A stretch of 64,000 bases of DNA from an uncultured Solirubrobacteraceae bacterium (lineage in GTDB: Bacteria; Actinomycetota; Thermoleophilia; Solirubrobacterales; Solirubrobacteraceae). Below are positions 1 through 64,000 of the stretch, one piece after another. The translations under genes and the position numbers were made by a program. Each line of letters starts with the position of its first letter. Within the stretch, counting starts at the first letter, position 1. The notes below the pieces were generated by a model. That model searched no databases. It was given only the letters and a program-made list of their open reading frames with translations, and was not told where the DNA came from. Location: positions 52,745-116,744 of the forward strand of contig CAZPQW010000010.1 in NCBI GenBank assembly GCA_964588985.1. The letters run 5' to 3'.

Positions 1-972
1 GCGGGCGCGGTGGAGACGCTCGGCCGCGCGCGCACGGTGCTGTTCGACAAGACCGGCACGCTCACGGTGGGCACACCCGAGATGCGAGAAGTCCTCCCCG
101 GAGATGGGATGGAGCGCTCGGAGCTGCTGCGGCTCGCCGCGTCGGTCGACCAGATGTCCGCGCACGTCCTCGGCGCGGCGCTCGTCAGCGCGGCGCACGA
201 CGCGGGCATCGTCTTGAGCCCGGCCGCAGAAGTGCGCGAGGAGCCCGGCCAGGGCATCGCGGGCTCGGTGGAGGGCCGTCGCGTCGCCGTGGGGAGTCGC
301 TCGTTCGTGCAAGCCGCGGGCGTCCTGGAGGACGAGATCGCCTCGGCGGCCGTGATGAGCGGCAGGGGCTCGGGGGAGGCGCGTGTATTCGTGGGCGTCG
401 ACGGTCGCCTCGGCGGTGTGATCGTGATGGCTGACGAGCTGCGCCAGGACGCCGATCGGATCGTCGAGCGGCTGCGCGCGGAGGGGGTCCGCCACGTGGC
501 GATGGTCTCCGGCGACCGCCGTTCGGTGGCGGAGCGAATCGGCGCGGCCCTGGGCGTGGACCGCGTGTACTCCGAGCAGTCCCCCGAGCAGAAGCTCGAG
601 GTCGTCAGGCGCCTGCGCGCCGACCCCGATCTGTGCCCGGTGGTGATGGTGGGCGACGGCGTCAACGACGCGCCCGCCCTCGCGCTGGCCGACGTCGGTA
701 TTGCGCTCGGCGCGGCCGGCGCGACGATCTCCTCGGAGACCGCGGACGCGGTGATCACGGTGGACCGCATCGACCGTGTGGCGGATGCGATCCACGCCGG
801 ACGCCGCGCGCTGCACATCGCGCACCAGAGCGTGCTCGCGGGCATGGGCTTGAGTCTCGTGGCGATGGCGGTGGCCGGGTTTGGATATCTGCCGCCGGTG
901 GCTGGCGCGCTCCTTCAGGAGGGCATCGACCTGGCCGTGATCCTCAACGCGCTGCGCGCGCTTCGGGGTTAG
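1..972 (+). CDS. Heavy-metal P1B-type ATPase, C-terminal part (gene starts before the window)
   Basis: DKTGTLT phosphorylation motif, GDGVNDAPALA hinge, final TM with QEGID. Confidence 0.95.
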   Translation, partial: AGAVETLGRARTVLFDKTGTLTVGTPEMREVLPGDGMERSELLRLAASVDQMSAHVLGAALVSAAHDAGIVLSPAAEVREEPGQGIAGSVEGRRVAVGSRSFVQAAGVLEDEIASAAVMSGRGSGEARVFVGVDGRLGGVIVMADELRQDADRIVERLRAEGVRHVAMVSGDRRSVAERIGAALGVDRVYSEQSPEQKLEVVRRLRADPDLCPVVMVGDGVNDAPALALADVGIALGAAGATISSETADAVITVDRIDRVADAIHAGRRALHIAHQSVLAGMGLSLVAMAVAGFGYLPPVAGALLQEGIDLAVILNALRALRG

Positions 973-1063
973 CCGACGCGTCCACGCGCTCGACTTGCCG
1001 CTCAGGAATCGGGCTCGAGCGGCCGACCTATGGGCAGCAAAAGCTTCCAGGGGGTCAGCGGAC

Positions 1064-3196
1064 GTGAGCGCAACAGCGTCGAAGTCATCGATAGTGAGTC
1101 GTGCGAGCAGGCGGATCGGCCTGATCGTGCTCAGTGCGTGCATCCTGACGGTGGGCGCCAGCTCGACCGCGTCCGGCTTTCCGTCGCGCGCGTCGTTCCG
1201 GGCTCAGCGCCTGTGCGGCACGCCGCGCCCGCGCACCGCTTCGTGCCTCGGCATGAGGCTGATCTCGAAGTCGATCACGACCGCGGCGCTGCGGGCAAGC
1301 GCGCGCAGGCAGGCGGCGGAGCTCGCCGCCGGTGTGACCCCGCAGGCCGTCAACAAGACGGTCCCGGGCGGCTTCACGCCGGCGGGCCTGCACACCGCGT
1401 ACTCGCTGCCGACCGAAGCTCCGGGCTCCGCTACGCAGACGGTCGCGGTGGTCGACGCGTACAACGACCCGACCGCGGAAGCGGACCTCGCGGTGTATGA
1501 CACAACTTTCGGCCTGCCCGCGTGCACGACGAAGAACGGCTGCTTTCGCAAGATCAACGAGTCTGGGAAAGCGAGCCCGCTTCCCTCGACGCAGGGCGAA
1601 TGGGCGAACGAGATATCGCTCGACGTGCAGATGGCGCACGCGATCTGCCAGAACTGCCACATCCTGCTGGTGGAGGCGAGCAGCTCGGGCTACGCCGACC
1701 TCGGCACCGCGGTGGACGCCGCGGTGAGCGCGGGAGCGACTGAGATCAGCAACTCATACGGCGGAGCGGAGGCGTCCGGCATCGCGGCCTACAACACGCT
1801 CTACAACCACCCGGGCGTGGTCGTCACGGTCTCCTCGGGAGACTGCGGGTACTTCAACGAAGCGTGCCACGGCACAGCGGCGGCGAACTTCCCGGCATCC
1901 TCCCCCGACGTGGTCGCGGTGGGCGGCACCTCGCTGCGCAAGACCGGGGAAACATGGGGCAGCACGGTGTGGAACGACGGCGGCAGCGGGTGCAGTCACG
2001 TGTTCACCGCCGATCTGTGGCAGAGCTCGGTGGAATCCTTCTCGGCGACGGGCTGCGGCAGCGGCCGCGCGGTGGCTGACATCTCGGCGGTGGCCGACCC
2101 GTACACCGGTGTGGATGTGTACGACACCACCCCGGCGGGCAGCGGAGCCTCGACGGGCTGGGAGGTCCTGGGCGGTACCTCGGCGGCCTCGCCGATCCTC
2201 GCCGCGGAGTTCGGGCTCGCGGCAGGCGCGCGCGGCATCAACTACCCGGCGGCGACGCTGTTCTCGCACGCAGGCGAAGGCGGCGCTCTCTACGACGTGA
2301 CGTCCGGCAGCAACGGCTCGTGCTCGGGCACGACCGCGTGCAAAGCGGCCGCGGGCTTCGACGCCCCCACCGGGGTCGGCAGCCCCGTCGGGCTGACGGC
2401 CTTCGAAGTCTCGGGCAGCCCCGCGAACACATCCGCTCCGACGGTCTCGGGAACGGCCGAACAGGCCCAGACGCTGACGGCGACCAACGGCGAATGGAGT
2501 TCCAGCCCGACCTCCTACGCCTACCAGTGGGAGCTGTGCAACAAGTCGGGCGCGAGCTGCTCGGCGATCTCGGGCGCGACATCGAAAACCCTCACGCTCC
2601 CGGCGGGCGCAATCGGGTCGACGGTCCGTGCGGTGGTGAGCGCGACCAACGCGACCGGCGGCGGGACGCCGGCGCAGTCCGCTCAGACCTCGACGGTCGA
2701 ATCGAACGTGCCGCACGTCGCGAGCGTGTCGCCGACGAGCGCGATCACGGGCAGCACGGTGACGATCACGGGCGGCGGCCTGACGGGGACGACCCTGGTG
2801 CGGTTCGGCTCGCTGTCGGCGACCTTCAAAGTGCTCTCCTCGACGCAGATCGAAGCCACCGTGCCCAGCGGCGCGGTCGCGGGCACCGTCTCGATCACCA
2901 CCTCTCCCGTGAAAGCCGCCTCGAGCTCAGTCAAGTTCACGCCCTCGTTTTCGGTGACCGGCATGTCGCCCGGCCGCGCGGCCGTGGGGGCGACGGTGAC
3001 GATCAAAGGGGTCGGGTTCACGCCCAGCTCCGCTGTGAGCTTCAAAGGCACAGCGGCGACGAGCGTGACCTACGTCTCGGCGACCTCGCTCAAGGCGGTC
3101 GTGCCCTCGGGCGCGAGCACGGGGCTGATCACCGTGACGAACAGCGCGGCGCCCGTCGGGGCAGTGACGAGCGCCGGCAGTTTCGTCGTTGCTTAG
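1064..3196 (+). CDS. Secreted S53 (sedolisin-like) serine peptidase with C-terminal Ig-like/IPT-TIG domains
   Basis: Signal peptide, EISLD, SSGDCG, GGTSAASP motifs; two IPT-like repeats (VASVSPTS..GSTVTITG, VTGMSPGR..GATVTIKG); GTG start at 1064 is a judgement call. Confidence 0.85.
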   Translation: MSATASKSSIVSRASRRIGLIVLSACILTVGASSTASGFPSRASFRAQRLCGTPRPRTASCLGMRLISKSITTAALRASARRQAAELAAGVTPQAVNKTVPGGFTPAGLHTAYSLPTEAPGSATQTVAVVDAYNDPTAEADLAVYDTTFGLPACTTKNGCFRKINESGKASPLPSTQGEWANEISLDVQMAHAICQNCHILLVEASSSGYADLGTAVDAAVSAGATEISNSYGGAEASGIAAYNTLYNHPGVVVTVSSGDCGYFNEACHGTAAANFPASSPDVVAVGGTSLRKTGETWGSTVWNDGGSGCSHVFTADLWQSSVESFSATGCGSGRAVADISAVADPYTGVDVYDTTPAGSGASTGWEVLGGTSAASPILAAEFGLAAGARGINYPAATLFSHAGEGGALYDVTSGSNGSCSGTTACKAAAGFDAPTGVGSPVGLTAFEVSGSPANTSAPTVSGTAEQAQTLTATNGEWSSSPTSYAYQWELCNKSGASCSAISGATSKTLTLPAGAIGSTVRAVVSATNATGGGTPAQSAQTSTVESNVPHVASVSPTSAITGSTVTITGGGLTGTTLVRFGSLSATFKVLSSTQIEATVPSGAVAGTVSITTSPVKAASSSVKFTPSFSVTGMSPGRAAVGATVTIKGVGFTPSSAVSFKGTAATSVTYVSATSLKAVVPSGASTGLITVTNSAAPVGAVTSAGSFVVA

Positions 3197-3211
3197 AACC
3201 TGTTTCTTAGC

Positions 3212-3766
3212 CTATTTCCATTCGAGCGTGCCGCCTCCGATGAGCCCGACCAGGGCATCGCCCGAGAGAGTGCCGTTGCTTTCTTCGGCGTAGGTGCACG
3301 CGGCTCCGGTGCCCGAGGAGTCGACGTGCTTGAGTTCCGCGACTTTTTCTATCTGTTTGTTGGTGTTCTTGTATTTGATCGTGAACAGGTTCTGATTTTT
3401 GGCTGAGGGGAAGGTGACCTGACACGCGGTCACTTTGACCGTCACTGTCTTGAGCAGGCTGACCCCGCCTTCGGCGGTGGACCTTACGTTGACCGGGCTG
3501 ACGGTGGCAAGCAGGCCAAAGGCTTTGCAGTTTTCAAACTTGATCGTGGAGGTGATGGTGGCGGATTTGGTGGTGGTGACTTCACCGGCTAAGAGCGATG
3601 CGCCGGCGCATTCGGAGGTGCCGGCCGCACTGGTGAACACTGTGCTGCGAAGCACTTTGATGGTGGTTTTGCCGGTCGTGCTGGCCACGAATTCGTGAGC
3701 GCTGGCCGAGGCGCCGCCGGCGATCAGGAAGAGAAACAGCAGGGGGGTGGCTATGGTTCGCTTCAT
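3212..3766 (-). CDS. Secreted beta-rich hypothetical protein (184 aa, 4 Cys)
   Basis: Signal peptide ending ASA-HEF, GGAG RBS, Thr/Lys-rich sequence. Confidence 0.8.
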   Translation of the reverse strand: MKRTIATPLLFLFLIAGGASASAHEFVASTTGKTTIKVLRSTVFTSAAGTSECAGASLLAGEVTTTKSATITSTIKFENCKAFGLLATVSPVNVRSTAEGGVSLLKTVTVKVTACQVTFPSAKNQNLFTIKYKNTNKQIEKVAELKHVDSSGTGAACTYAEESNGTLSGDALVGLIGGGTLEWK

Positions 3767-3883
3767 TGCGTGCAGCTCCAGATGGTCGGGGGTCGTTTGA
3801 GCGTCGAGCGGGCTCCGGGGGTGGGGGTTTGTTGGAGTTGGCTGGGCTGTCCAACGGGGCTGCGGCGAGCGTACAAGATCGAT

Positions 3884-3900
3884 GTTGACGTGATGTCAAC
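3884..3900. promoter_or_regulatory. Palindromic operator-like site GTTGAC-N5-GTCAAC
   Basis: Perfect 6-bp inverted repeat upstream of the secreted-protein gene. Confidence 0.45.
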
Positions 3901-3963
3901 TAGCAGCAGAAGACGGCTTGGTGCCTGTAAATCAGGCTCAGGAGTCTGGGTGAATGTCTTTGA

Positions 3964-6039
3964 CTATCGGGGCGAGTAACCGGGGATGAGCCACTTCGGC
4001 CGCCACCAGTTCCAATGACCCAAGAGCGCCATCAAGCTGGGTACCAGCAGCGCACGGACGATCGTGGCGTCGAGTGCGACGGCGAACACCATGCCGAGGG
4101 CGGCTTCTTTTACGAACAGCGTGGTGGCGGTGCCCAGCGCGCCTACCGTGACGCAGAACAGCAACGCCGCGGAGGTGATGATCCGCCCTGTTCTCTCGAG
4201 CCCCTGTGCGACGGCGTCTCGGTTGGACAGCCCCGCGTCGCGCGCCTCCTTGATGCGCATGAGCAGGAAGACGCCATAGTCGGTGGACAGCCCGAATGTC
4301 CCGGCGCCGAGGAGGATCGGCTGCGTGAGGACCAGCGCGCCGATGCCGCGGTACCCGAGGATGCCCTGGAGGCGACCGTCCTGGAAGATGAACACGAGCA
4401 GGCCGAGCGCCGCCGAGAGCGATAGAGCGTTCATGAGCACCGCCTTGACGGGCAGGACGACGGAGCCGGTGGCGAGGAAGAGGATGAGCAGGGTGGTGAG
4501 GAGCAGGATTGCCATCGCGAGGGGCAGGTGCGACCGCAGCGATGAGGCGGTGTCTATGTAGTTCGCCGTCGAGCCGGTGACTGCGAGGTGGTAGGGGCTG
4601 GCGCGTATGGCGCGCACGAGGCGTTGCGACGCGGAGGAGAACGGCGCATGTATCTCCTTGATGTTGAACGTCCAGAGCGTGGCGGTGAGGTGGTTGGTCT
4701 GCCCGAGCGCGATGTTCGCCAGCTTCTCCATGTAGGGCATCACGACCTTGGTGATCTTGTGGGAGTCGCCGTGCGCGACGACGATGACTTCGTCGAGCAG
4801 GGGCTGGTCGAACTCGGCTCTTATGCGATCGTCGAACTGGCGCGCGCTGGTGCTCGACGGCAGCGAGACCGAGCCCAGTCCGGTGAAGCGCACGTCCAGG
4901 AGCGGGGAGCCCATCGTCAGCAGCGCGCACGAGGCGAGGAGCGCTACCGAGAGCGGATGTGCCATGACAAAGCGCGCGAGGCGATGCCATGAGCCACGTC
5001 GTGTGGGTGGTGCTGACTCGCTCGTGGGTGTCCGCCGGCGTCGAAGCCCGAGTGAGTTGACGCGGTGGCCCAGAAGCGAGAACGCGGCCGGGAGGACCAC
5101 GAGCGACACGGCTCCCGAGAGCAGCGCGGCGAGGACGCCGCCGACGGCGAGTGAGCGGAGGAAGTCGATGGGGAAGACCAGGGGGGAAGCGAAGGCCGCG
5201 GCGATCGTGAGAGAGCTGACCACCACGGTTCGGCCGGCCGTTCTGACGCTCGTCGCGACTGCGTCGGAGGGGCTGAAGCCAAGGGCGAGCTCTTCGCGAT
5301 AGCGGGAGACGAGCAGCAGGCTGTAGTCGAGCGAGAGCCCGACGGTGAGACCGGCGACGAGGTCGAGCGCCAGGATCGAGATCGGATGGATCGCGGCGAC
5401 GATCCGCAGGCCGAGCATCGCCAGGCTGAGAGCCAATCCTCCGGTGATGACGGGCAGGGCGGCCGCGAGCACGCCGCGGAAGATCACGAGGGCGAGGAGC
5501 AGGATGAGCGGCAGGGCGACGAGCTCGGCTCTGAGCAGGTCGCGCTTCGCCTGCGAGGTGAACTCCTGATGGATGAGGGCGCTGCCGCCGACGGCGACGC
5601 CCGCGAACCGGTGGAGGCGGTGCGCGAGCTGGACGGCTGTCTCGCCGGCGTTCGATTCACTGCGCAGATAGCCGATCAGCGCGGTGTAGCGGCCGTTGCG
5701 CGACTGGAACGTGCGGGGGACGACGATCGCGACAGATTGCATCGCGGCGATCGCTTCGGAGGTGTAGGGGCGGTTGAGCGGGATGATCGCCTCGATGTTG
5801 GGAAAGGCGGTCGGTCCGATGGTGGATTTGAGGAGTTCGGCTGTGCGGTAGCTCTCGGTGCCCCGGCTGTAGAATTCGATGCCGCCGCTGGAGAGGTGGT
5901 CGGGGGTGCGGGCGCCGACGACGGCCGCGAATACGCCGAGCAGGGCGACGGCGATCAGCGTGCGAATTGGCGCGCGTATGCCGACGCTGACGAGCCTGTT
6001 GGGCGGCTTGCGCGGACGCGTGGCGATGGCGGTGTCCAC
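3964..6039 (-). CDS. MMPL/RND family transporter
   Basis: Two TM bundles with GLSLDYSLLLVSRYREE and GLSTDYGVFLLMRIKE; C-terminal LLGHWNWWRP. Confidence 0.93.
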   Translation of the reverse strand: MDTAIATRPRKPPNRLVSVGIRAPIRTLIAVALLGVFAAVVGARTPDHLSSGGIEFYSRGTESYRTAELLKSTIGPTAFPNIEAIIPLNRPYTSEAIAAMQSVAIVVPRTFQSRNGRYTALIGYLRSESNAGETAVQLAHRLHRFAGVAVGGSALIHQEFTSQAKRDLLRAELVALPLILLLALVIFRGVLAAALPVITGGLALSLAMLGLRIVAAIHPISILALDLVAGLTVGLSLDYSLLLVSRYREELALGFSPSDAVATSVRTAGRTVVVSSLTIAAAFASPLVFPIDFLRSLAVGGVLAALLSGAVSLVVLPAAFSLLGHRVNSLGLRRRRTPTSESAPPTRRGSWHRLARFVMAHPLSVALLASCALLTMGSPLLDVRFTGLGSVSLPSSTSARQFDDRIRAEFDQPLLDEVIVVAHGDSHKITKVVMPYMEKLANIALGQTNHLTATLWTFNIKEIHAPFSSASQRLVRAIRASPYHLAVTGSTANYIDTASSLRSHLPLAMAILLLTTLLILFLATGSVVLPVKAVLMNALSLSAALGLLVFIFQDGRLQGILGYRGIGALVLTQPILLGAGTFGLSTDYGVFLLMRIKEARDAGLSNRDAVAQGLERTGRIITSAALLFCVTVGALGTATTLFVKEAALGMVFAVALDATIVRALLVPSLMALLGHWNWWRPKWLIPGYSPR

Positions 6040-6151
6040 AGCGGGCGAGGCACTCTAGGTCGGTCGGTTGGCGGCGTCAAAGGCCACCGAGCTGCTCGTG
6101 GAGAAAGGCTGGTCTCCGGGCTGGCGCGTCGATCAGAGTGTTTCTGGCACG

Positions 6152-7486
6152 TCAACCGCCCAGCGCGAACAGCGGCCACTTCCCGGGCACGCCCTTCAGC
6201 TCGCGGTAGCCGCGGTCCTCGAACGTGAACGGCCCGCCGACGACGGTGCCGAACACGGTGCCCGACACGAGCACCTCGCCGGGGCCGGCAAGCCCGTTGA
6301 CCCGCGAGGCGATGTGTACGGCCATGCCGCCGACGTCGTCGCCGATTAGCTCGCACTCGCCGGTGTGCACGCCGACGCGCTCCTCGATGTCGAGCTCGCG
6401 CGCGGCGGCTGTGATCGCCAGAGCGCAGCGCAGCGCCCGCGAGGGCGGCCCTTCGAAGGTGACGAGGAAGCCGTCGCCGACGGTCTTGACCTCCCGGCCG
6501 CCGAAGCGGGCGAGCTGGGCGCGCACCTTCGCGTCGTGTTGGGCGAGCAGGTCGCGCCAGCGGCTGTCGCCGAGCCTGGCGGCGCGCGCGGTGGCGTCGA
6601 CGATGTCGGTGAACATGACGGTGAGCAGCGCCCGCGCGAGCTCTCCGCCGCTGCGGTCGCCGGTGAGGAACTCCTCGATCTCCTCGACGATGGCGTCGGA
6701 GTCGCCGACGAACGGGAACGAGTCCTGGCCGGCGAGCTCGACGTAGCGGGCGCCGGGGACGTGCTCGGCGAGGTAGCGGGAGTGGCGCACGTCCCAGGCT
6801 TTGTCGTCGCGGCGGTGCATGACGAGCGTGGGGACGCGGATCCGCGGGAGCGACTCGCGGACGTCCTCGTTCATGACGGACTTGGTGATGAGCCGCGCCT
6901 CGGCGGGACTGGCGGAGAGGCGCTGGACGCGCGCGAACCACTCGCCGAGCGCGGGGTCGCCGGCCATGGACGGCGCGAGGATCTCGAGCATCGGGCTGTC
7001 GGCCTCGCCCCAGCCGGCGAAGTTGCGCTCGGAGAGCAGGCCGCGCTCCTCGTGCGTGAGCGCCCAGTCGTAGTCGGGCGCCCAGGAGGTGCGCGACACG
7101 GACGCGTACATGATGAGCGCGCCGACGCGCTCGGGGCACTCGGCGGCGAGCCACGCGCCGACGAGCCCGCCGAGGGCGTAGGTGAAGAGGGCGGCGCGTT
7201 CGCTGCCGGCGGCGTCGAGCACGGCGAGTGCGTCCTGGGCGTCCTGCTCTACGGTCTGCTCGCCCTGCAGTCGGTCGGAGAGCCCGGTGCCGCGCCTGTC
7301 GAACAGGATGAGGCGGTTGAAGACCGCGAGGCGCTCGAGGAAGCGCCGCATCGCGGGGGCGTCCCACAGCTGCTCGATCTGGGAGATCCAGCCGGGCAGG
7401 AACAGCAGATCGAGGGCGCCTTCGCCTGTGACCTGGTAGGCGATGGAGGCGTCGCCGGAGCGGGCGTAGCGGGTGGTGGGGATCAC
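6152..7486 (-). CDS. Alpha/beta-hydrolase-fold plus class III adenylate/guanylate cyclase (LipJ-like)
   Basis: FDRRGTGLSD hydrolase segment; VMFTDIVDAT, KTVGDGF, GVHTGECE, ELKGVPG cyclase motifs. Confidence 0.92.
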   Translation of the reverse strand: MIPTTRYARSGDASIAYQVTGEGALDLLFLPGWISQIEQLWDAPAMRRFLERLAVFNRLILFDRRGTGLSDRLQGEQTVEQDAQDALAVLDAAGSERAALFTYALGGLVGAWLAAECPERVGALIMYASVSRTSWAPDYDWALTHEERGLLSERNFAGWGEADSPMLEILAPSMAGDPALGEWFARVQRLSASPAEARLITKSVMNEDVRESLPRIRVPTLVMHRRDDKAWDVRHSRYLAEHVPGARYVELAGQDSFPFVGDSDAIVEEIEEFLTGDRSGGELARALLTVMFTDIVDATARAARLGDSRWRDLLAQHDAKVRAQLARFGGREVKTVGDGFLVTFEGPPSRALRCALAITAAARELDIEERVGVHTGECELIGDDVGGMAVHIASRVNGLAGPGEVLVSGTVFGTVVGGPFTFEDRGYRELKGVPGKWPLFALGG

Positions 7487-7487
7487 G

Positions 7488-7871
7488 TCACTCGTCTTCG
7501 ATCAGCGACCGGAACGGCGCGGCGGGCTCGACGGTCCCGCCGGCGGCGTGGACGCGATCGGAGAGCCATAAGTCGGAGGTGACGACGCGGATCGCGCCGG
7601 GCTCTGAGTCCTCGGCGAGCAGGCGCACGATCTCGTCGTCGGCGGAGTCGCGGCGCGGGCGCGGGGCGTGGGCGACGATGATGACGCTGGAGCGGATCGG
7701 TGGCCTGGGGGGCTGCTCGAAGACGACGGTGACGTCCTCGCCGTTGACGGCGGCCCAGCGCTCGAGCATGTCGACGAGCTTCACCATGGCGGCGTGCCTG
7801 TCCTTCCACCACGCGTCGGGACGCGTTCCGATCACGTTCATCCCGTCGATGAGCCAGCGCACTGCGGCCAA
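7488..7871 (-). CDS. NYN/PIN-domain (YacP-like) RNase
   Basis: LIDGMNV, SADDEI, VVTSD motifs. Confidence 0.85.
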   Translation of the reverse strand: MAAVRWLIDGMNVIGTRPDAWWKDRHAAMVKLVDMLERWAAVNGEDVTVVFEQPPRPPIRSSVIIVAHAPRPRRDSADDEIVRLLAEDSEPGAIRVVTSDLWLSDRVHAAGGTVEPAAPFRSLIEDE

Positions 7872-7929
7872 GCCTACGTTCTCGCCGCCGCGATCGCGTT
7901 GACAGCTGGATCTGCTGGACTGATGTCAG

Positions 7930-8172
7930 ATGAGGCTCGAGGGCATCCAGACCGGAGACATCGTGGAGGTCGACCACAAAGGCCGTCGCTTCCACGCGAT
8001 CGTGACGGGGCCGGCGCCGGGTGGTCTGGCGCTGCAGCCGACCGATCGGCGCGTCAACTACTACTCGTGCCGCAGCCGCGAGGTGGTGGGCCACTGGGCC
8101 AAGCGCGGTCGTCCGCGTGAGACGAGCGAGCCGCTGCGGCCGTCGCCGCGTCAGCTGGAGATGGACCTGTAG
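7930..8172 (+). CDS. Small hypothetical protein (SH3/KOW-like start, AT-hook-like KRGRPR)
   Basis: GDIVEV beta pattern, typical codon use; 3' end overlaps the convergent gene. Confidence 0.7.
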   Translation: MRLEGIQTGDIVEVDHKGRRFHAIVTGPAPGGLALQPTDRRVNYYSCRSREVVGHWAKRGRPRETSEPLRPSPRQLEMDL

Positions 8173-8738
8173 GCGTCGGCGGCGTCTTGGAGGCGGTCAT
8201 CGCCCCAGAACAGCTCCCCGTCGACGATCACGGTCGGCACCCCGAACACGCCGTGTGCGAGCGCGGCGTCGGTCTCCTCGCGCAGCGCGTGCTTGACGGC
8301 GGGGTCCTTGAGCGCCCCCTGTAGCTCAGAGGGTTCGATCCCGACGCGGCTGCCGGCCTCGAGCACTGAGTCGAGCTCGCCGATGTTCCGGCCCTCGAGG
8401 AAGGAGAGGCGCATCGCGCTGAGCGCGAACGGCTTGAGCAGGTCTCGCGTGTTGGCGTAGGCCATGGCGCGCGCTACGAGCAGGTCGTTGGTGGGCCACG
8501 GATCCGGCCAGCGGATCGGCCCGAGCCCATATGTCTCCGCGCGCGCGTCGCAGTCGGCGATGCCGGCGTCGCGCTCCTCGGTCAGCCCCCAGGAGACGCG
8601 CCGGTTGGACTTGAACATGCCGCCGAGGAATATCCCGTGCCAGCTCGCCTCGGGCAGCAGCCGCTCGATGCGCTCGGCGGAGAACCACGAGTAGGGGGAC
8701 ATCGCGCCGAAGAAGAACCGAGGCCTCTGCACAGCCAT
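8151..8738 (-). CDS. DsbA-family 2-hydroxychromene-2-carboxylate isomerase / kappa-GST-like protein
   Basis: FFFGAMSPYSW and GVFGVPT..GELFWGDDRL; true ATG at 8738 inside the longer ORF. Confidence 0.9.
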   Translation of the reverse strand: MAVQRPRFFFGAMSPYSWFSAERIERLLPEASWHGIFLGGMFKSNRRVSWGLTEERDAGIADCDARAETYGLGPIRWPDPWPTNDLLVARAMAYANTRDLLKPFALSAMRLSFLEGRNIGELDSVLEAGSRVGIEPSELQGALKDPAVKHALREETDAALAHGVFGVPTVIVDGELFWGDDRLQDAADAYRSISS

Positions 8739-8752
8739 CTCTCTAAATGATT

Positions 8753-9889
8753 TTATAGATTGGCTCGGGTCGCGCTGTGACACGCCGGTGGCTTGGCGCC
8801 GCGCCTGGCGGTGAGCGCGAACAGCGCGATGAACACGGCCGCGCCGAGGGCGTTGAGGTAGAGCTTGTAGTCGACCTTGACTTCGCCGAAGATGTCGGCG
8901 CGCGTGGGGCGCACGGCGGGTATGAGGCCGGCGAGGTCGAACAGGCCGTCGACGATCAGCGCGGCGATCACCATGGTGACGAACATCAGCGCGACGATGC
9001 GCAGCGCGAACGGGCGGCCGTAGTACTTGCGGTAGGCGATGACGATCGGCAGGACGATGAGGTCGGCGAACACGAACGCGATCACCCCGCCGAAGCCGAT
9101 CCCTCCGGACCAGAGCACCGCGGCGAGCGGCACGTTGCCGACCGAGCAGACGAAGCTGAGCACGGCGATGAGCGGCCCGAGCACCACGTTCTCGAGCAGG
9201 CGCAGCGGTTCGGGGGCGTGCGTGGCGAACAGGCCGTTGAAGAAGTCGTTGGGAAGCAGGCCGAGGAAGCCGGCGAGCAGGAAGCCGGTGGCGATCTCGC
9301 GGTGGAGCATCGACCAGTCGTTGCGGAAGTTGTGCGCGACGTCCGACCACGAGTCGACCGAGACGAGCCGTTGGCGCAGGGACATGGGCTCGCCGGCTGA
9401 GTGGTGCTGGTGGCCGGGGGCGGCCTCGCGGGCGTGCTCGCGGGCGACCTGTTCGAGCTTGGGCGAGACGAAGAAGCGCAGCAGGAGGGTCATGACGGCG
9501 ACGAGGATCAGCCCGCCGACGAGCTCGGCGAGCGCGAACTGCCAGCCGATCAGAACCCAGATGACGACACCGAGCTCGACGACGAGGTTGGTGGAGGCGA
9601 ACTGGAACGCGAGCGAGCTGGCGGCGGAGGCGCCGCCGACGAACAGCGTGCGCGCGATGGCGATGGCGGCGTAGGAGCAGGAGGAGGACGCGGCGCCGAG
9701 GCCGGTGGCGAGCGACACGGAGCGAAAGCCGCCGGACCCGAGCGTCCGCTGGATGCGCTCGCGCGGGACCCACGCCTGCACGACGCCGGAGATGGCGAAG
9801 CCGAGCACGAGCGCCCACCACACCTCCCACGCCATCAGCAGGGCGTTGGAGAGCCCTTCGAGGACCGTGCTGGGGACGCTGGCGAGCAC
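8753..9889 (-). CDS. DUF318/ArsP-type permease (probable metal or metalloid transporter)
   Basis: GAASSSCSYAA and FVCSVGNVP motifs, His-rich loop HQHH, multiple TMs. Confidence 0.85.
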   Translation of the reverse strand: MLASVPSTVLEGLSNALLMAWEVWWALVLGFAISGVVQAWVPRERIQRTLGSGGFRSVSLATGLGAASSSCSYAAIAIARTLFVGGASAASSLAFQFASTNLVVELGVVIWVLIGWQFALAELVGGLILVAVMTLLLRFFVSPKLEQVAREHAREAAPGHQHHSAGEPMSLRQRLVSVDSWSDVAHNFRNDWSMLHREIATGFLLAGFLGLLPNDFFNGLFATHAPEPLRLLENVVLGPLIAVLSFVCSVGNVPLAAVLWSGGIGFGGVIAFVFADLIVLPIVIAYRKYYGRPFALRIVALMFVTMVIAALIVDGLFDLAGLIPAVRPTRADIFGEVKVDYKLYLNALGAAVFIALFALTARRGAKPPACHSATRANL

Positions 9890-9909
9890 CGAGGTTCACA
9901 CTAGCTCTC

Positions 9910-10161
9910 ATGCACGAGCAAGCTCCAGGGCCCGGCGCGGCGAAGCTCGAACGCGCGATCGTGCTGGAGCTGCTCGACGGCGCGGGCGAGCGGGCCCGCT
10001 CGTGCGCGGAGCTCGCGGCGGACCTCGACGCGTCGGAGGCGGAGGTCGCGACGGCGGTGGAGCGGTTACGGGACGCCGGGGTCCTCCAGACGAACGGCCG
10101 GCAGGTGCTCGCGGCGCCGGCGGCGCTGCGCCTGGACGAGCTCGGCCTGATCGGCATCTGA
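9910..10161 (+). CDS. Small winged-HTH protein
   Basis: ELAADLDASEAEVATAVERLRDAGVL wHTH pattern; divergent from the permease. Confidence 0.7.
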   Translation: MHEQAPGPGAAKLERAIVLELLDGAGERARSCAELAADLDASEAEVATAVERLRDAGVLQTNGRQVLAAPAALRLDELGLIGI

Positions 10162-10220
10162 GGACTACGGATGACCTCATGTAAGCGGGATGTTTCGGTG
10201 TGGCGAGATAGGGTCCATCT

Positions 10221-11429
10221 ATGAGCGACCGCGTGCTCATCCTCTCCTGGGAGTACCCGCCTGTGATCGAGGGAGGGCTGGCGCGCCACGTGCGCAAGCT
10301 CGCCGAGGCTCTGGTTCGCCAGGGTGTGACGGTGGACGTGCTGACGCGCGGGGTGGGCGAGGGCCCGGAGGTCTCAGAGCACGGCGGCGTGACGGTGCAC
10401 CGCGTGCGCGAGCCGGCGTTCCCGCGCGACCTCGACCGCTTCGTGGCGTGGGTGGAGCGGATGAACGAGGACATGCTGCTGGCGGGCGAGGCGCTCGCGC
10501 AGGAGCACGACTACGACCTGATCCACGGCCACGACTGGCTCGTGGCGCAGGCGTCGGCGACGCTCGCCGACCGGATTGAGGTGCCGTACGTGACGACGAT
10601 CCACGCGACCGAGCACGGTCGCCACCAGGGCTGGGTGAAGGACGAGCCGCAGGCGCACATCCACGGGGTCGAGCGCTGGATGGCGCAGCGCGCGGACGCG
10701 GTGATCGTGTGCTCCTACTACATGCGCGGGCACGTGGCGGACATCTTCGACATCGACGAGCGGCGCGTGGCGGTGATCCCGAACGGCGTGGACCCGAGCG
10801 AACTGCAGCCGACAGGCGACCTGCAGGCGCTTCGCGCGAGCTTCGCGGCGCCGCACGAGAAGCTCGTGCTGCTGGTTGGCCGTCTGGTCTACGAGAAGGG
10901 CTTCCAGCTGGCGCTCGACGCGCTCCCGGGCGTGATCGAGCAGGTCGGCGACGTGCGCTTCATAGTCGCGGGCAGCGGCACGCACGAGGCGGAATTGAAG
11001 GCCCAGGCGGAGCGGCTGGGCCTCGGCGAGCACGGCACGTTCGTGGGCTGGATCGGCGATGACGTGCTGCACTCGCTCTACCGGATCGCGGATCTGTGCG
11101 TGATCCCGTCGATCTACGAGCCGTTCGGCCTCGTGGCGCTCGAGGCGATGGCGTCGGGCTGCCCGTGCATCGTCGCCGACACGGGCGGGCTGTGCGAGGT
11201 TGTGCCGGTGGGCGAGCGGGTGGGGCTGCGCTTCAACGGCGGCGACGCGGAGCACCTGGGCGTGATGATCGAACGGCTGCTGGTGGACGACGAGCTGCGC
11301 GACCGGCTGGTGACGGAGGCCTCCGAGCACGTGCTGCGCTTCGACTGGGACGACATCGCGCTGCGGACTCGCGACATCTACCATGATTTCGGTCAGCTGG
11401 CGAGGCGGGAGGGGGCTCGGAGAGGATGA
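10221..11429 (+). CDS. GT4 family glycosyltransferase
   Basis: SWEYPP, HGHDWL, GRLVYEKG, YEPFGLVALEAMA. Confidence 0.93.
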   Translation: MSDRVLILSWEYPPVIEGGLARHVRKLAEALVRQGVTVDVLTRGVGEGPEVSEHGGVTVHRVREPAFPRDLDRFVAWVERMNEDMLLAGEALAQEHDYDLIHGHDWLVAQASATLADRIEVPYVTTIHATEHGRHQGWVKDEPQAHIHGVERWMAQRADAVIVCSYYMRGHVADIFDIDERRVAVIPNGVDPSELQPTGDLQALRASFAAPHEKLVLLVGRLVYEKGFQLALDALPGVIEQVGDVRFIVAGSGTHEAELKAQAERLGLGEHGTFVGWIGDDVLHSLYRIADLCVIPSIYEPFGLVALEAMASGCPCIVADTGGLCEVVPVGERVGLRFNGGDAEHLGVMIERLLVDDELRDRLVTEASEHVLRFDWDDIALRTRDIYHDFGQLARREGARRG

Positions 11430-13066
11430 CGCAGATGCTCGAGGGTCTGATGCAGGACGACTTCCAGCTGACGCTGCACCACATTCGCCGGGCGATGCGC
11501 ACGAACAGCCCCGACGCGCGCGTGGTCACGCACGTGGAGCCCGGGACGGTGAGATCGGCGACGTTCGCGGAGGTCCACGAGCGGATCGACCGGCTCGCGC
11601 GGGCGCTGGTGCGCCTCGGCGTCGAGCCGGGCGACCGGGTGGGGACGTTCGCGTGGAACAACCAGCGCCACTTCGAGCTGTACTTCGCGATCCCGTGCCT
11701 GGGGGCGGTGCTGCACACGCTGAACATCCGCCTGTTCGAGGAGCAGCTGACGTACATCGTCAACCACGCGGAGGACAGGCTGATCTTCGTCGACGACTCG
11801 CTCGTGCCGATCCTGGAGAAGCTCGCCCCTAGCTTTCAGACGGTCACCCGCTTCGTGGTGATGGGCGACGGCGACGCTGGCTCGCTGCCGAACGCCCTGC
11901 GCTACGAGGACCTGCTGGAGGAGGCAGGCCCGGGCGAGTTCGCCTACCCGGAGGTGGACGAGCGCCAGGCGGCGGCGCTCTGCTACACCAGCGGCACGAC
12001 GGGCAACCCGAAGGGCGTGCTGTACTCGCACCGCTCGATCAGCCTGCACTCGACGGCGACGCTCGTGAAGGACGGCCTGGGACTTGGGCGCGCGGATCGC
12101 GTGTTGGCGGTGGTGCCGATGTTCCATGCGAACGCGTGGGGCCTGCCCCACGGCGCGGCCCTCGCGGGGGCGGACCTGATCCTGCCGGACCGCTTCCTCG
12201 GCGCCGAGCCGCTGGCGGAACTGATCACGGCGGAGCGCCCGACGCTGATGGGATGCGTGCCGACGATCTTCGCGGATCTGCTGCGCCACGCCGAGGCGAA
12301 CCCCGACCTCGACCTGTCGTCGCTGTCGAACGCGACGTGCGGCGGCTCGGCGGTCCCGCGTCAGCTGATGAAGGACTTCGAGGAGCGCCACAGCGTGCGC
12401 ATCTTCCAGGCGTGGGGGATGACGGAGACGAGCCCGGTGGCGACGTTCTCGCGGCCGCTGGAGGGCGAGCACGACGACGCATATTGGAACCAGCGCGCGA
12501 AGCAGGGCCGTCCGCTGCCGTGGGTCGAGCTGAGGCTGACCGACGACGCGGGCGAGGAAGTGCCGTGGGACGGGGAGTCGACGGGCGAGATCGAGGTTCG
12601 CGGCCCCTGGATCGCGTCGGGCTACTTCCGCGACGAGTCGAGCGATGAGAAGTTCGACTCCGGCTGGCTGCGCACGGGGGACATCGCGGCGGTCGACGAG
12701 CGGGGTTTCGTGCAGATCACGGACCGCTCGAAGGACGTGATCAAGTCGGGCGGGGAGTGGATCTCCTCGGTGGAGCTGGAGAACGAGCTGATGGCCCACC
12801 CCGACGTGGTGGAGGCGGCGGTGATCGCGAAGCCCGACGAGCGCTGGGCGGAGCGCCCGCTGTGCTGCGTGGTGCTGCGCGAGCACGCCGACACGAGCGC
12901 GGAGGATCTGCTCGAGCACCTGCGCGGCAGGGTCGCCAAGTGGTGGCTGCCGGACGAGTTCGCGTTCGTCGCGGAGATCCCGAAGACAAGCGTCGGCAAG
13001 TTCGACAAGAAGGTGCTGCGCGGCAGGCTCGCCGAGGACGAGCTCGAGGGCCGCGTGCGTGTGTAG
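11426..13066 (+). CDS. Long-chain fatty acid--CoA ligase (AlkK/DmdB-like)
   Basis: YTSGTTGNPKG, WGMTE, WLRTGD, DRSKDVIKSGGEWISS, PKTSVGKFDK. Confidence 0.93.
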   Translation: MTQMLEGLMQDDFQLTLHHIRRAMRTNSPDARVVTHVEPGTVRSATFAEVHERIDRLARALVRLGVEPGDRVGTFAWNNQRHFELYFAIPCLGAVLHTLNIRLFEEQLTYIVNHAEDRLIFVDDSLVPILEKLAPSFQTVTRFVVMGDGDAGSLPNALRYEDLLEEAGPGEFAYPEVDERQAAALCYTSGTTGNPKGVLYSHRSISLHSTATLVKDGLGLGRADRVLAVVPMFHANAWGLPHGAALAGADLILPDRFLGAEPLAELITAERPTLMGCVPTIFADLLRHAEANPDLDLSSLSNATCGGSAVPRQLMKDFEERHSVRIFQAWGMTETSPVATFSRPLEGEHDDAYWNQRAKQGRPLPWVELRLTDDAGEEVPWDGESTGEIEVRGPWIASGYFRDESSDEKFDSGWLRTGDIAAVDERGFVQITDRSKDVIKSGGEWISSVELENELMAHPDVVEAAVIAKPDERWAERPLCCVVLREHADTSAEDLLEHLRGRVAKWWLPDEFAFVAEIPKTSVGKFDKKVLRGRLAEDELEGRVRV

Positions 13067-13220
13067 CGACCGCCAAAGCTGATAGACCTTGCCCGTAATA
13101 AGGCAGGCCACCGGCCGAAAATGCCGAATCAAGACCAAACACGACCAAAAACGGGAGGTTGGCATGACTCGGACCGATGTCATGGCCTCGAGTAGGCCAC
13201 ACACCGAAGGCGCAGTGTCG

Positions 13221-13574
13221 ATGAGAAGCTCCATGCCGGGCCTGACGCGTCGCCTGTCGGCGATCTCGGCGCTGCTGCTGCTCGCGCTCGCGCTCGCGTT
13301 GCCGGCTGCGGCGTTCGCTGCGGAACCGACGACCGGCTACAACCAGACGCCGACGACGCCGAAAACCGGCACGTCGCCTTCGAAAGAAGAAAAAACCCCG
13401 GCGAGCGAACCGGCTCCGGAAAAAACCACCACCCCGACGACCGAAAAAGCGACCACGCTTCCTTTCACGGGCTTCGACCTGCGCTGGAGCCTCGCCGTGG
13501 GCGTGCTCCTGATGGGCGCCGGTTTCTCGATCGTTGCAGTACAGCGGCGTCAGCGTCGCGACAGCCACCGCTGA
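13221..13574 (+). CDS. Tiny secreted protein with LPXTG-type sorting signal (LPFTG)
   Basis: Signal peptide ending AFA, T/P/K/E-rich stretch, LPFTG plus TM helix plus RRQRR tail. Confidence 0.8.
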   Translation: MRSSMPGLTRRLSAISALLLLALALALPAAAFAAEPTTGYNQTPTTPKTGTSPSKEEKTPASEPAPEKTTTPTTEKATTLPFTGFDLRWSLAVGVLLMGAGFSIVAVQRRQRRDSHR

Positions 13575-13604
13575 GCGGCCGACGCCTTCAGCACTGCGGT
13601 AGGT

Positions 13605-13643
13605 AAAGGCGGCCGTCCTCCCGAAGGGGTGGGCGGCCGTTTT
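13605..13643 (+). terminator. Intrinsic terminator
   Basis: gcggccgtcc...gggcggccgt stem followed by tttt. Confidence 0.7.
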
Positions 13644-13653
13644 GTCGATCGAG

Positions 13654-14526
13654 ATGAGCTCAGTGCTGAGATCGGGTCTCGCGCGAGCCCCGTCGGGCGG
13701 GCTGGTGGTCGGCGCGATCGCGTCGGTGCAGTTCGGCGCGTCGTTGGCGGCGACGCTGTTCGAGCGGCTCGGGCCCGGCGGCACGACATCCCTGCGGCTG
13801 GCCTCCGCGGCGATCGTGCTGCTCGTGGTGTGGCGCCCGCGCGTGCGGGGACGCGGCAGGGACGAGCTGCTGTTGGCGATCGTGTTCGGCCTGGATCTGG
13901 CGGCGATGAACCTGTGCTTCTACGAGGCGGTAGCGAGGATCCCGTTGGGGATCGCGGTGGCGGTGGAGTTCGTGGGGCCGCTGGCGGTCGCGGTGATGGG
14001 CTCGCGCAGGCGATTGGATGCGCTGTGGGTGGCGCTCGCGGTGATCGGCATCCTCGCGCTGACGCGCGGCGGGGCACACGCGCTCAATGGGACGGGAGTG
14101 CTGCTCGCGGCGCTGGCGGGCGGCCTGTGGGGTTGCTACATCCTGTTGAACGCGCGGCTCGGGCGGGCGTTCGAGGGCTCGACTGGCCTGGCGCTGGCGC
14201 TGGGCGTGGCGGCGCTGGTGGCGCTTCCCGTGGGCGTGGCGTCAGCGGGCGTGCGCCTGCTGGAACCCGAATCTCTGGCGCTCGGCTCGGCGGTGGGCAT
14301 CCTCTCCTCGGCGATCCCCTACTCGTTCGAGCTGGAGGCGCTACGCAGGATCGCGGCGCCGGTGTTCGGCGTGCTGATGAGCCTCGAGCCGGCGATGGCG
14401 GCGCTGGCGGGCTTCGTGGTGCTCGGGCAGACGCTCGGCGTGCGCGCGCTGGCGGGCATAGCGCTCGTGATCGCTGCGTCCGTGGGCGCGTCTCGCGCGG
14501 CGGCCGAGGCGCCGTTGGCGTTGTAG
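13654..14526 (+). CDS. EamA/RhtA-type DMT transporter
   Basis: SVQFGASLA, RIPLGIAVAVEFVGP, LMSLEPAMAAL; about 10 TMs. Confidence 0.9.
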   Translation: MSSVLRSGLARAPSGGLVVGAIASVQFGASLAATLFERLGPGGTTSLRLASAAIVLLVVWRPRVRGRGRDELLLAIVFGLDLAAMNLCFYEAVARIPLGIAVAVEFVGPLAVAVMGSRRRLDALWVALAVIGILALTRGGAHALNGTGVLLAALAGGLWGCYILLNARLGRAFEGSTGLALALGVAALVALPVGVASAGVRLLEPESLALGSAVGILSSAIPYSFELEALRRIAAPVFGVLMSLEPAMAALAGFVVLGQTLGVRALAGIALVIAASVGASRAAAEAPLAL

Positions 14527-14590
14527 TTACAGCAGGTTCGGTGTTTTAACCGGACTCACGCACCTCATATGGGTGGTCGATAAGAAACAT

Positions 14591-15862
14591 ATGAGGGCTG
14601 CTGGCAGTGAAGTACGGGTGAGGCGGAGAGGCGACGGTGCACGGCCGGCCGATGACCCGCGCGTGGTGCGCGTGGCGCGTCAGCCGATCCTCGACCGCGA
14701 CGAGCGTCTGATCGGCTACGAGCTGCTGTTCCGGGCGCCCCTGATGGAGGCGGCCGGCGTCCTCGACGACGTCGAGGCGACCGCGACGGTGGTCGTCGAC
14801 GGGCTGCTCGACGTGGGCCTGTTCGACCTGGTGGGCGAGCGTCTGGCGTATGTGAACGTGTCGCGAGAGCTCCTGCTCGGCGTTCGCCCGCTGCCGCTTC
14901 CCGCTCGGCACGTTGTGCTCGAGCTGCTGGAGGACCAGGTGGTCGACGACGAGCTGCTCGGGGTGCTCGACGAGCTGCTCGACCAGCGCTTCACGATCGC
15001 GCTCGACGACTTCCGTCTGACGCCCGAGACCGAGCGGCTGCTGAAGTACGCGCGGATCGTGAAGGTCGACGTGCTCGAGCACACGGGGCAGGCGCTCGAC
15101 GAGCTCGTCGCCCGCCTGAGAGAGCACCGCCCGTCGTTCACCCTGATCGCGGAGAAGGTGGAGACACGGGAGGAGTTCGAGCACTGCCGAGCGCTCGGGT
15201 TTCACGCATTCCAGGGCTACTTCTTCGGCAAGCCCTCGCGTGTGAGGCAGAAGCGTCTGCCGTCCCAGGGGCTGAGCGCGCTGAGCGCGATGGCCGACCT
15301 GAACGCGACCGAGGACGTCGACGAGATCCATCGCATCATCACGCGCGACGCCGGACTGAGCATGCGCGTGCTTCGCTACGCCAACTCGGCTTATGTGTCG
15401 CTCCCGCGGCGGGTGAGATCCGTCCAGGAGGGGCTCGCGTGGCTCGGTGCGATAACCGTGCGGCGCCTCGCGCTGATGGTGGCGCTCGCCGGTGCGCGCG
15501 ACGTGCCGGATGTGCTGTTGGTGACGGCGCTCGTGCGGGCTCGCATGTGCCAGCTTCTGTCAGGGGAGGGCGATCGCGCTTTGGGCGACTCCTACTTCAC
15601 GGTCGGCCTGCTGTCGGTCGCCGACGCGCTCGTGGACGCGCCGATGGAGGACGTGATCGAGCAGCTGCCGCTGCGCCCCGAGATCGCGGTCGCGCTGCTG
15701 CACGGCGGTGGCGAGCTGGGCGAGCTGCTCACCGAGGTGATCGCATACGAGCGCGGCGACTTCCACGCCGCCGAGCGGCTGATTCGACTCCATCCCGAGG
15801 TGGAGCAGGTCTACCGCGACGCGACGACGTGGGCCGACGTCGGCGTCACCGGACTTGTCTGA
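14591..15862 (+). CDS. EAL-HDOD protein (YuxH/PdeH-like c-di-GMP phosphodiesterase)
   Basis: ARQPI..GYELLFR, IALDDF, AEKVET, FQGYFF; HDOD segment LRYANSA; start uncertain (14573-14618). Confidence 0.88.
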   Translation: MRAAGSEVRVRRRGDGARPADDPRVVRVARQPILDRDERLIGYELLFRAPLMEAAGVLDDVEATATVVVDGLLDVGLFDLVGERLAYVNVSRELLLGVRPLPLPARHVVLELLEDQVVDDELLGVLDELLDQRFTIALDDFRLTPETERLLKYARIVKVDVLEHTGQALDELVARLREHRPSFTLIAEKVETREEFEHCRALGFHAFQGYFFGKPSRVRQKRLPSQGLSALSAMADLNATEDVDEIHRIITRDAGLSMRVLRYANSAYVSLPRRVRSVQEGLAWLGAITVRRLALMVALAGARDVPDVLLVTALVRARMCQLLSGEGDRALGDSYFTVGLLSVADALVDAPMEDVIEQLPLRPEIAVALLHGGGELGELLTEVIAYERGDFHAAERLIRLHPEVEQVYRDATTWADVGVTGLV

Positions 15863-15920
15863 GTGGTCTCCGACATAATAGACTGATTCCGTGGTTTGGA
15901 CTGGGGGGTTTGGTGACGGC

Positions 15921-16658
15921 ATGACGCGCGAAGATCGGATCGTGGCGACGTTCGTGGAGCTCGCCGACACGATGATCGACAACTTCGACGTCGTCGAGTT
16001 CCTGCATCGCCTCGTCGAGCGCAGCGTCGAGCTGTTGGACTGCGCCGAGGTCGGACTGCTGCTCGCGAACGCCGAGGGCAGGCTGCAGGTGATGGCATCC
16101 TCGAGCGAGCGCTCTGAGGCGCTGGAGCTGTTGCAGTCTCAGTATGAGGAGGGACCGTGCTTCGATTGCTTTCGCAACGCAGAGGCGGTGTTCAGTGAGG
16201 ACCTGACGGCCGATCGTGGACGCTGGCCTCGCTTCGTGCCCGCCGCGATGGAGGCGGGCATCGGCTCGGTTCACGCGATCCCGATGCGCGTGCGAGGAGA
16301 GAGCGTGGGTGCGCTGAATCTGTTTCGCTCGCAGGTCGGTCGGATCGCGGAGCGAGATCTGACGCTCGGGCAGGGAATGGCGGATATCGCGGCGGTGTCT
16401 CTCCTGCAGGAGCGGGCGGTGCGTGAGACGCGCGGCGTGGTGGCGCAACTGCAGGGCGCTCTGAACAGCAGGGTTCTGATCGAGCAGGCGAAGGGCGTGC
16501 TCGCCGAGCGCGCCCAGGTCAGCGTGGACGCGGCGTTCGCCATCATGCGTGCGTATGCGAGAGCGCAAAACCGCCGCCTGAGCGACACCGCGCGAGATGT
16601 GGTGGAGGGCGGCCTCGACACTCGTGAGCTCATCGAGGCGCTGCCGCCTTTCCGCTAG
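15921..16658 (+). CDS. GAF-ANTAR RNA-binding regulator
   Basis: EGPCFDC GAF motif; QLQGALNSRVLIEQAKGVL..AFAIMRAYAR ANTAR motif. Confidence 0.93.
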   Translation: MTREDRIVATFVELADTMIDNFDVVEFLHRLVERSVELLDCAEVGLLLANAEGRLQVMASSSERSEALELLQSQYEEGPCFDCFRNAEAVFSEDLTADRGRWPRFVPAAMEAGIGSVHAIPMRVRGESVGALNLFRSQVGRIAERDLTLGQGMADIAAVSLLQERAVRETRGVVAQLQGALNSRVLIEQAKGVLAERAQVSVDAAFAIMRAYARAQNRRLSDTARDVVEGGLDTRELIEALPPFR

Positions 16659-17076
16659 CTCCGCGCACGCGGCAAATGTCGTCGGGACGACTCACTTGAA
16701 AGTCGAGATTCCAACAGACGGGATCGGTGATACCCTGCAAGCACGTCGCTCCAGACCTTGGTGACGTCCTACGTGGGGACTCCTACCTGTCTGGGGGCAA
16801 CATGCGGATGCAACCTCGTTCGCTGGGATCGGTCGGCTAGATGGCTGGTCGATTCCCCTGCGACGCGGGCGCGAGCGCTTGCGGGCTCGCGCAACGATGC
16901 CGACACCCGCCCTACCGTGAAAGCTTGCGATGCCGGGCGTGGGGTGGGCGCTGTGGTGTGCGCATGGCTGATCGCACGTTCTGTCGCGTGACATTCGATG
17001 CTCAGGACTCCGCGACCCGCGATGCGATGCGGAGTGCGGCAGCGCGGCAGCGCCGAGGGTCGCGCCGGCCACGCGC

Positions 17077-18162
17077 ATGACCGCGCGGGAGAACGAGAGG
17101 TCGCTGTCTGACCTCGACCGGAGCTCCTCGGAAGCAGACCAAAGCGCGGCGGACGCCGATCAGACACTCTCCGATGCGGACCAGACGGCCTCCGAGCGTG
17201 ATCAGGCGTCGGCTGACAACGATCAGCACGCGGCGGACATGGACCAGCATGCGAGCGAGAGCGTGGGCATCGAAGGAGACGGCGAGTCTATCTACGAGCA
17301 AACCCGCCAGATGCGCGCTGAGAGCACCATCGAGAGGAGCGTGACGAGCCTCGCGCGTGGCCACACCGCGGTAGCGCGCGACGATGTGGCTCGCCGGCGC
17401 GATCAGCTGTCGGCCGCTCGTGACGCTGCGAGCTCGGCGCGTGACGATCTGGCGGCGGCTCTCGACGCCCATGCCGAGAGCTTTGAACGACAGCAGCTGC
17501 TGAACGATGGGGCGGAGCACAACGGTGCGCACCACGTGCGGCTCCGCGCCGCTCATCAGCGTCAGCTGGCGGCTCGAGCACAGGCCGCGGCTCAGCGCAG
17601 GGCTGCCGCTGAAGATCGTGCGCGGGCCGCGAGCGATCGAGACCTGGCGGCGAAGGATCGCCTGGCGTACGCGGCCGAACTTGCGAGCGCCGAAGTGGAC
17701 GAGGTGACCGGTGCGCTACGTCGTCGCGTGGGTCTGGCCGCGCTGCAACGCGAGATGGATCGCGTGCTGCGCACGAAGGAGCAGCTCACGGTTGTGTTCA
17801 TCGACGTCGATGGCCTCAAGCGGGTCAACGACGAGATTGGCCATGCCGCCGGTGATGAGCTGTTGCGGACGGTGGTCGAGTGTGTGACGGAGGAGGTCCG
17901 CTCGTATGACCTCATCCTTCGCTTCGGCGGCGATGAGTTCGTGTGCTCGCTCTCGGGTGACAGCGTGGCGGAGATCGGGGGGCGCTTCGAGCGGATCGCC
18001 ACGCGCTTGAGCGAGGCGATTCCCCACGCGACGATCAGCACGGGCGTGAGCGAGCGCCGCCCGCAGGACACCGTCGGGACGCTGATCGGTCGTGCAGACG
18101 AGGCGATGATCGCGAAGCGCCGCAACGACAGGACCTCATGTCACCCGGAGCAAGGTCGCTGA
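17077..18162 (+). CDS. Diguanylate cyclase with N-terminal coiled-coil repeats
   Basis: FIDVDGLKRVND, RSYD I-site, RFGGDEF; heptad DQxxxDx repeats. Confidence 0.92.
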   Translation: MTARENERSLSDLDRSSSEADQSAADADQTLSDADQTASERDQASADNDQHAADMDQHASESVGIEGDGESIYEQTRQMRAESTIERSVTSLARGHTAVARDDVARRRDQLSAARDAASSARDDLAAALDAHAESFERQQLLNDGAEHNGAHHVRLRAAHQRQLAARAQAAAQRRAAAEDRARAASDRDLAAKDRLAYAAELASAEVDEVTGALRRRVGLAALQREMDRVLRTKEQLTVVFIDVDGLKRVNDEIGHAAGDELLRTVVECVTEEVRSYDLILRFGGDEFVCSLSGDSVAEIGGRFERIATRLSEAIPHATISTGVSERRPQDTVGTLIGRADEAMIAKRRNDRTSCHPEQGR

Positions 18163-18319
18163 TGCCGATCCGGAGCGCGCCGGCTGGACGCCCGTTCGAG
18201 TTGCGGCTCCGGATCATGGCTTTGGTTGGAAAGCGGCCGATAGCTCGAGTAGGTCGAACAGACCGGGGAGCGATTCCCCTTCAATCGCGGCGACTCGACG
18301 CCGCAGTGAGGAGACGTCC

Positions 18320-19306
18320 ATGAACGATGGCGTCCCAACTGAGCACCGGCCGCTCCTCGGCGGCTTTCTCCCAGCAAGTCGTCGCTCGCTCCTGCGAAGC
18401 GGACACAGGTCATATCGGGTTGGCGTGCTGATGTTTGGGCTGCTCTCGAGCCTGCTCCTCGCGAGCAGCGCGTCGGGCGCCGCGGCTCCTGTGGGTCTCG
18501 GGTCGGCGGCGAGCTTCTCTGTGCTGGGCGGCTCGACCGTCACGAACACCGGGCCGACGACGATGTTCGGCGACCTCGGTCTCAGCCCCGGGTCGTCGGT
18601 GACGGGCGCGCCGCACGTGCTCGGCCAGACCCACGTGGACGACGCGGTTGCGATCGGCGCGAAGAACGACCTCACGACCGCCTACAACGACGCCGCGTCG
18701 CGCCCGAGCAACGGCTCCGCGGGAACGGATTTGGCGGGCCAGACCTTCCTGCCCGGCGTGCGCAACGCGAGCAGCTCGCTGCTGCTGTCCTCCGGGGCGG
18801 TGACGCTCGACGCGAGGGGCGACCCGAACGCGGTCTTCATCTTCGAGATCGGCTCGACGCTGATCACCGCGTCGAACACGAGCGTGAGGTTGATAAATGG
18901 CGCGCAGGCGTGCAACGTGTTCTGGCAGGTCGGCTCCTCGGCGACGCTCGGTACGGGCACCCAGTTCGTCGGCACGATCATGGCGCTGGCGACGATCACG
19001 GCGAAGACCGCCGCGACGATCCACGGCAGGCTGCTCGCGAGCACCGGCGCGGTGAACCTCGAAAACAACACCATCACCACTTCCAACTGCGCCTCCAGCG
19101 TGAGCGGAAGCGGTGGCGGGACCGAAACGACGACCACCGGCACAGGGCCGGGAGGCGGAACGACCACGGGGCCGTCGACCGGGCCGAACGCCAAAGCGAA
19201 AGCACGCGCCAAAGCGAGGCGCAGGCGCGCCAAACGCAAACACGGCTCCACGACTGGACCAGCTCGCAAAGCACGGCCGCACCACACCGGCGCGTTCACG
19301 GGCTGA
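18320..19306 (+). CDS. Ice-binding-like (DUF3494) secreted protein with Gly/Thr linker and basic tail ending FTG
   Basis: SFSVLGGSTVTNTGPT, TLDARGDPNAVFIF, ACNVFWQVGSSATLGTG, GRLLA; GAGGAG RBS. Confidence 0.92.
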   Translation: MNDGVPTEHRPLLGGFLPASRRSLLRSGHRSYRVGVLMFGLLSSLLLASSASGAAAPVGLGSAASFSVLGGSTVTNTGPTTMFGDLGLSPGSSVTGAPHVLGQTHVDDAVAIGAKNDLTTAYNDAASRPSNGSAGTDLAGQTFLPGVRNASSSLLLSSGAVTLDARGDPNAVFIFEIGSTLITASNTSVRLINGAQACNVFWQVGSSATLGTGTQFVGTIMALATITAKTAATIHGRLLASTGAVNLENNTITTSNCASSVSGSGGGTETTTTGTGPGGGTTTGPSTGPNAKAKARAKARRRRAKRKHGSTTGPARKARPHHTGAFTG

Positions 19307-20020
19307 GTGGTGCGTCAGCTGGCCGCGCTCATCGTGGCGACGTGCTTGGCGTGCGCCTCGATCACGCCGGCCGTCGCCGCGACTGCGCCACGCGTGCAGG
19401 CGACCCAGGAACTGGCGGTGCTGCTCACGGCCCATGGCGCTCATAAGTCGCCGGAAGCGGGATCGCCACAGGTGATGCTGGTGGCGGCCCGCAGGCCGAT
19501 CACCGGCGAGCGCACGACACTACCGGTGCTCGCCCGCTCGACCGGCGTGGGCGGAGCGGGGTGGCTGGAGGTGATGCTCCCTGGGCGCCCGAACGGGTCG
19601 ACGGGGTGGATCTCCGAGCGCGGGACCCGCGAACTGGTCACGCCGTGGCGCCTGTCGATCGACCTGGCCGCGCGACGGGTGACGGCCTACCGTGACGGGC
19701 GGGTCGCGAGGCGCTTCTCGGCGGTGGTCGGCAAGCCCGCCACGCCCACGCCGACGGGCGAGTTCTTCGTCGAGGAGGCGCTGCGGATGCAGCCGGGCGA
19801 GGCGGGTGGCCCGTTCGCGCTGGCGCTCAGCGCGCGCTCCGACGTGCTCCAGGAATTCGAAGGCGGCCCGGGGCAGATCGCGGTGCACGGCCGCGAGAAC
19901 CTCGGGGGCACGCTCGGCACGGCTGCGTCACACGGGTGTGTGCGGCTTGCGACGGCGAGCATCGAATGGCTCGCGACGCGCATCGGGCCGGGGGTGCCGG
20001 TGGGGATTTACACGAGCTAG
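19307..20020 (+). CDS. Secreted L,D-transpeptidase (YkuD family)
   Basis: VGKPATPTPTG, IAVHG...SHGCVRL catalytic motif; signal peptide. Confidence 0.93.
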   Translation: MVRQLAALIVATCLACASITPAVAATAPRVQATQELAVLLTAHGAHKSPEAGSPQVMLVAARRPITGERTTLPVLARSTGVGGAGWLEVMLPGRPNGSTGWISERGTRELVTPWRLSIDLAARRVTAYRDGRVARRFSAVVGKPATPTPTGEFFVEEALRMQPGEAGGPFALALSARSDVLQEFEGGPGQIAVHGRENLGGTLGTAASHGCVRLATASIEWLATRIGPGVPVGIYTS

Positions 20021-20130
20021 CGCGGGTCGCTGCCGTAGGCGACCGAGCGGTGGCGGATGGTGGCGACACGGACTGCTTTGTCGTTGTCCGCGAGCTGGTA
20101 GATGCCTCGGGTAGGCTCGACGCTCATAGC
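20017..20130 (-). pseudogene. RelE/ParE toxin C-terminal remnant
   Basis: RGIYQLADNDKAVRVATIRHRSVAY matches the RelE C-terminal pattern; upstream part lost or frameshifted. Confidence 0.6.
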
Positions 20131-20192
20131 GGGCATGGCGTGAGTTCGGCTGATCCCCATCGGTCGCTCGACGACGGCTAAGAAGGTAATCC

Positions 20193-20217
20193 TACCCATG
20201 TAGCCAATATGTGGGTA
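20193..20217. promoter_or_regulatory. Imperfect inverted repeat in the abiE promoter (likely AbiEi operator)
   Basis: tacccatgt-N7-atgtgggta directly upstream of abiEi. Confidence 0.45.
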
Positions 20218-20228
20218 TTATTTCCTCC

Positions 20229-20816
20229 GTGAAGGCAATCGATCCACGGACGCTGCTCGGTGACACGTTCAGGTACCGCGATGCCCGAGAGGCGGGCCTG
20301 AGCGACGGTCGCATCTACCGATTGCGCGACTCCGGAGCGATCGTCGCCGTGGGTGGTGGTGTGTATCGGTGGGCCGACGCGCCAGTGGCAGATCTCGACC
20401 TGATCGAGATCGCCGAACGTGTTCCCCGCGCGACTCTCTGCCTGGAGACGGCTCTCGCTCGCCATGGGCTCATCGATTCCATCCCGGTTGCGATCGACAT
20501 CGCGATCCCGCGCGGTAATACGCGGCCAGTCCTGAAGGCGCCCCGCCGCCTGCATCAGTTCGACCGTCAGAGCTTCGACCTTGGGCGGGAAACGCTCGAC
20601 GTCGGTGCCCGCACTCCGATCGGTATCTATTCGGCCGAGCGCTCAATCGTTGACGTCATCCGGATTCGCCATTTGCAAGGCGCGGACCTTGGGTGGGAGG
20701 CTTTGCGGCGATGGCTGCGAAAGCCGGGGAGGAGCCCAGCGCAGCTGCTCGAGCTGGCAGAGCACTTCGCTGGGGCAGAGCCGGCGATCCGCACGGCGCT
20801 CGAGGTGCTGCTGTGA
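20229..20816 (+). CDS. Type IV toxin-antitoxin AbiEi-family antitoxin
   Basis: N-terminal wHTH (TFRYRDAREAGLS..GGVYR), CLETALARHGL, IYSAERSIVD. Confidence 0.85.
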   Translation: MKAIDPRTLLGDTFRYRDAREAGLSDGRIYRLRDSGAIVAVGGGVYRWADAPVADLDLIEIAERVPRATLCLETALARHGLIDSIPVAIDIAIPRGNTRPVLKAPRRLHQFDRQSFDLGRETLDVGARTPIGIYSAERSIVDVIRIRHLQGADLGWEALRRWLRKPGRSPAQLLELAEHFAGAEPAIRTALEVLL

Positions 20817-21013
20817 GCATTCCGAGTCGGGCGACGAGAGCGGGGCGTGCCTACCTCGATCTGCGCAAGCTGGCTCGGGAGAGTCAACGGCCTGTTGATG
20901 AGCTGCTGCATCTGTACGTCTTGGAGGCGTTTCTCGACCGGCTCGCCAGTACGCCGGACGCCTGCACTGCCCACATCCCGGCAAGCACGACGCACTCGTC
21001 TACGACTACGTAG
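20813..21013 (+). pseudogene. Truncated AbiEii nucleotidyltransferase toxin (N-terminus only)
   Basis: GTGA overlap with abiEi; AYLDLRKLAR..DELLHLYVLEAFLDRLAS, then homology is lost before the LKGG motif. Confidence 0.75.
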
Positions 21014-21238
21014 ACACCGTTGCCTGTGCTGCGCCGCATGTTCGCCAAGCGTTTGAAGACCTATCGCACCCTCGGCTATGAGCTCATTGAGCGTCGCGGC
21101 GAAGGCCCGCCTCATGAGCGCCTGTCGGACGTTCTGCGCGAGACCGAGGGTCAGGTCTTTCGGGAAGACGAGTTCGCTGCACACTTGGAGCGGGTCGCGG
21201 CGAGTGAGGACGACCTTCCGACCGATCCGCCGGCGTAG
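20947..21238 (+). pseudogene. C-terminal remnant of an SF2 DEAD/DEAH helicase, frameshifted
   Basis: QYAGRLHCPHPGKHDALVYDYVDT in one frame, then LPVLRRMFAKRLKTYRTLGY in the next frame. Confidence 0.7.
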
Positions 21239-21279
21239 GCGTGCCGACGCCCCCGATCTGAGGGATAGATTCCGCCCGT

Positions 21280-21657
21280 ATGCCGGATCGACTCTTCCAT
21301 TACACGACGCGCGAGTTCGCGCTTGAGTGTGCGGCGGATATGGAGATCGGTCGGCCGGTGTTGGTGGAGGTTTGGGATGGCCTCTACGGCCCTGGCTTCT
21401 ACGCGTTGGACATCGGCTTCGAGGATGCCGCGCGCGACCGGTTGCGCTGGGAGTGCTTCGGCGACGCCAGGCCGGATCACCCGATGGATGGTGTCTTGGT
21501 GCTCGACCCTAACCTTGCAGATGTGCCGTTCAACCCGGTGGATGGGCACATATGGCTGATGGATGCCTCCTGGGGGTCGCGTGCGCCGGTCGAGGGCATG
21601 ATCGTGGCGGTTGGCGCGTGGGAGAGTGGTGAGTGGCGGGTAGATGAGTACGAATAG
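21280..21657 (+). CDS. Small ADP-ribosyltransferase-like protein (HYD/HYE-type signature)
   Basis: LFHYTT strand-1 His and YGPGFYALD motif; TAGATT -10 just upstream. Confidence 0.55.
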   Translation: MPDRLFHYTTREFALECAADMEIGRPVLVEVWDGLYGPGFYALDIGFEDAARDRLRWECFGDARPDHPMDGVLVLDPNLADVPFNPVDGHIWLMDASWGSRAPVEGMIVAVGAWESGEWRVDEYE

Positions 21658-21697
21658 AGTCTGGCATCCAGATCCCATGTTTGTTAGGATGTCGATG

Positions 21698-22381
21698 ATG
21701 ACCGAGACGCGCAAGGGCAGGCTGCGGCGCAGCACAGATCCTCCGGGCTACTGGCTTGGGGAGGCGTTCCACGCCGGGTTCCACGACGACCCGTCGCTTC
21801 CCGAGGGCTTCCGGCGACGCGTTGCCACCTGGGCGCGAGCCGCGGACGCTCTCTCTGATTCCCAGCGCGCGCTGCTGGAACAGCGTCCAGGGCGGGAGAT
21901 CTCCGAGGCTCAGCAGCGGGCGGAGGCGCTTGCCGGACCGCAGGCGAGCCCGATGTGGGGGTATCTCACGGGCGTTGAGCAGGGGATGGTGCGTGATCCC
22001 GCAACACATCCGAAACTCGCTGGTGCGAGCTATCCGCTCGGTATCGGCCGGCTGGCGACGCTCACGGGCTCGACGCAAGACCAGATCCGCCACTGGCACG
22101 AACTCGGCTTGCTGCGCGCACGGCGCAGCAAGGGCGGACACCGCGAATTCTTCGCCGATGCGGCGCTGCGGGCGTTCTTCCTGCGTCGGAACATGCCCCA
22201 GCCATACATCACGGTTCTGCGGGACATCAGCAACCTGAAGGGCGCTTCGCTGCTCGCGGGCATGGCAACGCTCCTGCAGGAGCAAGCGTTCCGCTTCGAC
22301 GCGCCCGAGCACGATCTCCTCACGCGAACCGCCTACGATCTTGAGCGGGTCAGCGCGGTATTTGCCGAGCGCGGCGCCTGA
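21698..22381 (+). CDS. Protein with an internal MerR-type HTH
   Basis: LGIGRLATLTGSTQDQIRHWHELGLLRARRSKGGHREF; start uncertain (21644-21698). Confidence 0.78.
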   Translation: MTETRKGRLRRSTDPPGYWLGEAFHAGFHDDPSLPEGFRRRVATWARAADALSDSQRALLEQRPGREISEAQQRAEALAGPQASPMWGYLTGVEQGMVRDPATHPKLAGASYPLGIGRLATLTGSTQDQIRHWHELGLLRARRSKGGHREFFADAALRAFFLRRNMPQPYITVLRDISNLKGASLLAGMATLLQEQAFRFDAPEHDLLTRTAYDLERVSAVFAERGA

Positions 22382-22394
22382 CACGAGCATCGCC

Positions 22395-22592
22395 ATGTCT
22401 TCACAGCGAACTCCAACGGCTCATAGCCAGAACGACCAACCTGAGCGCCTAGCCCAGCCGTACGGTTATCGGCTCGGACAGGGGCAAAGCGCCGAGGACG
22501 TTCTCGAGATCCAAGCGGAGCTTCTGCACAGCGAGGGCATCGACCCTACGTGGCCCGGATTCAGCAAGCTCCTGCCCGCTGGACAGAGCTAG
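22395..22592 (+). CDS. Small hypothetical protein (65 aa)
   Basis: ATG 13 bp after the MerR gene, same strand; no recognisable motif. Confidence 0.45.
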   Translation: MSSQRTPTAHSQNDQPERLAQPYGYRLGQGQSAEDVLEIQAELLHSEGIDPTWPGFSKLLPAGQS

Positions 22593-22681
22593 CAGCGTCA
22601 GCTGACTCGTCGGCATTTTGGCGCTCGCGGCGCCCGCTACCCGAGGCGATATGTGTCGTGCGCCAGTGCTGCTGAAGTCAA

Positions 22682-22765
22682 TGCGGATGAGAGGACTCGA
22701 ACCTCCACCCGGTTTCCCGGACACGGACCTGAACCGTGCGCGTCTACCAATTCCGCCACATCCGC
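22682..22765 (-). tRNA. tRNA-Leu(CAG)
   Basis: GCGGATGTGGCGGAATTGGTAGAC..anticodon arm CACGG-TTCAGGT-CCGTG, long variable arm, GGTTCGAGTCC; CCA not encoded. Confidence 0.96.
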
Positions 22766-22906
22766 GTGCTGGTGGGGGTCCGAAGATATCGCACCTGCCA
22801 GAGGCGGGCTTGGAGGCTGGCCGGCGGTCCCGGGCGAAGCCGGGAAGACGCTGGCAGACCAGACCCACTCCGGAGGCTTTTGCTAGCCTCAGGGCGTAGA
22901 TTCCCT

Positions 22907-22979
22907 GCCGCTATCGTCCAGGGGACTAGGACGCCGCCCTCTCATGGCGGAAACCGGGGTTCGAATCCCCGTAGCGGTA
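22907..22979 (+). tRNA. tRNA-Glu(CTC)
   Basis: GCCGCTA acceptor stem, anticodon arm CCGCC-CTCTCAT-GGCGG, GGTTCGAATCC. Confidence 0.96.
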
Positions 22980-22988
22980 CTACCAAGG

Positions 22989-23012
22989 AAGCCCTGCTCA
23001 AGCGGGGCTTTT
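22989..23012 (+). terminator. Intrinsic terminator after tRNA-Glu
   Basis: aagccctgc-tcaa-gcggggctttt. Confidence 0.75.
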
Positions 23013-23046
23013 GTTGGTTCTGGGGCCAGACGCGCGGAGATCGGGC

Positions 23047-24285
23047 TCAGAGCGTCGCCGGCTCGCCGGAGAGCACGGGCAGGCTCGTGGTCTGCTCGGC
23101 CGGCCGCTCCGGCTCGATGCGTTGCCGCCAAGCGAAGGCGAGCGCGAGGGCGAGCGTGACGGACGCGCAACCGAGCGCGAACGCGCTCCCAGATCCGTGG
23201 GCGTCGACGAGCGATCCTCCGAGCGCCGATCCGCCCGACATGCCGGCGATGGTGGCGGCGCGATGCCACGCGAACGCCTCGGTGGTGGTGTCCGACGCGG
23301 CGAGCGCGCCTACGAGCGAGAACTGGGCTGAGAGCATCGGCGCGACGCCGAGTCCCGCGAGCGCGGCCAGCACGCACCCCGCGGCGAGCGAGTGCGCGGC
23401 GATCAGCGGAGCGACCGCGATCGCCATCCCCAGCAGCAGCGCCATGTAGCGTCGGCCGAGCGCGAGATTCCAGCTCCTGGCGGAGTACAGCAGACCACCG
23501 GCCATGCTCCCGACGCTGAACATGGCGAGCATCGGGCCCGACGACCAGCGCGCCCCGATCTCCACGGCGAGCGCGGGCAGCCCGACCTCGACCGCGCCGA
23601 GCACGACGCCGGCGAGCGCGACGGTGACGAGCAGCGTGCGCAGGCCGGGGCTCGCGAGCGCTCCGCCGCGGGTGCGCTTCTGTGTGCTCGCCTGCCAGCC
23701 GCTCGAAAGCTCGGAGGTGGCGAACATGACGGTTCCGCACAGCGTGATCCCCGCGCACAGCAGCACCGCGGCGGACGGCGAGAGGAGCCCGGCGGTGGCC
23801 CCGACGAGCAGCGGTCCGAGCGTCCAGATGATCTCCTGGGTGGTCGCGTCGAGCGTGTAGGCGATCTCGAGCGTCTCGGGGTCCTTCGCGATCACCGACC
23901 ACAGGGCGCGAATGCAGCCCGCGATCGGTGGCGTGGCGGCGCCCGCGAGGGCCGCCGCGGCGACGAGGTTCGCGACCGGCATCTCAGCCCGCGCCATTGC
24001 CACGAGGATCACGAGCAGCGTCGCCTGGACGGCGGCCGCGGGGATCAGCACCGGCGCCTGTCCGATCCGGTCGACGAGCGCGCCGAGCGGTGGGCCCATG
24101 ACGGCCCCGGCGAGCGCGAACGCGCCGACCGCGAGGCCGGCGTCGAGGAACGATCCGGTCTGCCCGTGGACGAGCAGCACGATCGCGAGCGAGAACATGC
24201 CTGACGGCAGGCGGCCGAGCACCGCGCTGATCAGCAGCCGGCTGCAGCCCGGGATCGAGAGCAGTGCGCGGTAGCGGGCGATCAC
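23047..24285 (-). CDS. MFS transporter
   Basis: 12 TM pattern, GALVDRIG motif A. Confidence 0.92.
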   Translation of the reverse strand: MIARYRALLSIPGCSRLLISAVLGRLPSGMFSLAIVLLVHGQTGSFLDAGLAVGAFALAGAVMGPPLGALVDRIGQAPVLIPAAAVQATLLVILVAMARAEMPVANLVAAAALAGAATPPIAGCIRALWSVIAKDPETLEIAYTLDATTQEIIWTLGPLLVGATAGLLSPSAAVLLCAGITLCGTVMFATSELSSGWQASTQKRTRGGALASPGLRTLLVTVALAGVVLGAVEVGLPALAVEIGARWSSGPMLAMFSVGSMAGGLLYSARSWNLALGRRYMALLLGMAIAVAPLIAAHSLAAGCVLAALAGLGVAPMLSAQFSLVGALAASDTTTEAFAWHRAATIAGMSGGSALGGSLVDAHGSGSAFALGCASVTLALALAFAWRQRIEPERPAEQTTSLPVLSGEPATL

Positions 24286-24292
24286 GGCGCGC

Positions 24293-25570
24293 TCACGCGG
24301 CCGTGGGGCACTGGACTGCGCAGTCCTCGTCCTCGACGGGGCGCAGCTCGCCCATCTCCGCGAGCTCCTCGAGCGCCGCTATGAGCATGTCGATCTCGGC
24401 GTCGGTGTTGGCGGCGGTGAGCTGCACGCGGAAGCCGACCTCGTCGCGGGGAACCAGCGGGTAGGCGGCGAGCGTTACGTACACGCCACGGTCGAACAGC
24501 AGCTGGCCCACCTCCGCGATCCGCGTGTCGTCGCGCAGCGGGATCTCAACGATCGGCAGCCCTGAGTTGTTCGGGGTTGTGATGCCCAGCCGCGTGAGGC
24601 AGTCGAGCACCCGCTTGGTGTGCCCGTAGACGATCTCGCGCAGCTGTTCGCCGCGGCACTCGTTGACGTCGAAGCCGGCGAGCACTGTGGCGAGCGAAGC
24701 GACGGGGGAGGGCCCGGAGTAGAGGTAGGGCGCGGCCATGATCTTCAGCAGCTCCTTGATCTCGGTGGGGCACGCGATGAACGCGAGCAGCGAGGAGTAG
24801 GCCTTGGAGAAGCCGCCGACGAGGATGAGGTTGTCGTAGGTCTCGCCGCAGTAGCGCACGATGCTGTTGCCGCGCATCCCGTATGGGCTGGACTCGGCCG
24901 GGTCGCGTTCGCCGATCACGCCGAAGCCGTGCGCGTCGTCCACGTACAGCAGCGCGTCGTGTTCGCGTGCGACCTGGGCGAACGCCGGGATGTCGGGCGG
25001 GTTGCCGGTCATGCTGTTGACGCCGTCCATGCACACGAGCTTGCTCGCGCGTCGCTCGGAGCGCAGCAGTTCGTCGAGGTGGTCGGGATCTTCGAACTGG
25101 AAGCGCTTGACGCTCGCGCCGTGCACCTTGGCGAGCTGGCAGCCGTCGTAGATGGTCTTGTGCGAGCGCGAGTCGAGGAAGATCGTGCAGCGGCGTCCGG
25201 CGAGCGCGGGGATGACGGCCATGTGGATGTGCGTGATCGTCGGCAGCACCAGCGAGTCGGGGCTGCCGAGCAGGCCGGTGAGGCGCTCCTCGATCTGCTC
25301 GTAGAGGATCGGGCTGCCGAGCAGCCGCGACCAGCTCGGGTGCGTGCCCCACGCGTCGAGGTAGGCGGGAACCGCATCGATGATGTCGCGCTCGAGGTCG
25401 AAGCCGAGATAGTTGCAGGACGCGAAGTCGGCGAGCCACTGCGAGCCGACGCGGATCATGCGCCCGTCGATCTCGTCGATCACCGCGTCCATCATCGGAT
25501 GGGATTTCTTCAGCGTGTCGAGATCGCGCAGCGCCTCGGGGACGCTCGCGAGCAGCGTGGTGGCGCTCAC
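24293..25570 (-). CDS. PLP-dependent alpha-oxoamine synthase (BioF fold), SxtA4-like subfamily
   Basis: DFASCNYLG, WGTHPSWSR, DGVNSMTG, VDDAHGFG, FSKAYSS (PLP Lys), SGPSPVASLA. Confidence 0.88.
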   Translation of the reverse strand: MSATTLLASVPEALRDLDTLKKSHPMMDAVIDEIDGRMIRVGSQWLADFASCNYLGFDLERDIIDAVPAYLDAWGTHPSWSRLLGSPILYEQIEERLTGLLGSPDSLVLPTITHIHMAVIPALAGRRCTIFLDSRSHKTIYDGCQLAKVHGASVKRFQFEDPDHLDELLRSERRASKLVCMDGVNSMTGNPPDIPAFAQVAREHDALLYVDDAHGFGVIGERDPAESSPYGMRGNSIVRYCGETYDNLILVGGFSKAYSSLLAFIACPTEIKELLKIMAAPYLYSGPSPVASLATVLAGFDVNECRGEQLREIVYGHTKRVLDCLTRLGITTPNNSGLPIVEIPLRDDTRIAEVGQLLFDRGVYVTLAAYPLVPRDEVGFRVQLTAANTDAEIDMLIAALEELAEMGELRPVEDEDCAVQCPTAA

Positions 25571-27969
25571 GAGGTGGGCTCCGTCGTGGCGGTCTCAGTC
25601 GAAGCTTGGCTGCGCTCGTGTTGCGCGTTTGACACGGGCTCGGATGCGGTGAGGCCGGACGGTGGGTCGACCGCCGCGGGTAGGTCGGCTGGGAGCTCGG
25701 GCTCGGCGCGCAGCAGCTGCTCGAGCTCGGCGGCGGGCAGGGGCTTCGACAGCGCGTAGCCCTGGACGAGCTCGCAGCGGTTGACGACGAGCGAGCTCCA
25801 CGTCTGCTGGTCCTCGATTCCCTCGGCGACGACGCGGATGCCGATGCTGTGCGCCAGGCGGATGGTCGCCTCGACGATCGCGCAGTCCACCGGGTCAGAT
25901 GTCATCCGCCCGACGAACGAGCGGTCGATCTTGACCTCTCCGACGGGCAGCGCCTTGAGGTGCGTGAGCGAGGAGTAGCCGGTGCCGAAGTCGTCGAGCG
26001 ACAGGCCGAGGCCCAGCTCGCCGAGCTGGGCGAGCACGTCGCCGACGCGGACGGGGTCGGCGAGCACCATGTTCTCGGTGACCTCGAGCACGAGCACGTC
26101 GGGAGACAGCTCGCGTGCGGCGAGCATCGATGCGACCTCCGCGGGGAACTGCGTGTCCTGCAGGTCGGCGACGGTGGTGTTGACCGCTACGTGGAGCATC
26201 AGCCCGGAGTCGCGCCACAGCTTGATCTGGTCGAGCGCGAGCTCGAGCATCTTGCGGGTCAGCGCGCGGCCGAGTCCCGCCTGCTCCGCGAGCGTGACGA
26301 ACTCCGCGGGCGAGACCATGCCGCGGGTGGGGTGGCGCCAGCGCACGAGTGCCTCTACGCCCACTATCCGTCGCGTGGTGGCGTCCGCCTTGGGCTGGAA
26401 GTGCGCCTCGATCTCACCGGCCTCCAACGCGTGGGAGAGCTCGCCCGCGAGGGTGAGGCGCTCGAGCGAGTGGTTGTCGCGCTCGCGGGCGTAGCAGGCG
26501 CGTCCGGACTGTGCGGTCTTGGCCTCGTACATCGCGATGTCCGCATGCTGCATGAGCTGTTCGTCGTCGCTCGCGTCGTCTGGGTAGATCGCGATGCCGA
26601 TGCTTGCGGTCACGCGCAGGCTGAGGCCCTTGATCGGGAACGGCTCGCCGATCGCCGCGAGGATCTTGTCCGCCACGTGCTCGGCGCTTTGCGTGTCGCA
26701 TGCGTCGCCCAGCAGGACGCCGAACTCATCCCCTCCGAGGCGCGCGGCGGTGTCGCCGGAGCGGAGCACCGCGCGCAGTCGCTCGCCGGCCTGGCGCAGC
26801 AGGTGGTCGCCGGCGTCGTGGCCGAGGGTGTCGTTGAGCTCCTTGAAGTGGTCGAGGTCGACGATCAGGAGGGCCATGCTGGTGTTCGACGCTGCGCTTG
26901 CGACTATCCCGTCGCGGAGGCGTCGCAGGAAGTCGCGACGGTTCGGCATCGAGGTGAGGTCGTCCGTGAGCGCCTGGCGTCGGGTTTCGGCGAGCGCGCG
27001 AACGTCGCGGAAGGCGAGGCCGGTACGTCCGAAGGCCGCGAACATGGTCGCGATCGCGAGCCCCATCGCGAGGGGGTCGAGGCGGCTGAAGTGGTCGTAG
27101 ATCAGCAGGCCGAGGGCGCTGGCGGCGAACGCTGCGGGGATCCCGAGCACGGCGCCGGTCGGCATCGTGTCCACCTCCAGCGTCACACGTGGCTGCCACG
27201 CCGCGATCGCGAGCAGCATCACGCCGATCTCATACGCGAAGTTCGTGGCGGCGCTCGGTGCCGACGCGCCGCCCGCCACCTGCAGCGCGTAGAGGCAGTC
27301 TGCGGCCGCGAGGGCGATGAAGCCGACGCCGAGCATCGACCACATGCGGTCCATCCGCCAGCCGCGCAGGGCGAGCACGCCGACGATCAGGGCCGCGAGC
27401 AGCAGGTCGCAGATCGGGTAGGCCATCTCGGTGATGACCGCGGCGGTGTTGCCCGACACCGACGCCATCACGGGGCGCAGCACGATCGCCGCGCCGATCG
27501 CAGCGACTCCCAGCCCGGCGATGATCCCGTCCAGCCAGATCCTCGCCGGCACGCGACGCTCTCGCACGCGTGCGAGGCCAAGGATGCCTATGTAGCACGC
27601 CGGGTAGAGCGTGAGCCACATCCCGTCGCAGATCGATGGGATCGGCGGGTTGGGCAGGTGTTCCATCCAGGCCGCCCACAGGACGTTGCCGAGGCCGTAG
27701 ATGGAGATTCCGAACGCGAAGATCGTCCACGAGCGGCGTGCCTCGGTGCTGCGAACCGCCCGCCAGCTCACGATCAACCCCACGAGGATGTAGACAGCCG
27801 AGGTGATCCAGTCTCGGATCGGCTGTTCGACGGCACGCCCTCCGATCCCGAACGCGGCGTGTATGCCGGTGGCCGCGACGAGGCTGATCACGAGACCGGT
27901 CGCCACCCCCAACAGGCGGCGCTCGCCTGGCCGGAGGGTCGACGAGAGCGGTAGCAGGGTTGTACGCAT
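25567..27969 (-). CDS. Membrane-bound GGDEF-EAL protein with a multi-TM N-terminal sensor
   Basis: About 10 TMs; DLDHFKELND, RLGGDEF, VEALVR, DDFGTGYSSL, EGIE, QGY; start set at ATG 27969. Confidence 0.93.
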   Translation of the reverse strand: MRTTLLPLSSTLRPGERRLLGVATGLVISLVAATGIHAAFGIGGRAVEQPIRDWITSAVYILVGLIVSWRAVRSTEARRSWTIFAFGISIYGLGNVLWAAWMEHLPNPPIPSICDGMWLTLYPACYIGILGLARVRERRVPARIWLDGIIAGLGVAAIGAAIVLRPVMASVSGNTAAVITEMAYPICDLLLAALIVGVLALRGWRMDRMWSMLGVGFIALAAADCLYALQVAGGASAPSAATNFAYEIGVMLLAIAAWQPRVTLEVDTMPTGAVLGIPAAFAASALGLLIYDHFSRLDPLAMGLAIATMFAAFGRTGLAFRDVRALAETRRQALTDDLTSMPNRRDFLRRLRDGIVASAASNTSMALLIVDLDHFKELNDTLGHDAGDHLLRQAGERLRAVLRSGDTAARLGGDEFGVLLGDACDTQSAEHVADKILAAIGEPFPIKGLSLRVTASIGIAIYPDDASDDEQLMQHADIAMYEAKTAQSGRACYARERDNHSLERLTLAGELSHALEAGEIEAHFQPKADATTRRIVGVEALVRWRHPTRGMVSPAEFVTLAEQAGLGRALTRKMLELALDQIKLWRDSGLMLHVAVNTTVADLQDTQFPAEVASMLAARELSPDVLVLEVTENMVLADPVRVGDVLAQLGELGLGLSLDDFGTGYSSLTHLKALPVGEVKIDRSFVGRMTSDPVDCAIVEATIRLAHSIGIRVVAEGIEDQQTWSSLVVNRCELVQGYALSKPLPAAELEQLLRAEPELPADLPAAVDPPSGLTASEPVSNAQHERSQASTETATTEPTS

Positions 27970-28360
27970 GGCGGGTGTATCGGTCGCAAAGACCGATTGA
28001 ATTAACACTTTCTTGACTTTCGACTGAGATCCGCTGTAGCTCATGCTTCGGCGATCCGATGACCCGAGAGCCAAGTGTCCCGCTCATGCAAATGAGTCAG
28101 GTAAGGCACAGATCGAGCTACCAATGACACGGAGCGGGTCAGTGCCGTCCGTTTTGTCAATCGAACGGGCGCATGAGGGTTCGAACCAACGGAAAAAGTC
28201 GGAGACGCGCCTCGACTTAAGGGTCTAGACCCACGAATCTTCCAGGTACGCGCACGCGGGTCTGATGCCTGCTCAAGCGCCGAGTCCCGCAGGGCGCCCT
28301 GGCCCGAACGGACGACAGAGTCCCTCAATACTGGCGATATAGACGATTAGGCGGGAACGG

Positions 28361-29344
28361 ATGGCTTTTATATACAAGACACGTACGGTGACTCCACGCT
28401 TGCGTCCCGGTCCCAACGGATTGCCGCGTGGTCAAGTGACGGAGATTCAGCGCAGCCGAATGTTGTCCGCTGCGGTCGAGGCGGTGGACGAGGTCGGGTA
28501 CTCGCGTATGACGGTCGCGCAGGTGATCAGCCGGGCGAGGGTTTCGCGAAAGACGTTTTACGACGTGTTCGCCGACCGCGAGGACTGCTTCCTGGCGGCG
28601 TTCGAACAGGCCCTCACGCAGGCGGAGAACCTCGCGAGGGAGGCCTACGAGCGCGAGACCGGCTGGCGCGACGGCGTTCGCTCGGCGCTGGCGAGGCTGC
28701 TGATGTTCATGGACGCCGAGCCGGGTCTCGCGAAGCTCTGCGTGGTCGAGGCGCTTGCCGCGGGCGACCGCGTGCTCGAGCGGCGCGCGCAGGCGCTCGA
28801 CGAGCTGGCGGCGGTGATCGACCAGGGCCGCTTCCTCACGAACGCCACCCGCGAACCGCCGGAGGTCACGGCCGAAGGCATCGTGGGCGGCGTCTTCGCG
28901 GTGATCCACACGCGTCTGCTCGAGGGCGGCAAGGAGCCGCTGACGGATCTGCTCGGCTCGCTGATGAGCATGATCGTGCTTCCGTACCTCGGGGCTCGGG
29001 CGGCGAGCCGTGAGCTGGCCAGGCCGGCGCTCGAGGTCCCGCGCGACAAACGTCCGCGTGGTCTCACACGGACCAAAGACCCGCTCGAAGGCCTCAACAT
29101 GCGCCTCACCTACAGGACGGTGCGCGTGCTGATGGTGATCGCGGAGCACCCGGGGGCGAGCAACCGCGAGATCGCCGAAGGCTCGGGCATCGTCGATCAG
29201 GGCCAGATCTCAAAGCTCCTGAACCGCCTCGCGCGCCTGAACCTGGTCGAGAACCTCGGCGAGGGCCAGGAGAAGGGCGCGGCGAACGCGTGGCACCTGA
29301 CGGCGCGTGGCGCTCAGGTGGAGCGGGCGACTCGTCCGCGCTGA
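28361..29344 (+). CDS. TetR/AcrR regulator with an extra C-terminal winged HTH
   Basis: MTVAQVISRARVSRKTFYDVF; C-terminal HPGASNREIAEGSG..QGQISKLLNRL..WHLTARG. Confidence 0.9.
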   Translation: MAFIYKTRTVTPRLRPGPNGLPRGQVTEIQRSRMLSAAVEAVDEVGYSRMTVAQVISRARVSRKTFYDVFADREDCFLAAFEQALTQAENLAREAYERETGWRDGVRSALARLLMFMDAEPGLAKLCVVEALAAGDRVLERRAQALDELAAVIDQGRFLTNATREPPEVTAEGIVGGVFAVIHTRLLEGGKEPLTDLLGSLMSMIVLPYLGARAASRELARPALEVPRDKRPRGLTRTKDPLEGLNMRLTYRTVRVLMVIAEHPGASNREIAEGSGIVDQGQISKLLNRLARLNLVENLGEGQEKGAANAWHLTARGAQVERATRPR

Positions 29345-29357
29345 GCGCTTGACGGAC

Positions 29358-29399
29358 TAGACACCACGCCCGCGGCTGGGGTCGCGGGCGTGGTGTCTA
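29358..29399. repeat. Perfect 17-bp inverted repeat (hairpin)
   Basis: tagacaccacgcccgcg-N8-cgcgggcgtggtgtcta. Confidence 0.85.
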
Positions 29400-29456
29400 C
29401 GTCTGCTTGGAGCGAGCACGTCCCGGCCGGCCCCTCCGGTCGGAGAGGAGCGCAAG

Positions 29457-32123
29457 TTGCTGCGCTTCCTTCTGTGGCGGATGCTGGGCCTGCTGTCCGT
29501 CCTCCTCGGCCTCTCGTTGATCGCATGGCTCCTCGGCGGCGGACCGGGGAGGGCGCTGCGCGGGGACACGGCCGGCAGCCCCATCCATCTGAGCATCGGC
29601 GCGCTCGCCCGAGCCATCGCGCGTGTCCTGTCTTCGAGCCTGCGGTGGGCGCCGATTGGTGACGTGTGGCTGCACGGAGCGCTGCCGGTGCTCGTCGGAG
29701 CTGCTTGTGCCGTTATCGCCGGGGCGCGGTGGATGGCACGGCACAGGCGTCGCTACGTGCGTGTGCGAATCGAGGTCTATCGAACCGACCATGCAGAGCC
29801 AGACGCGGTGGCGCGAGTGTTCGAGGCGTTGCACAAGCGATTGCTGCGGCGCTGGTGGCGGCGGCTACTGCAGGGCCAGCCGTCGGTCGCACTCGAGATC
29901 CATCACGACCAAGCCTCAACCGAGCACGCCGCATCCGAGACGCCGTACCGCGCCTGGCTCGCGGTCAGCTGCCCGCAGGGCCTGGAGCGGATGGTGCATG
30001 CCGCATTGCAGGGCGCATATCCAAACTGCCGTCTGAGCACGGCACAGCAGCAGGTCGGCAACCCGCCAGCGGTTCTTCGCCTCAAGAAGCACGCGGAATT
30101 CACCAAGCGGGTCAAGGGGCTCAATCTCTTCGAGCGAGAAGGCCCATCGTCGACCGACCGGCTGCTGACCGTCATGGGCGCATGCGGCGAGCCGGCATTC
30201 GTGCAGTTCGCGCTCACGCCCACCCCGGCCTTCTTCGAGGCGATCGCCAAGCGCCTTTACAAGCATCACGAGGCGAATCTCTCGCGCGAGCGTAGAGAGC
30301 ACCTGATCGTGCGCGACCGCTCAATGGTCGAGGACGCCGAGCTGCGTGGAGGCCTCGACGTCCAGCACAAGCCCCTGTTCTTCCTCGACCTGCGCGTGGT
30401 GGGTCCCAATCGCACGGTCTGCGAGCGGATCGCGTCCGAGCTGCGGGTTCAGGGCGCCGAGAACCGCCTCGTCGAGCGTGGCACGTCGCTCCGTCACGGT
30501 GTGCTCGGCCTCTACGGCCGGCGCATACGGCGCGGCGAGGGCAATCCGATCCCCTCCTTCAACAAGGGCGTCTTCGCCACGTCGGAGCTGGCCGCCATGT
30601 GGCAGCTTCCATCGAGCGACTTCATGACTGTGCCGGTTGCACGGTCAGGGGTACCGCTCGCGCCTGCGCCTCCAGGGATATTGCGCCCGGGGGAGGGCCG
30701 AGGGACTCTGCGCGACGCCATCGGTCCCGTCTCGATCCACCCGGAGATGCGCAAGCAGAACGTGGCCGTCCCAGGCACTGTCGAGCAGGGTAAGTCCAGC
30801 TTCCTCGTTGCAACCGTCGCCGAGGATCTGCTGCGCGAGCGCTGCGCTGTGATCGTGCTCGACCCCAAGGGCGACGCGGCCGAGGCGACGGTCAGCCTCG
30901 TGCCCGAGGGGAGGACCTGCACTCTGCTGGACTTTGCGCACCCGACCTGCGGCTTCAACCCGCTTGCGGTCGATGCTCCCGCAGACGTGATCGCGGATTA
31001 CGTCGTCGCCGCGCTCAAGAACCTCTTCACCAATGCGGATATGAGGGCCTCGTCTGATCGGCATTTGCGTAACGCGATAATTGCGGTTCTCGCCTACGAC
31101 CGATGCTCCAGTCTGTGGGACGCGGCGCGTCTGCTCTCGGTCGGCGAGGAGGGGTATGCGTATCGAAGACGCGTGGGAGCGCGGGTGCGCATGCTTCCGG
31201 CGTTCAAGGAGATCTCCGAGTTCTTTACAGCGGAGCTCACCACACAGCTGGCCGACTCGCGCAGCACCACCACCGCGAAGCTCGACGCGCCGGTCAACAA
31301 GCTGGCGCGGTTGCTCAGCTCGCCATCGATCAAGCGGGTTCTCCTGAACGACTCGCTACGGGTCGATTTCGACCGGGTGATCGCCGAGCAAGAGGTGCTC
31401 GTCGTCAAGGGTGCGATGGGCGCGATGGGCGCCGGAAACACGTCGGTGCTGATGCAACTGCTGGTCGGAATGCTCGACGCTGCGCTCGCCCGTCAGCAGG
31501 ACCTCCTACCGGAGCACGAGCGTGTGGCGGTGGCCCTGAAGATCGACGAGGCGCCCTTGGTGATCAACCGGGGATTCGCTGAAACGATGGCGTTGAAGCG
31601 CTCCGCGGGCTTGGAGACGGTCGCCTGCTGGCAGACGGACGCCCAGTGGGTCGAACGCGAGGTGCGCGACCAGCTGGACGCGCTGTTCGCGCACCGCGTG
31701 TATTTCGCCACGGCGTCCGTTCGTGACGCTCGCTCGGCCGCTGATCTGCACATGACCGAGTACTCCGACATGGTGCGGCCGGGTATCGCACGCCTGTCGA
31801 GCCTCGGACACCCCGATGTCCGTCTTCATCTCCCCAAGCACCACGCGATCGTCAGCTGGAGCACCGCACAGGGTCGGCAGCCGTCGTTCGTCGCGCAGAC
31901 CATTCCCCTGCGGAGCGACCGCGAGCGGCTGGCCTGGCACGCGTCCCGTCAGCACGAACGCGGAGCACGTCATCTCGTCGACTTGCGCCAGCCGCATTGG
32001 GATCGCACGCCCGACGTAGCGCCGCCACCCGTGGCCCGTCCCGAGCCACGTGGGCTCCTCGCGCCGAACGCACGCGAGGCCTTCCGTGCGAGCGAGTCCG
32101 ATTTGGCGCGCGAGCGCTCATGA
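29457..32123 (+). CDS. VirD4/TraD-like type IV coupling ATPase (FtsK-HerA superfamily)
   Basis: N-terminal TMs, Walker A GTVEQGKS, VLDPKGD, GFNPL, Walker B LKIDEA, ACWQ; GAGGAG RBS with TTG start. Confidence 0.8.
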   Translation: MLRFLLWRMLGLLSVLLGLSLIAWLLGGGPGRALRGDTAGSPIHLSIGALARAIARVLSSSLRWAPIGDVWLHGALPVLVGAACAVIAGARWMARHRRRYVRVRIEVYRTDHAEPDAVARVFEALHKRLLRRWWRRLLQGQPSVALEIHHDQASTEHAASETPYRAWLAVSCPQGLERMVHAALQGAYPNCRLSTAQQQVGNPPAVLRLKKHAEFTKRVKGLNLFEREGPSSTDRLLTVMGACGEPAFVQFALTPTPAFFEAIAKRLYKHHEANLSRERREHLIVRDRSMVEDAELRGGLDVQHKPLFFLDLRVVGPNRTVCERIASELRVQGAENRLVERGTSLRHGVLGLYGRRIRRGEGNPIPSFNKGVFATSELAAMWQLPSSDFMTVPVARSGVPLAPAPPGILRPGEGRGTLRDAIGPVSIHPEMRKQNVAVPGTVEQGKSSFLVATVAEDLLRERCAVIVLDPKGDAAEATVSLVPEGRTCTLLDFAHPTCGFNPLAVDAPADVIADYVVAALKNLFTNADMRASSDRHLRNAIIAVLAYDRCSSLWDAARLLSVGEEGYAYRRRVGARVRMLPAFKEISEFFTAELTTQLADSRSTTTAKLDAPVNKLARLLSSPSIKRVLLNDSLRVDFDRVIAEQEVLVVKGAMGAMGAGNTSVLMQLLVGMLDAALARQQDLLPEHERVAVALKIDEAPLVINRGFAETMALKRSAGLETVACWQTDAQWVEREVRDQLDALFAHRVYFATASVRDARSAADLHMTEYSDMVRPGIARLSSLGHPDVRLHLPKHHAIVSWSTAQGRQPSFVAQTIPLRSDRERLAWHASRQHERGARHLVDLRQPHWDRTPDVAPPPVARPEPRGLLAPNAREAFRASESDLARERS

Positions 32124-32558
32124 AGCTTCGCTCCCGTCTACGCCGTCGCGCCGCTTGCGAATGCGGCCGCCCTGCCCGCACTTGCCCACAGGCTGCAGTT
32201 ACCCGTGCCTGAAGCGCGCAGGCAGCTGCATGAGGTGACCCTGCGTTCGCGCATTGCGGAGCCAAAAGACGAGATGGCACAGGAGCCACCGATACGTGCT
32301 CGGGCCGCGACTCGCAGAGCACACGGTCCTCACCCCGCTCTCCGTGAGCGTTTTCGCGCCAGGTTTTTCGCCGCCCAACGCCTCCGAGTGACGTTCCCGA
32401 GACCCCCTTAAGGGGTTCTCGGACATCTGCGCAACGCCGATCCGGGCATCCACACCTGCCTTGACGGCGACTCTGCCGAGGCCTAAACACCGCCGCCCCA
32501 CAACTCTCCAACCGCCGCGTCGACGGTGGTAGCGATCTCCCCCCGCAAGGAGCAAACC

Positions 32559-33530
32559 ATGAACCCCGCACTCTCCTCCCCATCCAACGACCTCGTCGCA
32601 CGTCATCCAGCGCTCAGCAGACCTCATCCCTCGCAGCGACCTGGCCGGGCCCTCACACGACGCGAGCGTCCGTCTGTAAGTGCTAGCGCTCAGCTCGCTC
32701 GCTACACCGACCGTCATGGCAACCCACGCGAGGTGATCGTGCGTCAAGCGCTCGCGGGGAGCGTGTTGGTCGTCGACCGCGACGCTGTCAGTCTCAGCGA
32801 TTGCCTGCTCGTGGCGCACCTCTCCGCTGATGAGCCTGCCGAGAACGCCGAGCTGGTGTGCCGCAGCTATCTCGAGGATGTGCGTGCGAGGAGCTGTCGC
32901 TGCCGCGGTCTGACCGAGCAGGACGCGCTCGTCTCGCCACTCGCCGAGGAAAGCGAGGCCGATGTGACTGTCGAGTCCGTCATCGGCCAGATCGGGCCGG
33001 TCGACTCGCTCGGCTGCTCCTACAGCCTCGAGCTCATGCCGGCGAGCATGGCGATACCCGCACTGCGCTGGTGCCGACGAGGGCCGCGGCAAAGCTCCGA
33101 CGAACGACGACCGGTGAGCCTGCGTGAGACGATCGCTCGCATGCAGGACTACGAGCCGATGTGCACGCTCACTCGAAACGCGCTCCTTCTCTGCAGCGAC
33201 GACATGGAGGTATCCACGAGCGTGCTGGCCGCGGAGCTGACACGGGTGAGGGAGAGCCCGATCGTGCTCAACCGACGGCTACGCGAGGTCGTGCTCGCGG
33301 CACTCACGAGGGAAGCGGTGAGCATGAGCGAGCTGGCAATTCGCTGCGGTAGGACCAAATACGGCTGCAAGGGCACAGAGAGCGGCGATACGAGCTGGCT
33401 GGCACGCCGCCTCGGGATCATGCCGGAGAGCGGCCAGAGCGAGCCGACCCCCTGGATTCACAGCGATGTGCTTGCGCTGATCGCGCGACGCGGCTTGGGG
33501 ATCAGCCCACGCGAGGTGGAGATCCAATGA
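32559..33530 (+). CDS. Hypothetical protein with a possible C-terminal HTH
   Basis: AAGGAG RBS; SMSELAIRCG..DTSWLARRLG segment; ATGA overlap with the next gene. Confidence 0.75.
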   Translation: MNPALSSPSNDLVARHPALSRPHPSQRPGRALTRRERPSVSASAQLARYTDRHGNPREVIVRQALAGSVLVVDRDAVSLSDCLLVAHLSADEPAENAELVCRSYLEDVRARSCRCRGLTEQDALVSPLAEESEADVTVESVIGQIGPVDSLGCSYSLELMPASMAIPALRWCRRGPRQSSDERRPVSLRETIARMQDYEPMCTLTRNALLLCSDDMEVSTSVLAAELTRVRESPIVLNRRLREVVLAALTREAVSMSELAIRCGRTKYGCKGTESGDTSWLARRLGIMPESGQSEPTPWIHSDVLALIARRGLGISPREVEIQ

Positions 33531-34237
33531 GTGGGCGGCCAGAGGGCACGATCCTGCTCGTCGAGTCCGATCCGCAATTGGGGCAGGGCATCGCCGAGCA
33601 ACTTCTCGCCGACGGCTATCGCGTGGCGTTGGCACGCAGCGCGGCGCACGCGCGTGCTCTTGCCACCCAGGCCTCCCCGACCCTCGCCGTGCTCGGATTG
33701 CTGGACTCGCCACGCGGGGCGCTGGGACTGCTCGAGGAGATCCGTCGTGCTGAGTCCGAGGAGACGCCTTGGGACCGCGAGTTGCCCGCGATCGTCATAG
33801 GGACGCATGCCCGAGAGCTGGACATGCTCAGAGCGTTCGAGGCGGGAGCCGACGACTTCCTCCCCAGATCCGCCCGCTATCTCGAGCTCCGGGCACGCTT
33901 GCGCGCGATCCTCCGCCGTGCGGGCGAGGAGCCTCTGTCCGACACCCTGATGGTGGTGAACGCTCTGGTGCTCGACGTTCGCACGCGGACCGTTTGCATA
34001 CAGGGTCGCGCCGTGGCTCTACGTCCGCTCGAGTTCGAGTTGCTGACGCATCTGGCGCGAGATCCAGAGCGCGTGTTCTCCAAGGACGAGCTTCTGCGCT
34101 CGATCTGGGGCTACCGCTCGGACGGATCGACGCGCACCGTCGACACGCACGCGAGCCGCTTGCGGCGCAAGCTCGACCTCGACGGAGCCAAACGCTGGGT
34201 GATCAACGTCTGGGGCGTGGGATACCGCTTGATCTGA
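33527..34237 (+). CDS. Orphan OmpR-family response regulator with a degenerate receiver
   Basis: AGADDFL, EFELL, TRTVDTHASRLRRKL, VWGVGYR; phospho-Asp position reads LAVLG. Confidence 0.88.
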   Translation: MSGRPEGTILLVESDPQLGQGIAEQLLADGYRVALARSAAHARALATQASPTLAVLGLLDSPRGALGLLEEIRRAESEETPWDRELPAIVIGTHARELDMLRAFEAGADDFLPRSARYLELRARLRAILRRAGEEPLSDTLMVVNALVLDVRTRTVCIQGRAVALRPLEFELLTHLARDPERVFSKDELLRSIWGYRSDGSTRTVDTHASRLRRKLDLDGAKRWVINVWGVGYRLI

Positions 34238-34394
34238 GTTCCGCGCGGCTCAGAAGCACACGCGAGCGGACCCAATCTTGACGGGCTGCTCTGTACAGGC
34301 GTAGAACCGCGAGCGTGCGGTGCGCTCGCGCGTACCGTCTCAAGCGACGCGTAGTTTCGTTACGGGGGGTCAACCATCGAACCATGGAGACCAC

Positions 34395-34814
34395 ATGTCC
34401 CATTTCACAATCAATCGGGTAGTGCTGATCGGACGACTGACTCGTGACCCGGAGCTGCGCGCACTGCCCTCCGGGACGAGCGTGTGCAGTCTGCGGATCG
34501 CGTGCAACTCGTCACACAAGGATGCAGATGGCGAGTACACCGACCGCCCCAACTATTTCGATGTCTCGATCTACGGGGCGTCGGCGGACAGCGTCAGTCG
34601 ATACACCCGCAAGGGCAGCCGCGTGGGCGTCGACGGTCGGCTGGAGTGGCGCGAGTGGGAAACCGATCAGCAGAAGCGCCAGGCCGTGGACATCGTCGCC
34701 GACACGGTGCAGTTCCTCGATCCCCCCGGGGATCGTCCCGACCTCGACGCGTCGGAGGATCGCGAGCCGGTCGGAGTGGGAGTCGGGCTCGACGAGGGTG
34801 ACATCGGCTTCTAG
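34395..34814 (+). CDS. ssb: Single-stranded DNA-binding protein
   Basis: INRVVLIGRLTRDPELR, KGSRVGVDGRL, acidic tail EGDIGF; GGAG RBS. Confidence 0.93.
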   Translation: MSHFTINRVVLIGRLTRDPELRALPSGTSVCSLRIACNSSHKDADGEYTDRPNYFDVSIYGASADSVSRYTRKGSRVGVDGRLEWREWETDQQKRQAVDIVADTVQFLDPPGDRPDLDASEDREPVGVGVGLDEGDIGF

Positions 34815-34867
34815 CCGAGCCGGCCGGCGATACTCGCCAGTCCACCGGCTTTGAGTTCTGCGAGCAA

Positions 34868-34895
34868 GCGGGGGCGCTCTTTGGAGCGTCCCCGC
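34868..34895 (+). terminator. Hairpin terminator after ssb
   Basis: gcgggggcgctc-tttg-gagcgtccccgc. Confidence 0.55.
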
Positions 34896-35042
34896 CGCTG
34901 GCCTCCATGGGGCCTCTTTGTATTTAAGGACCATCCGTCGTTCGGATCAAGGGGCCTGGACGCATTTCCCGCCGCGCTGCGCGTAAACTGGCGCGCCGCG
35001 TAGCAGCCCGAGAATCAGACCGCCCTGCAAGGAGCCCGTTCG

Positions 35043-35483
35043 ATGCCCGTGAATCCCAAAGCAATCGGCAAGACGTACGACCCGGTGGTGTACGCGGTCG
35101 GCCGGGAGAAGATCAAGGAGTACGCCCGTGCGGTCGGCGAGACCAACCAGGTCCACCTCGACGTCGACGCCGCCCGCGCGGCCGGCTTCGAGGATGTCGT
35201 CGCGCCGCCGATGTTCGCGGTCGTCTACAGCGCGCCCTCCGTGGGGCCTCCGATCTTCGACCCCGAGATCGAGCTCAACTTCGCGATGATGGTCCACGGT
35301 GGCCAGGAGTTCGTGTGGGGCCCGCCGGTCGTGGCTGGCGACGAGATCACGACCACCGCGAGCGTGAAGGACATCTCCGAAGCGGACGGTCGCGGCTACT
35401 ACGTGTTCGAATCGATCTCCACCAACCAGCGCGGCGAGCAGGTGTGCCGCGGAACGTGGACGAACATCGTCCGAGGAGTGTGA
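35043..35483 (+). CDS. MaoC-family dehydratase N-type subunit (HadA-like)
   Basis: VGREKIKEYARAVGE, VAPPMF, VHGGQEF. Confidence 0.88.
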   Translation: MPVNPKAIGKTYDPVVYAVGREKIKEYARAVGETNQVHLDVDAARAAGFEDVVAPPMFAVVYSAPSVGPPIFDPEIELNFAMMVHGGQEFVWGPPVVAGDEITTTASVKDISEADGRGYYVFESISTNQRGEQVCRGTWTNIVRGV

Positions 35484-35489
35484 TCTGAG

Positions 35490-35879
35490 ATGGCAGAGCT
35501 TCAGACCGGAGAGCAGATCCCTGAGGTGCGGATCACGCCCGACAGGTTCCTCACCGTTCGCTACGCGGGCGCCTCTGGCGACTTCAACCCGATCCACATC
35601 GACGAGGAGTTCGCCAAATCGGTGGGCCTGCCGGGGCGAATCCTGCACGGCCTGTGGACGATGGCGCAGGTCGCGCGCGCGCAGACGGAGGCGGCTGGAG
35701 GGCCGACGCACCTCAAGCGCCTGGCGGTCCAGTTCCGCGGCATGGGCGTGCCCGAGCAGGAGGTCGTAGTGACGGGCACGGTGCGCGAGATGGCCGATGG
35801 GCGCGCGATCGTCGACACGGTCGCCGAGCAGGGCGGCAAGCAGATCATTCGCAACGCCGAGGCCGAGCTCGAGCTCTAG
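35490..35879 (+). CDS. MaoC-family (R)-hydratase (HadB-like)
   Basis: YAGASGDFNPIHID..ILHG hydratase motif. Confidence 0.9.
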   Translation: MAELQTGEQIPEVRITPDRFLTVRYAGASGDFNPIHIDEEFAKSVGLPGRILHGLWTMAQVARAQTEAAGGPTHLKRLAVQFRGMGVPEQEVVVTGTVREMADGRAIVDTVAEQGGKQIIRNAEAELEL

Positions 35880-35925
35880 TCCACGGGTCGCGGTGGGCGT
35901 CAGCCCGACGCCTACAATCAACGCC

Positions 35926-36954
35926 ATGCTCACCTCTCGCCAGGAGCGGATTCTGTGCAAGGTCGTCGACGACTACCTGCGTACGGGCCAGCCCGTCGCG
36001 TCGCGCACGATCGCGTCGGACCCTGAGTTTGAGTGCGGGCCCTCGACCGTGAGAAACGAACTCGCGCTGCTCGAGGAGCACGGCCTGCTCGCGCACCCTC
36101 ACGTCTCCGCGGGACGGGTGCCGACGGACGCCGGCCAGCGCTACCTGGTCGACCGCATGCTGCGCTCGGAGCAGTCGCTGCCAGCTCCCCACGGACGGCT
36201 GGAGCTGTCGCTGATCCGCCGCGAGATCGACGAGGCGATGCGCACCACAACCGAGACGCTGTCGCAGATGACGAACCTGCTCGCGGTCGTCTCCGCGCCG
36301 TCGCTGAACACCGCGACCATTCGCCACATCGAGGTGCTCGCCCTGCAGCCGCAGCTTGTGCTCGTCGTCGTCATCACCTCCACGGGCGCGGTCTCGAAGA
36401 TGCTCGCGACGTTCGATCGCGCAGTCGACCCGGGGCTCGTGTCGTGGGCCGGCGAGTACCTCAACGAGCGGTTGATCGGCCTCGGGCTCGGCGCGCGCAT
36501 GCTCCACCAGCGCCTAATCGACCCGACCCTCTCCGCGCGCGAGCTCGACTTCCTCGCGCGCTTCGCGCCCGCGTTCGGCGAGCTGGCCTCGGAGGACGGC
36601 GACACGCTTTACGTGGAGGGCGCCGCAAAGCTCCTCGAGGCGGGCCAGATCGACGACACCGGCCAGGTCAACGAGCTGATCGGGTTGCTCGAGCGGCGCG
36701 TGGCGCTCCTGCAGGTGCTGCGCACCGCGCTCGGCGAGTCCGGCGTGTATGTGCGGATCGGACGCGAGAACGAGCTGCCCGCCCTGCACTCGCTCGCGGT
36801 CGTCGCCACCGGCTATGGGATGGCCCAGCGCAAGCTCGGCACCGTGTCGGTGATCGGGCCCGTGAGGATGGATTACGCCGGCGCGATCGCCACCGTGCGT
36901 GAGGCCGCGTTCGAGCTTTCGCGCTTCGTCGAGAACACCTACGCCGAGAACTAG
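35926..36954 (+). CDS. hrcA: Heat-inducible transcription repressor HrcA
   Basis: [32 protein letters not shown]; upstream of dnaJ. Confidence 0.95.
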
Positions 36955-36961
36955 TCGAGCG

Positions 36962-38071
36962 ATGCCCCGCGACCCCTACGAGGTGCTCGGCGTCGAGCGC
37001 GACGCCTCCGAGCAGCAGGTCAAGAAGGCGTTTCGCGGGCTCGCCCGCGAGCTGCACCCGGACGTCAACGCGCACGATCCGGACGCCGAGGAGAAGTTCA
37101 AGGAGGCCGCGGAGGCCTACGAGATCCTCTCCGACGCCGAGCGCCGCGCCACCTATGACCGCTACGGCCACGACGGGCTGCGCTCCGGCGGCTACGCCCC
37201 CAACTTCGAGGGCTTCGGGTCGATCAACGACCTGTTCAACGCGTTCTTCGGCGGTGGCCAGGCCGCGGGGCCGGCGCAGGGCGGAGACCTCGCGGTTGGG
37301 ATTGAGATCGACCTGATCGAAGCGGCGCACGGCGCGAAGGTGCCCCTCGCCTACGAGGTGGTGGAGCGCTGCGAGCACTGCCACGGCAACGGCGCCGAGC
37401 CGGGCACGCCGATCGAGACGTGCGAGCGCTGCGGCGGTGCGGGCCAGCTGCAGGGCGTCACGCGCACTCCCTTCGGCCAGATGGTGCGGACGATGGTCTG
37501 CGACGTCTGCCACGGCGAGGGTCGCGTGCCCAAGGAGCCCTGCAAGGAGTGCCGTGGCCGTGGGCGCGTGGCGGGCAAGCGCGAGCTCGACGTGGATGTC
37601 CCGGCGGGGATCGCCGACGGGCAGCGCATCCGTCTCAGCGGCCAGGCTCACGCCGGCGAGGCGGGCGCCCAGGCGGGAGACCTGTATGTGATGGTGAGCG
37701 TGAGGGAAGACGAGCGGTTCGTGCGCGAGGGTGACGATCTGATCACCGCGCTCGACGTGGCCGCGCCGCTCGCGGCGCTCGGCAGCACGCTGGAGATCCC
37801 CACACTCGAGGGCACCGGCACGGTCGAGCTGCCCGCCGGCACACAGCCCGGCGAGGTGCTCACGCTGCGCGGTGAGGGGGTGCCGTCGCTGCGGCGCGGC
37901 CGGCATGGGGACCTGCGCGTGGTCGTCAACGTCGTCATCCCCCGGCGGTTGAGCGCCGAGCAGCGCGGACTGCTGGAGCAGCTCAACGACAGCCTCACCG
38001 AGGAGAACCTGCGCTCGCAGGAGTCGATGTTCGCGAAGCTGCGCCGGGCGCTGGGCAGCCAGGCGGCGTGA
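36962..38071 (+). CDS. dnaJ: Chaperone DnaJ
   Basis: HPD motif, four CxxCxGxG repeats. Confidence 0.97.
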
Positions 38072-38964
38072 TCCGCCTCGCGGTTCGAGTCCCGCGCGAG
38101 CAGGCGGAGCTCGTGCTGGCGGAGCTGCTCGAGCTCGCCCCGGCGGGCGTGGAGGAGGTCGACGCGGGGGAGGGGACGGTCGAGTACGCCGTCTACGGTG
38201 CGCCCGGGGAGCTCCCCGGGCTCCCCGACCTCGACGCTGCGGTCGGCGACGCGGTGGTGGAGATCTCCACGAGTGAGATCGCGGATGACTGGCAGGAGCG
38301 CTGGAAGCAGTTCCACCGTCCGATCCTCATCCCGGCACCCACCCCGGCTCAGGGCGATGGTCGCGAGCTCCCCGCGCTGCACGTGCGCCCGCCGTGGGAA
38401 GCGCCCAGCGATCTACCCGCCGGCGAGGTGCGCGAGATCGTGATCGATCCCGGACAGGCGTTCGGCACCGGCGCGCACGCCAGCACTCGCATGTGTCTCG
38501 AGCTGCTGCTCGAGCTTGCCGCGCAGGAGCCCCCGGTGGGTCCGCTGATCGACGTCGGCACCGGCTCGGGAGTCCTCGCGATCGCGGGGGCGGCGCTCGG
38601 CTTCGACCCCGTGCTCGGCCTCGACCACGAGCAGGAGAGCGTGCACGCCGCGGCGGAGAACGCAACCGTCAACGGCGTGGAGATAGAGGTGCGCCGCTTC
38701 GACCTGCGCACGCAGCCGCTGCCTTGGCTGGACGGCCCAGGCCGGCTGGACGCGCCGCTGGTGATGCTCGCGAACCTGCTGCGCCCGCTGCTGCTCGAGC
38801 TCGCCCAAACGATGCCCGCCGCACCCGCGCATCTGCTCGCGAGCGGCCTGCTCGTCGAGGAGGTCGACGAGATCGTCGACGCCTTCTCGGGACGTCTCGG
38901 CCTGAGCGAGCGCGAGCGGCGCACCAGCGGCGAGTGGGCCGCCGTCTGGCTCAGCGCCAGCTGA
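38068..38964 (+). CDS. prmA: Ribosomal protein L11 methyltransferase
   Basis: [26 protein letters not shown]; follows dnaJ. Confidence 0.93.
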
Positions 38965-38973
38965 AGCTAGAAG

Positions 38974-40107
38974 CTAAGCCGGGTCTGGGATCTCGGTGGC
39001 GGCGCGGACGATCGCGCGATACAGCAGGTCGATCGCCGGACGCACACCGGCCGGATCACCGAGCAGCGTGTTGGCGGCGCTCAGCGCGAAGCCGATCGTC
39101 TCGAGCGCCTCGCCGTCGCTGCCGGGCTCGGGATCGCGGCACGCGGCGATCGCCAGTTCGAGCATCCCCCGCGCCTGCTCGACGACGCCGCTGAACAGCG
39201 CCGGCCCGACGAGGCTCCCGTATCCGTACACCCGCGCGAGGCGGCCGGAGAGCTGGATCTGCGCGCCCCGTCGCGGAGCGCTCACCGGCGGCAGGCCGTG
39301 CCCGTCGATCAGCGAGGCCATCGTGCCTCCGAGAACGGCCCTTGTCGCGGCCTCGTCGAGCCCCGCCTGCTTGGCGACGCGCAGCGCCATGTAGAGGGTC
39401 GTCGCGGGGAGCCCATAGGGCGGATCGGACGCGAACACGATCCGCTCGGCGGGCACGCGCGCGAACAGCTCCACCACGTCGAGCGGGAAGAAGCACGAGA
39501 TGTCGTAGAGCACGCCCGGGTGCTCGGCCAGGCGCGAGGTGAGGATCCCCTGGTCGCAGATCGCGCCGTGAGCGAGGATCAGCACCGCGCCCGGGTGGCG
39601 CAGCGCGAGGCTCGCGAGCCCGTCCGCGATCGGTGGCATGCCGCGTCCGGCGTGGATCAGGATCGGCACGCCCGCGGATTCGGCGAGCGCGAACACGCCC
39701 TCCATCTCGGGGCTCTCGAACGTGAAGCTCTGGGCGCGCGGATGGAGCTTGATCCCGCGCGCGCCCGCGGACAGGGCGCGTTCGGCCTCCGCGATCGGGT
39801 CTTCCGCCGGGTCCAGGCGGCAGAACGGGATCAGACGGCCGTTGCTTTCGGTGCTCCACTCCAGCACGCGGTCGTTGGGGAGGCTGTAAGAGGGCTTGCG
39901 CTCGGGGTCGTGCAGCGGGAACACGCACGCGCGGCGCGCATCCGCGGCGTCCAGCTGCGAGAGCAGCTCGGACAGGCTCAACGAGCGTCCGTCCTCGTCG
40001 AGGCCGAGGTGCGTGTGCGCGTCGATCACTTCCGCATCCGCCGGGCGCAACTGCGCTGTCTCGGCGAGGAACGGCGCGAGCGCTCGGTCGTAGAGGGAGT
40101 CGTTCAC
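38974..40107 (-). CDS. Amidohydrolase family protein
   Basis: IDAHTH, GIKLHP, LIHAG, FASDPP; GTG start after a TAGGCT -10. Confidence 0.88.
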   Translation of the reverse strand: MNDSLYDRALAPFLAETAQLRPADAEVIDAHTHLGLDEDGRSLSLSELLSQLDAADARRACVFPLHDPERKPSYSLPNDRVLEWSTESNGRLIPFCRLDPAEDPIAEAERALSAGARGIKLHPRAQSFTFESPEMEGVFALAESAGVPILIHAGRGMPPIADGLASLALRHPGAVLILAHGAICDQGILTSRLAEHPGVLYDISCFFPLDVVELFARVPAERIVFASDPPYGLPATTLYMALRVAKQAGLDEAATRAVLGGTMASLIDGHGLPPVSAPRRGAQIQLSGRLARVYGYGSLVGPALFSGVVEQARGMLELAIAACRDPEPGSDGEALETIGFALSAANTLLGDPAGVRPAIDLLYRAIVRAATEIPDPA

Positions 40108-40130
40108 GGCCTGCAGCCTATTGTGTAGGC

Positions 40131-41429
40131 GTGGCTTGGCAAGTCGTGATCGCAGGCGGTGGCTTCGGTGGTTTCTACGCGGCACATGCTCTCGAGCGCC
40201 TGCTGCCGGCGCAGAGCGCGCGCGTGACGCTCGTCAACGAGGCCAACTTCCTGCTCTACACGCCGCTCCTGCCTGGCGCCGCGGGCGCCACCCTCGACCC
40301 TCGCCACGTGGTCGTCCCGCTGCGCTCTCAGTTGCGCCGCACCGATCTCGTGATCGGGCGGGTGACCGGCGCCGATCCGGGTCGCGGCACGCTCGCGGTG
40401 AAGCGCATCGACGGCGAGCCGGTCGAGCTCGCCTACGACCAGCTGATCGTGGCGCTCGGCTCTGTCTCGCGCACGCTCCCGATCCCGGGTCTCGCCGAGC
40501 GCGCGATCGGATTGAAGTCTCTGTCGGACGCGACCGCGCTGCGCAACCAGGTGCTCACCTGCCTGGACATCGCCGAGTCGATCGAAGACCCGGCGCGGCG
40601 GGCGGAGTACCTCGGCTTCGTGTTCGTCGGTGCTGGTTATGCCGGCGTGGAGGGGCTGGCCGAGCTGCAGGACTTCGCCGCTCAGGCGATCGAGCTGTAT
40701 CCGCGCTGCCGCGCGCAGGGCATGCGCTGGGTGCTCGTGGAGGCGCGCGAGCGGATCATGCAGGAGGTGCCGGTGAGCCTGTCCGCGTTCGCCGAACGCG
40801 AGCTGCGCGCACGCGGGATCGAGGTGCGCACGAACACCACGCTGGTCGAGGTGGGGGAGCGCGCGGCCACGCTCTCCGGCGCGGAGACGATCCCGGCGCG
40901 TACGGTCGTGTGGACGGCCGGTGTGAAGCCGAGCCCCGCGGTGGCGGCGCTCGGTCTGCCGCTCGACCCTCAGGGACGCGTGGTCGTGGATCGCACCATG
41001 CGCGTCTCCGACACCGCGCCCGGCGTCGGCGCAAGCGTGTGGGCGATCGGCGACTGCGCCGCGGTGCCCGACGCCTCGCGCGCCGGATCGTCCTGTCCGC
41101 CCACCGCGCAGCATGCGATCCGCCAGGGACGGCTGGTGGCGCGCAACGTCGCCGCGACGCTCGCCGGAGGTACCCCGCGACCGTTCCGCTACCGCACCAA
41201 AGGGGTCGTGGCCGAGCTGGGGCGCAATCAGGCGGTCGCGATCACGCTGGGCATTCGCTGGCGCGGATTGCCGGCGTGGTTCATCGCTCGTACCTACCAC
41301 CTGCTGCTGATGCCGGGCTTCGGACGGCGGCTGCGTCTGCTGGCCGATTGGAACGTCGCGCTGCTGTTCGGCCGCGACGCGTCCTCGCCGGGCCGGCTCG
41401 GCAGCGCGACGCCGCTCAACGACGATTGA
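40131..41429 (+). CDS. NAD(P)/FAD-dependent oxidoreductase (type II NADH dehydrogenase-like)
   Basis: GGGFGG, YTPLL, VGAGYAGVE, WTAGV, AIGDCA, PPTAQHA. Confidence 0.9.
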   Translation: MAWQVVIAGGGFGGFYAAHALERLLPAQSARVTLVNEANFLLYTPLLPGAAGATLDPRHVVVPLRSQLRRTDLVIGRVTGADPGRGTLAVKRIDGEPVELAYDQLIVALGSVSRTLPIPGLAERAIGLKSLSDATALRNQVLTCLDIAESIEDPARRAEYLGFVFVGAGYAGVEGLAELQDFAAQAIELYPRCRAQGMRWVLVEARERIMQEVPVSLSAFAERELRARGIEVRTNTTLVEVGERAATLSGAETIPARTVVWTAGVKPSPAVAALGLPLDPQGRVVVDRTMRVSDTAPGVGASVWAIGDCAAVPDASRAGSSCPPTAQHAIRQGRLVARNVAATLAGGTPRPFRYRTKGVVAELGRNQAVAITLGIRWRGLPAWFIARTYHLLLMPGFGRRLRLLADWNVALLFGRDASSPGRLGSATPLNDD

Positions 41430-41469
41430 TAACGACCGCTTCTTCAGAGCTGCGTATCCTGATCTGAGG

Positions 41470-41901
41470 ATGGCAATACTCGAACAGATCAAAACCGACC
41501 TGCACGGCGCGATGCGCGCCGGTGAAAAGGATCGGGTGGGGGCCCTGCGGCTCGTGCTCTCCGAGCTGCAGAAGGCCGTCAAGGAGGGGGCGGACGACGA
41601 GCTGGCGGTTCTGCGCCGCGAGCGCAAGCGCCGCCTGGAGGCCGCGAAGGCCTACCGCGACGCGGGACGCGAGGATCTCGCCGACGGGGAGGAGGCCGAG
41701 GGCGAGCTGATCGGCGGGTATCTCCCGGCGGAGCTCTCCGACGAGGATCTCGCGGCGATCGTCGAGCAGGCGGTTCGCGACAGCGGAGCGTCTTCGGCGA
41801 AGGAGATGGGCACGGCGATGAAGCAGGCGATGGCGGCGGTCGACGGTCGAGCCGACGGCAAGCGGGTCTCGGCGCTGGTGCGCGCCGCGCTTGAAGGATG
41901 A
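41470..41901 (+). CDS. GatB/YqeY domain protein
   Basis: YLPAELS, KEMG..M, GRADGK motifs; upstream of phoH. Confidence 0.92.
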   Translation: MAILEQIKTDLHGAMRAGEKDRVGALRLVLSELQKAVKEGADDELAVLRRERKRRLEAAKAYRDAGREDLADGEEAEGELIGGYLPAELSDEDLAAIVEQAVRDSGASSAKEMGTAMKQAMAAVDGRADGKRVSALVRAALEG

Positions 41902-42905
41902 GGACGCAGATCGAGCTCTCGAACGAAGTCGCGGCCGAGCTGGCCGGCAGCCAGGACACGGTCCTGCGCGCGCTGGAGGCGCATCTCGATTGCAAGGTTT
42001 TCCTGCGCGGCAACCTGTTGACGTTCGACGGCGATGAGAGCGAGACGAACGCCGGGGAGCGCGTCGTGCGCGAGCTCGCCGACCTGATCGCCCGCGGCCA
42101 CCAGATCGGCCCAGGGACGATCACCGCGGTGACTGGTGCGCTGGACGCGCACGAGTCGCCAGCGCGCGTGCTCGAGGACGTCGTGTGGAGCCACCGCGGG
42201 CTGCGGGTCGCGCCCAAGACCGTCAACCAGAAGCGCTACGTCGACTCCGTACGCAACAACACCATCACCTTCGGCGTCGGTCCGGCCGGCACCGGCAAGA
42301 CGTTCCTCGCGGTGGCGATGGCCGCCGCCGCGCTGTCGCGCCACGAGGTCAACCGAATCATCCTCACGCGCCCCGCGGTCGAGGCGGGTGAGCGTCTGGG
42401 GTTCCTTCCGGGCGATCTGATGGCGAAGGTCGACCCGTACCTGCGACCGCTGTTCGACGCGCTGCACGACATGCTCGACCCCGAGAAGGTCTCCCAGCAC
42501 ATCGAGCGCGGCGTGATCGAGATCGCCCCGCTCGCGTTCATGCGCGGGCGCACGCTCAACGACTCGTTCGTGATCCTCGACGAGGCGCAGAACACCACGC
42601 CCGAGCAGATGAAGATGTTCCTCACGCGCCTCGGCTTCGGCTCGCGGATGGTCGTCACGGGCGACGTCACCCAGGTGGACCTTCCGCGCGAGCAGCAGTC
42701 CGGGCTGATCGTCGTCGGAGACATCCTCGACGAGGTCGAGGGGATCGAGTTCGTGCGCTTCGGCGGCGAGGACGTGGTGCGCCACAAGCTCGTCCAGCGC
42801 ATCGTGGCGGCATACGACTCCCACACCCGGGACCCGATCCCCGCTCGCCCGCAGGACGCCGCGGCCTCGCAGGCGACGGGCCGCCCGTCGATTCGCAGTG
42901 CCTGA
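41898..42905 (+). CDS. phoH: PhoH family protein
   Basis: GPAGTGKT, RPAVEAGERLGFLPG, MRGRT, DEAQN. Confidence 0.95.
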   Translation: MRTQIELSNEVAAELAGSQDTVLRALEAHLDCKVFLRGNLLTFDGDESETNAGERVVRELADLIARGHQIGPGTITAVTGALDAHESPARVLEDVVWSHRGLRVAPKTVNQKRYVDSVRNNTITFGVGPAGTGKTFLAVAMAAAALSRHEVNRIILTRPAVEAGERLGFLPGDLMAKVDPYLRPLFDALHDMLDPEKVSQHIERGVIEIAPLAFMRGRTLNDSFVILDEAQNTTPEQMKMFLTRLGFGSRMVVTGDVTQVDLPREQQSGLIVVGDILDEVEGIEFVRFGGEDVVRHKLVQRIVAAYDSHTRDPIPARPQDAAASQATGRPSIRSA

Positions 42906-42911
42906 GCTTCG

Positions 42912-43316
42912 ATGATCGACGTCGAGGTGTTCGGTGCGGAGACGCTCCAAGTCGAGCTGTCGCCGACCGAGGTGATCAGGCTGTGCGCTCGCACCGCCGC
43001 GCGCGTTGGCATCGAGGACGGTCACGTGGCGGTGGAGTTCGTTGACGCCGCTCGGATCGCCGGGCTCAACGCCGAGCACCGTGCTCGCGCCACGCCGACC
43101 GACGTGCTCTCGTTTCCGATCGACGGGGTCGATCCCACGCCGGGCGGAGGGGCGCCGCGCGAGCTGGGGGACATCGTGATCTGCCCGGAGCACACGATCG
43201 ACCTGCGCGAGGCGGTCGTCCACGGCATGCTCCACCTGCTGGGCATGGACCACGAGACCGACCGCGGCGAGATGCTCGAGCTGCAACGCGAGCTGCTGCT
43301 CGAGCTGACTCGATGA
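42912..43316 (+). CDS. ybeY: rRNA maturation RNase YbeY
   Basis: TDVLSFP, LGDIVI, HGMLHLLGMDH. Confidence 0.95.
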   Translation: MIDVEVFGAETLQVELSPTEVIRLCARTAARVGIEDGHVAVEFVDAARIAGLNAEHRARATPTDVLSFPIDGVDPTPGGGAPRELGDIVICPEHTIDLREAVVHGMLHLLGMDHETDRGEMLELQRELLLELTR

Positions 43317-44194
43317 CCCGCTCCGGGTTCGTCGCGCTCGCGGGCCGGCCCAACGTGGGCAAGTCGACGTTCGTCAACGCCGTCGTCGGCGAGAAGATCG
43401 CGATCGTCTCAGACAGGCCGCAGACGACCAGGCGCGCGATCCGCGGGGTTCACGTGAGCGGCGAGACCCAGATCGTGCTGGTGGATCTCCCGGGAGTGCA
43501 ACGCCCACGCGACGAGTTGACCTCGCGCATGGCGAAACGCGTCCAGCAGGAGCTCGACGGCTCCGACGCGGCGCTGTTGATGCTCAACGGCGAGCAGGGG
43601 ATCGGCCCCGGAGATCGTTTCATCGCGGCGACGCTCGCAAACGCGAGCACGCCGGTCACGATCGCCGTCAACAAGGTCGACCGCCTCTCGCGGGCGGCGC
43701 TGATGGCGGTGCTGCAGGAGGCGGGCGAGCTGGAGCTGAGCGGCGAGGTCTTCCCCGTCTCCGCGCGCAAGGGCACCGGTATGGAGGAGCTGATCGAGCA
43801 CCTGGCGGCGCTGATGCCGGAGGGGCCGTTCATGTTCGCCCCCGACGCGTCCTCGGACCAGACGCGCGAGCTGCTGTTCGCGGAGCTGATTCGCGAGGCC
43901 GTGATCAGACGTACCTTCCAGGAGGTGCCGCACGCCGTCGAGGTGGTGCTCGAGGAGATCGAATATCCCCATGAGGGGCTCGCGCGCGTGCGCGCGCTGA
44001 TCTGGGTCGAGACGCAATCGCAGAAGGGGATCCTGATCGGTGCGCAGGGTCGGATGATCAAGGCGATCGGAACGGCCGCGCGGCGCGAACTGCAGCGTGT
44101 GCTCGAGCGTCAGGTGCATCTCGACCTGTCCGTGCGCGTTCGGCGCGACTGGCGTACGGACGACGGCCTGCTCGATCGGCTGGGCATCACGTAA
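43313..44194 (+). CDS. era: GTPase Era
   Basis: GRPNVGKS, PQTTR, NKVD, KH domain SQKGILIG. Confidence 0.96.
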   Translation: MTRSGFVALAGRPNVGKSTFVNAVVGEKIAIVSDRPQTTRRAIRGVHVSGETQIVLVDLPGVQRPRDELTSRMAKRVQQELDGSDAALLMLNGEQGIGPGDRFIAATLANASTPVTIAVNKVDRLSRAALMAVLQEAGELELSGEVFPVSARKGTGMEELIEHLAALMPEGPFMFAPDASSDQTRELLFAELIREAVIRRTFQEVPHAVEVVLEEIEYPHEGLARVRALIWVETQSQKGILIGAQGRMIKAIGTAARRELQRVLERQVHLDLSVRVRRDWRTDDGLLDRLGIT

Positions 44195-44347
44195 GAGAGA
44201 CGTTTCGTTGTAGATATTCCGATAGGCCCACCCGGTCAGAGCCAGCGGAATTCCCAGCGGTGCGATTCATTCGATCTGTGGAATGCGCTCCGCCGCTGTT
44301 TGGGGTACCTTTCCGAAGGTAGAGGCAGCTGGCGAGGAAGGGTCGAC

Positions 44348-44968
44348 ATGTCGGCGAAGCACGCGATATTGGGCCTCGTAATTGAGCGTCCCGGCTACGG
44401 GTACCAGTTGGCACAGCGCTTGGAGGAGCGCTTTGGCTCCTCCGCGTTCGCGCCCTCGGGCGTTTACTCGGCGCTCGATCAGCTGACCCGCGACGAGCTC
44501 GTGCGGGCCGCCGGCGAGATGCGCGGCGGGCGCGCCAGTCGCGCCGCCCCGCGGACGATCTACGAGGCCACCGACGAGGGGGTCGAGCACTTCGAGGGGT
44601 GGATGCTCGGCTCCTCGCCGACTCCGCCGTTGCGCGACGAGCTGCACATGAAGATCGCGCTGTGCCGGCCGAGCGACCTGCCGCGACTGATCGAGCTCGT
44701 CTACGGGCAGGAACTGGCGTGCATGGGCAGGCTGCAGGACCTCAAACTCACCTCCGAAGCCGAATCCAGGGGCGACGTCCAGGAATGGTCGCGGCTTATG
44801 CGGGTCCTTTCCAGGGACGCGGAGATCGCACTTTGGAAGGCGAGGATCGAGTGGCTGCAGAGCGCCCGCGAGCTGCTCGAGGGACTCCATGCGCAGCCTC
44901 ACGCGCCACGCAGGTCGGGGAACATCGCGGACAGAGGCCGAATACCAAGGTTGCGGGCGCTGCGATGA
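44348..44968 (+). CDS. PadR family transcriptional regulator
   Basis: HAILGLV..GYGYQL, GVYSALDQL, RTIYEATDEG. Confidence 0.9.
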   Translation: MSAKHAILGLVIERPGYGYQLAQRLEERFGSSAFAPSGVYSALDQLTRDELVRAAGEMRGGRASRAAPRTIYEATDEGVEHFEGWMLGSSPTPPLRDELHMKIALCRPSDLPRLIELVYGQELACMGRLQDLKLTSEAESRGDVQEWSRLMRVLSRDAEIALWKARIEWLQSARELLEGLHAQPHAPRRSGNIADRGRIPRLRALR

Positions 44969-45714
44969 GCGGTGCGCTGCTCTCGCTGCAGGACGTGAGC
45001 AAGAGCTATTGGCGTGGCCTGTCGGAAGTACGGGTTCTGGCCGGCGCCTCACTCGAGGTGCAACCGGGTGAGCTCGTCGCAGTGTGGGGCAAGCGCGGCG
45101 CCGGTAAGACCACGCTGCTGCGGATCGCGGCCGGGCTGGAGCGGCCCGACGGGGGAGCGGTGTGCTTCGAAGGCGAGGACCTCGCGATGCTGTCCGACGG
45201 TGCGCACGCCCGCCTGATGCGCGAGCGGATGGGGTGGGTGAGCCGGTCCGGGCCCCGCAGCGAATTGACGATGATCGACTACGTCGCTCTGCCAGTGCTC
45301 GTCGAGCACGGTCAGCGTGGGGCGCACCGTCTCGCGCGAGAGGCCCTGAACCGGGTGGGTATGTCGGAGTGCGCCGGGCAGCGCTGGTGCAGCCTCTCCG
45401 ACGGGGAGCGCGCGCTGGTCGCGGTGGCGCACGGGATCGTCCGCAGCCCACGTCTTCTGCTGGTCGACGACCCCGCTTCGAACCTGGGGCTGCGAGAGCG
45501 CGAGGAGACGCTGGAGATGCTCGGCTCGATCGTCGAGGAGACCGGTGTGGCGGCGCTGATCGCCGTACCGGACATGCCTGCCGCCATGAGGTCCCATCAG
45601 CTCACAGCGCTGAGCGGCGGTCGGCTGCTGCCCGCGGTGGGCTCGGGGCCGCCTGCGCCCGCTCCCGAACGCGGGAACGTGATCGACTTCCCCGTCGGTG
45701 AACGGTCCGCATAA
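44965..45714 (+). CDS. ABC ATP-binding protein with degenerate catalytic motifs
   Basis: GKRGAGKT, LSDGE, LLLVDDP, IAVPD in place of the H-loop; ATGA overlap with padR. Confidence 0.85.
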   Translation: MSGALLSLQDVSKSYWRGLSEVRVLAGASLEVQPGELVAVWGKRGAGKTTLLRIAAGLERPDGGAVCFEGEDLAMLSDGAHARLMRERMGWVSRSGPRSELTMIDYVALPVLVEHGQRGAHRLAREALNRVGMSECAGQRWCSLSDGERALVAVAHGIVRSPRLLLVDDPASNLGLREREETLEMLGSIVEETGVAALIAVPDMPAAMRSHQLTALSGGRLLPAVGSGPPAPAPERGNVIDFPVGERSA

Positions 45715-46473
45715 GTGATTGGGCCGGGACGCACAGACTCACAGCACACCGAGGCTGGGATTCCGGTGCTCGAGCTTCGTGGGCTGGTCAAGAGCTTTCC
45801 CGTCATCTACGGGGATCCGGTGCGAGCAGTCGACAGCGTGTCGCTGTCGGTGGCGAGCGGAGAGCTCCGGGCCATCTACGGCCCGAGTGGGTCGGGCAAG
45901 ACCACGCTGCTGATGCTGATCGCGGGCCTGCTTCGCCCCGACGCCGGAGAGGTGATCGTCGACGGACGCGACGTCTCGCGGCTGTCGGGGAGAGACGCCG
46001 CCCGCTACCGCCTGCGCGATCTCGGCTTCATCCGTCAGGCCGTCAACCTGATTCCAGGCGCCGACGCGGTCGACAACGCCGCGTTGAAGCTGATGGGAGC
46101 TGACATGGGCGCGCGTGAGGCGCGCGGACGCATTCGGCCTTTGTTGAGACGGCTCGGGCTGCAGGAGCGAGCGGCGCATCGACCCGAGCAGCTTTCGATG
46201 GGCGAGCGTCAGCGGGTGATGATCGCGCGCGCGTTGTCGACGGATCCCAAGCTGGTGCTCGCGGACGAGCCGACCGGCAACCTGGATACCGAGCGCGGGA
46301 GCGAAGTGCTGGCGCTGTTCCAGGAGGTCTGTCGCGAGCGCAATGCGGCGGTGGTACTCGTCACCCACGATCCTCAGGCGGCGACCTACGCGGATCGCGT
46401 GCAGACGCTGCGCGACGGCCGGCTCCTCGAGCGCGAGCCAGCGTGTGCGTCCGCGCTCGTCAATGCCTGCTGA
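45715..46473 (+). CDS. ABC ATP-binding protein (LolD/MacB type)
   Basis: GPSGSGKT, LSMGE, LADEPTGNLD, VTHD. Confidence 0.93.
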   Translation: MIGPGRTDSQHTEAGIPVLELRGLVKSFPVIYGDPVRAVDSVSLSVASGELRAIYGPSGSGKTTLLMLIAGLLRPDAGEVIVDGRDVSRLSGRDAARYRLRDLGFIRQAVNLIPGADAVDNAALKLMGADMGAREARGRIRPLLRRLGLQERAAHRPEQLSMGERQRVMIARALSTDPKLVLADEPTGNLDTERGSEVLALFQEVCRERNAAVVLVTHDPQAATYADRVQTLRDGRLLEREPACASALVNAC

Positions 46474-46494
46474 TCGACGCCCTGCTCGCAAGCG

Positions 46495-49017
46495 ATGAGG
46501 TTCTCCAGCGTTGTTCGGCTCTACCGTGTGCGTCTACGCGCCCGGGCGGTGCAGGAGCTGTTCGCCGTGCTCGGCATCTCGATCGGCCTCGCGCTGCTGT
46601 TCGCCTCTCAGGTTTCGAGCACGAGCCTGGATGGCTCGGTGGAGCAGCTCACCGACGGCCTCTTGGGGCAGGTGCGCTTCCAGCTCGCGTCCCGGGACGC
46701 GCATGGCTTCGACGAGCGTCTGCTCCGCCAGGTCCAGGGCATCCCCGGTGTGAGCGCCGCGATACCGGTGCTCGAGGCGAGCGCGAACGTGATCGGCTCC
46801 GGCGGCGTGCGGTCCGTCGAGCTGATCGCCACCGAACCGCGCTTTGCCCGCCTCGACGGTGCGCTGGTGCGCAACTTCGGAGTGGCGAAGCTCGCCACGT
46901 CGACGGCGGTGATGCTGCCGGCGGCGATCGCGCGATCGCTCGGACGCTCCTCGCTGCAGCGCGTCGAAATCCAGGTCGACGGCCACGTTGCCCCGGCGCT
47001 GCTCGTCCCTGAGCTGCCCGGCGAAGTGCCCGCGAGCCTCTCCAGCGGTCCGATCGCGGTCGCCCCCCTCGCCTACGCGCAAACCCTCACCGACATGAGG
47101 GGCCGACTGAGCAGCATCTTCGTGCGGTCCTCGCCCGCCCACGATCGCGAGGTTCTGCAGGGTCTCGAGCGCATCGCCGTCGGCCGGTTGAACGTCCATC
47201 CGGCTTCCTTCGACGGGACGCTGTTCCTCCGAGCCGCCGGACCGATCGATCAGTCCACCGGCCTGTTCTCCGCGATCAGTGCGCTGGTCGGGTTTCTGTT
47301 CGCGTTCAACGCGCTGCTGCTCACGGTTCCGCAACGTCGCCACCTGATCGACGATCTGCGCCTCGACGGGTACACGCGGAAGATGATCGCCGAGGTGCTG
47401 TTGATCGACGCGCTCGTGCTCGGCGTGGTCTCGTCGATCCTCGGACTGGTGCTCGGAGACCTGCTCTCCCTCGCGCTGTTCGACGCCAACCCCGGCTACC
47501 TGTCGTTCGCCTTTCCGCTCGGAGCGCGACGGATCATCACCGCGGGCAGTGTCGCGCTGTGCGTCGGCGGAGGGTTGCTCGCGGCGTGCGTCGGCGTACT
47601 CGCGCCGCTGCGCGGTGCGCTCTTCTCCACCCGCGACGCCTTCTTCCGGGCTTCCAGCAAGCGCCACGCGCACGGCAACTACTGGCTGCTTGCGGGCGCG
47701 ACGCTGTGCCTGGCCATCACCGCGCTGATACTCGTCCTTGCGCCCGCGTCGGCGATCGTGGGTGTGCTGAGCCTGGCCGCCGCGCTGCTGCTCCTCCTGC
47801 CCGTCCTGATCGACGCGGTGGTGTTCGGGTTCGGACGCCTTCAGGGTCGCGTGGCGGGCGCCTCGCCGTATCTGGCGGTGATCGAGCTGCGCGCGCGAGC
47901 GCATCGCGCTCGCTCGCTGGCGGTCGCGGCGACAGGCGCGATAGCGGTGTTCGGGAGCGTCGCGATCGAGACCGCTCACGGAGATCTGCTGGAAGGCCTG
48001 AATCGCGTGGCCAGCGGTCTGAACGCCACGACCGGCCTGTGGGTCTCGCCGGCCGGTTCGGCGAACTCGCTAGCGACCACTCCGTTCGACGGCTCGGCGG
48101 CGCAAACCACACTCGCAAAGCTACCGGGGGTGAAGGCGGTGCGGGCTTACCGAGGGTCGTTCCTCGACGTGGGCGATCGGCGGGCGTGGGTGATCGCGCC
48201 ACCCGCCGACGTGGTTCGCCCGATCCCGCGCGACCAGCTCGTTCAGGGCGACCTCGCCCGCGCCGTCTCGAGGTTTCACGCCGGAGGCTGGGTGATCCTC
48301 TCGCGTGCGATCGCCGAGGCCCAACACGTGGGGGTCGGCGACTCCTTCCTACTCCCCTCGCCGCATCCGACGGTGCTGCGGGTCGCGGCCCTGAGCACCA
48401 ACTTCGGATGGCCTCCCGGCGCGATCCTGCTCAATGCCGACGACTACGCTCGCGCGTGGGGAAACGCCGATCCAAGCGCGCTCGAGGTCGACCTGCTCCC
48501 GGGAGTCGCTCCAGGGCTCGCGGCTCGTGAGGCGAGCAGCGCGCTCGGGTCCCACTCGGCGCTGCGGGTTCAGACGGCACTTGCGCGCGAACAGGAGTTT
48601 CGCGCCACGGCTCGGCAGGGGCTCTCGCGCCTTACGCAGATCTCGCTACTCGTCCTGATCGCGGCCGTGCTCGCGATGGCCGCGATGATGGGCGCGATGA
48701 TCTGGCAGCGGCGTCCGCGGCTCGCCGACATGAAGGTGGATGGCTTCGACCGTGGCGTGTTGTGGCGCGCGCTGCTGTGGGAGAGCACGCTGCTGCTCGG
48801 CAGCGGGTGCTCCCTGGGCGCTGCCTTCGGCCTGCTCGGGCAGGCCCTGCTCAGCCGTGCCCTCGTCGCCGTCACGGGCTTTCCCGTCGCGTTCTCGCCG
48901 GGCCTCCTCGTCGCCCTCGCCAGCTTCGCGGTCGTGAGCGCCACCGCACTTCTGATAATCGCAATACCAGGAGGATTCGCAACACGAGTGCGCCCTGCAC
49001 TTAGCCTCAGAGATTGA
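46495..49017 (+). CDS. FtsX/MacB-like ABC permease (duplicated)
   Basis: Two repeats of TM, large extracytoplasmic domain and 3 TMs; QRRHLIDDLRLDG and QRRPRLADMKVDG coupling helices. Confidence 0.88.
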   Translation: MRFSSVVRLYRVRLRARAVQELFAVLGISIGLALLFASQVSSTSLDGSVEQLTDGLLGQVRFQLASRDAHGFDERLLRQVQGIPGVSAAIPVLEASANVIGSGGVRSVELIATEPRFARLDGALVRNFGVAKLATSTAVMLPAAIARSLGRSSLQRVEIQVDGHVAPALLVPELPGEVPASLSSGPIAVAPLAYAQTLTDMRGRLSSIFVRSSPAHDREVLQGLERIAVGRLNVHPASFDGTLFLRAAGPIDQSTGLFSAISALVGFLFAFNALLLTVPQRRHLIDDLRLDGYTRKMIAEVLLIDALVLGVVSSILGLVLGDLLSLALFDANPGYLSFAFPLGARRIITAGSVALCVGGGLLAACVGVLAPLRGALFSTRDAFFRASSKRHAHGNYWLLAGATLCLAITALILVLAPASAIVGVLSLAAALLLLLPVLIDAVVFGFGRLQGRVAGASPYLAVIELRARAHRARSLAVAATGAIAVFGSVAIETAHGDLLEGLNRVASGLNATTGLWVSPAGSANSLATTPFDGSAAQTTLAKLPGVKAVRAYRGSFLDVGDRRAWVIAPPADVVRPIPRDQLVQGDLARAVSRFHAGGWVILSRAIAEAQHVGVGDSFLLPSPHPTVLRVAALSTNFGWPPGAILLNADDYARAWGNADPSALEVDLLPGVAPGLAAREASSALGSHSALRVQTALAREQEFRATARQGLSRLTQISLLVLIAAVLAMAAMMGAMIWQRRPRLADMKVDGFDRGVLWRALLWESTLLLGSGCSLGAAFGLLGQALLSRALVAVTGFPVAFSPGLLVALASFAVVSATALLIIAIPGGFATRVRPALSLRD

Positions 49018-49095
49018 CTAGTCTTCAGGACTATTCCAATCTTTGGATTCGAAGGCGGGGGCCTCGGAGTACGACAGCTGTTCGCATCCGGCGCA

Positions 49096-50136
49096 GTGTG
49101 CACACGCGAGCTGTCGTGGATAAGACCTGGGGTGGCTCGCGAGGTCGACCTATGGCGGCAACGTGCCGCGTCGATACCCGATGCCGCGATTCGCGAGGAC
49201 GCTCTGACCGCGTTGAGCAGCAAGCGCTTCAACGCCGAGGGGGCGGCGCTGTTTGCCGTGCTCGCGCCGCGGCGGGACTCGAGTTTGCTGCGCCTGCTCG
49301 TCGCCTTTCAGATCCTCCTCGACTTCCTGGACAGCCTCAGCGAGCGACCCGCGCCGGAAGCGCAGGCCGACGGGCTGCAGCTGCATCTGGCGTTGCGGGA
49401 CGCTCTGGACCCGGATGGCCCGATCTCCGACTACTACCGGCACCGTCCGGCAGTGCAGGACGGCGGATACGTGCGTGCGCTCGTGCAGTGCTGTCGCGAG
49501 TCGTGCATGTATCTGCCCTCATATGCGACCACCCGCTCCCTCGCGCTTCGAGGCGCCGGACGATGCGGCGTTCAGGGCCTGAATCACGACACCGACCTCG
49601 TTCGCCGCGACCGCACGCTCGAGACGTGGGCGGGGAGCACGTTCCACGACAGCTGGGGGCTCAGCTGGTGGGAGTTGACGGCCGCGGCGAGCAGCACGCT
49701 TGGGATCCACGCCCTGCTCGCGCTCGCCGCCGATCCGACCTGCGAGGAGCGCGACGCGGTCGAGGTCGACGCCGCATACATGCCATGGATCTGCGCCGCC
49801 AGCACGATGCTCGACAGCTACGTCGACGAGGTGGCCGACACGGCCGAGGGCGCTCACAGCTACATCGCCCACTATCCGAGCGAGGAGGTTGCGCTTCGGC
49901 GGACACACGAGCTGGTGAGTCGCTCGCTGGAGGAGGCGCGTTTACTGCAAAACGGAGCCCGCCACGCGCTGATCGTGGCAGGAATGGTCGCGATGTATCT
50001 ATCCGCCGAGGAGGCGCGAACGGTAGCCAAGCGGAATACCACACGGGCGCTCGTGGGCGCCGGCGGGTCGCTCACGCGAATGCTGTTGCCGATCATGGGC
50101 GCGTGGCGCATCGCCTATGGGCTGCGTCGCGCCTAA
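49096..50136 (+). CDS. DUF2600 / YtpB-like (tetraprenyl-beta-curcumene synthase family) class IB terpene synthase
   Basis: KRFNAEGAA, FQILLDFLDSLSE, WWELTAAASSTLGIHAL, MLDSYVD, GMVAMYLS; start uncertain (frame open from 49018). Confidence 0.78.
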   Translation: MCTRELSWIRPGVAREVDLWRQRAASIPDAAIREDALTALSSKRFNAEGAALFAVLAPRRDSSLLRLLVAFQILLDFLDSLSERPAPEAQADGLQLHLALRDALDPDGPISDYYRHRPAVQDGGYVRALVQCCRESCMYLPSYATTRSLALRGAGRCGVQGLNHDTDLVRRDRTLETWAGSTFHDSWGLSWWELTAAASSTLGIHALLALAADPTCEERDAVEVDAAYMPWICAASTMLDSYVDEVADTAEGAHSYIAHYPSEEVALRRTHELVSRSLEEARLLQNGARHALIVAGMVAMYLSAEEARTVAKRNTTRALVGAGGSLTRMLLPIMGAWRIAYGLRRA

Positions 50137-50222
50137 AAACAAAAATCACTTCTATTAGTCAGAACTGAACATTCAGAGGCGCCTTGCGACTGCTTCCAGT
50201 CACGCGATGATGCGTGCACGCG

Positions 50223-50759
50223 ATGACGGATGAGATTGGAATCGGAGTGATGCCTGCAGGGACAGAGAAGCGACGCCCCCGGCGCGCTAAGTCAGGCAGC
50301 TCTGGTGCATCCACCGCCGCGTCGTCACGCCAGCGGCAACGGGTCGGGCGTCCCCCGCGGCGTTCGACCCGTTCGACCGACGAGATCGACGGCGAGACCG
50401 TGTTGATCGAGCTCTCGAAAGCTCAGGTCGACCAGGTGGTGCGCGCGGCAGGACAGGGCGGCACGATGTCGGTGCTGCTCTCGGCGCTCAAAGACCCGAA
50501 GTGGACGCTGTCGATCGACTCCGAGGATTGGTCCTACCCCGCGCAGATGGACGATCGTCGCCTGTCGCGCTCGCTGCTGTCCGGGCTGCTCGTGCTCTCG
50601 TGCTTTCCCCCCGACGGCGGCTACCTGGGGATCGCCGAGCTCGCTCGCATGCTCGACATGAACACGAGCACCACGCACCGCTACGTCACGACGCTGCTGG
50701 CGGTGGGGCTGCTAGATCGCGACCCGGCGACACGCCGGTATCGGATCGCGCCTCACTGA
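50223..50759 (+). CDS. Protein with a C-terminal IclR-type HTH and no effector domain
   Basis: SRSLLSGLLVLSCF..LGIAELARMLDMNTSTTHRYVTTL..RRYR. Confidence 0.8.
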   Translation: MTDEIGIGVMPAGTEKRRPRRAKSGSSGASTAASSRQRQRVGRPPRRSTRSTDEIDGETVLIELSKAQVDQVVRAAGQGGTMSVLLSALKDPKWTLSIDSEDWSYPAQMDDRRLSRSLLSGLLVLSCFPPDGGYLGIAELARMLDMNTSTTHRYVTTLLAVGLLDRDPATRRYRIAPH

Positions 50760-50786
50760 GATTCGCGCGGGACCTCGGAGGCGGAT

Positions 50787-51731
50787 TCACAGCCTGCGCG
50801 CCAGTCGCGTCGCGATCTCGCGCACGGCCGTGAGGTCCAGCTCGGTGCTCCACGCAAACGGCACTCCCACCACGTCGAAGTCGCGACGGCGCAGGCGGGC
50901 TAGCTGGTTCTGTTGAAAGCGCGCGCGCTCGTGGACCGACGTGGCGGCGTGCGCGGCCGCTCGCGCCACCGCCGGGACCCGCGCGCCGCTGCCGGCCGCC
51001 GCGATCTGGACGATCTCGGCGCTCGTGAAGCGCTTCGGCAGCAGGCCGTTGACGATGACCGCGCTGAGGCTGCGTCCGAGCTGGCGCTGCAGTCCATCCT
51101 GCAGCTCCAGCGCCTCTGTGACGGCCATCTCGCTCGCGAGCGCCACCGCGAGATAGGCGCTGCGCGCCGGGTCTTCGAGCAATGCGCTCACCTGCTCGGT
51201 CTGCCCCGCGATCGGTCCGACCCGCGCGATCGCGCCGAACGTCTTCGGGGAGCCCAGCAGGCCGAGGGCGTGGCCTGTCGCCGGCGCGTCGAGCACCACC
51301 AGGTCGTAGCCGTCGCGTCTACGCCGGCTGCCCTCGCGGGTGAGCCGCCAGATCTTCATCATGCTCACGAGCTCCTTCGCGCCGGGCGCGGCGGCGGCGA
51401 AGTACTGGAAGGTGCCGCTGGAGGCGAGCACGCGGCCCGAGATGCGCCCGCCGAGCGCCTGCAGCCACTCCATGATCGCGCGGTCTGGGTCGATCGACAC
51501 CGCCGACAGGCGCTCCTGCAGCACCAGCTCGGCGCCCGGCTCCGGTGCGGCGGTCTCGAACAGCGTCGGCAGCCGACTCTCCTCGCCGACCTCCACCACG
51601 ATCGTGCGCCGCCCGCTGCTCGCCGCCGCCAGCCCGATCGCGGCCGCGATCGTCGTCTTGCCCACGCCCCCCTTGCCGGTGACCACGAGCAGCTTGCGCG
51701 TTCCCAGCAGCGATTGTGTGGAATCGACCAT
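50787..51731 (-). CDS. ArsA/Get3-like ATPase
   Basis: [31 protein letters not shown]. Confidence 0.9.
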
Positions 51732-51784
51732 CCAACAGAGTCTGGCTCAAACCGCAAAGCACCGGCTGGACCTACAATCGAGCG

Positions 51785-52411
51785 ATGAGCGCCGTCGAGG
51801 AGCAGTCGATCGATCAGCAGGTCGCGTACGATCGCGACGGCCTCGTGCCGTGCGTGGTTCAGGACTGGAGCACCGGCGAGGTGCTGACGCTCGCATACAT
51901 GAACGAGGAGGCGCTCAGGCGCACGCGCGACACCGGCGAGCTGCACCTGTGGAGCCGCTCTCGTGGCGAGCAGTGGCACAAGGGCGCCACCAGCGGCAAC
52001 GTGCAGACGGTCCGGGCGCTGCGCCTGGACTGCGACGGCGACACGCTGCTCGCGCTCGTCGAGCCGGCCGGGCCGGCGTGTCACACCGGCGAGCGGACGT
52101 GCTTTCATCGCGGCGCGGTCGAGCAGGCGGCGCCGCACGAGGTGCTGCCCGCGCTCGAGCGCACGCTCCTGCAGCGCTCGAGGGAGCGGCCCGCCGGCTC
52201 ATACACGGTCGAGCTGCTCGAGAACCCGTCGCACATCGGCGAGAAGGTGATGGAGGAGGCCGAGGAGGTCGCTCGCGCCGCCCGCGAGGAGACAGACGAG
52301 CGCATGGACGAAGAGGCCGCGGACGTCCTCTACCACCTGCTCGTGCTGCTGCGCAGTCGGGGACGCTCGCTCACCGACGCCGAGCGGGTGCTCGATGGCC
52401 GTCGCTCCTAG
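51785..52411 (+). CDS. hisIE: Bifunctional phosphoribosyl-AMP cyclohydrolase / phosphoribosyl-ATP diphosphatase
   Basis: [38 protein letters not shown]. Confidence 0.96.
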
Positions 52412-53899
52412 CGCGCTCGGCCTGAACGTCGCGCCTAGCATCGAGCAGGCGCGCGTGCTCGCGGGCGCCCACAACCTGATTCCGCTGCGCCACAGCTTCA
52501 TCGACGACTGCGAGACGCCGGTCTCCGCGTTCTTGAAGCTGCGCGCGCTCGCGCCCGGCGAGCCGGCGTTCCTGCTCGAGTCCGCCGACCAGGGCCAGCG
52601 CGTGGGGCGCTGGTCGTTCATCGGCTTTCGCCCGCGCGCGGTCGTGAGGTGGTCGCTCGCCGACGGCGGCGACCCGTATGCGCTCGCCGCCGAGCACGTG
52701 GCGCGGTTCGATCAGGCGCCGATCGAGGACTCCGACGGCCGGGTCCCGTTCACCGGCGGCGCGGTGGGCTTCTTCGGCTACGACCTCGTGCGCGCGGTCG
52801 AGCCGTTGGGCGAGGCGAAGAGCGGACCCGATGGCGACCCTCTCGGGCTGCCTGACCTCGCGCTGATGCTCTCCGACGCGCTCGTGGTGTTCGACCACCT
52901 CAAGCACACCGTCACGATCCTCGCGAACGCCGACCTGCAGGCCCAGCCCGACGTGGAGCTCGCCTACGCGGCCGCGCTGAGCACGATCGAAGAGGTGCGG
53001 GAGGTGCTCGCCGGGCCCGTGCCCCGCGGTGAGCCGCGCGCCGCCGAGGAGCGCCAGATGCCCGAGTTCGAGTCGAACATGACGCGTGAGCGCTTCGAAG
53101 CGATGGTCTCACGCGCGATCGAGTACATCTTCGCCGGCGACGCCTTCCAGATCGTGCCGTCGCAGCGCTGGTCGGCGCCTGTGCCGGTCGAGGCGTTCTC
53201 CATCTACCGCGGTCTGCGCGCGGTCAACCCGTCCCCGTACATGTACTTCCTCGACTTCGGCGACTTCCAGGTCGCGGGCGCGAGCCCCGAGCCGCTGCTG
53301 ACCGTCCACGGACGCCACGTCTCCACCAAGCCGATCGCCGGCACCCGCCCTCGCGGCGCCAACCCGGAGGAGGACCGGCGGATCGCGGCGGACCTGCTCG
53401 CCGACGAGAAGGAGCGCGCCGAGCACGTGATGCTCGTGGACCTCGGACGCAACGACCTCGGGCGCGTGTGCGAGTACGGCAGCGTCGAGGTCGACGAGCT
53501 GATGGAGATCGAGGCCTACAGCCACGTGATGCACATCGTCTCCTCGGTGTCGGGCACGCTGCGTCCCGAGGTCGGGCCGATGGACGCGCTGCGTTCGGTG
53601 CTCCCCGCGGGCACCCTCTCCGGCGCCCCGAAGGTGCGCGCGATGCAGATCATCGACGAGCTCGAGCCCGTCAAGCGCGGCGGCTACGGCGGCGCGGTCG
53701 GCTATCTCAGCTACACCGGCGACCTCGACACCGCGATCCACATCCGCACGGTCGTCGTAAAGGACGGCGTCGCGCACGTGCAGGCCGGCGGCGGCACGGT
53801 CGCCGACGCGAAGCCCGCGTATGAGTACGAGGAGTCGGTCGCGAAGTCCCAGGCGGTGCTCAGGGCGGTGGCATTGGCATGCGAGCAGGCGGACTGGGC

Positions 53900-53903
<4 letters not shown>
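52395..53903 (+). CDS. trpE: Anthranilate synthase component I
   Basis: [39 protein letters not shown]. Confidence 0.95.
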
Positions 53904-54502
<599 letters not shown>

Positions 54503-54505
54503 ACG

Positions 54506-55579
54506 ATGCCCAACGCCAAGTTGACCAGGGCGATCGACGCGCTCGCCTCCGGGCAGGACCTCACCGAGCGGGAGACCGCGGAGGTGCTCGAGGAGATCAT
54601 GCGCGGCGAGGCCTCGGAGATCCAGATCGCCGGCTTCCTGATCGCGCTGCGCACGAAGGGCGAGACCGTCCAGGAGCTCGCGGGTCTCGCCGGCACGATG
54701 CGCGCGCTCGCCGCACACGTGCCCGTCAAGCGCGAGGACCTGCTCGACACGGCCGGCACCGGCGGCGGCAAGAGCTCCTTCAACGTGTCCACCACCGCCG
54801 CGCTGATAGCGGCCGGCGCGGGCTGCGCGGTCGCCAAGCACGGCAACCGCTCGGCGACCAGCCGCTCCGGCTCGGCCGACCTGCTGGAGGCGCTCGGCGC
54901 GCGCATCGACCTCGGCCCGGCGGAGGTCGCCGAATGCATCGAGGAGGCCGGCTTCGGGTTCATGTTCGCGCCCAAGCACCACCAGGCGACGCGCTTCGTC
55001 GTGCCGGTCAGGCACGAGCTGGCGACACGCACGGTGTTCAACCTGCTTGGCCCGCTCACAAACCCGGCCGGCGCGCGCCGTCAGCTGATCGGCGTCGCCG
55101 ACGAGCGCTTCCTGGAGCTGATGGCCGGCGCCCTCGCGCTGCTCGGCGTCGATCGAGCGCTGCTGGTGGCGGGCGATGACGGGCTCGACGAGATCTCCGC
55201 GAGCGCTCCCACGCACGTGGTGGAGGTCAACGGCGAGCACGTCAGCCGCTACCTGCTCGAGCCGGGCGAGGTCGGCATCGACCCCTTCGGCGACGGCCAT
55301 CCCGGCGAGCAGACGAGTGGCGGCACGCCCGAGCAGAACGCGCAGATCACCCGCTCGATCCTTCGCGTTGACGGGACGCAGGCGACGCACACCCGTCGGG
55401 ACGAGGATCTCGCGGTGATCAACGCCGGCGCCGCGATCTACGTCGCCGCGGGCGCGGACACGATCGCGGAGGGCGTCGAGGCGGCGCGCGCGGCGCTCGC
55501 GGACGGCCGCGCGGCGCAGGCGCTCGAGCGCTTCGTCGAGGCGAGCAACCGGCACGCTCCCACGGAGTCCCCGCGATGA
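54506..55579 (+). CDS. trpD: Anthranilate phosphoribosyltransferase
   Basis: DTAGTGG, NVST, KHGNRS, GSADLLE, GPLTNP, GLDE. Confidence 0.96.
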   Translation: MPNAKLTRAIDALASGQDLTERETAEVLEEIMRGEASEIQIAGFLIALRTKGETVQELAGLAGTMRALAAHVPVKREDLLDTAGTGGGKSSFNVSTTAALIAAGAGCAVAKHGNRSATSRSGSADLLEALGARIDLGPAEVAECIEEAGFGFMFAPKHHQATRFVVPVRHELATRTVFNLLGPLTNPAGARRQLIGVADERFLELMAGALALLGVDRALLVAGDDGLDEISASAPTHVVEVNGEHVSRYLLEPGEVGIDPFGDGHPGEQTSGGTPEQNAQITRSILRVDGTQATHTRRDEDLAVINAGAAIYVAAGADTIAEGVEAARAALADGRAAQALERFVEASNRHAPTESPR

Positions 55580-56394
55580 GCGCGCCCACGGCAACGGTGC
55601 TCGATCGCATCCTCGCGGAAACCCGCGAGGAGCTCGAGCGCCGCAAGCGCGACGTGTCACTAGAGAAGCTCGCCGCCACCACGCCGGCGCGCCAGGCCGA
55701 TGCGCGAGGAGCGTTTCACGCCGCTCTCAGCGCCCCCGGGATCGGCGTGATCGCGGAGTTCAAGCGACGCTCGCCGTCGGCGGGCGAGCTGCGCGAGCGC
55801 CCCGACCTGGTCGAGATCGTGCGCGCGTACGAGCGGGGAGGGGCGGTCGCGGCGTCGATCCTCACCGAGGGACCCAACTTCGACGGCGCGCTGCGGGACC
55901 TCACCGACGCGCGGGCCGCGTGCTCGCTACCGCTGCTGCGCAAGGACTTCGTCGTCGACCCCTACCAGCTGTACGAGGCGCTCGCCGCGGGCGCCGACGC
56001 GGTGCTCCTGATCGTCGCCGCGCTCGATGACGAGCAGCTTGTCTACCTGTACGAGTCAGCGGTGGAGCTGGGCCTGGACGTGCTCGTCGAGGTCCACGAT
56101 CGCGCCGAGCTCCAGCGCGCGCTCGCGATCGACGCGCAGATCGTCGGCGTCAACAACCGCGACCTGCGCGACTTCAGCGTCGACGTCGAGCGCACCGCGC
56201 GGCTGATGGACGAGATCCCCGCCGGAGTGCTCGTGGTCTCGGAGTCCGGAATCGGCGATCCCGAGCAGCTGCGGAGGCTTCAGGAGCGCGGCGTGCAGGC
56301 GGTTCTGGTTGGCGAGACGCTGATGCGCGCTGACGACCCGGCGGTCGCGCTGAGAGAGCTGAGATCATTTATGGACGGCAGCGAAGAGATTTAG
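55576..56394 (+). CDS. trpC: Indole-3-glycerol phosphate synthase
   Basis: IAEFKRRSPS, LRKDF, GVNNRDL, SESGI. Confidence 0.96.
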   Translation: MSAPTATVLDRILAETREELERRKRDVSLEKLAATTPARQADARGAFHAALSAPGIGVIAEFKRRSPSAGELRERPDLVEIVRAYERGGAVAASILTEGPNFDGALRDLTDARAACSLPLLRKDFVVDPYQLYEALAAGADAVLLIVAALDDEQLVYLYESAVELGLDVLVEVHDRAELQRALAIDAQIVGVNNRDLRDFSVDVERTARLMDEIPAGVLVVSESGIGDPEQLRRLQERGVQAVLVGETLMRADDPAVALRELRSFMDGSEEI

Positions 56395-56429
56395 ATGGCC
56401 TTCACACGGGCCCACCATCCTCCTCACTC

Positions 56430-57638
56430 ATGAAGCGCATATTCGCCATCCCGTTCCTCGCAGCCCTCCTCGGGGGCGGCGTCGCCGTGGCCGTGATCGC
56501 CGCGTTCGGCGGTCTGAGCTCCAAGACCACGACCGTCACCGACGTGCAGGCCACGCCGGCCACGCCGACGAACGCCTCGCAGGTGAGCAAGGGGCTGACG
56601 CCGCATGAAATCTACGTGCGCGACGCGCCCGGGGTGGCGTATGTGACCTCGACGATCGTGCAGAAGGCGGAATCGCCGTTCCTGTTCGGCCAGGAAACCC
56701 AGCGTCAGGGAGTGGCGACGGGCTCGGGCATCGTGATCGACGGCAACGGCACGATTCTGACCAACTACCACGTGGTCGAGAACGCGATCAAGGTCACCGT
56801 GAGCTTCGAAAAAGGCAAGGCCGTCGAAGCGCAGGTGGTCGGCAAGGACCCCTCCAACGACCTCGCGGTGCTGCGCATCTCCACCGACGGCCTGACGCTG
56901 CACCCGCTCGCGCTCGGCAACTCCAGCGCCGCTCAGGTCGGCGACCCGGTGTATGCGATCGGCAACCCGTTCAACCTCGAACGCACGCTCACCACCGGTG
57001 TGGTCTCGGCGCTGCAGCGCGAGATCACCGCCCCGAACGGCTTCGCGATCAACAACGTGCTGCAGACAGACGCGCCGATCAATCCCGGCAACTCCGGAGG
57101 CCCGCTGCTGAACTCGGCGGGACAGGTGATCGGCATCAACTCCCAGATCGAGACCGGCGGCAGCGGCGGCGGCAGCGTCGGCATCGGCTTCGCCGTCCCG
57201 ATCAACACCGCCAAGTCCGAGATCACCCAGCTCGAGAAAGGCGGCACCGTACGCGGCGCCTACCTCGGTCTGACCTCCCTGACGATCGACGGCTCGCTCT
57301 CCGCTCTCAACCTCCCGGTGAAAAGCGGCGCGCTCGTGCAGAGCGTGCAGAAGGGCACCGCGGCCGAAAAGGCCGGGATCAAGGGCGGCTCGGTGAACAC
57401 CACCACCGAAAACGGCCAGGTGACGGTCGGCGGCGACATCATCGTCTCCGTCGACGGCAAGGCCGTGACGAGCTCTGAAGAACTCGCCAACGACATCGCC
57501 ACCAAGAAACCGGGCGACACGGTCAGCATCGGGATCGAGCGCGCGATCGGCAATGGCAAGTACGAAAAGAAGACCGTCAGCGCAAAGCTCGGCAGCCGAC
57601 CGAACTCGATCCCGAACGCGAACACGCCCGAAGGCTGA
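56430..57638 (+). CDS. HtrA/DegP-type serine protease with PDZ domain
   Basis: TM anchor, GSGIVI, TNYHVV, DLAVL, QTDAPINPGNSGGPL, GDIIVSVDG. Confidence 0.95.
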   Translation: MKRIFAIPFLAALLGGGVAVAVIAAFGGLSSKTTTVTDVQATPATPTNASQVSKGLTPHEIYVRDAPGVAYVTSTIVQKAESPFLFGQETQRQGVATGSGIVIDGNGTILTNYHVVENAIKVTVSFEKGKAVEAQVVGKDPSNDLAVLRISTDGLTLHPLALGNSSAAQVGDPVYAIGNPFNLERTLTTGVVSALQREITAPNGFAINNVLQTDAPINPGNSGGPLLNSAGQVIGINSQIETGGSGGGSVGIGFAVPINTAKSEITQLEKGGTVRGAYLGLTSLTIDGSLSALNLPVKSGALVQSVQKGTAAEKAGIKGGSVNTTTENGQVTVGGDIIVSVDGKAVTSSEELANDIATKKPGDTVSIGIERAIGNGKYEKKTVSAKLGSRPNSIPNANTPEG

Positions 57639-57683
57639 GCGAGCGCGGTCCTCTCGGATCGGGCGCCCGCTACCGTTGGGGGC

Positions 57684-58423
57684 ATGTCGAGCGGCGAGCC
57701 CACGAAGGTCAAGATCTGCGGGATCACGAATCTCGAGGACGCGGAGCTGTCCGTGGGCCTGGGAGCGTGGACGCTGGGGATGATCTTCTACGAGCGCAGC
57801 CCCCGCCGCTGCTCGATCGAAAGCGCGCGGCAGATCGTGGCGGCGATGCGCAGGCGCGTGGAGCTGTGCGGCGTGTTCGTGAACGCGCCGCTCGAGGAGG
57901 TCGTGCGCGTGAGCGAGGATCTCGGTCTGACGATGCTGCAACTGCACGGCGACGAGGGCCCGTCGTTCTGCGAGGAGGCGAGGCGGCGCACGGGCGCACG
58001 GATCGTCAAGGCGGCTCAGGTGTCGGGCGCCGCGGACGTGCAGGATCTCGAGCGCTTCCACGTCGACTTCCACCTGCTCGACACCCGCTCGGCCGCGGTC
58101 TCGCGGCAGGGCATGCGCGGAGGCACGGGGGAGACCTTCGAATGGAAGCTCGCCGCCGCCCGACGCTCGAAGGTGCCGCTGATCCTCAGCGGGGGCCTCG
58201 ACGCCGAGAACGTCGCGGAGGCGATCGCGATCACCCATCCCTACGCGGTCGACAGCGCCAGCGGCACGGAGTCCGCTCCTGGGCACAAGGAACCCAAGAA
58301 GCTGGCGGCGCTGTTCGCGGCCGTCCGTGAGGCAAACGAGCCACAGCCGGTGCCGGTCGAGGAGCCGCAGGCCAACGACCAGCCGCAGGAGAGCGACCGG
58401 CCAGAGCAGATCGGCCAGCCGGC

Positions 58424-58427
<4 letters not shown>
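57684..58427 (+). CDS. trpF: Phosphoribosylanthranilate isomerase
   Basis: [32 protein letters not shown]. Confidence 0.96.
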
Positions 58428-59604
<1,177 letters not shown>

Positions 59605-59608
<4 letters not shown>

Positions 59609-60429
59609 GCACGGTGGCGAGGACCGGCATCGAGCGCCTCGCGGACGCGTTCGCGCACACCGGCAAGCGCGCCGCGCTGATGCCGTATGTGATGGGCGGC
59701 TTTCCGACACTCGAGGAGTCGGTGCGGATCGGGGAAGCGTGCGTGCAGGCCGGGGCGGACGTGATCGAGCTCGGCGTGCCCTACTCCGACCCGCTCGCCG
59801 ACGGCCCGGTGATCCACGCCGCGGGCACGCAGGCGCTCGCCGCGGGCGCGAGCGTGGCGGGCGTGCTCGAGGTCGCGCGCGCTCTCTCCGCGAGCGTTCC
59901 GGTGGTGCTGATGTGTTACGCCAACATGGTGTTCGCCCCCGGCGTGGACGCGTTCGTGGAGCGGCTCGCGAGGACGGGGGCGTGTGGGCTGATCGTGCCG
60001 GATCTGCCTCAGGGCGAGGCGTCGGAGGTGCTCGACGTCTGCGACGCGCATGGGATCGCGCTGGTGCCGCTCGTGGCGCCCACGACCACGCCGGAGCGTC
60101 TGGCGGAGATCGGCGCGCGGGCGCGCGGCTTCCTCTACACGGTCTCCGTCGTCGGCACCACCGGCGAGCGCAGCGCGCTCAGCGACAGCTTCGCCGAGAT
60201 CGTCGCGAGGTCCAAGCGGTGCACGCAGGCGCCGGTCGCATTGGGCTTCGGGATCAGCAGCGCCGAGCAGGCCGCCCAGGCGGCGGACGCGGGCGCGGAC
60301 GGGGTGATCGTCGGCACGCGACTGGTTCGCGCGGCGGGGGAGTCGGAGGACCCCGCGGGCGCGGTGGGGCTGCTCGTGGGGGAGCTCGCGGCGGGTCTGG
60401 CGGCGACCGACCCGGGGGCGGCCAGCTAA
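59605..60429 (+). CDS. trpA: Tryptophan synthase alpha chain
   Basis: [31 protein letters not shown]; ATGA overlap with trpB. Confidence 0.96.
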
Positions 60430-60441
60430 GATTCCGCGCGC

Positions 60442-60603
60442 ATGGGACTGATACTCACCGTAACCGCCGGCCTGATCGTATGGATCGTGCTGTGGGCGCT
60501 CGGAGCCAAAGGCCTCGACGCGTTCCTGCTCGCCACCGTGATCATCCTCGTGGGATCCTCGCTGAAGATCCTCTCCGGCTACCTCCCCGGCCGCCGCAGC
60601 TAG
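60442..60603 (+). CDS. Small 2-TM membrane protein (53 aa, not in the ORF track)
   Basis: MGLILTVTAGLIVWIVLWALGAKGLDAFLLATVIILVGSSLKILSGYLPGRRS; TAAGAT -10 upstream. Confidence 0.75.
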   Translation: MGLILTVTAGLIVWIVLWALGAKGLDAFLLATVIILVGSSLKILSGYLPGRRS

Positions 60604-60609
60604 CAACAG

Positions 60610-61851
60610 GTGCTCGCGCGCTGGCTGGGCCTTGCCGCTCTCGCCGCCGCGGGCGCTGGTCTGGCGGGTTGCGCGGGGGGCGCGCCGAGCTCCGACGTAG
60701 CCGAAGCCACCGGAGGACAGCTCGCGATCTACTCCTCGCTGCCGCTGCAGGGGCCGTCGGCTGCGACCTCGCGACAGATAGTGGGTGGAGAGAAGCTCGC
60801 GCTCGCCGACGCGCAGGGGCGCGCCGGGCGTTTCAAGATCGGCTACGTCTCGCTCGATGACGCCAACCCGCAAAGCGGGGAATGGAGCCCCGACGTCACC
60901 TCAACGAACGCGAAGACGGCCGCGCAGGACCTGAGCACGATCGCCTACATCGGCGACTTCAACTCCGCCGCGACCGCGATCTCGCTGCCGCTGACCAACG
61001 CCGCGGGCATCCTGCAGGTCAGCCCCAGCAGCCCGTATCAGGGGCTCACGCGCTCGCTCGACGCGGGACAGGACGAGCCCGAACGGTTCTACCTGAGCGG
61101 CAAGCGCACGTTCGCCAGGCTGCAGCCTGGCGACACCGTGCAGGCGAAGGCGCAGGTGCGGCTGATGAGCGCGCTCGGCGTGCGCCGCGTGTATGTGATC
61201 GACAATCAGGACCCATTCGAGATCCCGCTCGCCGATCTCGTCGCCTCCGGCGCCGCCGCCTCGGGGATCAAGCTCGCGGCCCACGACAGCATCGCGACGA
61301 GCGTCGGCGCGACGTACTCGGGCGAGGTCGAAAAGATCCTCGAAAGCAAATCGCAGGCCGTGTTCTTCGCGGGCGGGGGTGGGGCCGGGACGGTCGCGCT
61401 GTGGCGCGCGCTGCACAGCGCCGACCCGCGCCTGCTGCTGTTGGGCACCAGCTCGATGGCGGGTGAAACGTTCACCTCCCAGATCGGCGCCGCGGGAGCC
61501 GAGACGTACCTGACGACGCCGGTGCTCCCGATCGGGCTCTACCCGCTGTCGGGGCAGCGCGTGCTGCGCGACTACTCGAAGACGTTCGGCGGGAAAGCCG
61601 GGCCCTACGTGCTCTACGGCTACGAGGCGATGACGGTGGTGCTCGACGCGATCCGCGCGGCCGGTGTGCACGGGGACGACCGCCAGTCGGTGATCGCCGG
61701 GTTGTTCGCCGTGCGCAACCGCAACTCGGTGCTAGGCCGCTACTCGATCGAAGCCAACGGCGAAACCACGCTCTCGCGCTACGGCGTCGACCGGGTGCGT
61801 CACGGCCGGCCGGTGTTCGACCGCGCGATCGAAGTGTCGCCTGCCGGCTGA
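60610..61851 (+). CDS. Branched-chain amino acid ABC-type substrate-binding lipoprotein
   Basis: Lipobox LAGC, YSSLPLQG, IGDFNSAAT, YGYEAM. Confidence 0.88.
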   Translation: MLARWLGLAALAAAGAGLAGCAGGAPSSDVAEATGGQLAIYSSLPLQGPSAATSRQIVGGEKLALADAQGRAGRFKIGYVSLDDANPQSGEWSPDVTSTNAKTAAQDLSTIAYIGDFNSAATAISLPLTNAAGILQVSPSSPYQGLTRSLDAGQDEPERFYLSGKRTFARLQPGDTVQAKAQVRLMSALGVRRVYVIDNQDPFEIPLADLVASGAAASGIKLAAHDSIATSVGATYSGEVEKILESKSQAVFFAGGGGAGTVALWRALHSADPRLLLLGTSSMAGETFTSQIGAAGAETYLTTPVLPIGLYPLSGQRVLRDYSKTFGGKAGPYVLYGYEAMTVVLDAIRAAGVHGDDRQSVIAGLFAVRNRNSVLGRYSIEANGETTLSRYGVDRVRHGRPVFDRAIEVSPAG

Positions 61852-61881
61852 GCACCGCTGTCCTCGCGAGGCTTGGCGGGC

Positions 61882-63666
61882 TCAGCCCGACGGCGTGCTC
61901 GTCGCCGTCTGCAGGCCGAGGACGAGCCGGAAGCGCTGGACTTCTCCGCCGAGGTCGTGGCCGCCGCCGGCGAGCGTGGTGAGCGAGCGCAGGTAGGGCA
62001 CGAACTTGGAGAACGCCGGGTCTTCGGTGAGTCCGACCCCTTCGAGCAGGCTCAGCAGCGTGGGGAAGTCCGCGAGTATGCTCGGCTGGGCGCCTTCGCC
62101 GAGCGTCGACGCCGCCGTCCCGCGCGAGGGCGCCGAGGCGAGTGTGCTCCCCGGGCTCAGCGCCGCGGTCACGGATGCTTCGCCGAAGCCGAGCACGAAT
62201 TTGGTGTGGCCGCTGGAGTCGCGGCCGTCGGCGATGTCCAGGATGACCGGCAGCCCCGTGAGGCGCGCGCCCACCGAAGCGTCGGTGCCCGGAATCGAGT
62301 TGCGCTGGAGCGAGCCACCCGCTTTGACGAGCTGTGACGCCAGCTCGTTCACGGCGGCGCGCGAGCGCGCCGGGTCCTTGGATTCAATCACCACCGCCGC
62401 CTTCAGTTCGAGCAGGCTGCCGCCGCTGGCGAAGATGCCGGCCGACCCCATCCAGCTGGTGAACGCGCGCTTGGCCTGAGCGGTGGGCGCGCCCAGCACC
62501 TTCAACGGCGCGAGCATCCCTTCCAGCAGTCCACCGATCGAGAGCGTGCTCGACGCGGGCGCCGCCACGCCGGCTGGGCCCGAGGCCCCCGCGACGAGCG
62601 AGCCCAGCGACTCGAGGCCCTGGACGTCCCCGGCGAGGCTTTCGCCGACGTTGCCGAGCCCGATCGCGAGCCAGGATTCCCCGGGCAGTTCGGCGAGCGA
62701 CTGCGCGCCAGCCGGATCGGCCGACAGCAGGCCGCCGCCCGCACCGTTCTTGGAGCCGGCGCCCAGCGTGTCCGCGTCGAGGGCGAGCGACCCCGAGGAG
62801 GCGACGAGCGAGATGTTCGCCTGATGCCCCGAGGAGAGCAGTCCGAGCACGCCCGAGAGGCCGGCCTGTGAGCCGGCGCTCGCCCCGGGCGTCGCGACGG
62901 TCGTCGGGTTGGAGTAGATGTGGGCGAGCGCGTCCGACGGCGCGGCGGCGAGCAGCTTCGCGTATCCGCTCGAGTGCACCAGCGAGGATCCGCCGAGCGT
63001 CGTGTCGATCACGCCGTGCATGCCCGCTTCGCTGCCGATGACCGCGAAGCGATCGACGATCCCGAAGGCCAGTCCCTTGGCGGTGGCCTCATAGCTGACG
63101 CCGCGGTAGCTCGTCGCGTGTGCGCTCGCGTGGCGCGCCTGGGATTCGAGGAACGCGCGCGCCTTGGTCGCGTCGCTCGTGTCGAGCACGATCGCGCCCT
63201 CGGCCGAGCCGGTGGCGAGCGGGAACGTCCCGCTGCCCGCGGACCCGCCGCCGAGCAGCCCCTGCTGGAGCACTTCAGCGATCGGGCCGGCGGAGCTGAG
63301 CGACGCGAGGTACACGCCCGCGTGGGGGCCGAGCCACGGCGCGACGTCGCGCTTGAAGTCGAGCGTCGGCGAGCCCGGTGTCTGCAGCGCCGCGAGCAGC
63401 CGCAGGTAGGGGTCGGCCTGGTGGGTGAGCGCGCTGCCGGCGGCGAGCGCTTCGGTGCGCTGCGCGCCCGTCGGGCGCACGGTCGCGCCGGCGTACAGCG
63501 CGGCCGAGGCCGGGATCGCGCTCGCGGGGTCGGCGGACGTGGCGATCCTGTGGCTCGAGCCGCAGCCCGCCAGCACGCCCGCGCCGAGCGCGAGCGACGC
63601 CACGGCGGCGAGCGCACGCGCGATCAGGGGACGAAGGCGGAACGCGGGTGCGGAGACTCGGGACAA
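61882..63666 (-). CDS. DUF3352-like lipoprotein
   Basis: Lipobox LAGC, DPASAIPASAALY, DFKRDVAPWLG; TTG start at 63666 is approximate. Confidence 0.7.
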   Translation of the reverse strand: MSRVSAPAFRLRPLIARALAAVASLALGAGVLAGCGSSHRIATSADPASAIPASAALYAGATVRPTGAQRTEALAAGSALTHQADPYLRLLAALQTPGSPTLDFKRDVAPWLGPHAGVYLASLSSAGPIAEVLQQGLLGGGSAGSGTFPLATGSAEGAIVLDTSDATKARAFLESQARHASAHATSYRGVSYEATAKGLAFGIVDRFAVIGSEAGMHGVIDTTLGGSSLVHSSGYAKLLAAAPSDALAHIYSNPTTVATPGASAGSQAGLSGVLGLLSSGHQANISLVASSGSLALDADTLGAGSKNGAGGGLLSADPAGAQSLAELPGESWLAIGLGNVGESLAGDVQGLESLGSLVAGASGPAGVAAPASSTLSIGGLLEGMLAPLKVLGAPTAQAKRAFTSWMGSAGIFASGGSLLELKAAVVIESKDPARSRAAVNELASQLVKAGGSLQRNSIPGTDASVGARLTGLPVILDIADGRDSSGHTKFVLGFGEASVTAALSPGSTLASAPSRGTAASTLGEGAQPSILADFPTLLSLLEGVGLTEDPAFSKFVPYLRSLTTLAGGGHDLGGEVQRFRLVLGLQTATSTPSG

Positions 63667-63890
63667 CGGGGGTCCTTTCTCTGGCCCGGCGGACGCCAGG
63701 CAGGAAAACCGATCGTAATCGGAGCGTCCGACGACACGCAAGGGGGTGGCGCGTTCTGCAATCCCCGTCTCAGCCACGTCGGATGCACGGTGGCTTGCGT
63801 GTTGGGGCGCCGCTGTCGATGGCCCGGAAGCGCCAGAAAGTGCCGCGATTGCAGGCGTTTCGCTCGAGTCTGCGATCTCATGACTGGAAA

Positions 63891-63943
63891 GTGGGAGAAG
63901 ATGTGCAAATAGGGTTGCATTGTGGGAGAAAGTGGGATATCTT
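63891..63943 (+). promoter_or_regulatory. Sigma70-type promoter with MraZ-box-like GTGGGA repeats
   Basis: TTGCAT(63915)-N17-TATCTT(63938); GTGGGA at 63891, 63922 and 63932. Confidence 0.7.
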
Positions 63944-63951
63944 CGCCGCAG

Positions 63952-63996
63952 CGAGCCGGGGTGGAGGGGCTCCTCCCACTCCTCCACCTCGGCTCG
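63952..63996 (+). ncRNA. Leader hairpin resembling the actinobacterial mraW RNA motif
   Basis: 18-bp stem with two G-U pairs and a pyrimidine loop CUCCUCCCA, just downstream of the promoter. Confidence 0.5.
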
Positions 63997-64000
63997 GTAA

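Follow-up and report, generated by a model that had tools for sequence, protein, structure and literature searches.

A conserved actinobacterial cassette pairing an alpha-oxoamine synthase with a membrane sensor points to an undescribed chemical signalling system

The alpha-hydroxyketone quorum-sensing systems CqsA/CqsS of Vibrio and LqsA/LqsS of Legionella each place a synthase of the alpha-oxoamine synthase (AOS) family next to a polytopic membrane sensor. The locus analysed here lies in a window of 64,000 nucleotides from an uncultured soil actinobacterium of the family Solirubrobacteraceae. It shares two features with these systems: the gene of an AOS-family PLP enzyme adjoins that of a polytopic membrane sensor, and the pathway consists of a single enzyme. 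It departs from them in that its AOS lies outside the CqsA/LqsA family, its sensor domain, of 10 helices, matches no Pfam model, its output in this lineage is a GGDEF-EAL module, a transporter is part of the cassette, and synthase and sensor can be one polypeptide.

A second comparison is offered by the BDSF system of Burkholderia cenocepacia, where, according to the abstract of the report, the GGDEF-EAL receptor RpfR physically binds and regulates the synthase RpfF (PMC6361424). The gene arrangement is alike, with a signal synthase beside a GGDEF-EAL receptor; autoinducer readout through c-di-GMP would be common to both, and the fusions described below imply the same kind of synthase-receptor contact. 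However, RpfF does not belong to the AOS family and produces a fatty-acid signal, which RpfR, a soluble protein, binds through a PAS domain; the same abstract describes neither an RpfF/RpfR fusion nor a transporter. In actinomycetes, c-di-GMP governs development and antibiotic production, and the available text on this subject gives as unknown both the inputs of membrane-bound GGDEF-EAL proteins in general and those of CdgF and CdgC, two 10TM-PAS-PAC-GGDEF-EAL proteins of Streptomyces venezuelae (PMC6205966). The PAS-type sensors of the cassette share this domain order in most lineages and are likewise membrane-bound composite c-di-GMP enzymes of actinomycetes. That text reports no AOS link for CdgF or CdgC, and the likeness is one of domain order, not a demonstrated homology of the 10TM region. 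Our literature search found no paper on the cassette.

Architecture of the locus

Three coupled genes encode a 10-helix-membrane GGDEF-EAL protein, an AOS and a major facilitator superfamily (MFS) transporter (Table 1). Both junctions agree exactly with the preliminary description, which had given a GTGA overlap and a 7-bp gap: the sensor gene ends in ...ACC TCG TGA, with the AOS start codon GTG overlapping as GTGA, and the AOS stop and the GTG of the MFS gene are seven bases apart (24286-24292). The identical split, in identical frames, recurs in three more genomes (L022, L023, L049), so that it is not an assembly error. The sensor gene likely starts at the ATG at 27969, since its relatives align from there.

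Table 1. Features of the cassette and its divergent neighbour, in window positions.
Feature	Position	Strand	Basis or remark
MFS transporter, 412 aa	23047..24285	-	PF07690 81 bits; 7 bp after AOS; putative product exporter
Alpha-oxoamine synthase (AOS), 425 aa, PLP-dependent	24293..25570	-	PF00155 102.7 bits; conserved cassette core
Membrane sensor / c-di-GMP enzyme, ORF 835 aa	25567..28074	-	10-helix membrane domain, GGDEF, EAL
N-terminal 10-helix membrane sensor domain, residues ~36-350	27025..27969	-	alignment A1 and AlphaFold2 model
GGDEF (diguanylate cyclase) domain, residues 368-523, RxxD I-site	26506..26973	-	PF00990 155.1 bits
EAL (c-di-GMP phosphodiesterase) domain, residues 545-778	25741..26442	-	PF00563 225.7 bits
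GTGA stop/start overlap of sensor gene and AOS	25567..25570	-	position of the in-frame junction in relatives
Divergent regulator, TetR_N and C-terminal MarR-type wHTH	28361..29344	+	Pfam; lineage-specific, outside the conserved cassette

The absence of nearby biotin, sphingolipid and PKS genes was also borne out, none being found among the 20 neighbouring ORFs scanned (8753 to 41429). The nearest acyl-activating gene encodes an AMP-binding enzyme (11426-13066), about 10 kb past the MFS end of the cassette, and across loci the cassette has no conserved acyl-activating enzyme, carrier protein or tailoring reductase. The transporter belongs to the major facilitator superfamily (Pfam MFS_1, 81 bits vs 33.4) and was assigned to no subfamily, scoring 49.9 against 319.6 for the subfamily model TIGR00900. 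The divergent gene initially described as TetR is present and carries, beside TetR_N (35.9 bits), an added C-terminal MarR_2 domain (30.7 bits); it is confined to the closest relatives, being 94-95% identical in L022, L023 and L049 only (3 of 36 genome_contigs loci).

Linkage, fusion and exchange of partners

Conservation of the GGDEF-EAL and MFS neighbours across actinobacteria, the check proposed for the locus, gave a strongly positive result. In all 45 loci examined, the neighbour of the AOS is a sensor protein belonging to one and the same membrane-domain family; the AOS adjoins a membrane-sensor homologue in 8/8 other genomes of the class and in 36/36 genome_contigs loci, a count that takes in two truncated copies and one decayed copy. 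In four further families, the sensor gene lies within about 2.2 kb of the AOS at 15 of 15 loci. The adjacency known from CqsA and LqsA is thus reproduced throughout (45/45 and 15/15 loci) as a likeness of layout, not as homology. An MFS gene accompanies the pair in 42 of the 45 loci, the remaining three being cut by contig ends; none was found at the five kinase-type loci. The transporter of the window is itself conserved behind the AOS in the seven closest loci having enough sequence; the cassettes of other lineages hold an unrelated MFS_3 (PF05977).

In close relatives, sensor and AOS form one protein of about 1200 aa. Among the best 120 'longer' matches, 118 combine GGDEF, EAL and Aminotran_1_2 and 111 reach at least 1190 aa, and the domain order GGDEF, EAL, AOS was found in all 107 fusions checked; in the genomes of close relatives, sensor and AOS are in frame at L024-L027 and L054. 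A second fusion arose independently in Streptomyces-like genomes: cultured Streptomyces have PAS-GGDEF-EAL-AOS proteins about 1500 aa long, and the loci L131 and L132 are likewise in frame. It is uncommon for the synthase of a diffusible signal to be covalently joined to the matching receptor, and this counts against a signalling reading.

The partners of the AOS have also been exchanged. Between the window and L031, the AOS is 77% identical, the GGDEF-EAL parts 37% and the membrane parts 27%, whereas at the PAS-type loci the three identities co-vary (67-86, 57-78 and 46-65%, respectively). The MFS was likewise exchanged for an unrelated one. Judged from these comparisons, sensor and MFS in the window lineage have been replaced by non-orthologous proteins of the same kinds, so that a like triad was rebuilt. 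The transmitter is exchangeable as well: at 5/5 loci of family f18 the partner is a membrane-domain-HisKA_3-HATPase histidine kinase, and at L053 and L128 a membrane-domain-PAS-HisKA kinase lies beside the AOS, sensors that resemble CqsS in being histidine kinases. The initial proposal that c-di-GMP takes the place of a histidine kinase therefore holds for this lineage but not for those families. Since transmitter, MFS and fusion state vary, the constant pair is the AOS and the membrane sensor domain.

The distribution of the AOS is patchy (9/201 genomes of the class, 35/401 of the phylum), which fits an accessory signalling trait and not a housekeeping one; all 13 other genomes sampled from its own family are devoid of it. 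Versions of the cassette occur in cultured strains of Actinoplanes, Paractinoplanes and Streptomyces. The three-gene unit is real and under selection, and its conservation, fusion and reshuffling point to an undescribed chemical signalling system.

A candidate synthase-sensor signalling system

We give about even chances to the reading that the genes form a self-contained small-molecule signalling cassette, in which the product of the AOS is moved by the MFS and perceived by the membrane domain, which switches the transmitter. The AOS would condense an amino acid with an acyl thioester; the product would be an alpha-aminoketone or one of its hydroxyketone or pyrazine derivatives, which the MFS would transport through the membrane. 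Perception by the 10-helix domain of the adjacent sensor protein would then switch the transmitter of that protein; because this transmitter is, in this genome, a bifunctional GGDEF-EAL module, the readout would be the cellular c-di-GMP level. Synthase and receptor probably form one physical complex, the window holding as two genes what close relatives encode as a single fused protein. We infer the identity of the product, the direction of transport, the binding of the product by the membrane domain and the sign of the c-di-GMP response. Of the synthase-exporter-receptor unit put forward in the preliminary description, the gene unit has thus proved to be conserved across actinobacteria, and the three roles stay putative.

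With such a cassette, a specific candidate for the ligand source of one family of membrane-bound c-di-GMP sensors is at hand, in genetic linkage with the sensor. If true, the proposal would extend actinobacterial signalling by a new chemical class and provide a natural example in which signal synthase and receptor are fused; it is directly testable, since cultured Actinoplanes, Paractinoplanes and Streptomyces strains carry versions of the cassette. A wider proposition is offered only tentatively: actinobacteria, including cultured Streptomyces and Actinoplanes, might use cell-cell signals of a so far unrecognised class, namely an alpha-aminoketone made by the AOS or a derivative of it, together with a new 10-helix receptor family feeding c-di-GMP turnover or two-component phosphorelays. 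Synthase and receptor would be a single polypeptide in some species, and the receptor-bearing genomes without an AOS would include 'orphan' listeners to the signals of their neighbours.

The sensor protein has the features expected of a composite c-di-GMP enzyme. Its GGDEF and EAL motifs are intact, as first described: the GGDEF motif, RSGDTAARLGGDEF, has an RxxD I-site five residues upstream; of the EAL domain, EALVR, EVTE, DDFGTGYS, KIDR, EGIE and QGY are all present. The protein thus satisfies the motif definition of a GGDEF-EAL enzyme, and its activity is predicted. The earlier estimate of about 10 transmembrane segments agrees with an AlphaFold2 model (residues 36-365; pLDDT 79.5, pTM 0.77) that shows 10 long helices. 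No Pfam family matches the membrane domain at E<=0.01. Alignment A1 reveals invariant W, G, PS, YP, D, G, YP, D, Y and A residues across c-di-GMP and histidine-kinase partners. The best structural matches of the domain are 7TM receptor or rhodopsin bundles, with VIA Z <= 11.6, below the line of caution for helical bundles; the best Foldseek E-value is 0.09, an Atlas lead to MASE4/MASE3 scores only 0.82, and the fold search returned no significant match pointing to a ligand site.

The membrane domain is found in 99/201 genomes of the class, against 9/201 for the AOS, and all 12 AOS-less loci examined join it to kinases or GGDEF(-EAL) modules, without an AOS in the vicinity. The domain thus represents a sensor family of general use, and dedication to the AOS product is possible for some branches only. 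Even within this genome, 3 of the 14 EAL proteins carry the domain, so that its repeated recruitment to an AOS by chance is unlikely but not impossible. Counted against the signalling reading were that the domain is far commoner than the AOS, that no MFS turned up at the kinase-type loci, that acyl-activating, carrier and tailoring genes are not conserved in the cassette, and that the fold search pointed to no ligand site.

The breadth of this sensor family lends some weight to a model of sensor-controlled biosynthesis without feedback, which we consider unlikely. The membrane domain would sense an external or membrane cue and the AOS would be the controlled output; its product would leave the cell as a secondary metabolite (antibiotic, chelator or osmolyte) and go unsensed by its maker. 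The position of the AOS at the extreme C-terminus of the fusions, past the transmitter domains, is the usual place of an output, and Pfam names the MFS_3 family 'transmembrane secretion effector'. However, the AOS also pairs with histidine kinases, which are normally not direct regulators of enzymes, pathways of one enzyme typify signals rather than secondary metabolites, and autoinducer systems have as their standard layout a synthase next to a sensor.

Family and catalytic residues of the synthase

The enzyme belongs to the alpha-oxoamine synthase superfamily (fold-type I PLP, Aminotran_1_2 PF00155, 102.7 bits against a cut-off of 19.7), and its residues H137, D182, S186, D211, H214 and K256 align with H133, E175, S179, D204, H207 and K236 of Escherichia coli BioF, of which we take the lysine to form the Schiff base and the His/Asp/His to bind PLP. 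As this catalytic core is invariant among orthologues, which are 52-89% identical over five actinobacterial families, the protein is predicted to be an active enzyme and not a relic.

All four motifs quoted in the preliminary description were found (DFASCNYLG 48-56, WGTHPSWSR 74-82, SKAYSS 255-260 and SGPSPVASLA 285-294); they are common to FAAL-ACP-AOS, PKS-AOS and one AprA/SxtA-like MT-ACP-AOS protein. In the available text on SxtA, the domain order is MT-(GNAT)-ACP-AONS (PMC12371840). The window enzyme is 35-43% identical to AOS domains of such assembly lines, shares the motifs with them almost letter for letter and joins them in a superclade apart from BioF and Kbl. It differs in standing alone (or fused to a signalling protein in relatives), with no carrier protein, ligase or methyltransferase. 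In the tree, the sensor-linked AOS form their own clade (SH-aLRT 99) beside the carrier-protein-dependent AOS domains of FAAL/PKS/SxtA-like assembly lines. The label 'SxtA4-like' is thus apt at the level of the superclade but not below it. SxtA was represented by a stand-in of AprA-like MT-ACP-AOS architecture, P0266, which is 43% identical to the AOS and falls in the neighbouring assembly-line clade; these comparisons, from which SxtA itself is absent, gave no sign of arginine as a substrate. Membership of an SxtA-type MT-GNAT-ACP-AONS protein was rejected, as neither the protein nor the cassette has a carrier, MT or GNAT domain.

The closest relatives that are not orthologues carry fused fatty-acyl-AMP-ligase-like and carrier domains, which would suit a role in membrane-lipid homeostasis; in this role the AOS would make a long-chain sphingoid-like aminoketone, the MFS would flip or export it, and the membrane domain would monitor the lipid in the bilayer. 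A sensor domain lying, in the predicted model, wholly within the membrane is consistent with this idea, and serine palmitoyltransferases (SPT) rank high among the solved structures matched, 3a2b reaching 128.9 bits where the Thermus enzyme has 138.7. We nevertheless regard it as improbable: the AOS falls below all three SPT equivalog cut-offs (NF047599, 180.2 vs 500; NF047600, 164.5 vs 640; NF047603, 134.8 vs 670), the genome has a separate SPT/KBL-like paralogue, the 20 neighbouring ORFs scanned include no downstream sphingolipid genes, and the patchy distribution, with the AOS missing from the 13 family members sampled, argues against a homeostatic function.

AOS enzymes are obligate dimers, and MocR/GabR regulators provide a precedent for PLP-based input domains. 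The AOS could accordingly bind an amino acid or acyl-CoA and regulate GGDEF-EAL without making any signal, its dimer setting the dimer state of the cyclase; covalent fusion to the signalling protein in many species would be in keeping with such a role. This seems very unlikely, since the full catalytic set is invariant and the extreme conservation (62-89% across classes) fits a working enzyme, which in most lineages is a separate gene accompanied by a transporter.

Hardly credible is an ordinary biotin (BioF) or threonine-degradation (KBL) enzyme placed beside signalling genes by chance, for although bioF is the best NCBIfam match and source annotations of relatives read '8-amino-7-oxononanoate synthase', the score of 201.7 bits is under half of the cut-off (TIGR00858, 426.45), a branch of SH-aLRT 100 parts the AOS superclade from E. 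coli BioF, E. coli Kbl and the genome's own BioF, and sensor linkage is kept in every locus examined. The true BioF lies on another contig (C19), adjoins bioD and scores 456.5 bits. The initial claim that the enzyme is not BioF is thereby upheld by both the NCBIfam scores and the tree.

Returning to the proposed signal synthase, its score is below every NCBIfam equivalog cut-off used. Assignment to the CqsA/LqsA family was rejected at 77.9 bits against 428 (NF005526), and a search of the genome for this family yielded nothing above the cut-off. Among solved structures, those of CqsA score 41.6 bits, against 138.7 for the best match, the Thermus enzyme.

Gene set and constant partner

Reading of the window confirmed the four genes of the preliminary description at their coordinates (see table), as well as the GTGA overlap at 25567-25570, where the sensor ends in ...ACC TCG TGA with the GTG start of the alpha-oxoamine synthase (AOS) inside, and the seven bases between the AOS stop codon and the GTG of the MFS gene. 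Pfam assigned MFS_1, Aminotran_1_2, GGDEF plus EAL, and TetR_N with a C-terminal MarR-type domain to the four products. The GGDEF and EAL motifs are intact, as had been claimed, with every EAL-domain motif looked for present in the sensor (EALVR, EVTE, DDFGTGYS, KIDR, EGIE, and QGY) and an RxxD I-site five residues upstream of GGDEF. The true sensor start is likely the ATG at 27969, because the alignment of its relatives begins there. Equally, no biotin, sphingolipid or PKS genes were found among the 20 neighbouring ORFs (8753-41429).

Features of the window in and around the cassette
Feature	Position	Strand	Remark
Partial EAL plus HDOD protein	14573-15862		beyond cassette
GAF-ANTAR regulator	15891-16658		beyond cassette
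GGDEF protein	17077-18162		beyond cassette
328-aa Ice_binding protein (PF11999)	18320-19306		strong match, 198.9 bits
YkuD L,D-transpeptidase	19307-20020		directly after Ice_binding gene
Segment of lower G+C	20000-23000		immediately downstream of MFS
MFS	23047-24285	-	cassette
AOS	24293-25570	-	cassette; 425 aa
Sensor	25567-28074	-	cassette; 10-helix membrane domain, GGDEF, EAL
Divergent regulator	28361-29344	+	TetR_N plus MarR-type
888-aa ORF	29457-32123		next after regulator; no Pfam match

Genes for c-di-GMP are plentiful around the cassette, with three further signalling genes in 14573-18162. The segment of lower G+C (0.647 versus about 0.69) has overlapping, ambiguous ORFs with a weak third-position bias, and its only Pfam matches were an AbiEi-like and a MerR-like ORF; it may be inserted or decaying. 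The divergent regulator combines two DNA-binding domains in one protein, the second being a winged helix, and is 94-95% identical at three related loci (L022, L023, and L049), exceeding the conservation of the cassette proteins; the 888-aa ORF is kept at the same loci.

An AOS orthologue (E<=1e-60) was present in nine of the 201 genomes of a class sample and in none of the 13 other genomes of the window's own family in that sample. A scan of species genomes gave 36 AOS loci, in Thermoleophilia MAGs (AOS identity 66-89%), cultured Actinoplanes and Paractinoplanes strains (62-64%), and one Acidimicrobiia MAG. A membrane GGDEF-EAL protein directly follows the AOS in all eight other class carriers, and the sensor protein or its remnant occurs at 36/36 species-genome loci. 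The MFS gene was found at 42 of the 45 loci, and those that lack it (L028, L036, and L054) all stop at a contig edge. Conservation of both neighbours across actinobacteria, which had been proposed as a check, was therefore upheld, remnants of the sensor being counted. Gene order varies, with sensor-AOS-MFS in the window and eight loci, AOS-sensor-MFS_3 at eight class and 17 species-genome loci, sensor-AOS-MFS_3 at nine Actinoplanes loci, AOS-MFS_3 with the sensor on the opposite strand at L056, and AOS-kinase-MFS_3-sensor at L053. Clustering of the 570 ORFs called at the 45 loci returned only the three known cassette members as widely shared families, and no conserved reductase, ligase or carrier protein.

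In a phylum sample, AOS orthologues (E<=1e-100) were detected in 35 of 401 genomes and 20 of 249 genera, mostly of five families, a tally that takes in one unpublished genome (G312), used for this count alone. The AOS of every one of 15 further loci has a membrane-domain gene no more than about 2.2 kb away. Four of them have the order AOS-sensor-MFS_3, four hold these genes in other orders, and two are in-frame fusions. At the remaining five, all from one actinobacterial family (f18), the AOS is accompanied by a histidine kinase of membrane-domain-HisKA_3-HATPase_c architecture, which was confirmed by Pfam in two, the other three being 48-72% identical over the full length. No MFS match was seen at these five loci, and no response regulator adjoining the HisKA_3 kinases was found among the six ORFs scanned. 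An extra HisKA kinase occurs at L128 among the further loci, as at L053 among the earlier ones. An alignment of the membrane domain spans partners of both the c-di-GMP and the kinase type and shows invariant positions (W, G, PS, YP, D, G, YP, D, Y, and A). At these loci, the constant partner of the AOS is the membrane domain rather than c-di-GMP. The earlier proposal of a c-di-GMP readout instead of a histidine kinase is thus lineage-specific: in the window lineage the partner carries GGDEF-EAL, and in f18 the AOS is paired with a histidine kinase at five of five loci.

At L122 (genome G436), the AOS stands between a sensor of the HisKA_3 kinase form and a convergent GGDEF-EAL protein that has no PAS domain and whose membrane domain is 39% identical to that of the window. 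Decay was seen at L021, a second copy in genome G117, with the AOS in three frames, an internal TGA and the GGDEF-EAL gene in pieces, and at L037, with the GGDEF-EAL gene in three frames and a partial MFS. Upstream of the cassette of L015 is a head-to-tail run of four successive 86-aa ORFs, all of one family (695-1834). In most of the Actinoplanes loci (5-6/9, within L044-L055), the region upstream of the sensor gene repeatedly holds a luciferase-like monooxygenase (PF00296) and a membrane protein of 730-1010 aa that matches DUF2157 weakly; these could be lineage-specific accessories.

Replacement and fusion of partners

In the tree, the window AOS is nested among AOS-first loci, and it is 77-78% identical to those of L031 and L032. 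Compared with the sensors of these two loci, the window sensor reaches an identity of only 37-38% for GGDEF-EAL and 27-31% for the membrane portion, and it lacks their PAS domain. Among AOS-first loci, the values co-vary (AOS 67-86%, GGDEF-EAL 57-78%, and N-terminal part 46-65%). BLASTP revealed no similarity between the window MFS (MFS_1) and the MFS_3 proteins of the other arrangements. The low sensor identity and the dissimilar MFS, despite the close AOS, show that the old sensor and MFS gave way, in the window lineage, to another sensor from this membrane-domain family and to an unrelated MFS. Replacement of both partners by the same kinds would be hard to explain unless the sensor, AOS and MFS functions were needed together.

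Within the sensor-AOS-MFS arrangement, the first two genes are split with a 4-bp overlap in the window, L022, L023, and L049, and joined in frame in L024-L027 and L054. Among the best 120 matches of a search for longer proteins, PF00990, PF00563 and PF00155 occurred together in 118, 111 were at least 1190 aa long, and the domain order was GGDEF, EAL, AOS in all 107 fusions checked. A cluster of 1500-aa PAS-GGDEF-EAL-AOS proteins contains RefSeq proteins of cultured Streptomyces, and the same in-frame arrangement was found in two large genomes (L131 and L132). Since these Streptomyces-type fusions, with L131 and L132, fall outside the sub-clade of Solirubrobacteraceae fusions in the tree, fusion arose at least twice. 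Some over-long ORFs, such as those at L029, L033, and L041, were rejected as AOS-sensor fusions, because their frames differ; they are artefacts of crude GC3-based gene calls.

Possible roles of the cassette

The best-supported mechanism is a cassette that makes, possibly exports, and senses a compound, and we judge it about as likely as not. The AOS would make the product, which might be exported, and the neighbouring sensor would perceive it; in the window lineage, the readout would be c-di-GMP, with contact between synthase and receptor. CqsA/CqsS and LqsA/LqsS have the same layout as the cassette. For RpfF/RpfR, a c-di-GMP readout and synthase-receptor contact, to which those envisaged in the window lineage can be likened, are described in PMC6361424. 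The cassette is a member of none of these three families. In the literature searched, supplementary files apart, no account was found of an AOS joined to GGDEF-EAL proteins by linkage or fusion, and titles and abstracts on 8-amino-7-oxononanoate synthase together with GGDEF, on alpha-oxoamine synthase quorum sensing in Streptomyces and on c-di-GMP in Actinoplanes contained nothing on the cassette.

The distribution of the membrane domain bears on this mechanism. It was present in 99 of the 201 genomes of the class sample, versus nine for the AOS. Examined at 12 AOS-less loci, the domain is combined with kinases (three), GGDEF-EAL (seven) or GGDEF (two), with no AOS nearby at any. The own genome has 14 EAL and 25 GGDEF matches, and the domain is present in three of these EAL proteins. 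This wide spread weakens the simple receptor reading, so tuning to the AOS product can concern only some branches of the family. Sensor-controlled biosynthesis without feedback would be a less likely alternative, a part in lipid homeostasis an unlikely one, and a role of the AOS as an input domain would be less likely still. A complex prediction pairing the AOS with the GGDEF-EAL part (residues 365-800), each with its own alignment, scored 0.00, which speaks neither for nor against a complex.

A second membrane-domain GGDEF-EAL protein of the own genome, of PAS type and with no AOS nearby, is encoded on another contig (C19, 68062-71244; L094), which stops 220 bp beyond the gene; the frame, of 1061 aa, shares 43.5% identity with the partner protein of L015. 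Streptomyces CdgF and CdgC, whose signals are given as unknown in PMC6205966, have a 10TM-PAS-GGDEF-EAL layout; their likeness to PAS-type partners is one of domain layout.

Pfam gave no match (E<=0.01) for the first 360 residues of the sensor. The AlphaFold2 model of the membrane domain has 10 helices (pLDDT 79.5, pTM 0.77), and Foldseek returned no PDB match at E<=0.001. A wide VIA-align search retrieved only generic 7TM bundles over about 180-195 residues (rmsd >=3.8 Å; Z 11.6 or lower, below the tool's caution line), which were not read as a sign of kinship. Protein Atlas returned only Actinomycetota clusters without names and a weak MASE4/MASE3 lead (0.82).

Enzyme family of the synthase

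The AOS scored below every curated NCBIfam cut-off: 201.7 bits for bioF (cut-off 426.45), 180.2 for the best of three SPT models (500), 155.1 for KBL (460), 105.6 for ALAS (338.55), and 77.9 for the CqsA/LqsA type (428). Among solved structures, the nearest are a BioF/KBL-like enzyme of Thermus, at 138.7 bits, and an SPT from a bacterium, at 128.9, versus 41.6 for CqsA; the distance to CqsA is read from these profile and PDB scores. The PLP core is intact (H137, D182, S186, D211, H214, and K256) and aligns in the same order with H133, E175, S179, D204, H207, and K236 of E. coli BioF.

An exhaustive profile-free search with the AOS (E<=1e-30) gave 467 representatives. In the nearest non-orthologues (35-43% identity), which are long proteins, the AOS forms the C-terminal domain. 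Pfam, run on a sample of the representatives, identified four architectures: AMP-binding + PP-binding + AOS; KS-AT-DH-ACP-AOS; AprA_N + WH_AprA + AprA-MT2-like + PP-binding + AOS (1235 aa), an SxtA-like layout by the domain order in PMC12371840; and PAS-GGDEF-EAL-AOS (1500 aa, 60% identity). BLAST labelling placed an AMP-binding domain at the start of 33 of 76 full-domain representatives.

In a quick IQ-TREE tree (LG+G4, 76 rows, with no CqsA, LqsA, ALAS, KtmB or named SxtA among them; row L018_B, a wrongly picked sensor protein on a 3.39-long branch, is to be disregarded), every sensor-linked AOS falls into a single 27-row clade (SH-aLRT 99), to which a few other stand-alone AOS are closest. 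Alongside stands a clade of 37 rows made up of assembly-line domains (the carrier-protein-dependent AOS domains of FAAL, PKS and SxtA-like proteins), the order of branching among the groups not being resolved. A branch of support 100 parts all 72 from the E. coli enzymes BioF and Kbl and from the BioF and SPT-like paralogues of the own genome. The four motifs quoted in the preliminary description recur near letter-for-letter in the assembly-line domains; BioF and Kbl have different letters there. For the superclade, the assignment in that description as SxtA4-like and not BioF is therefore correct; in the narrower sense it is not borne out, the AOS not being nested among assembly-line domains. 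The likeness to SxtA is drawn through these superclade motifs, and the AOS differs from the SxtA type in being without a carrier protein.

That the AOS is a plain BioF, the family of its highest profile score, is the weakest alternative. The own genome (a 3.41-Mb assembly in 48 contigs) encodes two further AOS paralogues, 27-28% identical to the window AOS: one is a true BioF, above the cut-off with 456.5 bits and adjoining bioD, and the other is SPT/KBL-like.
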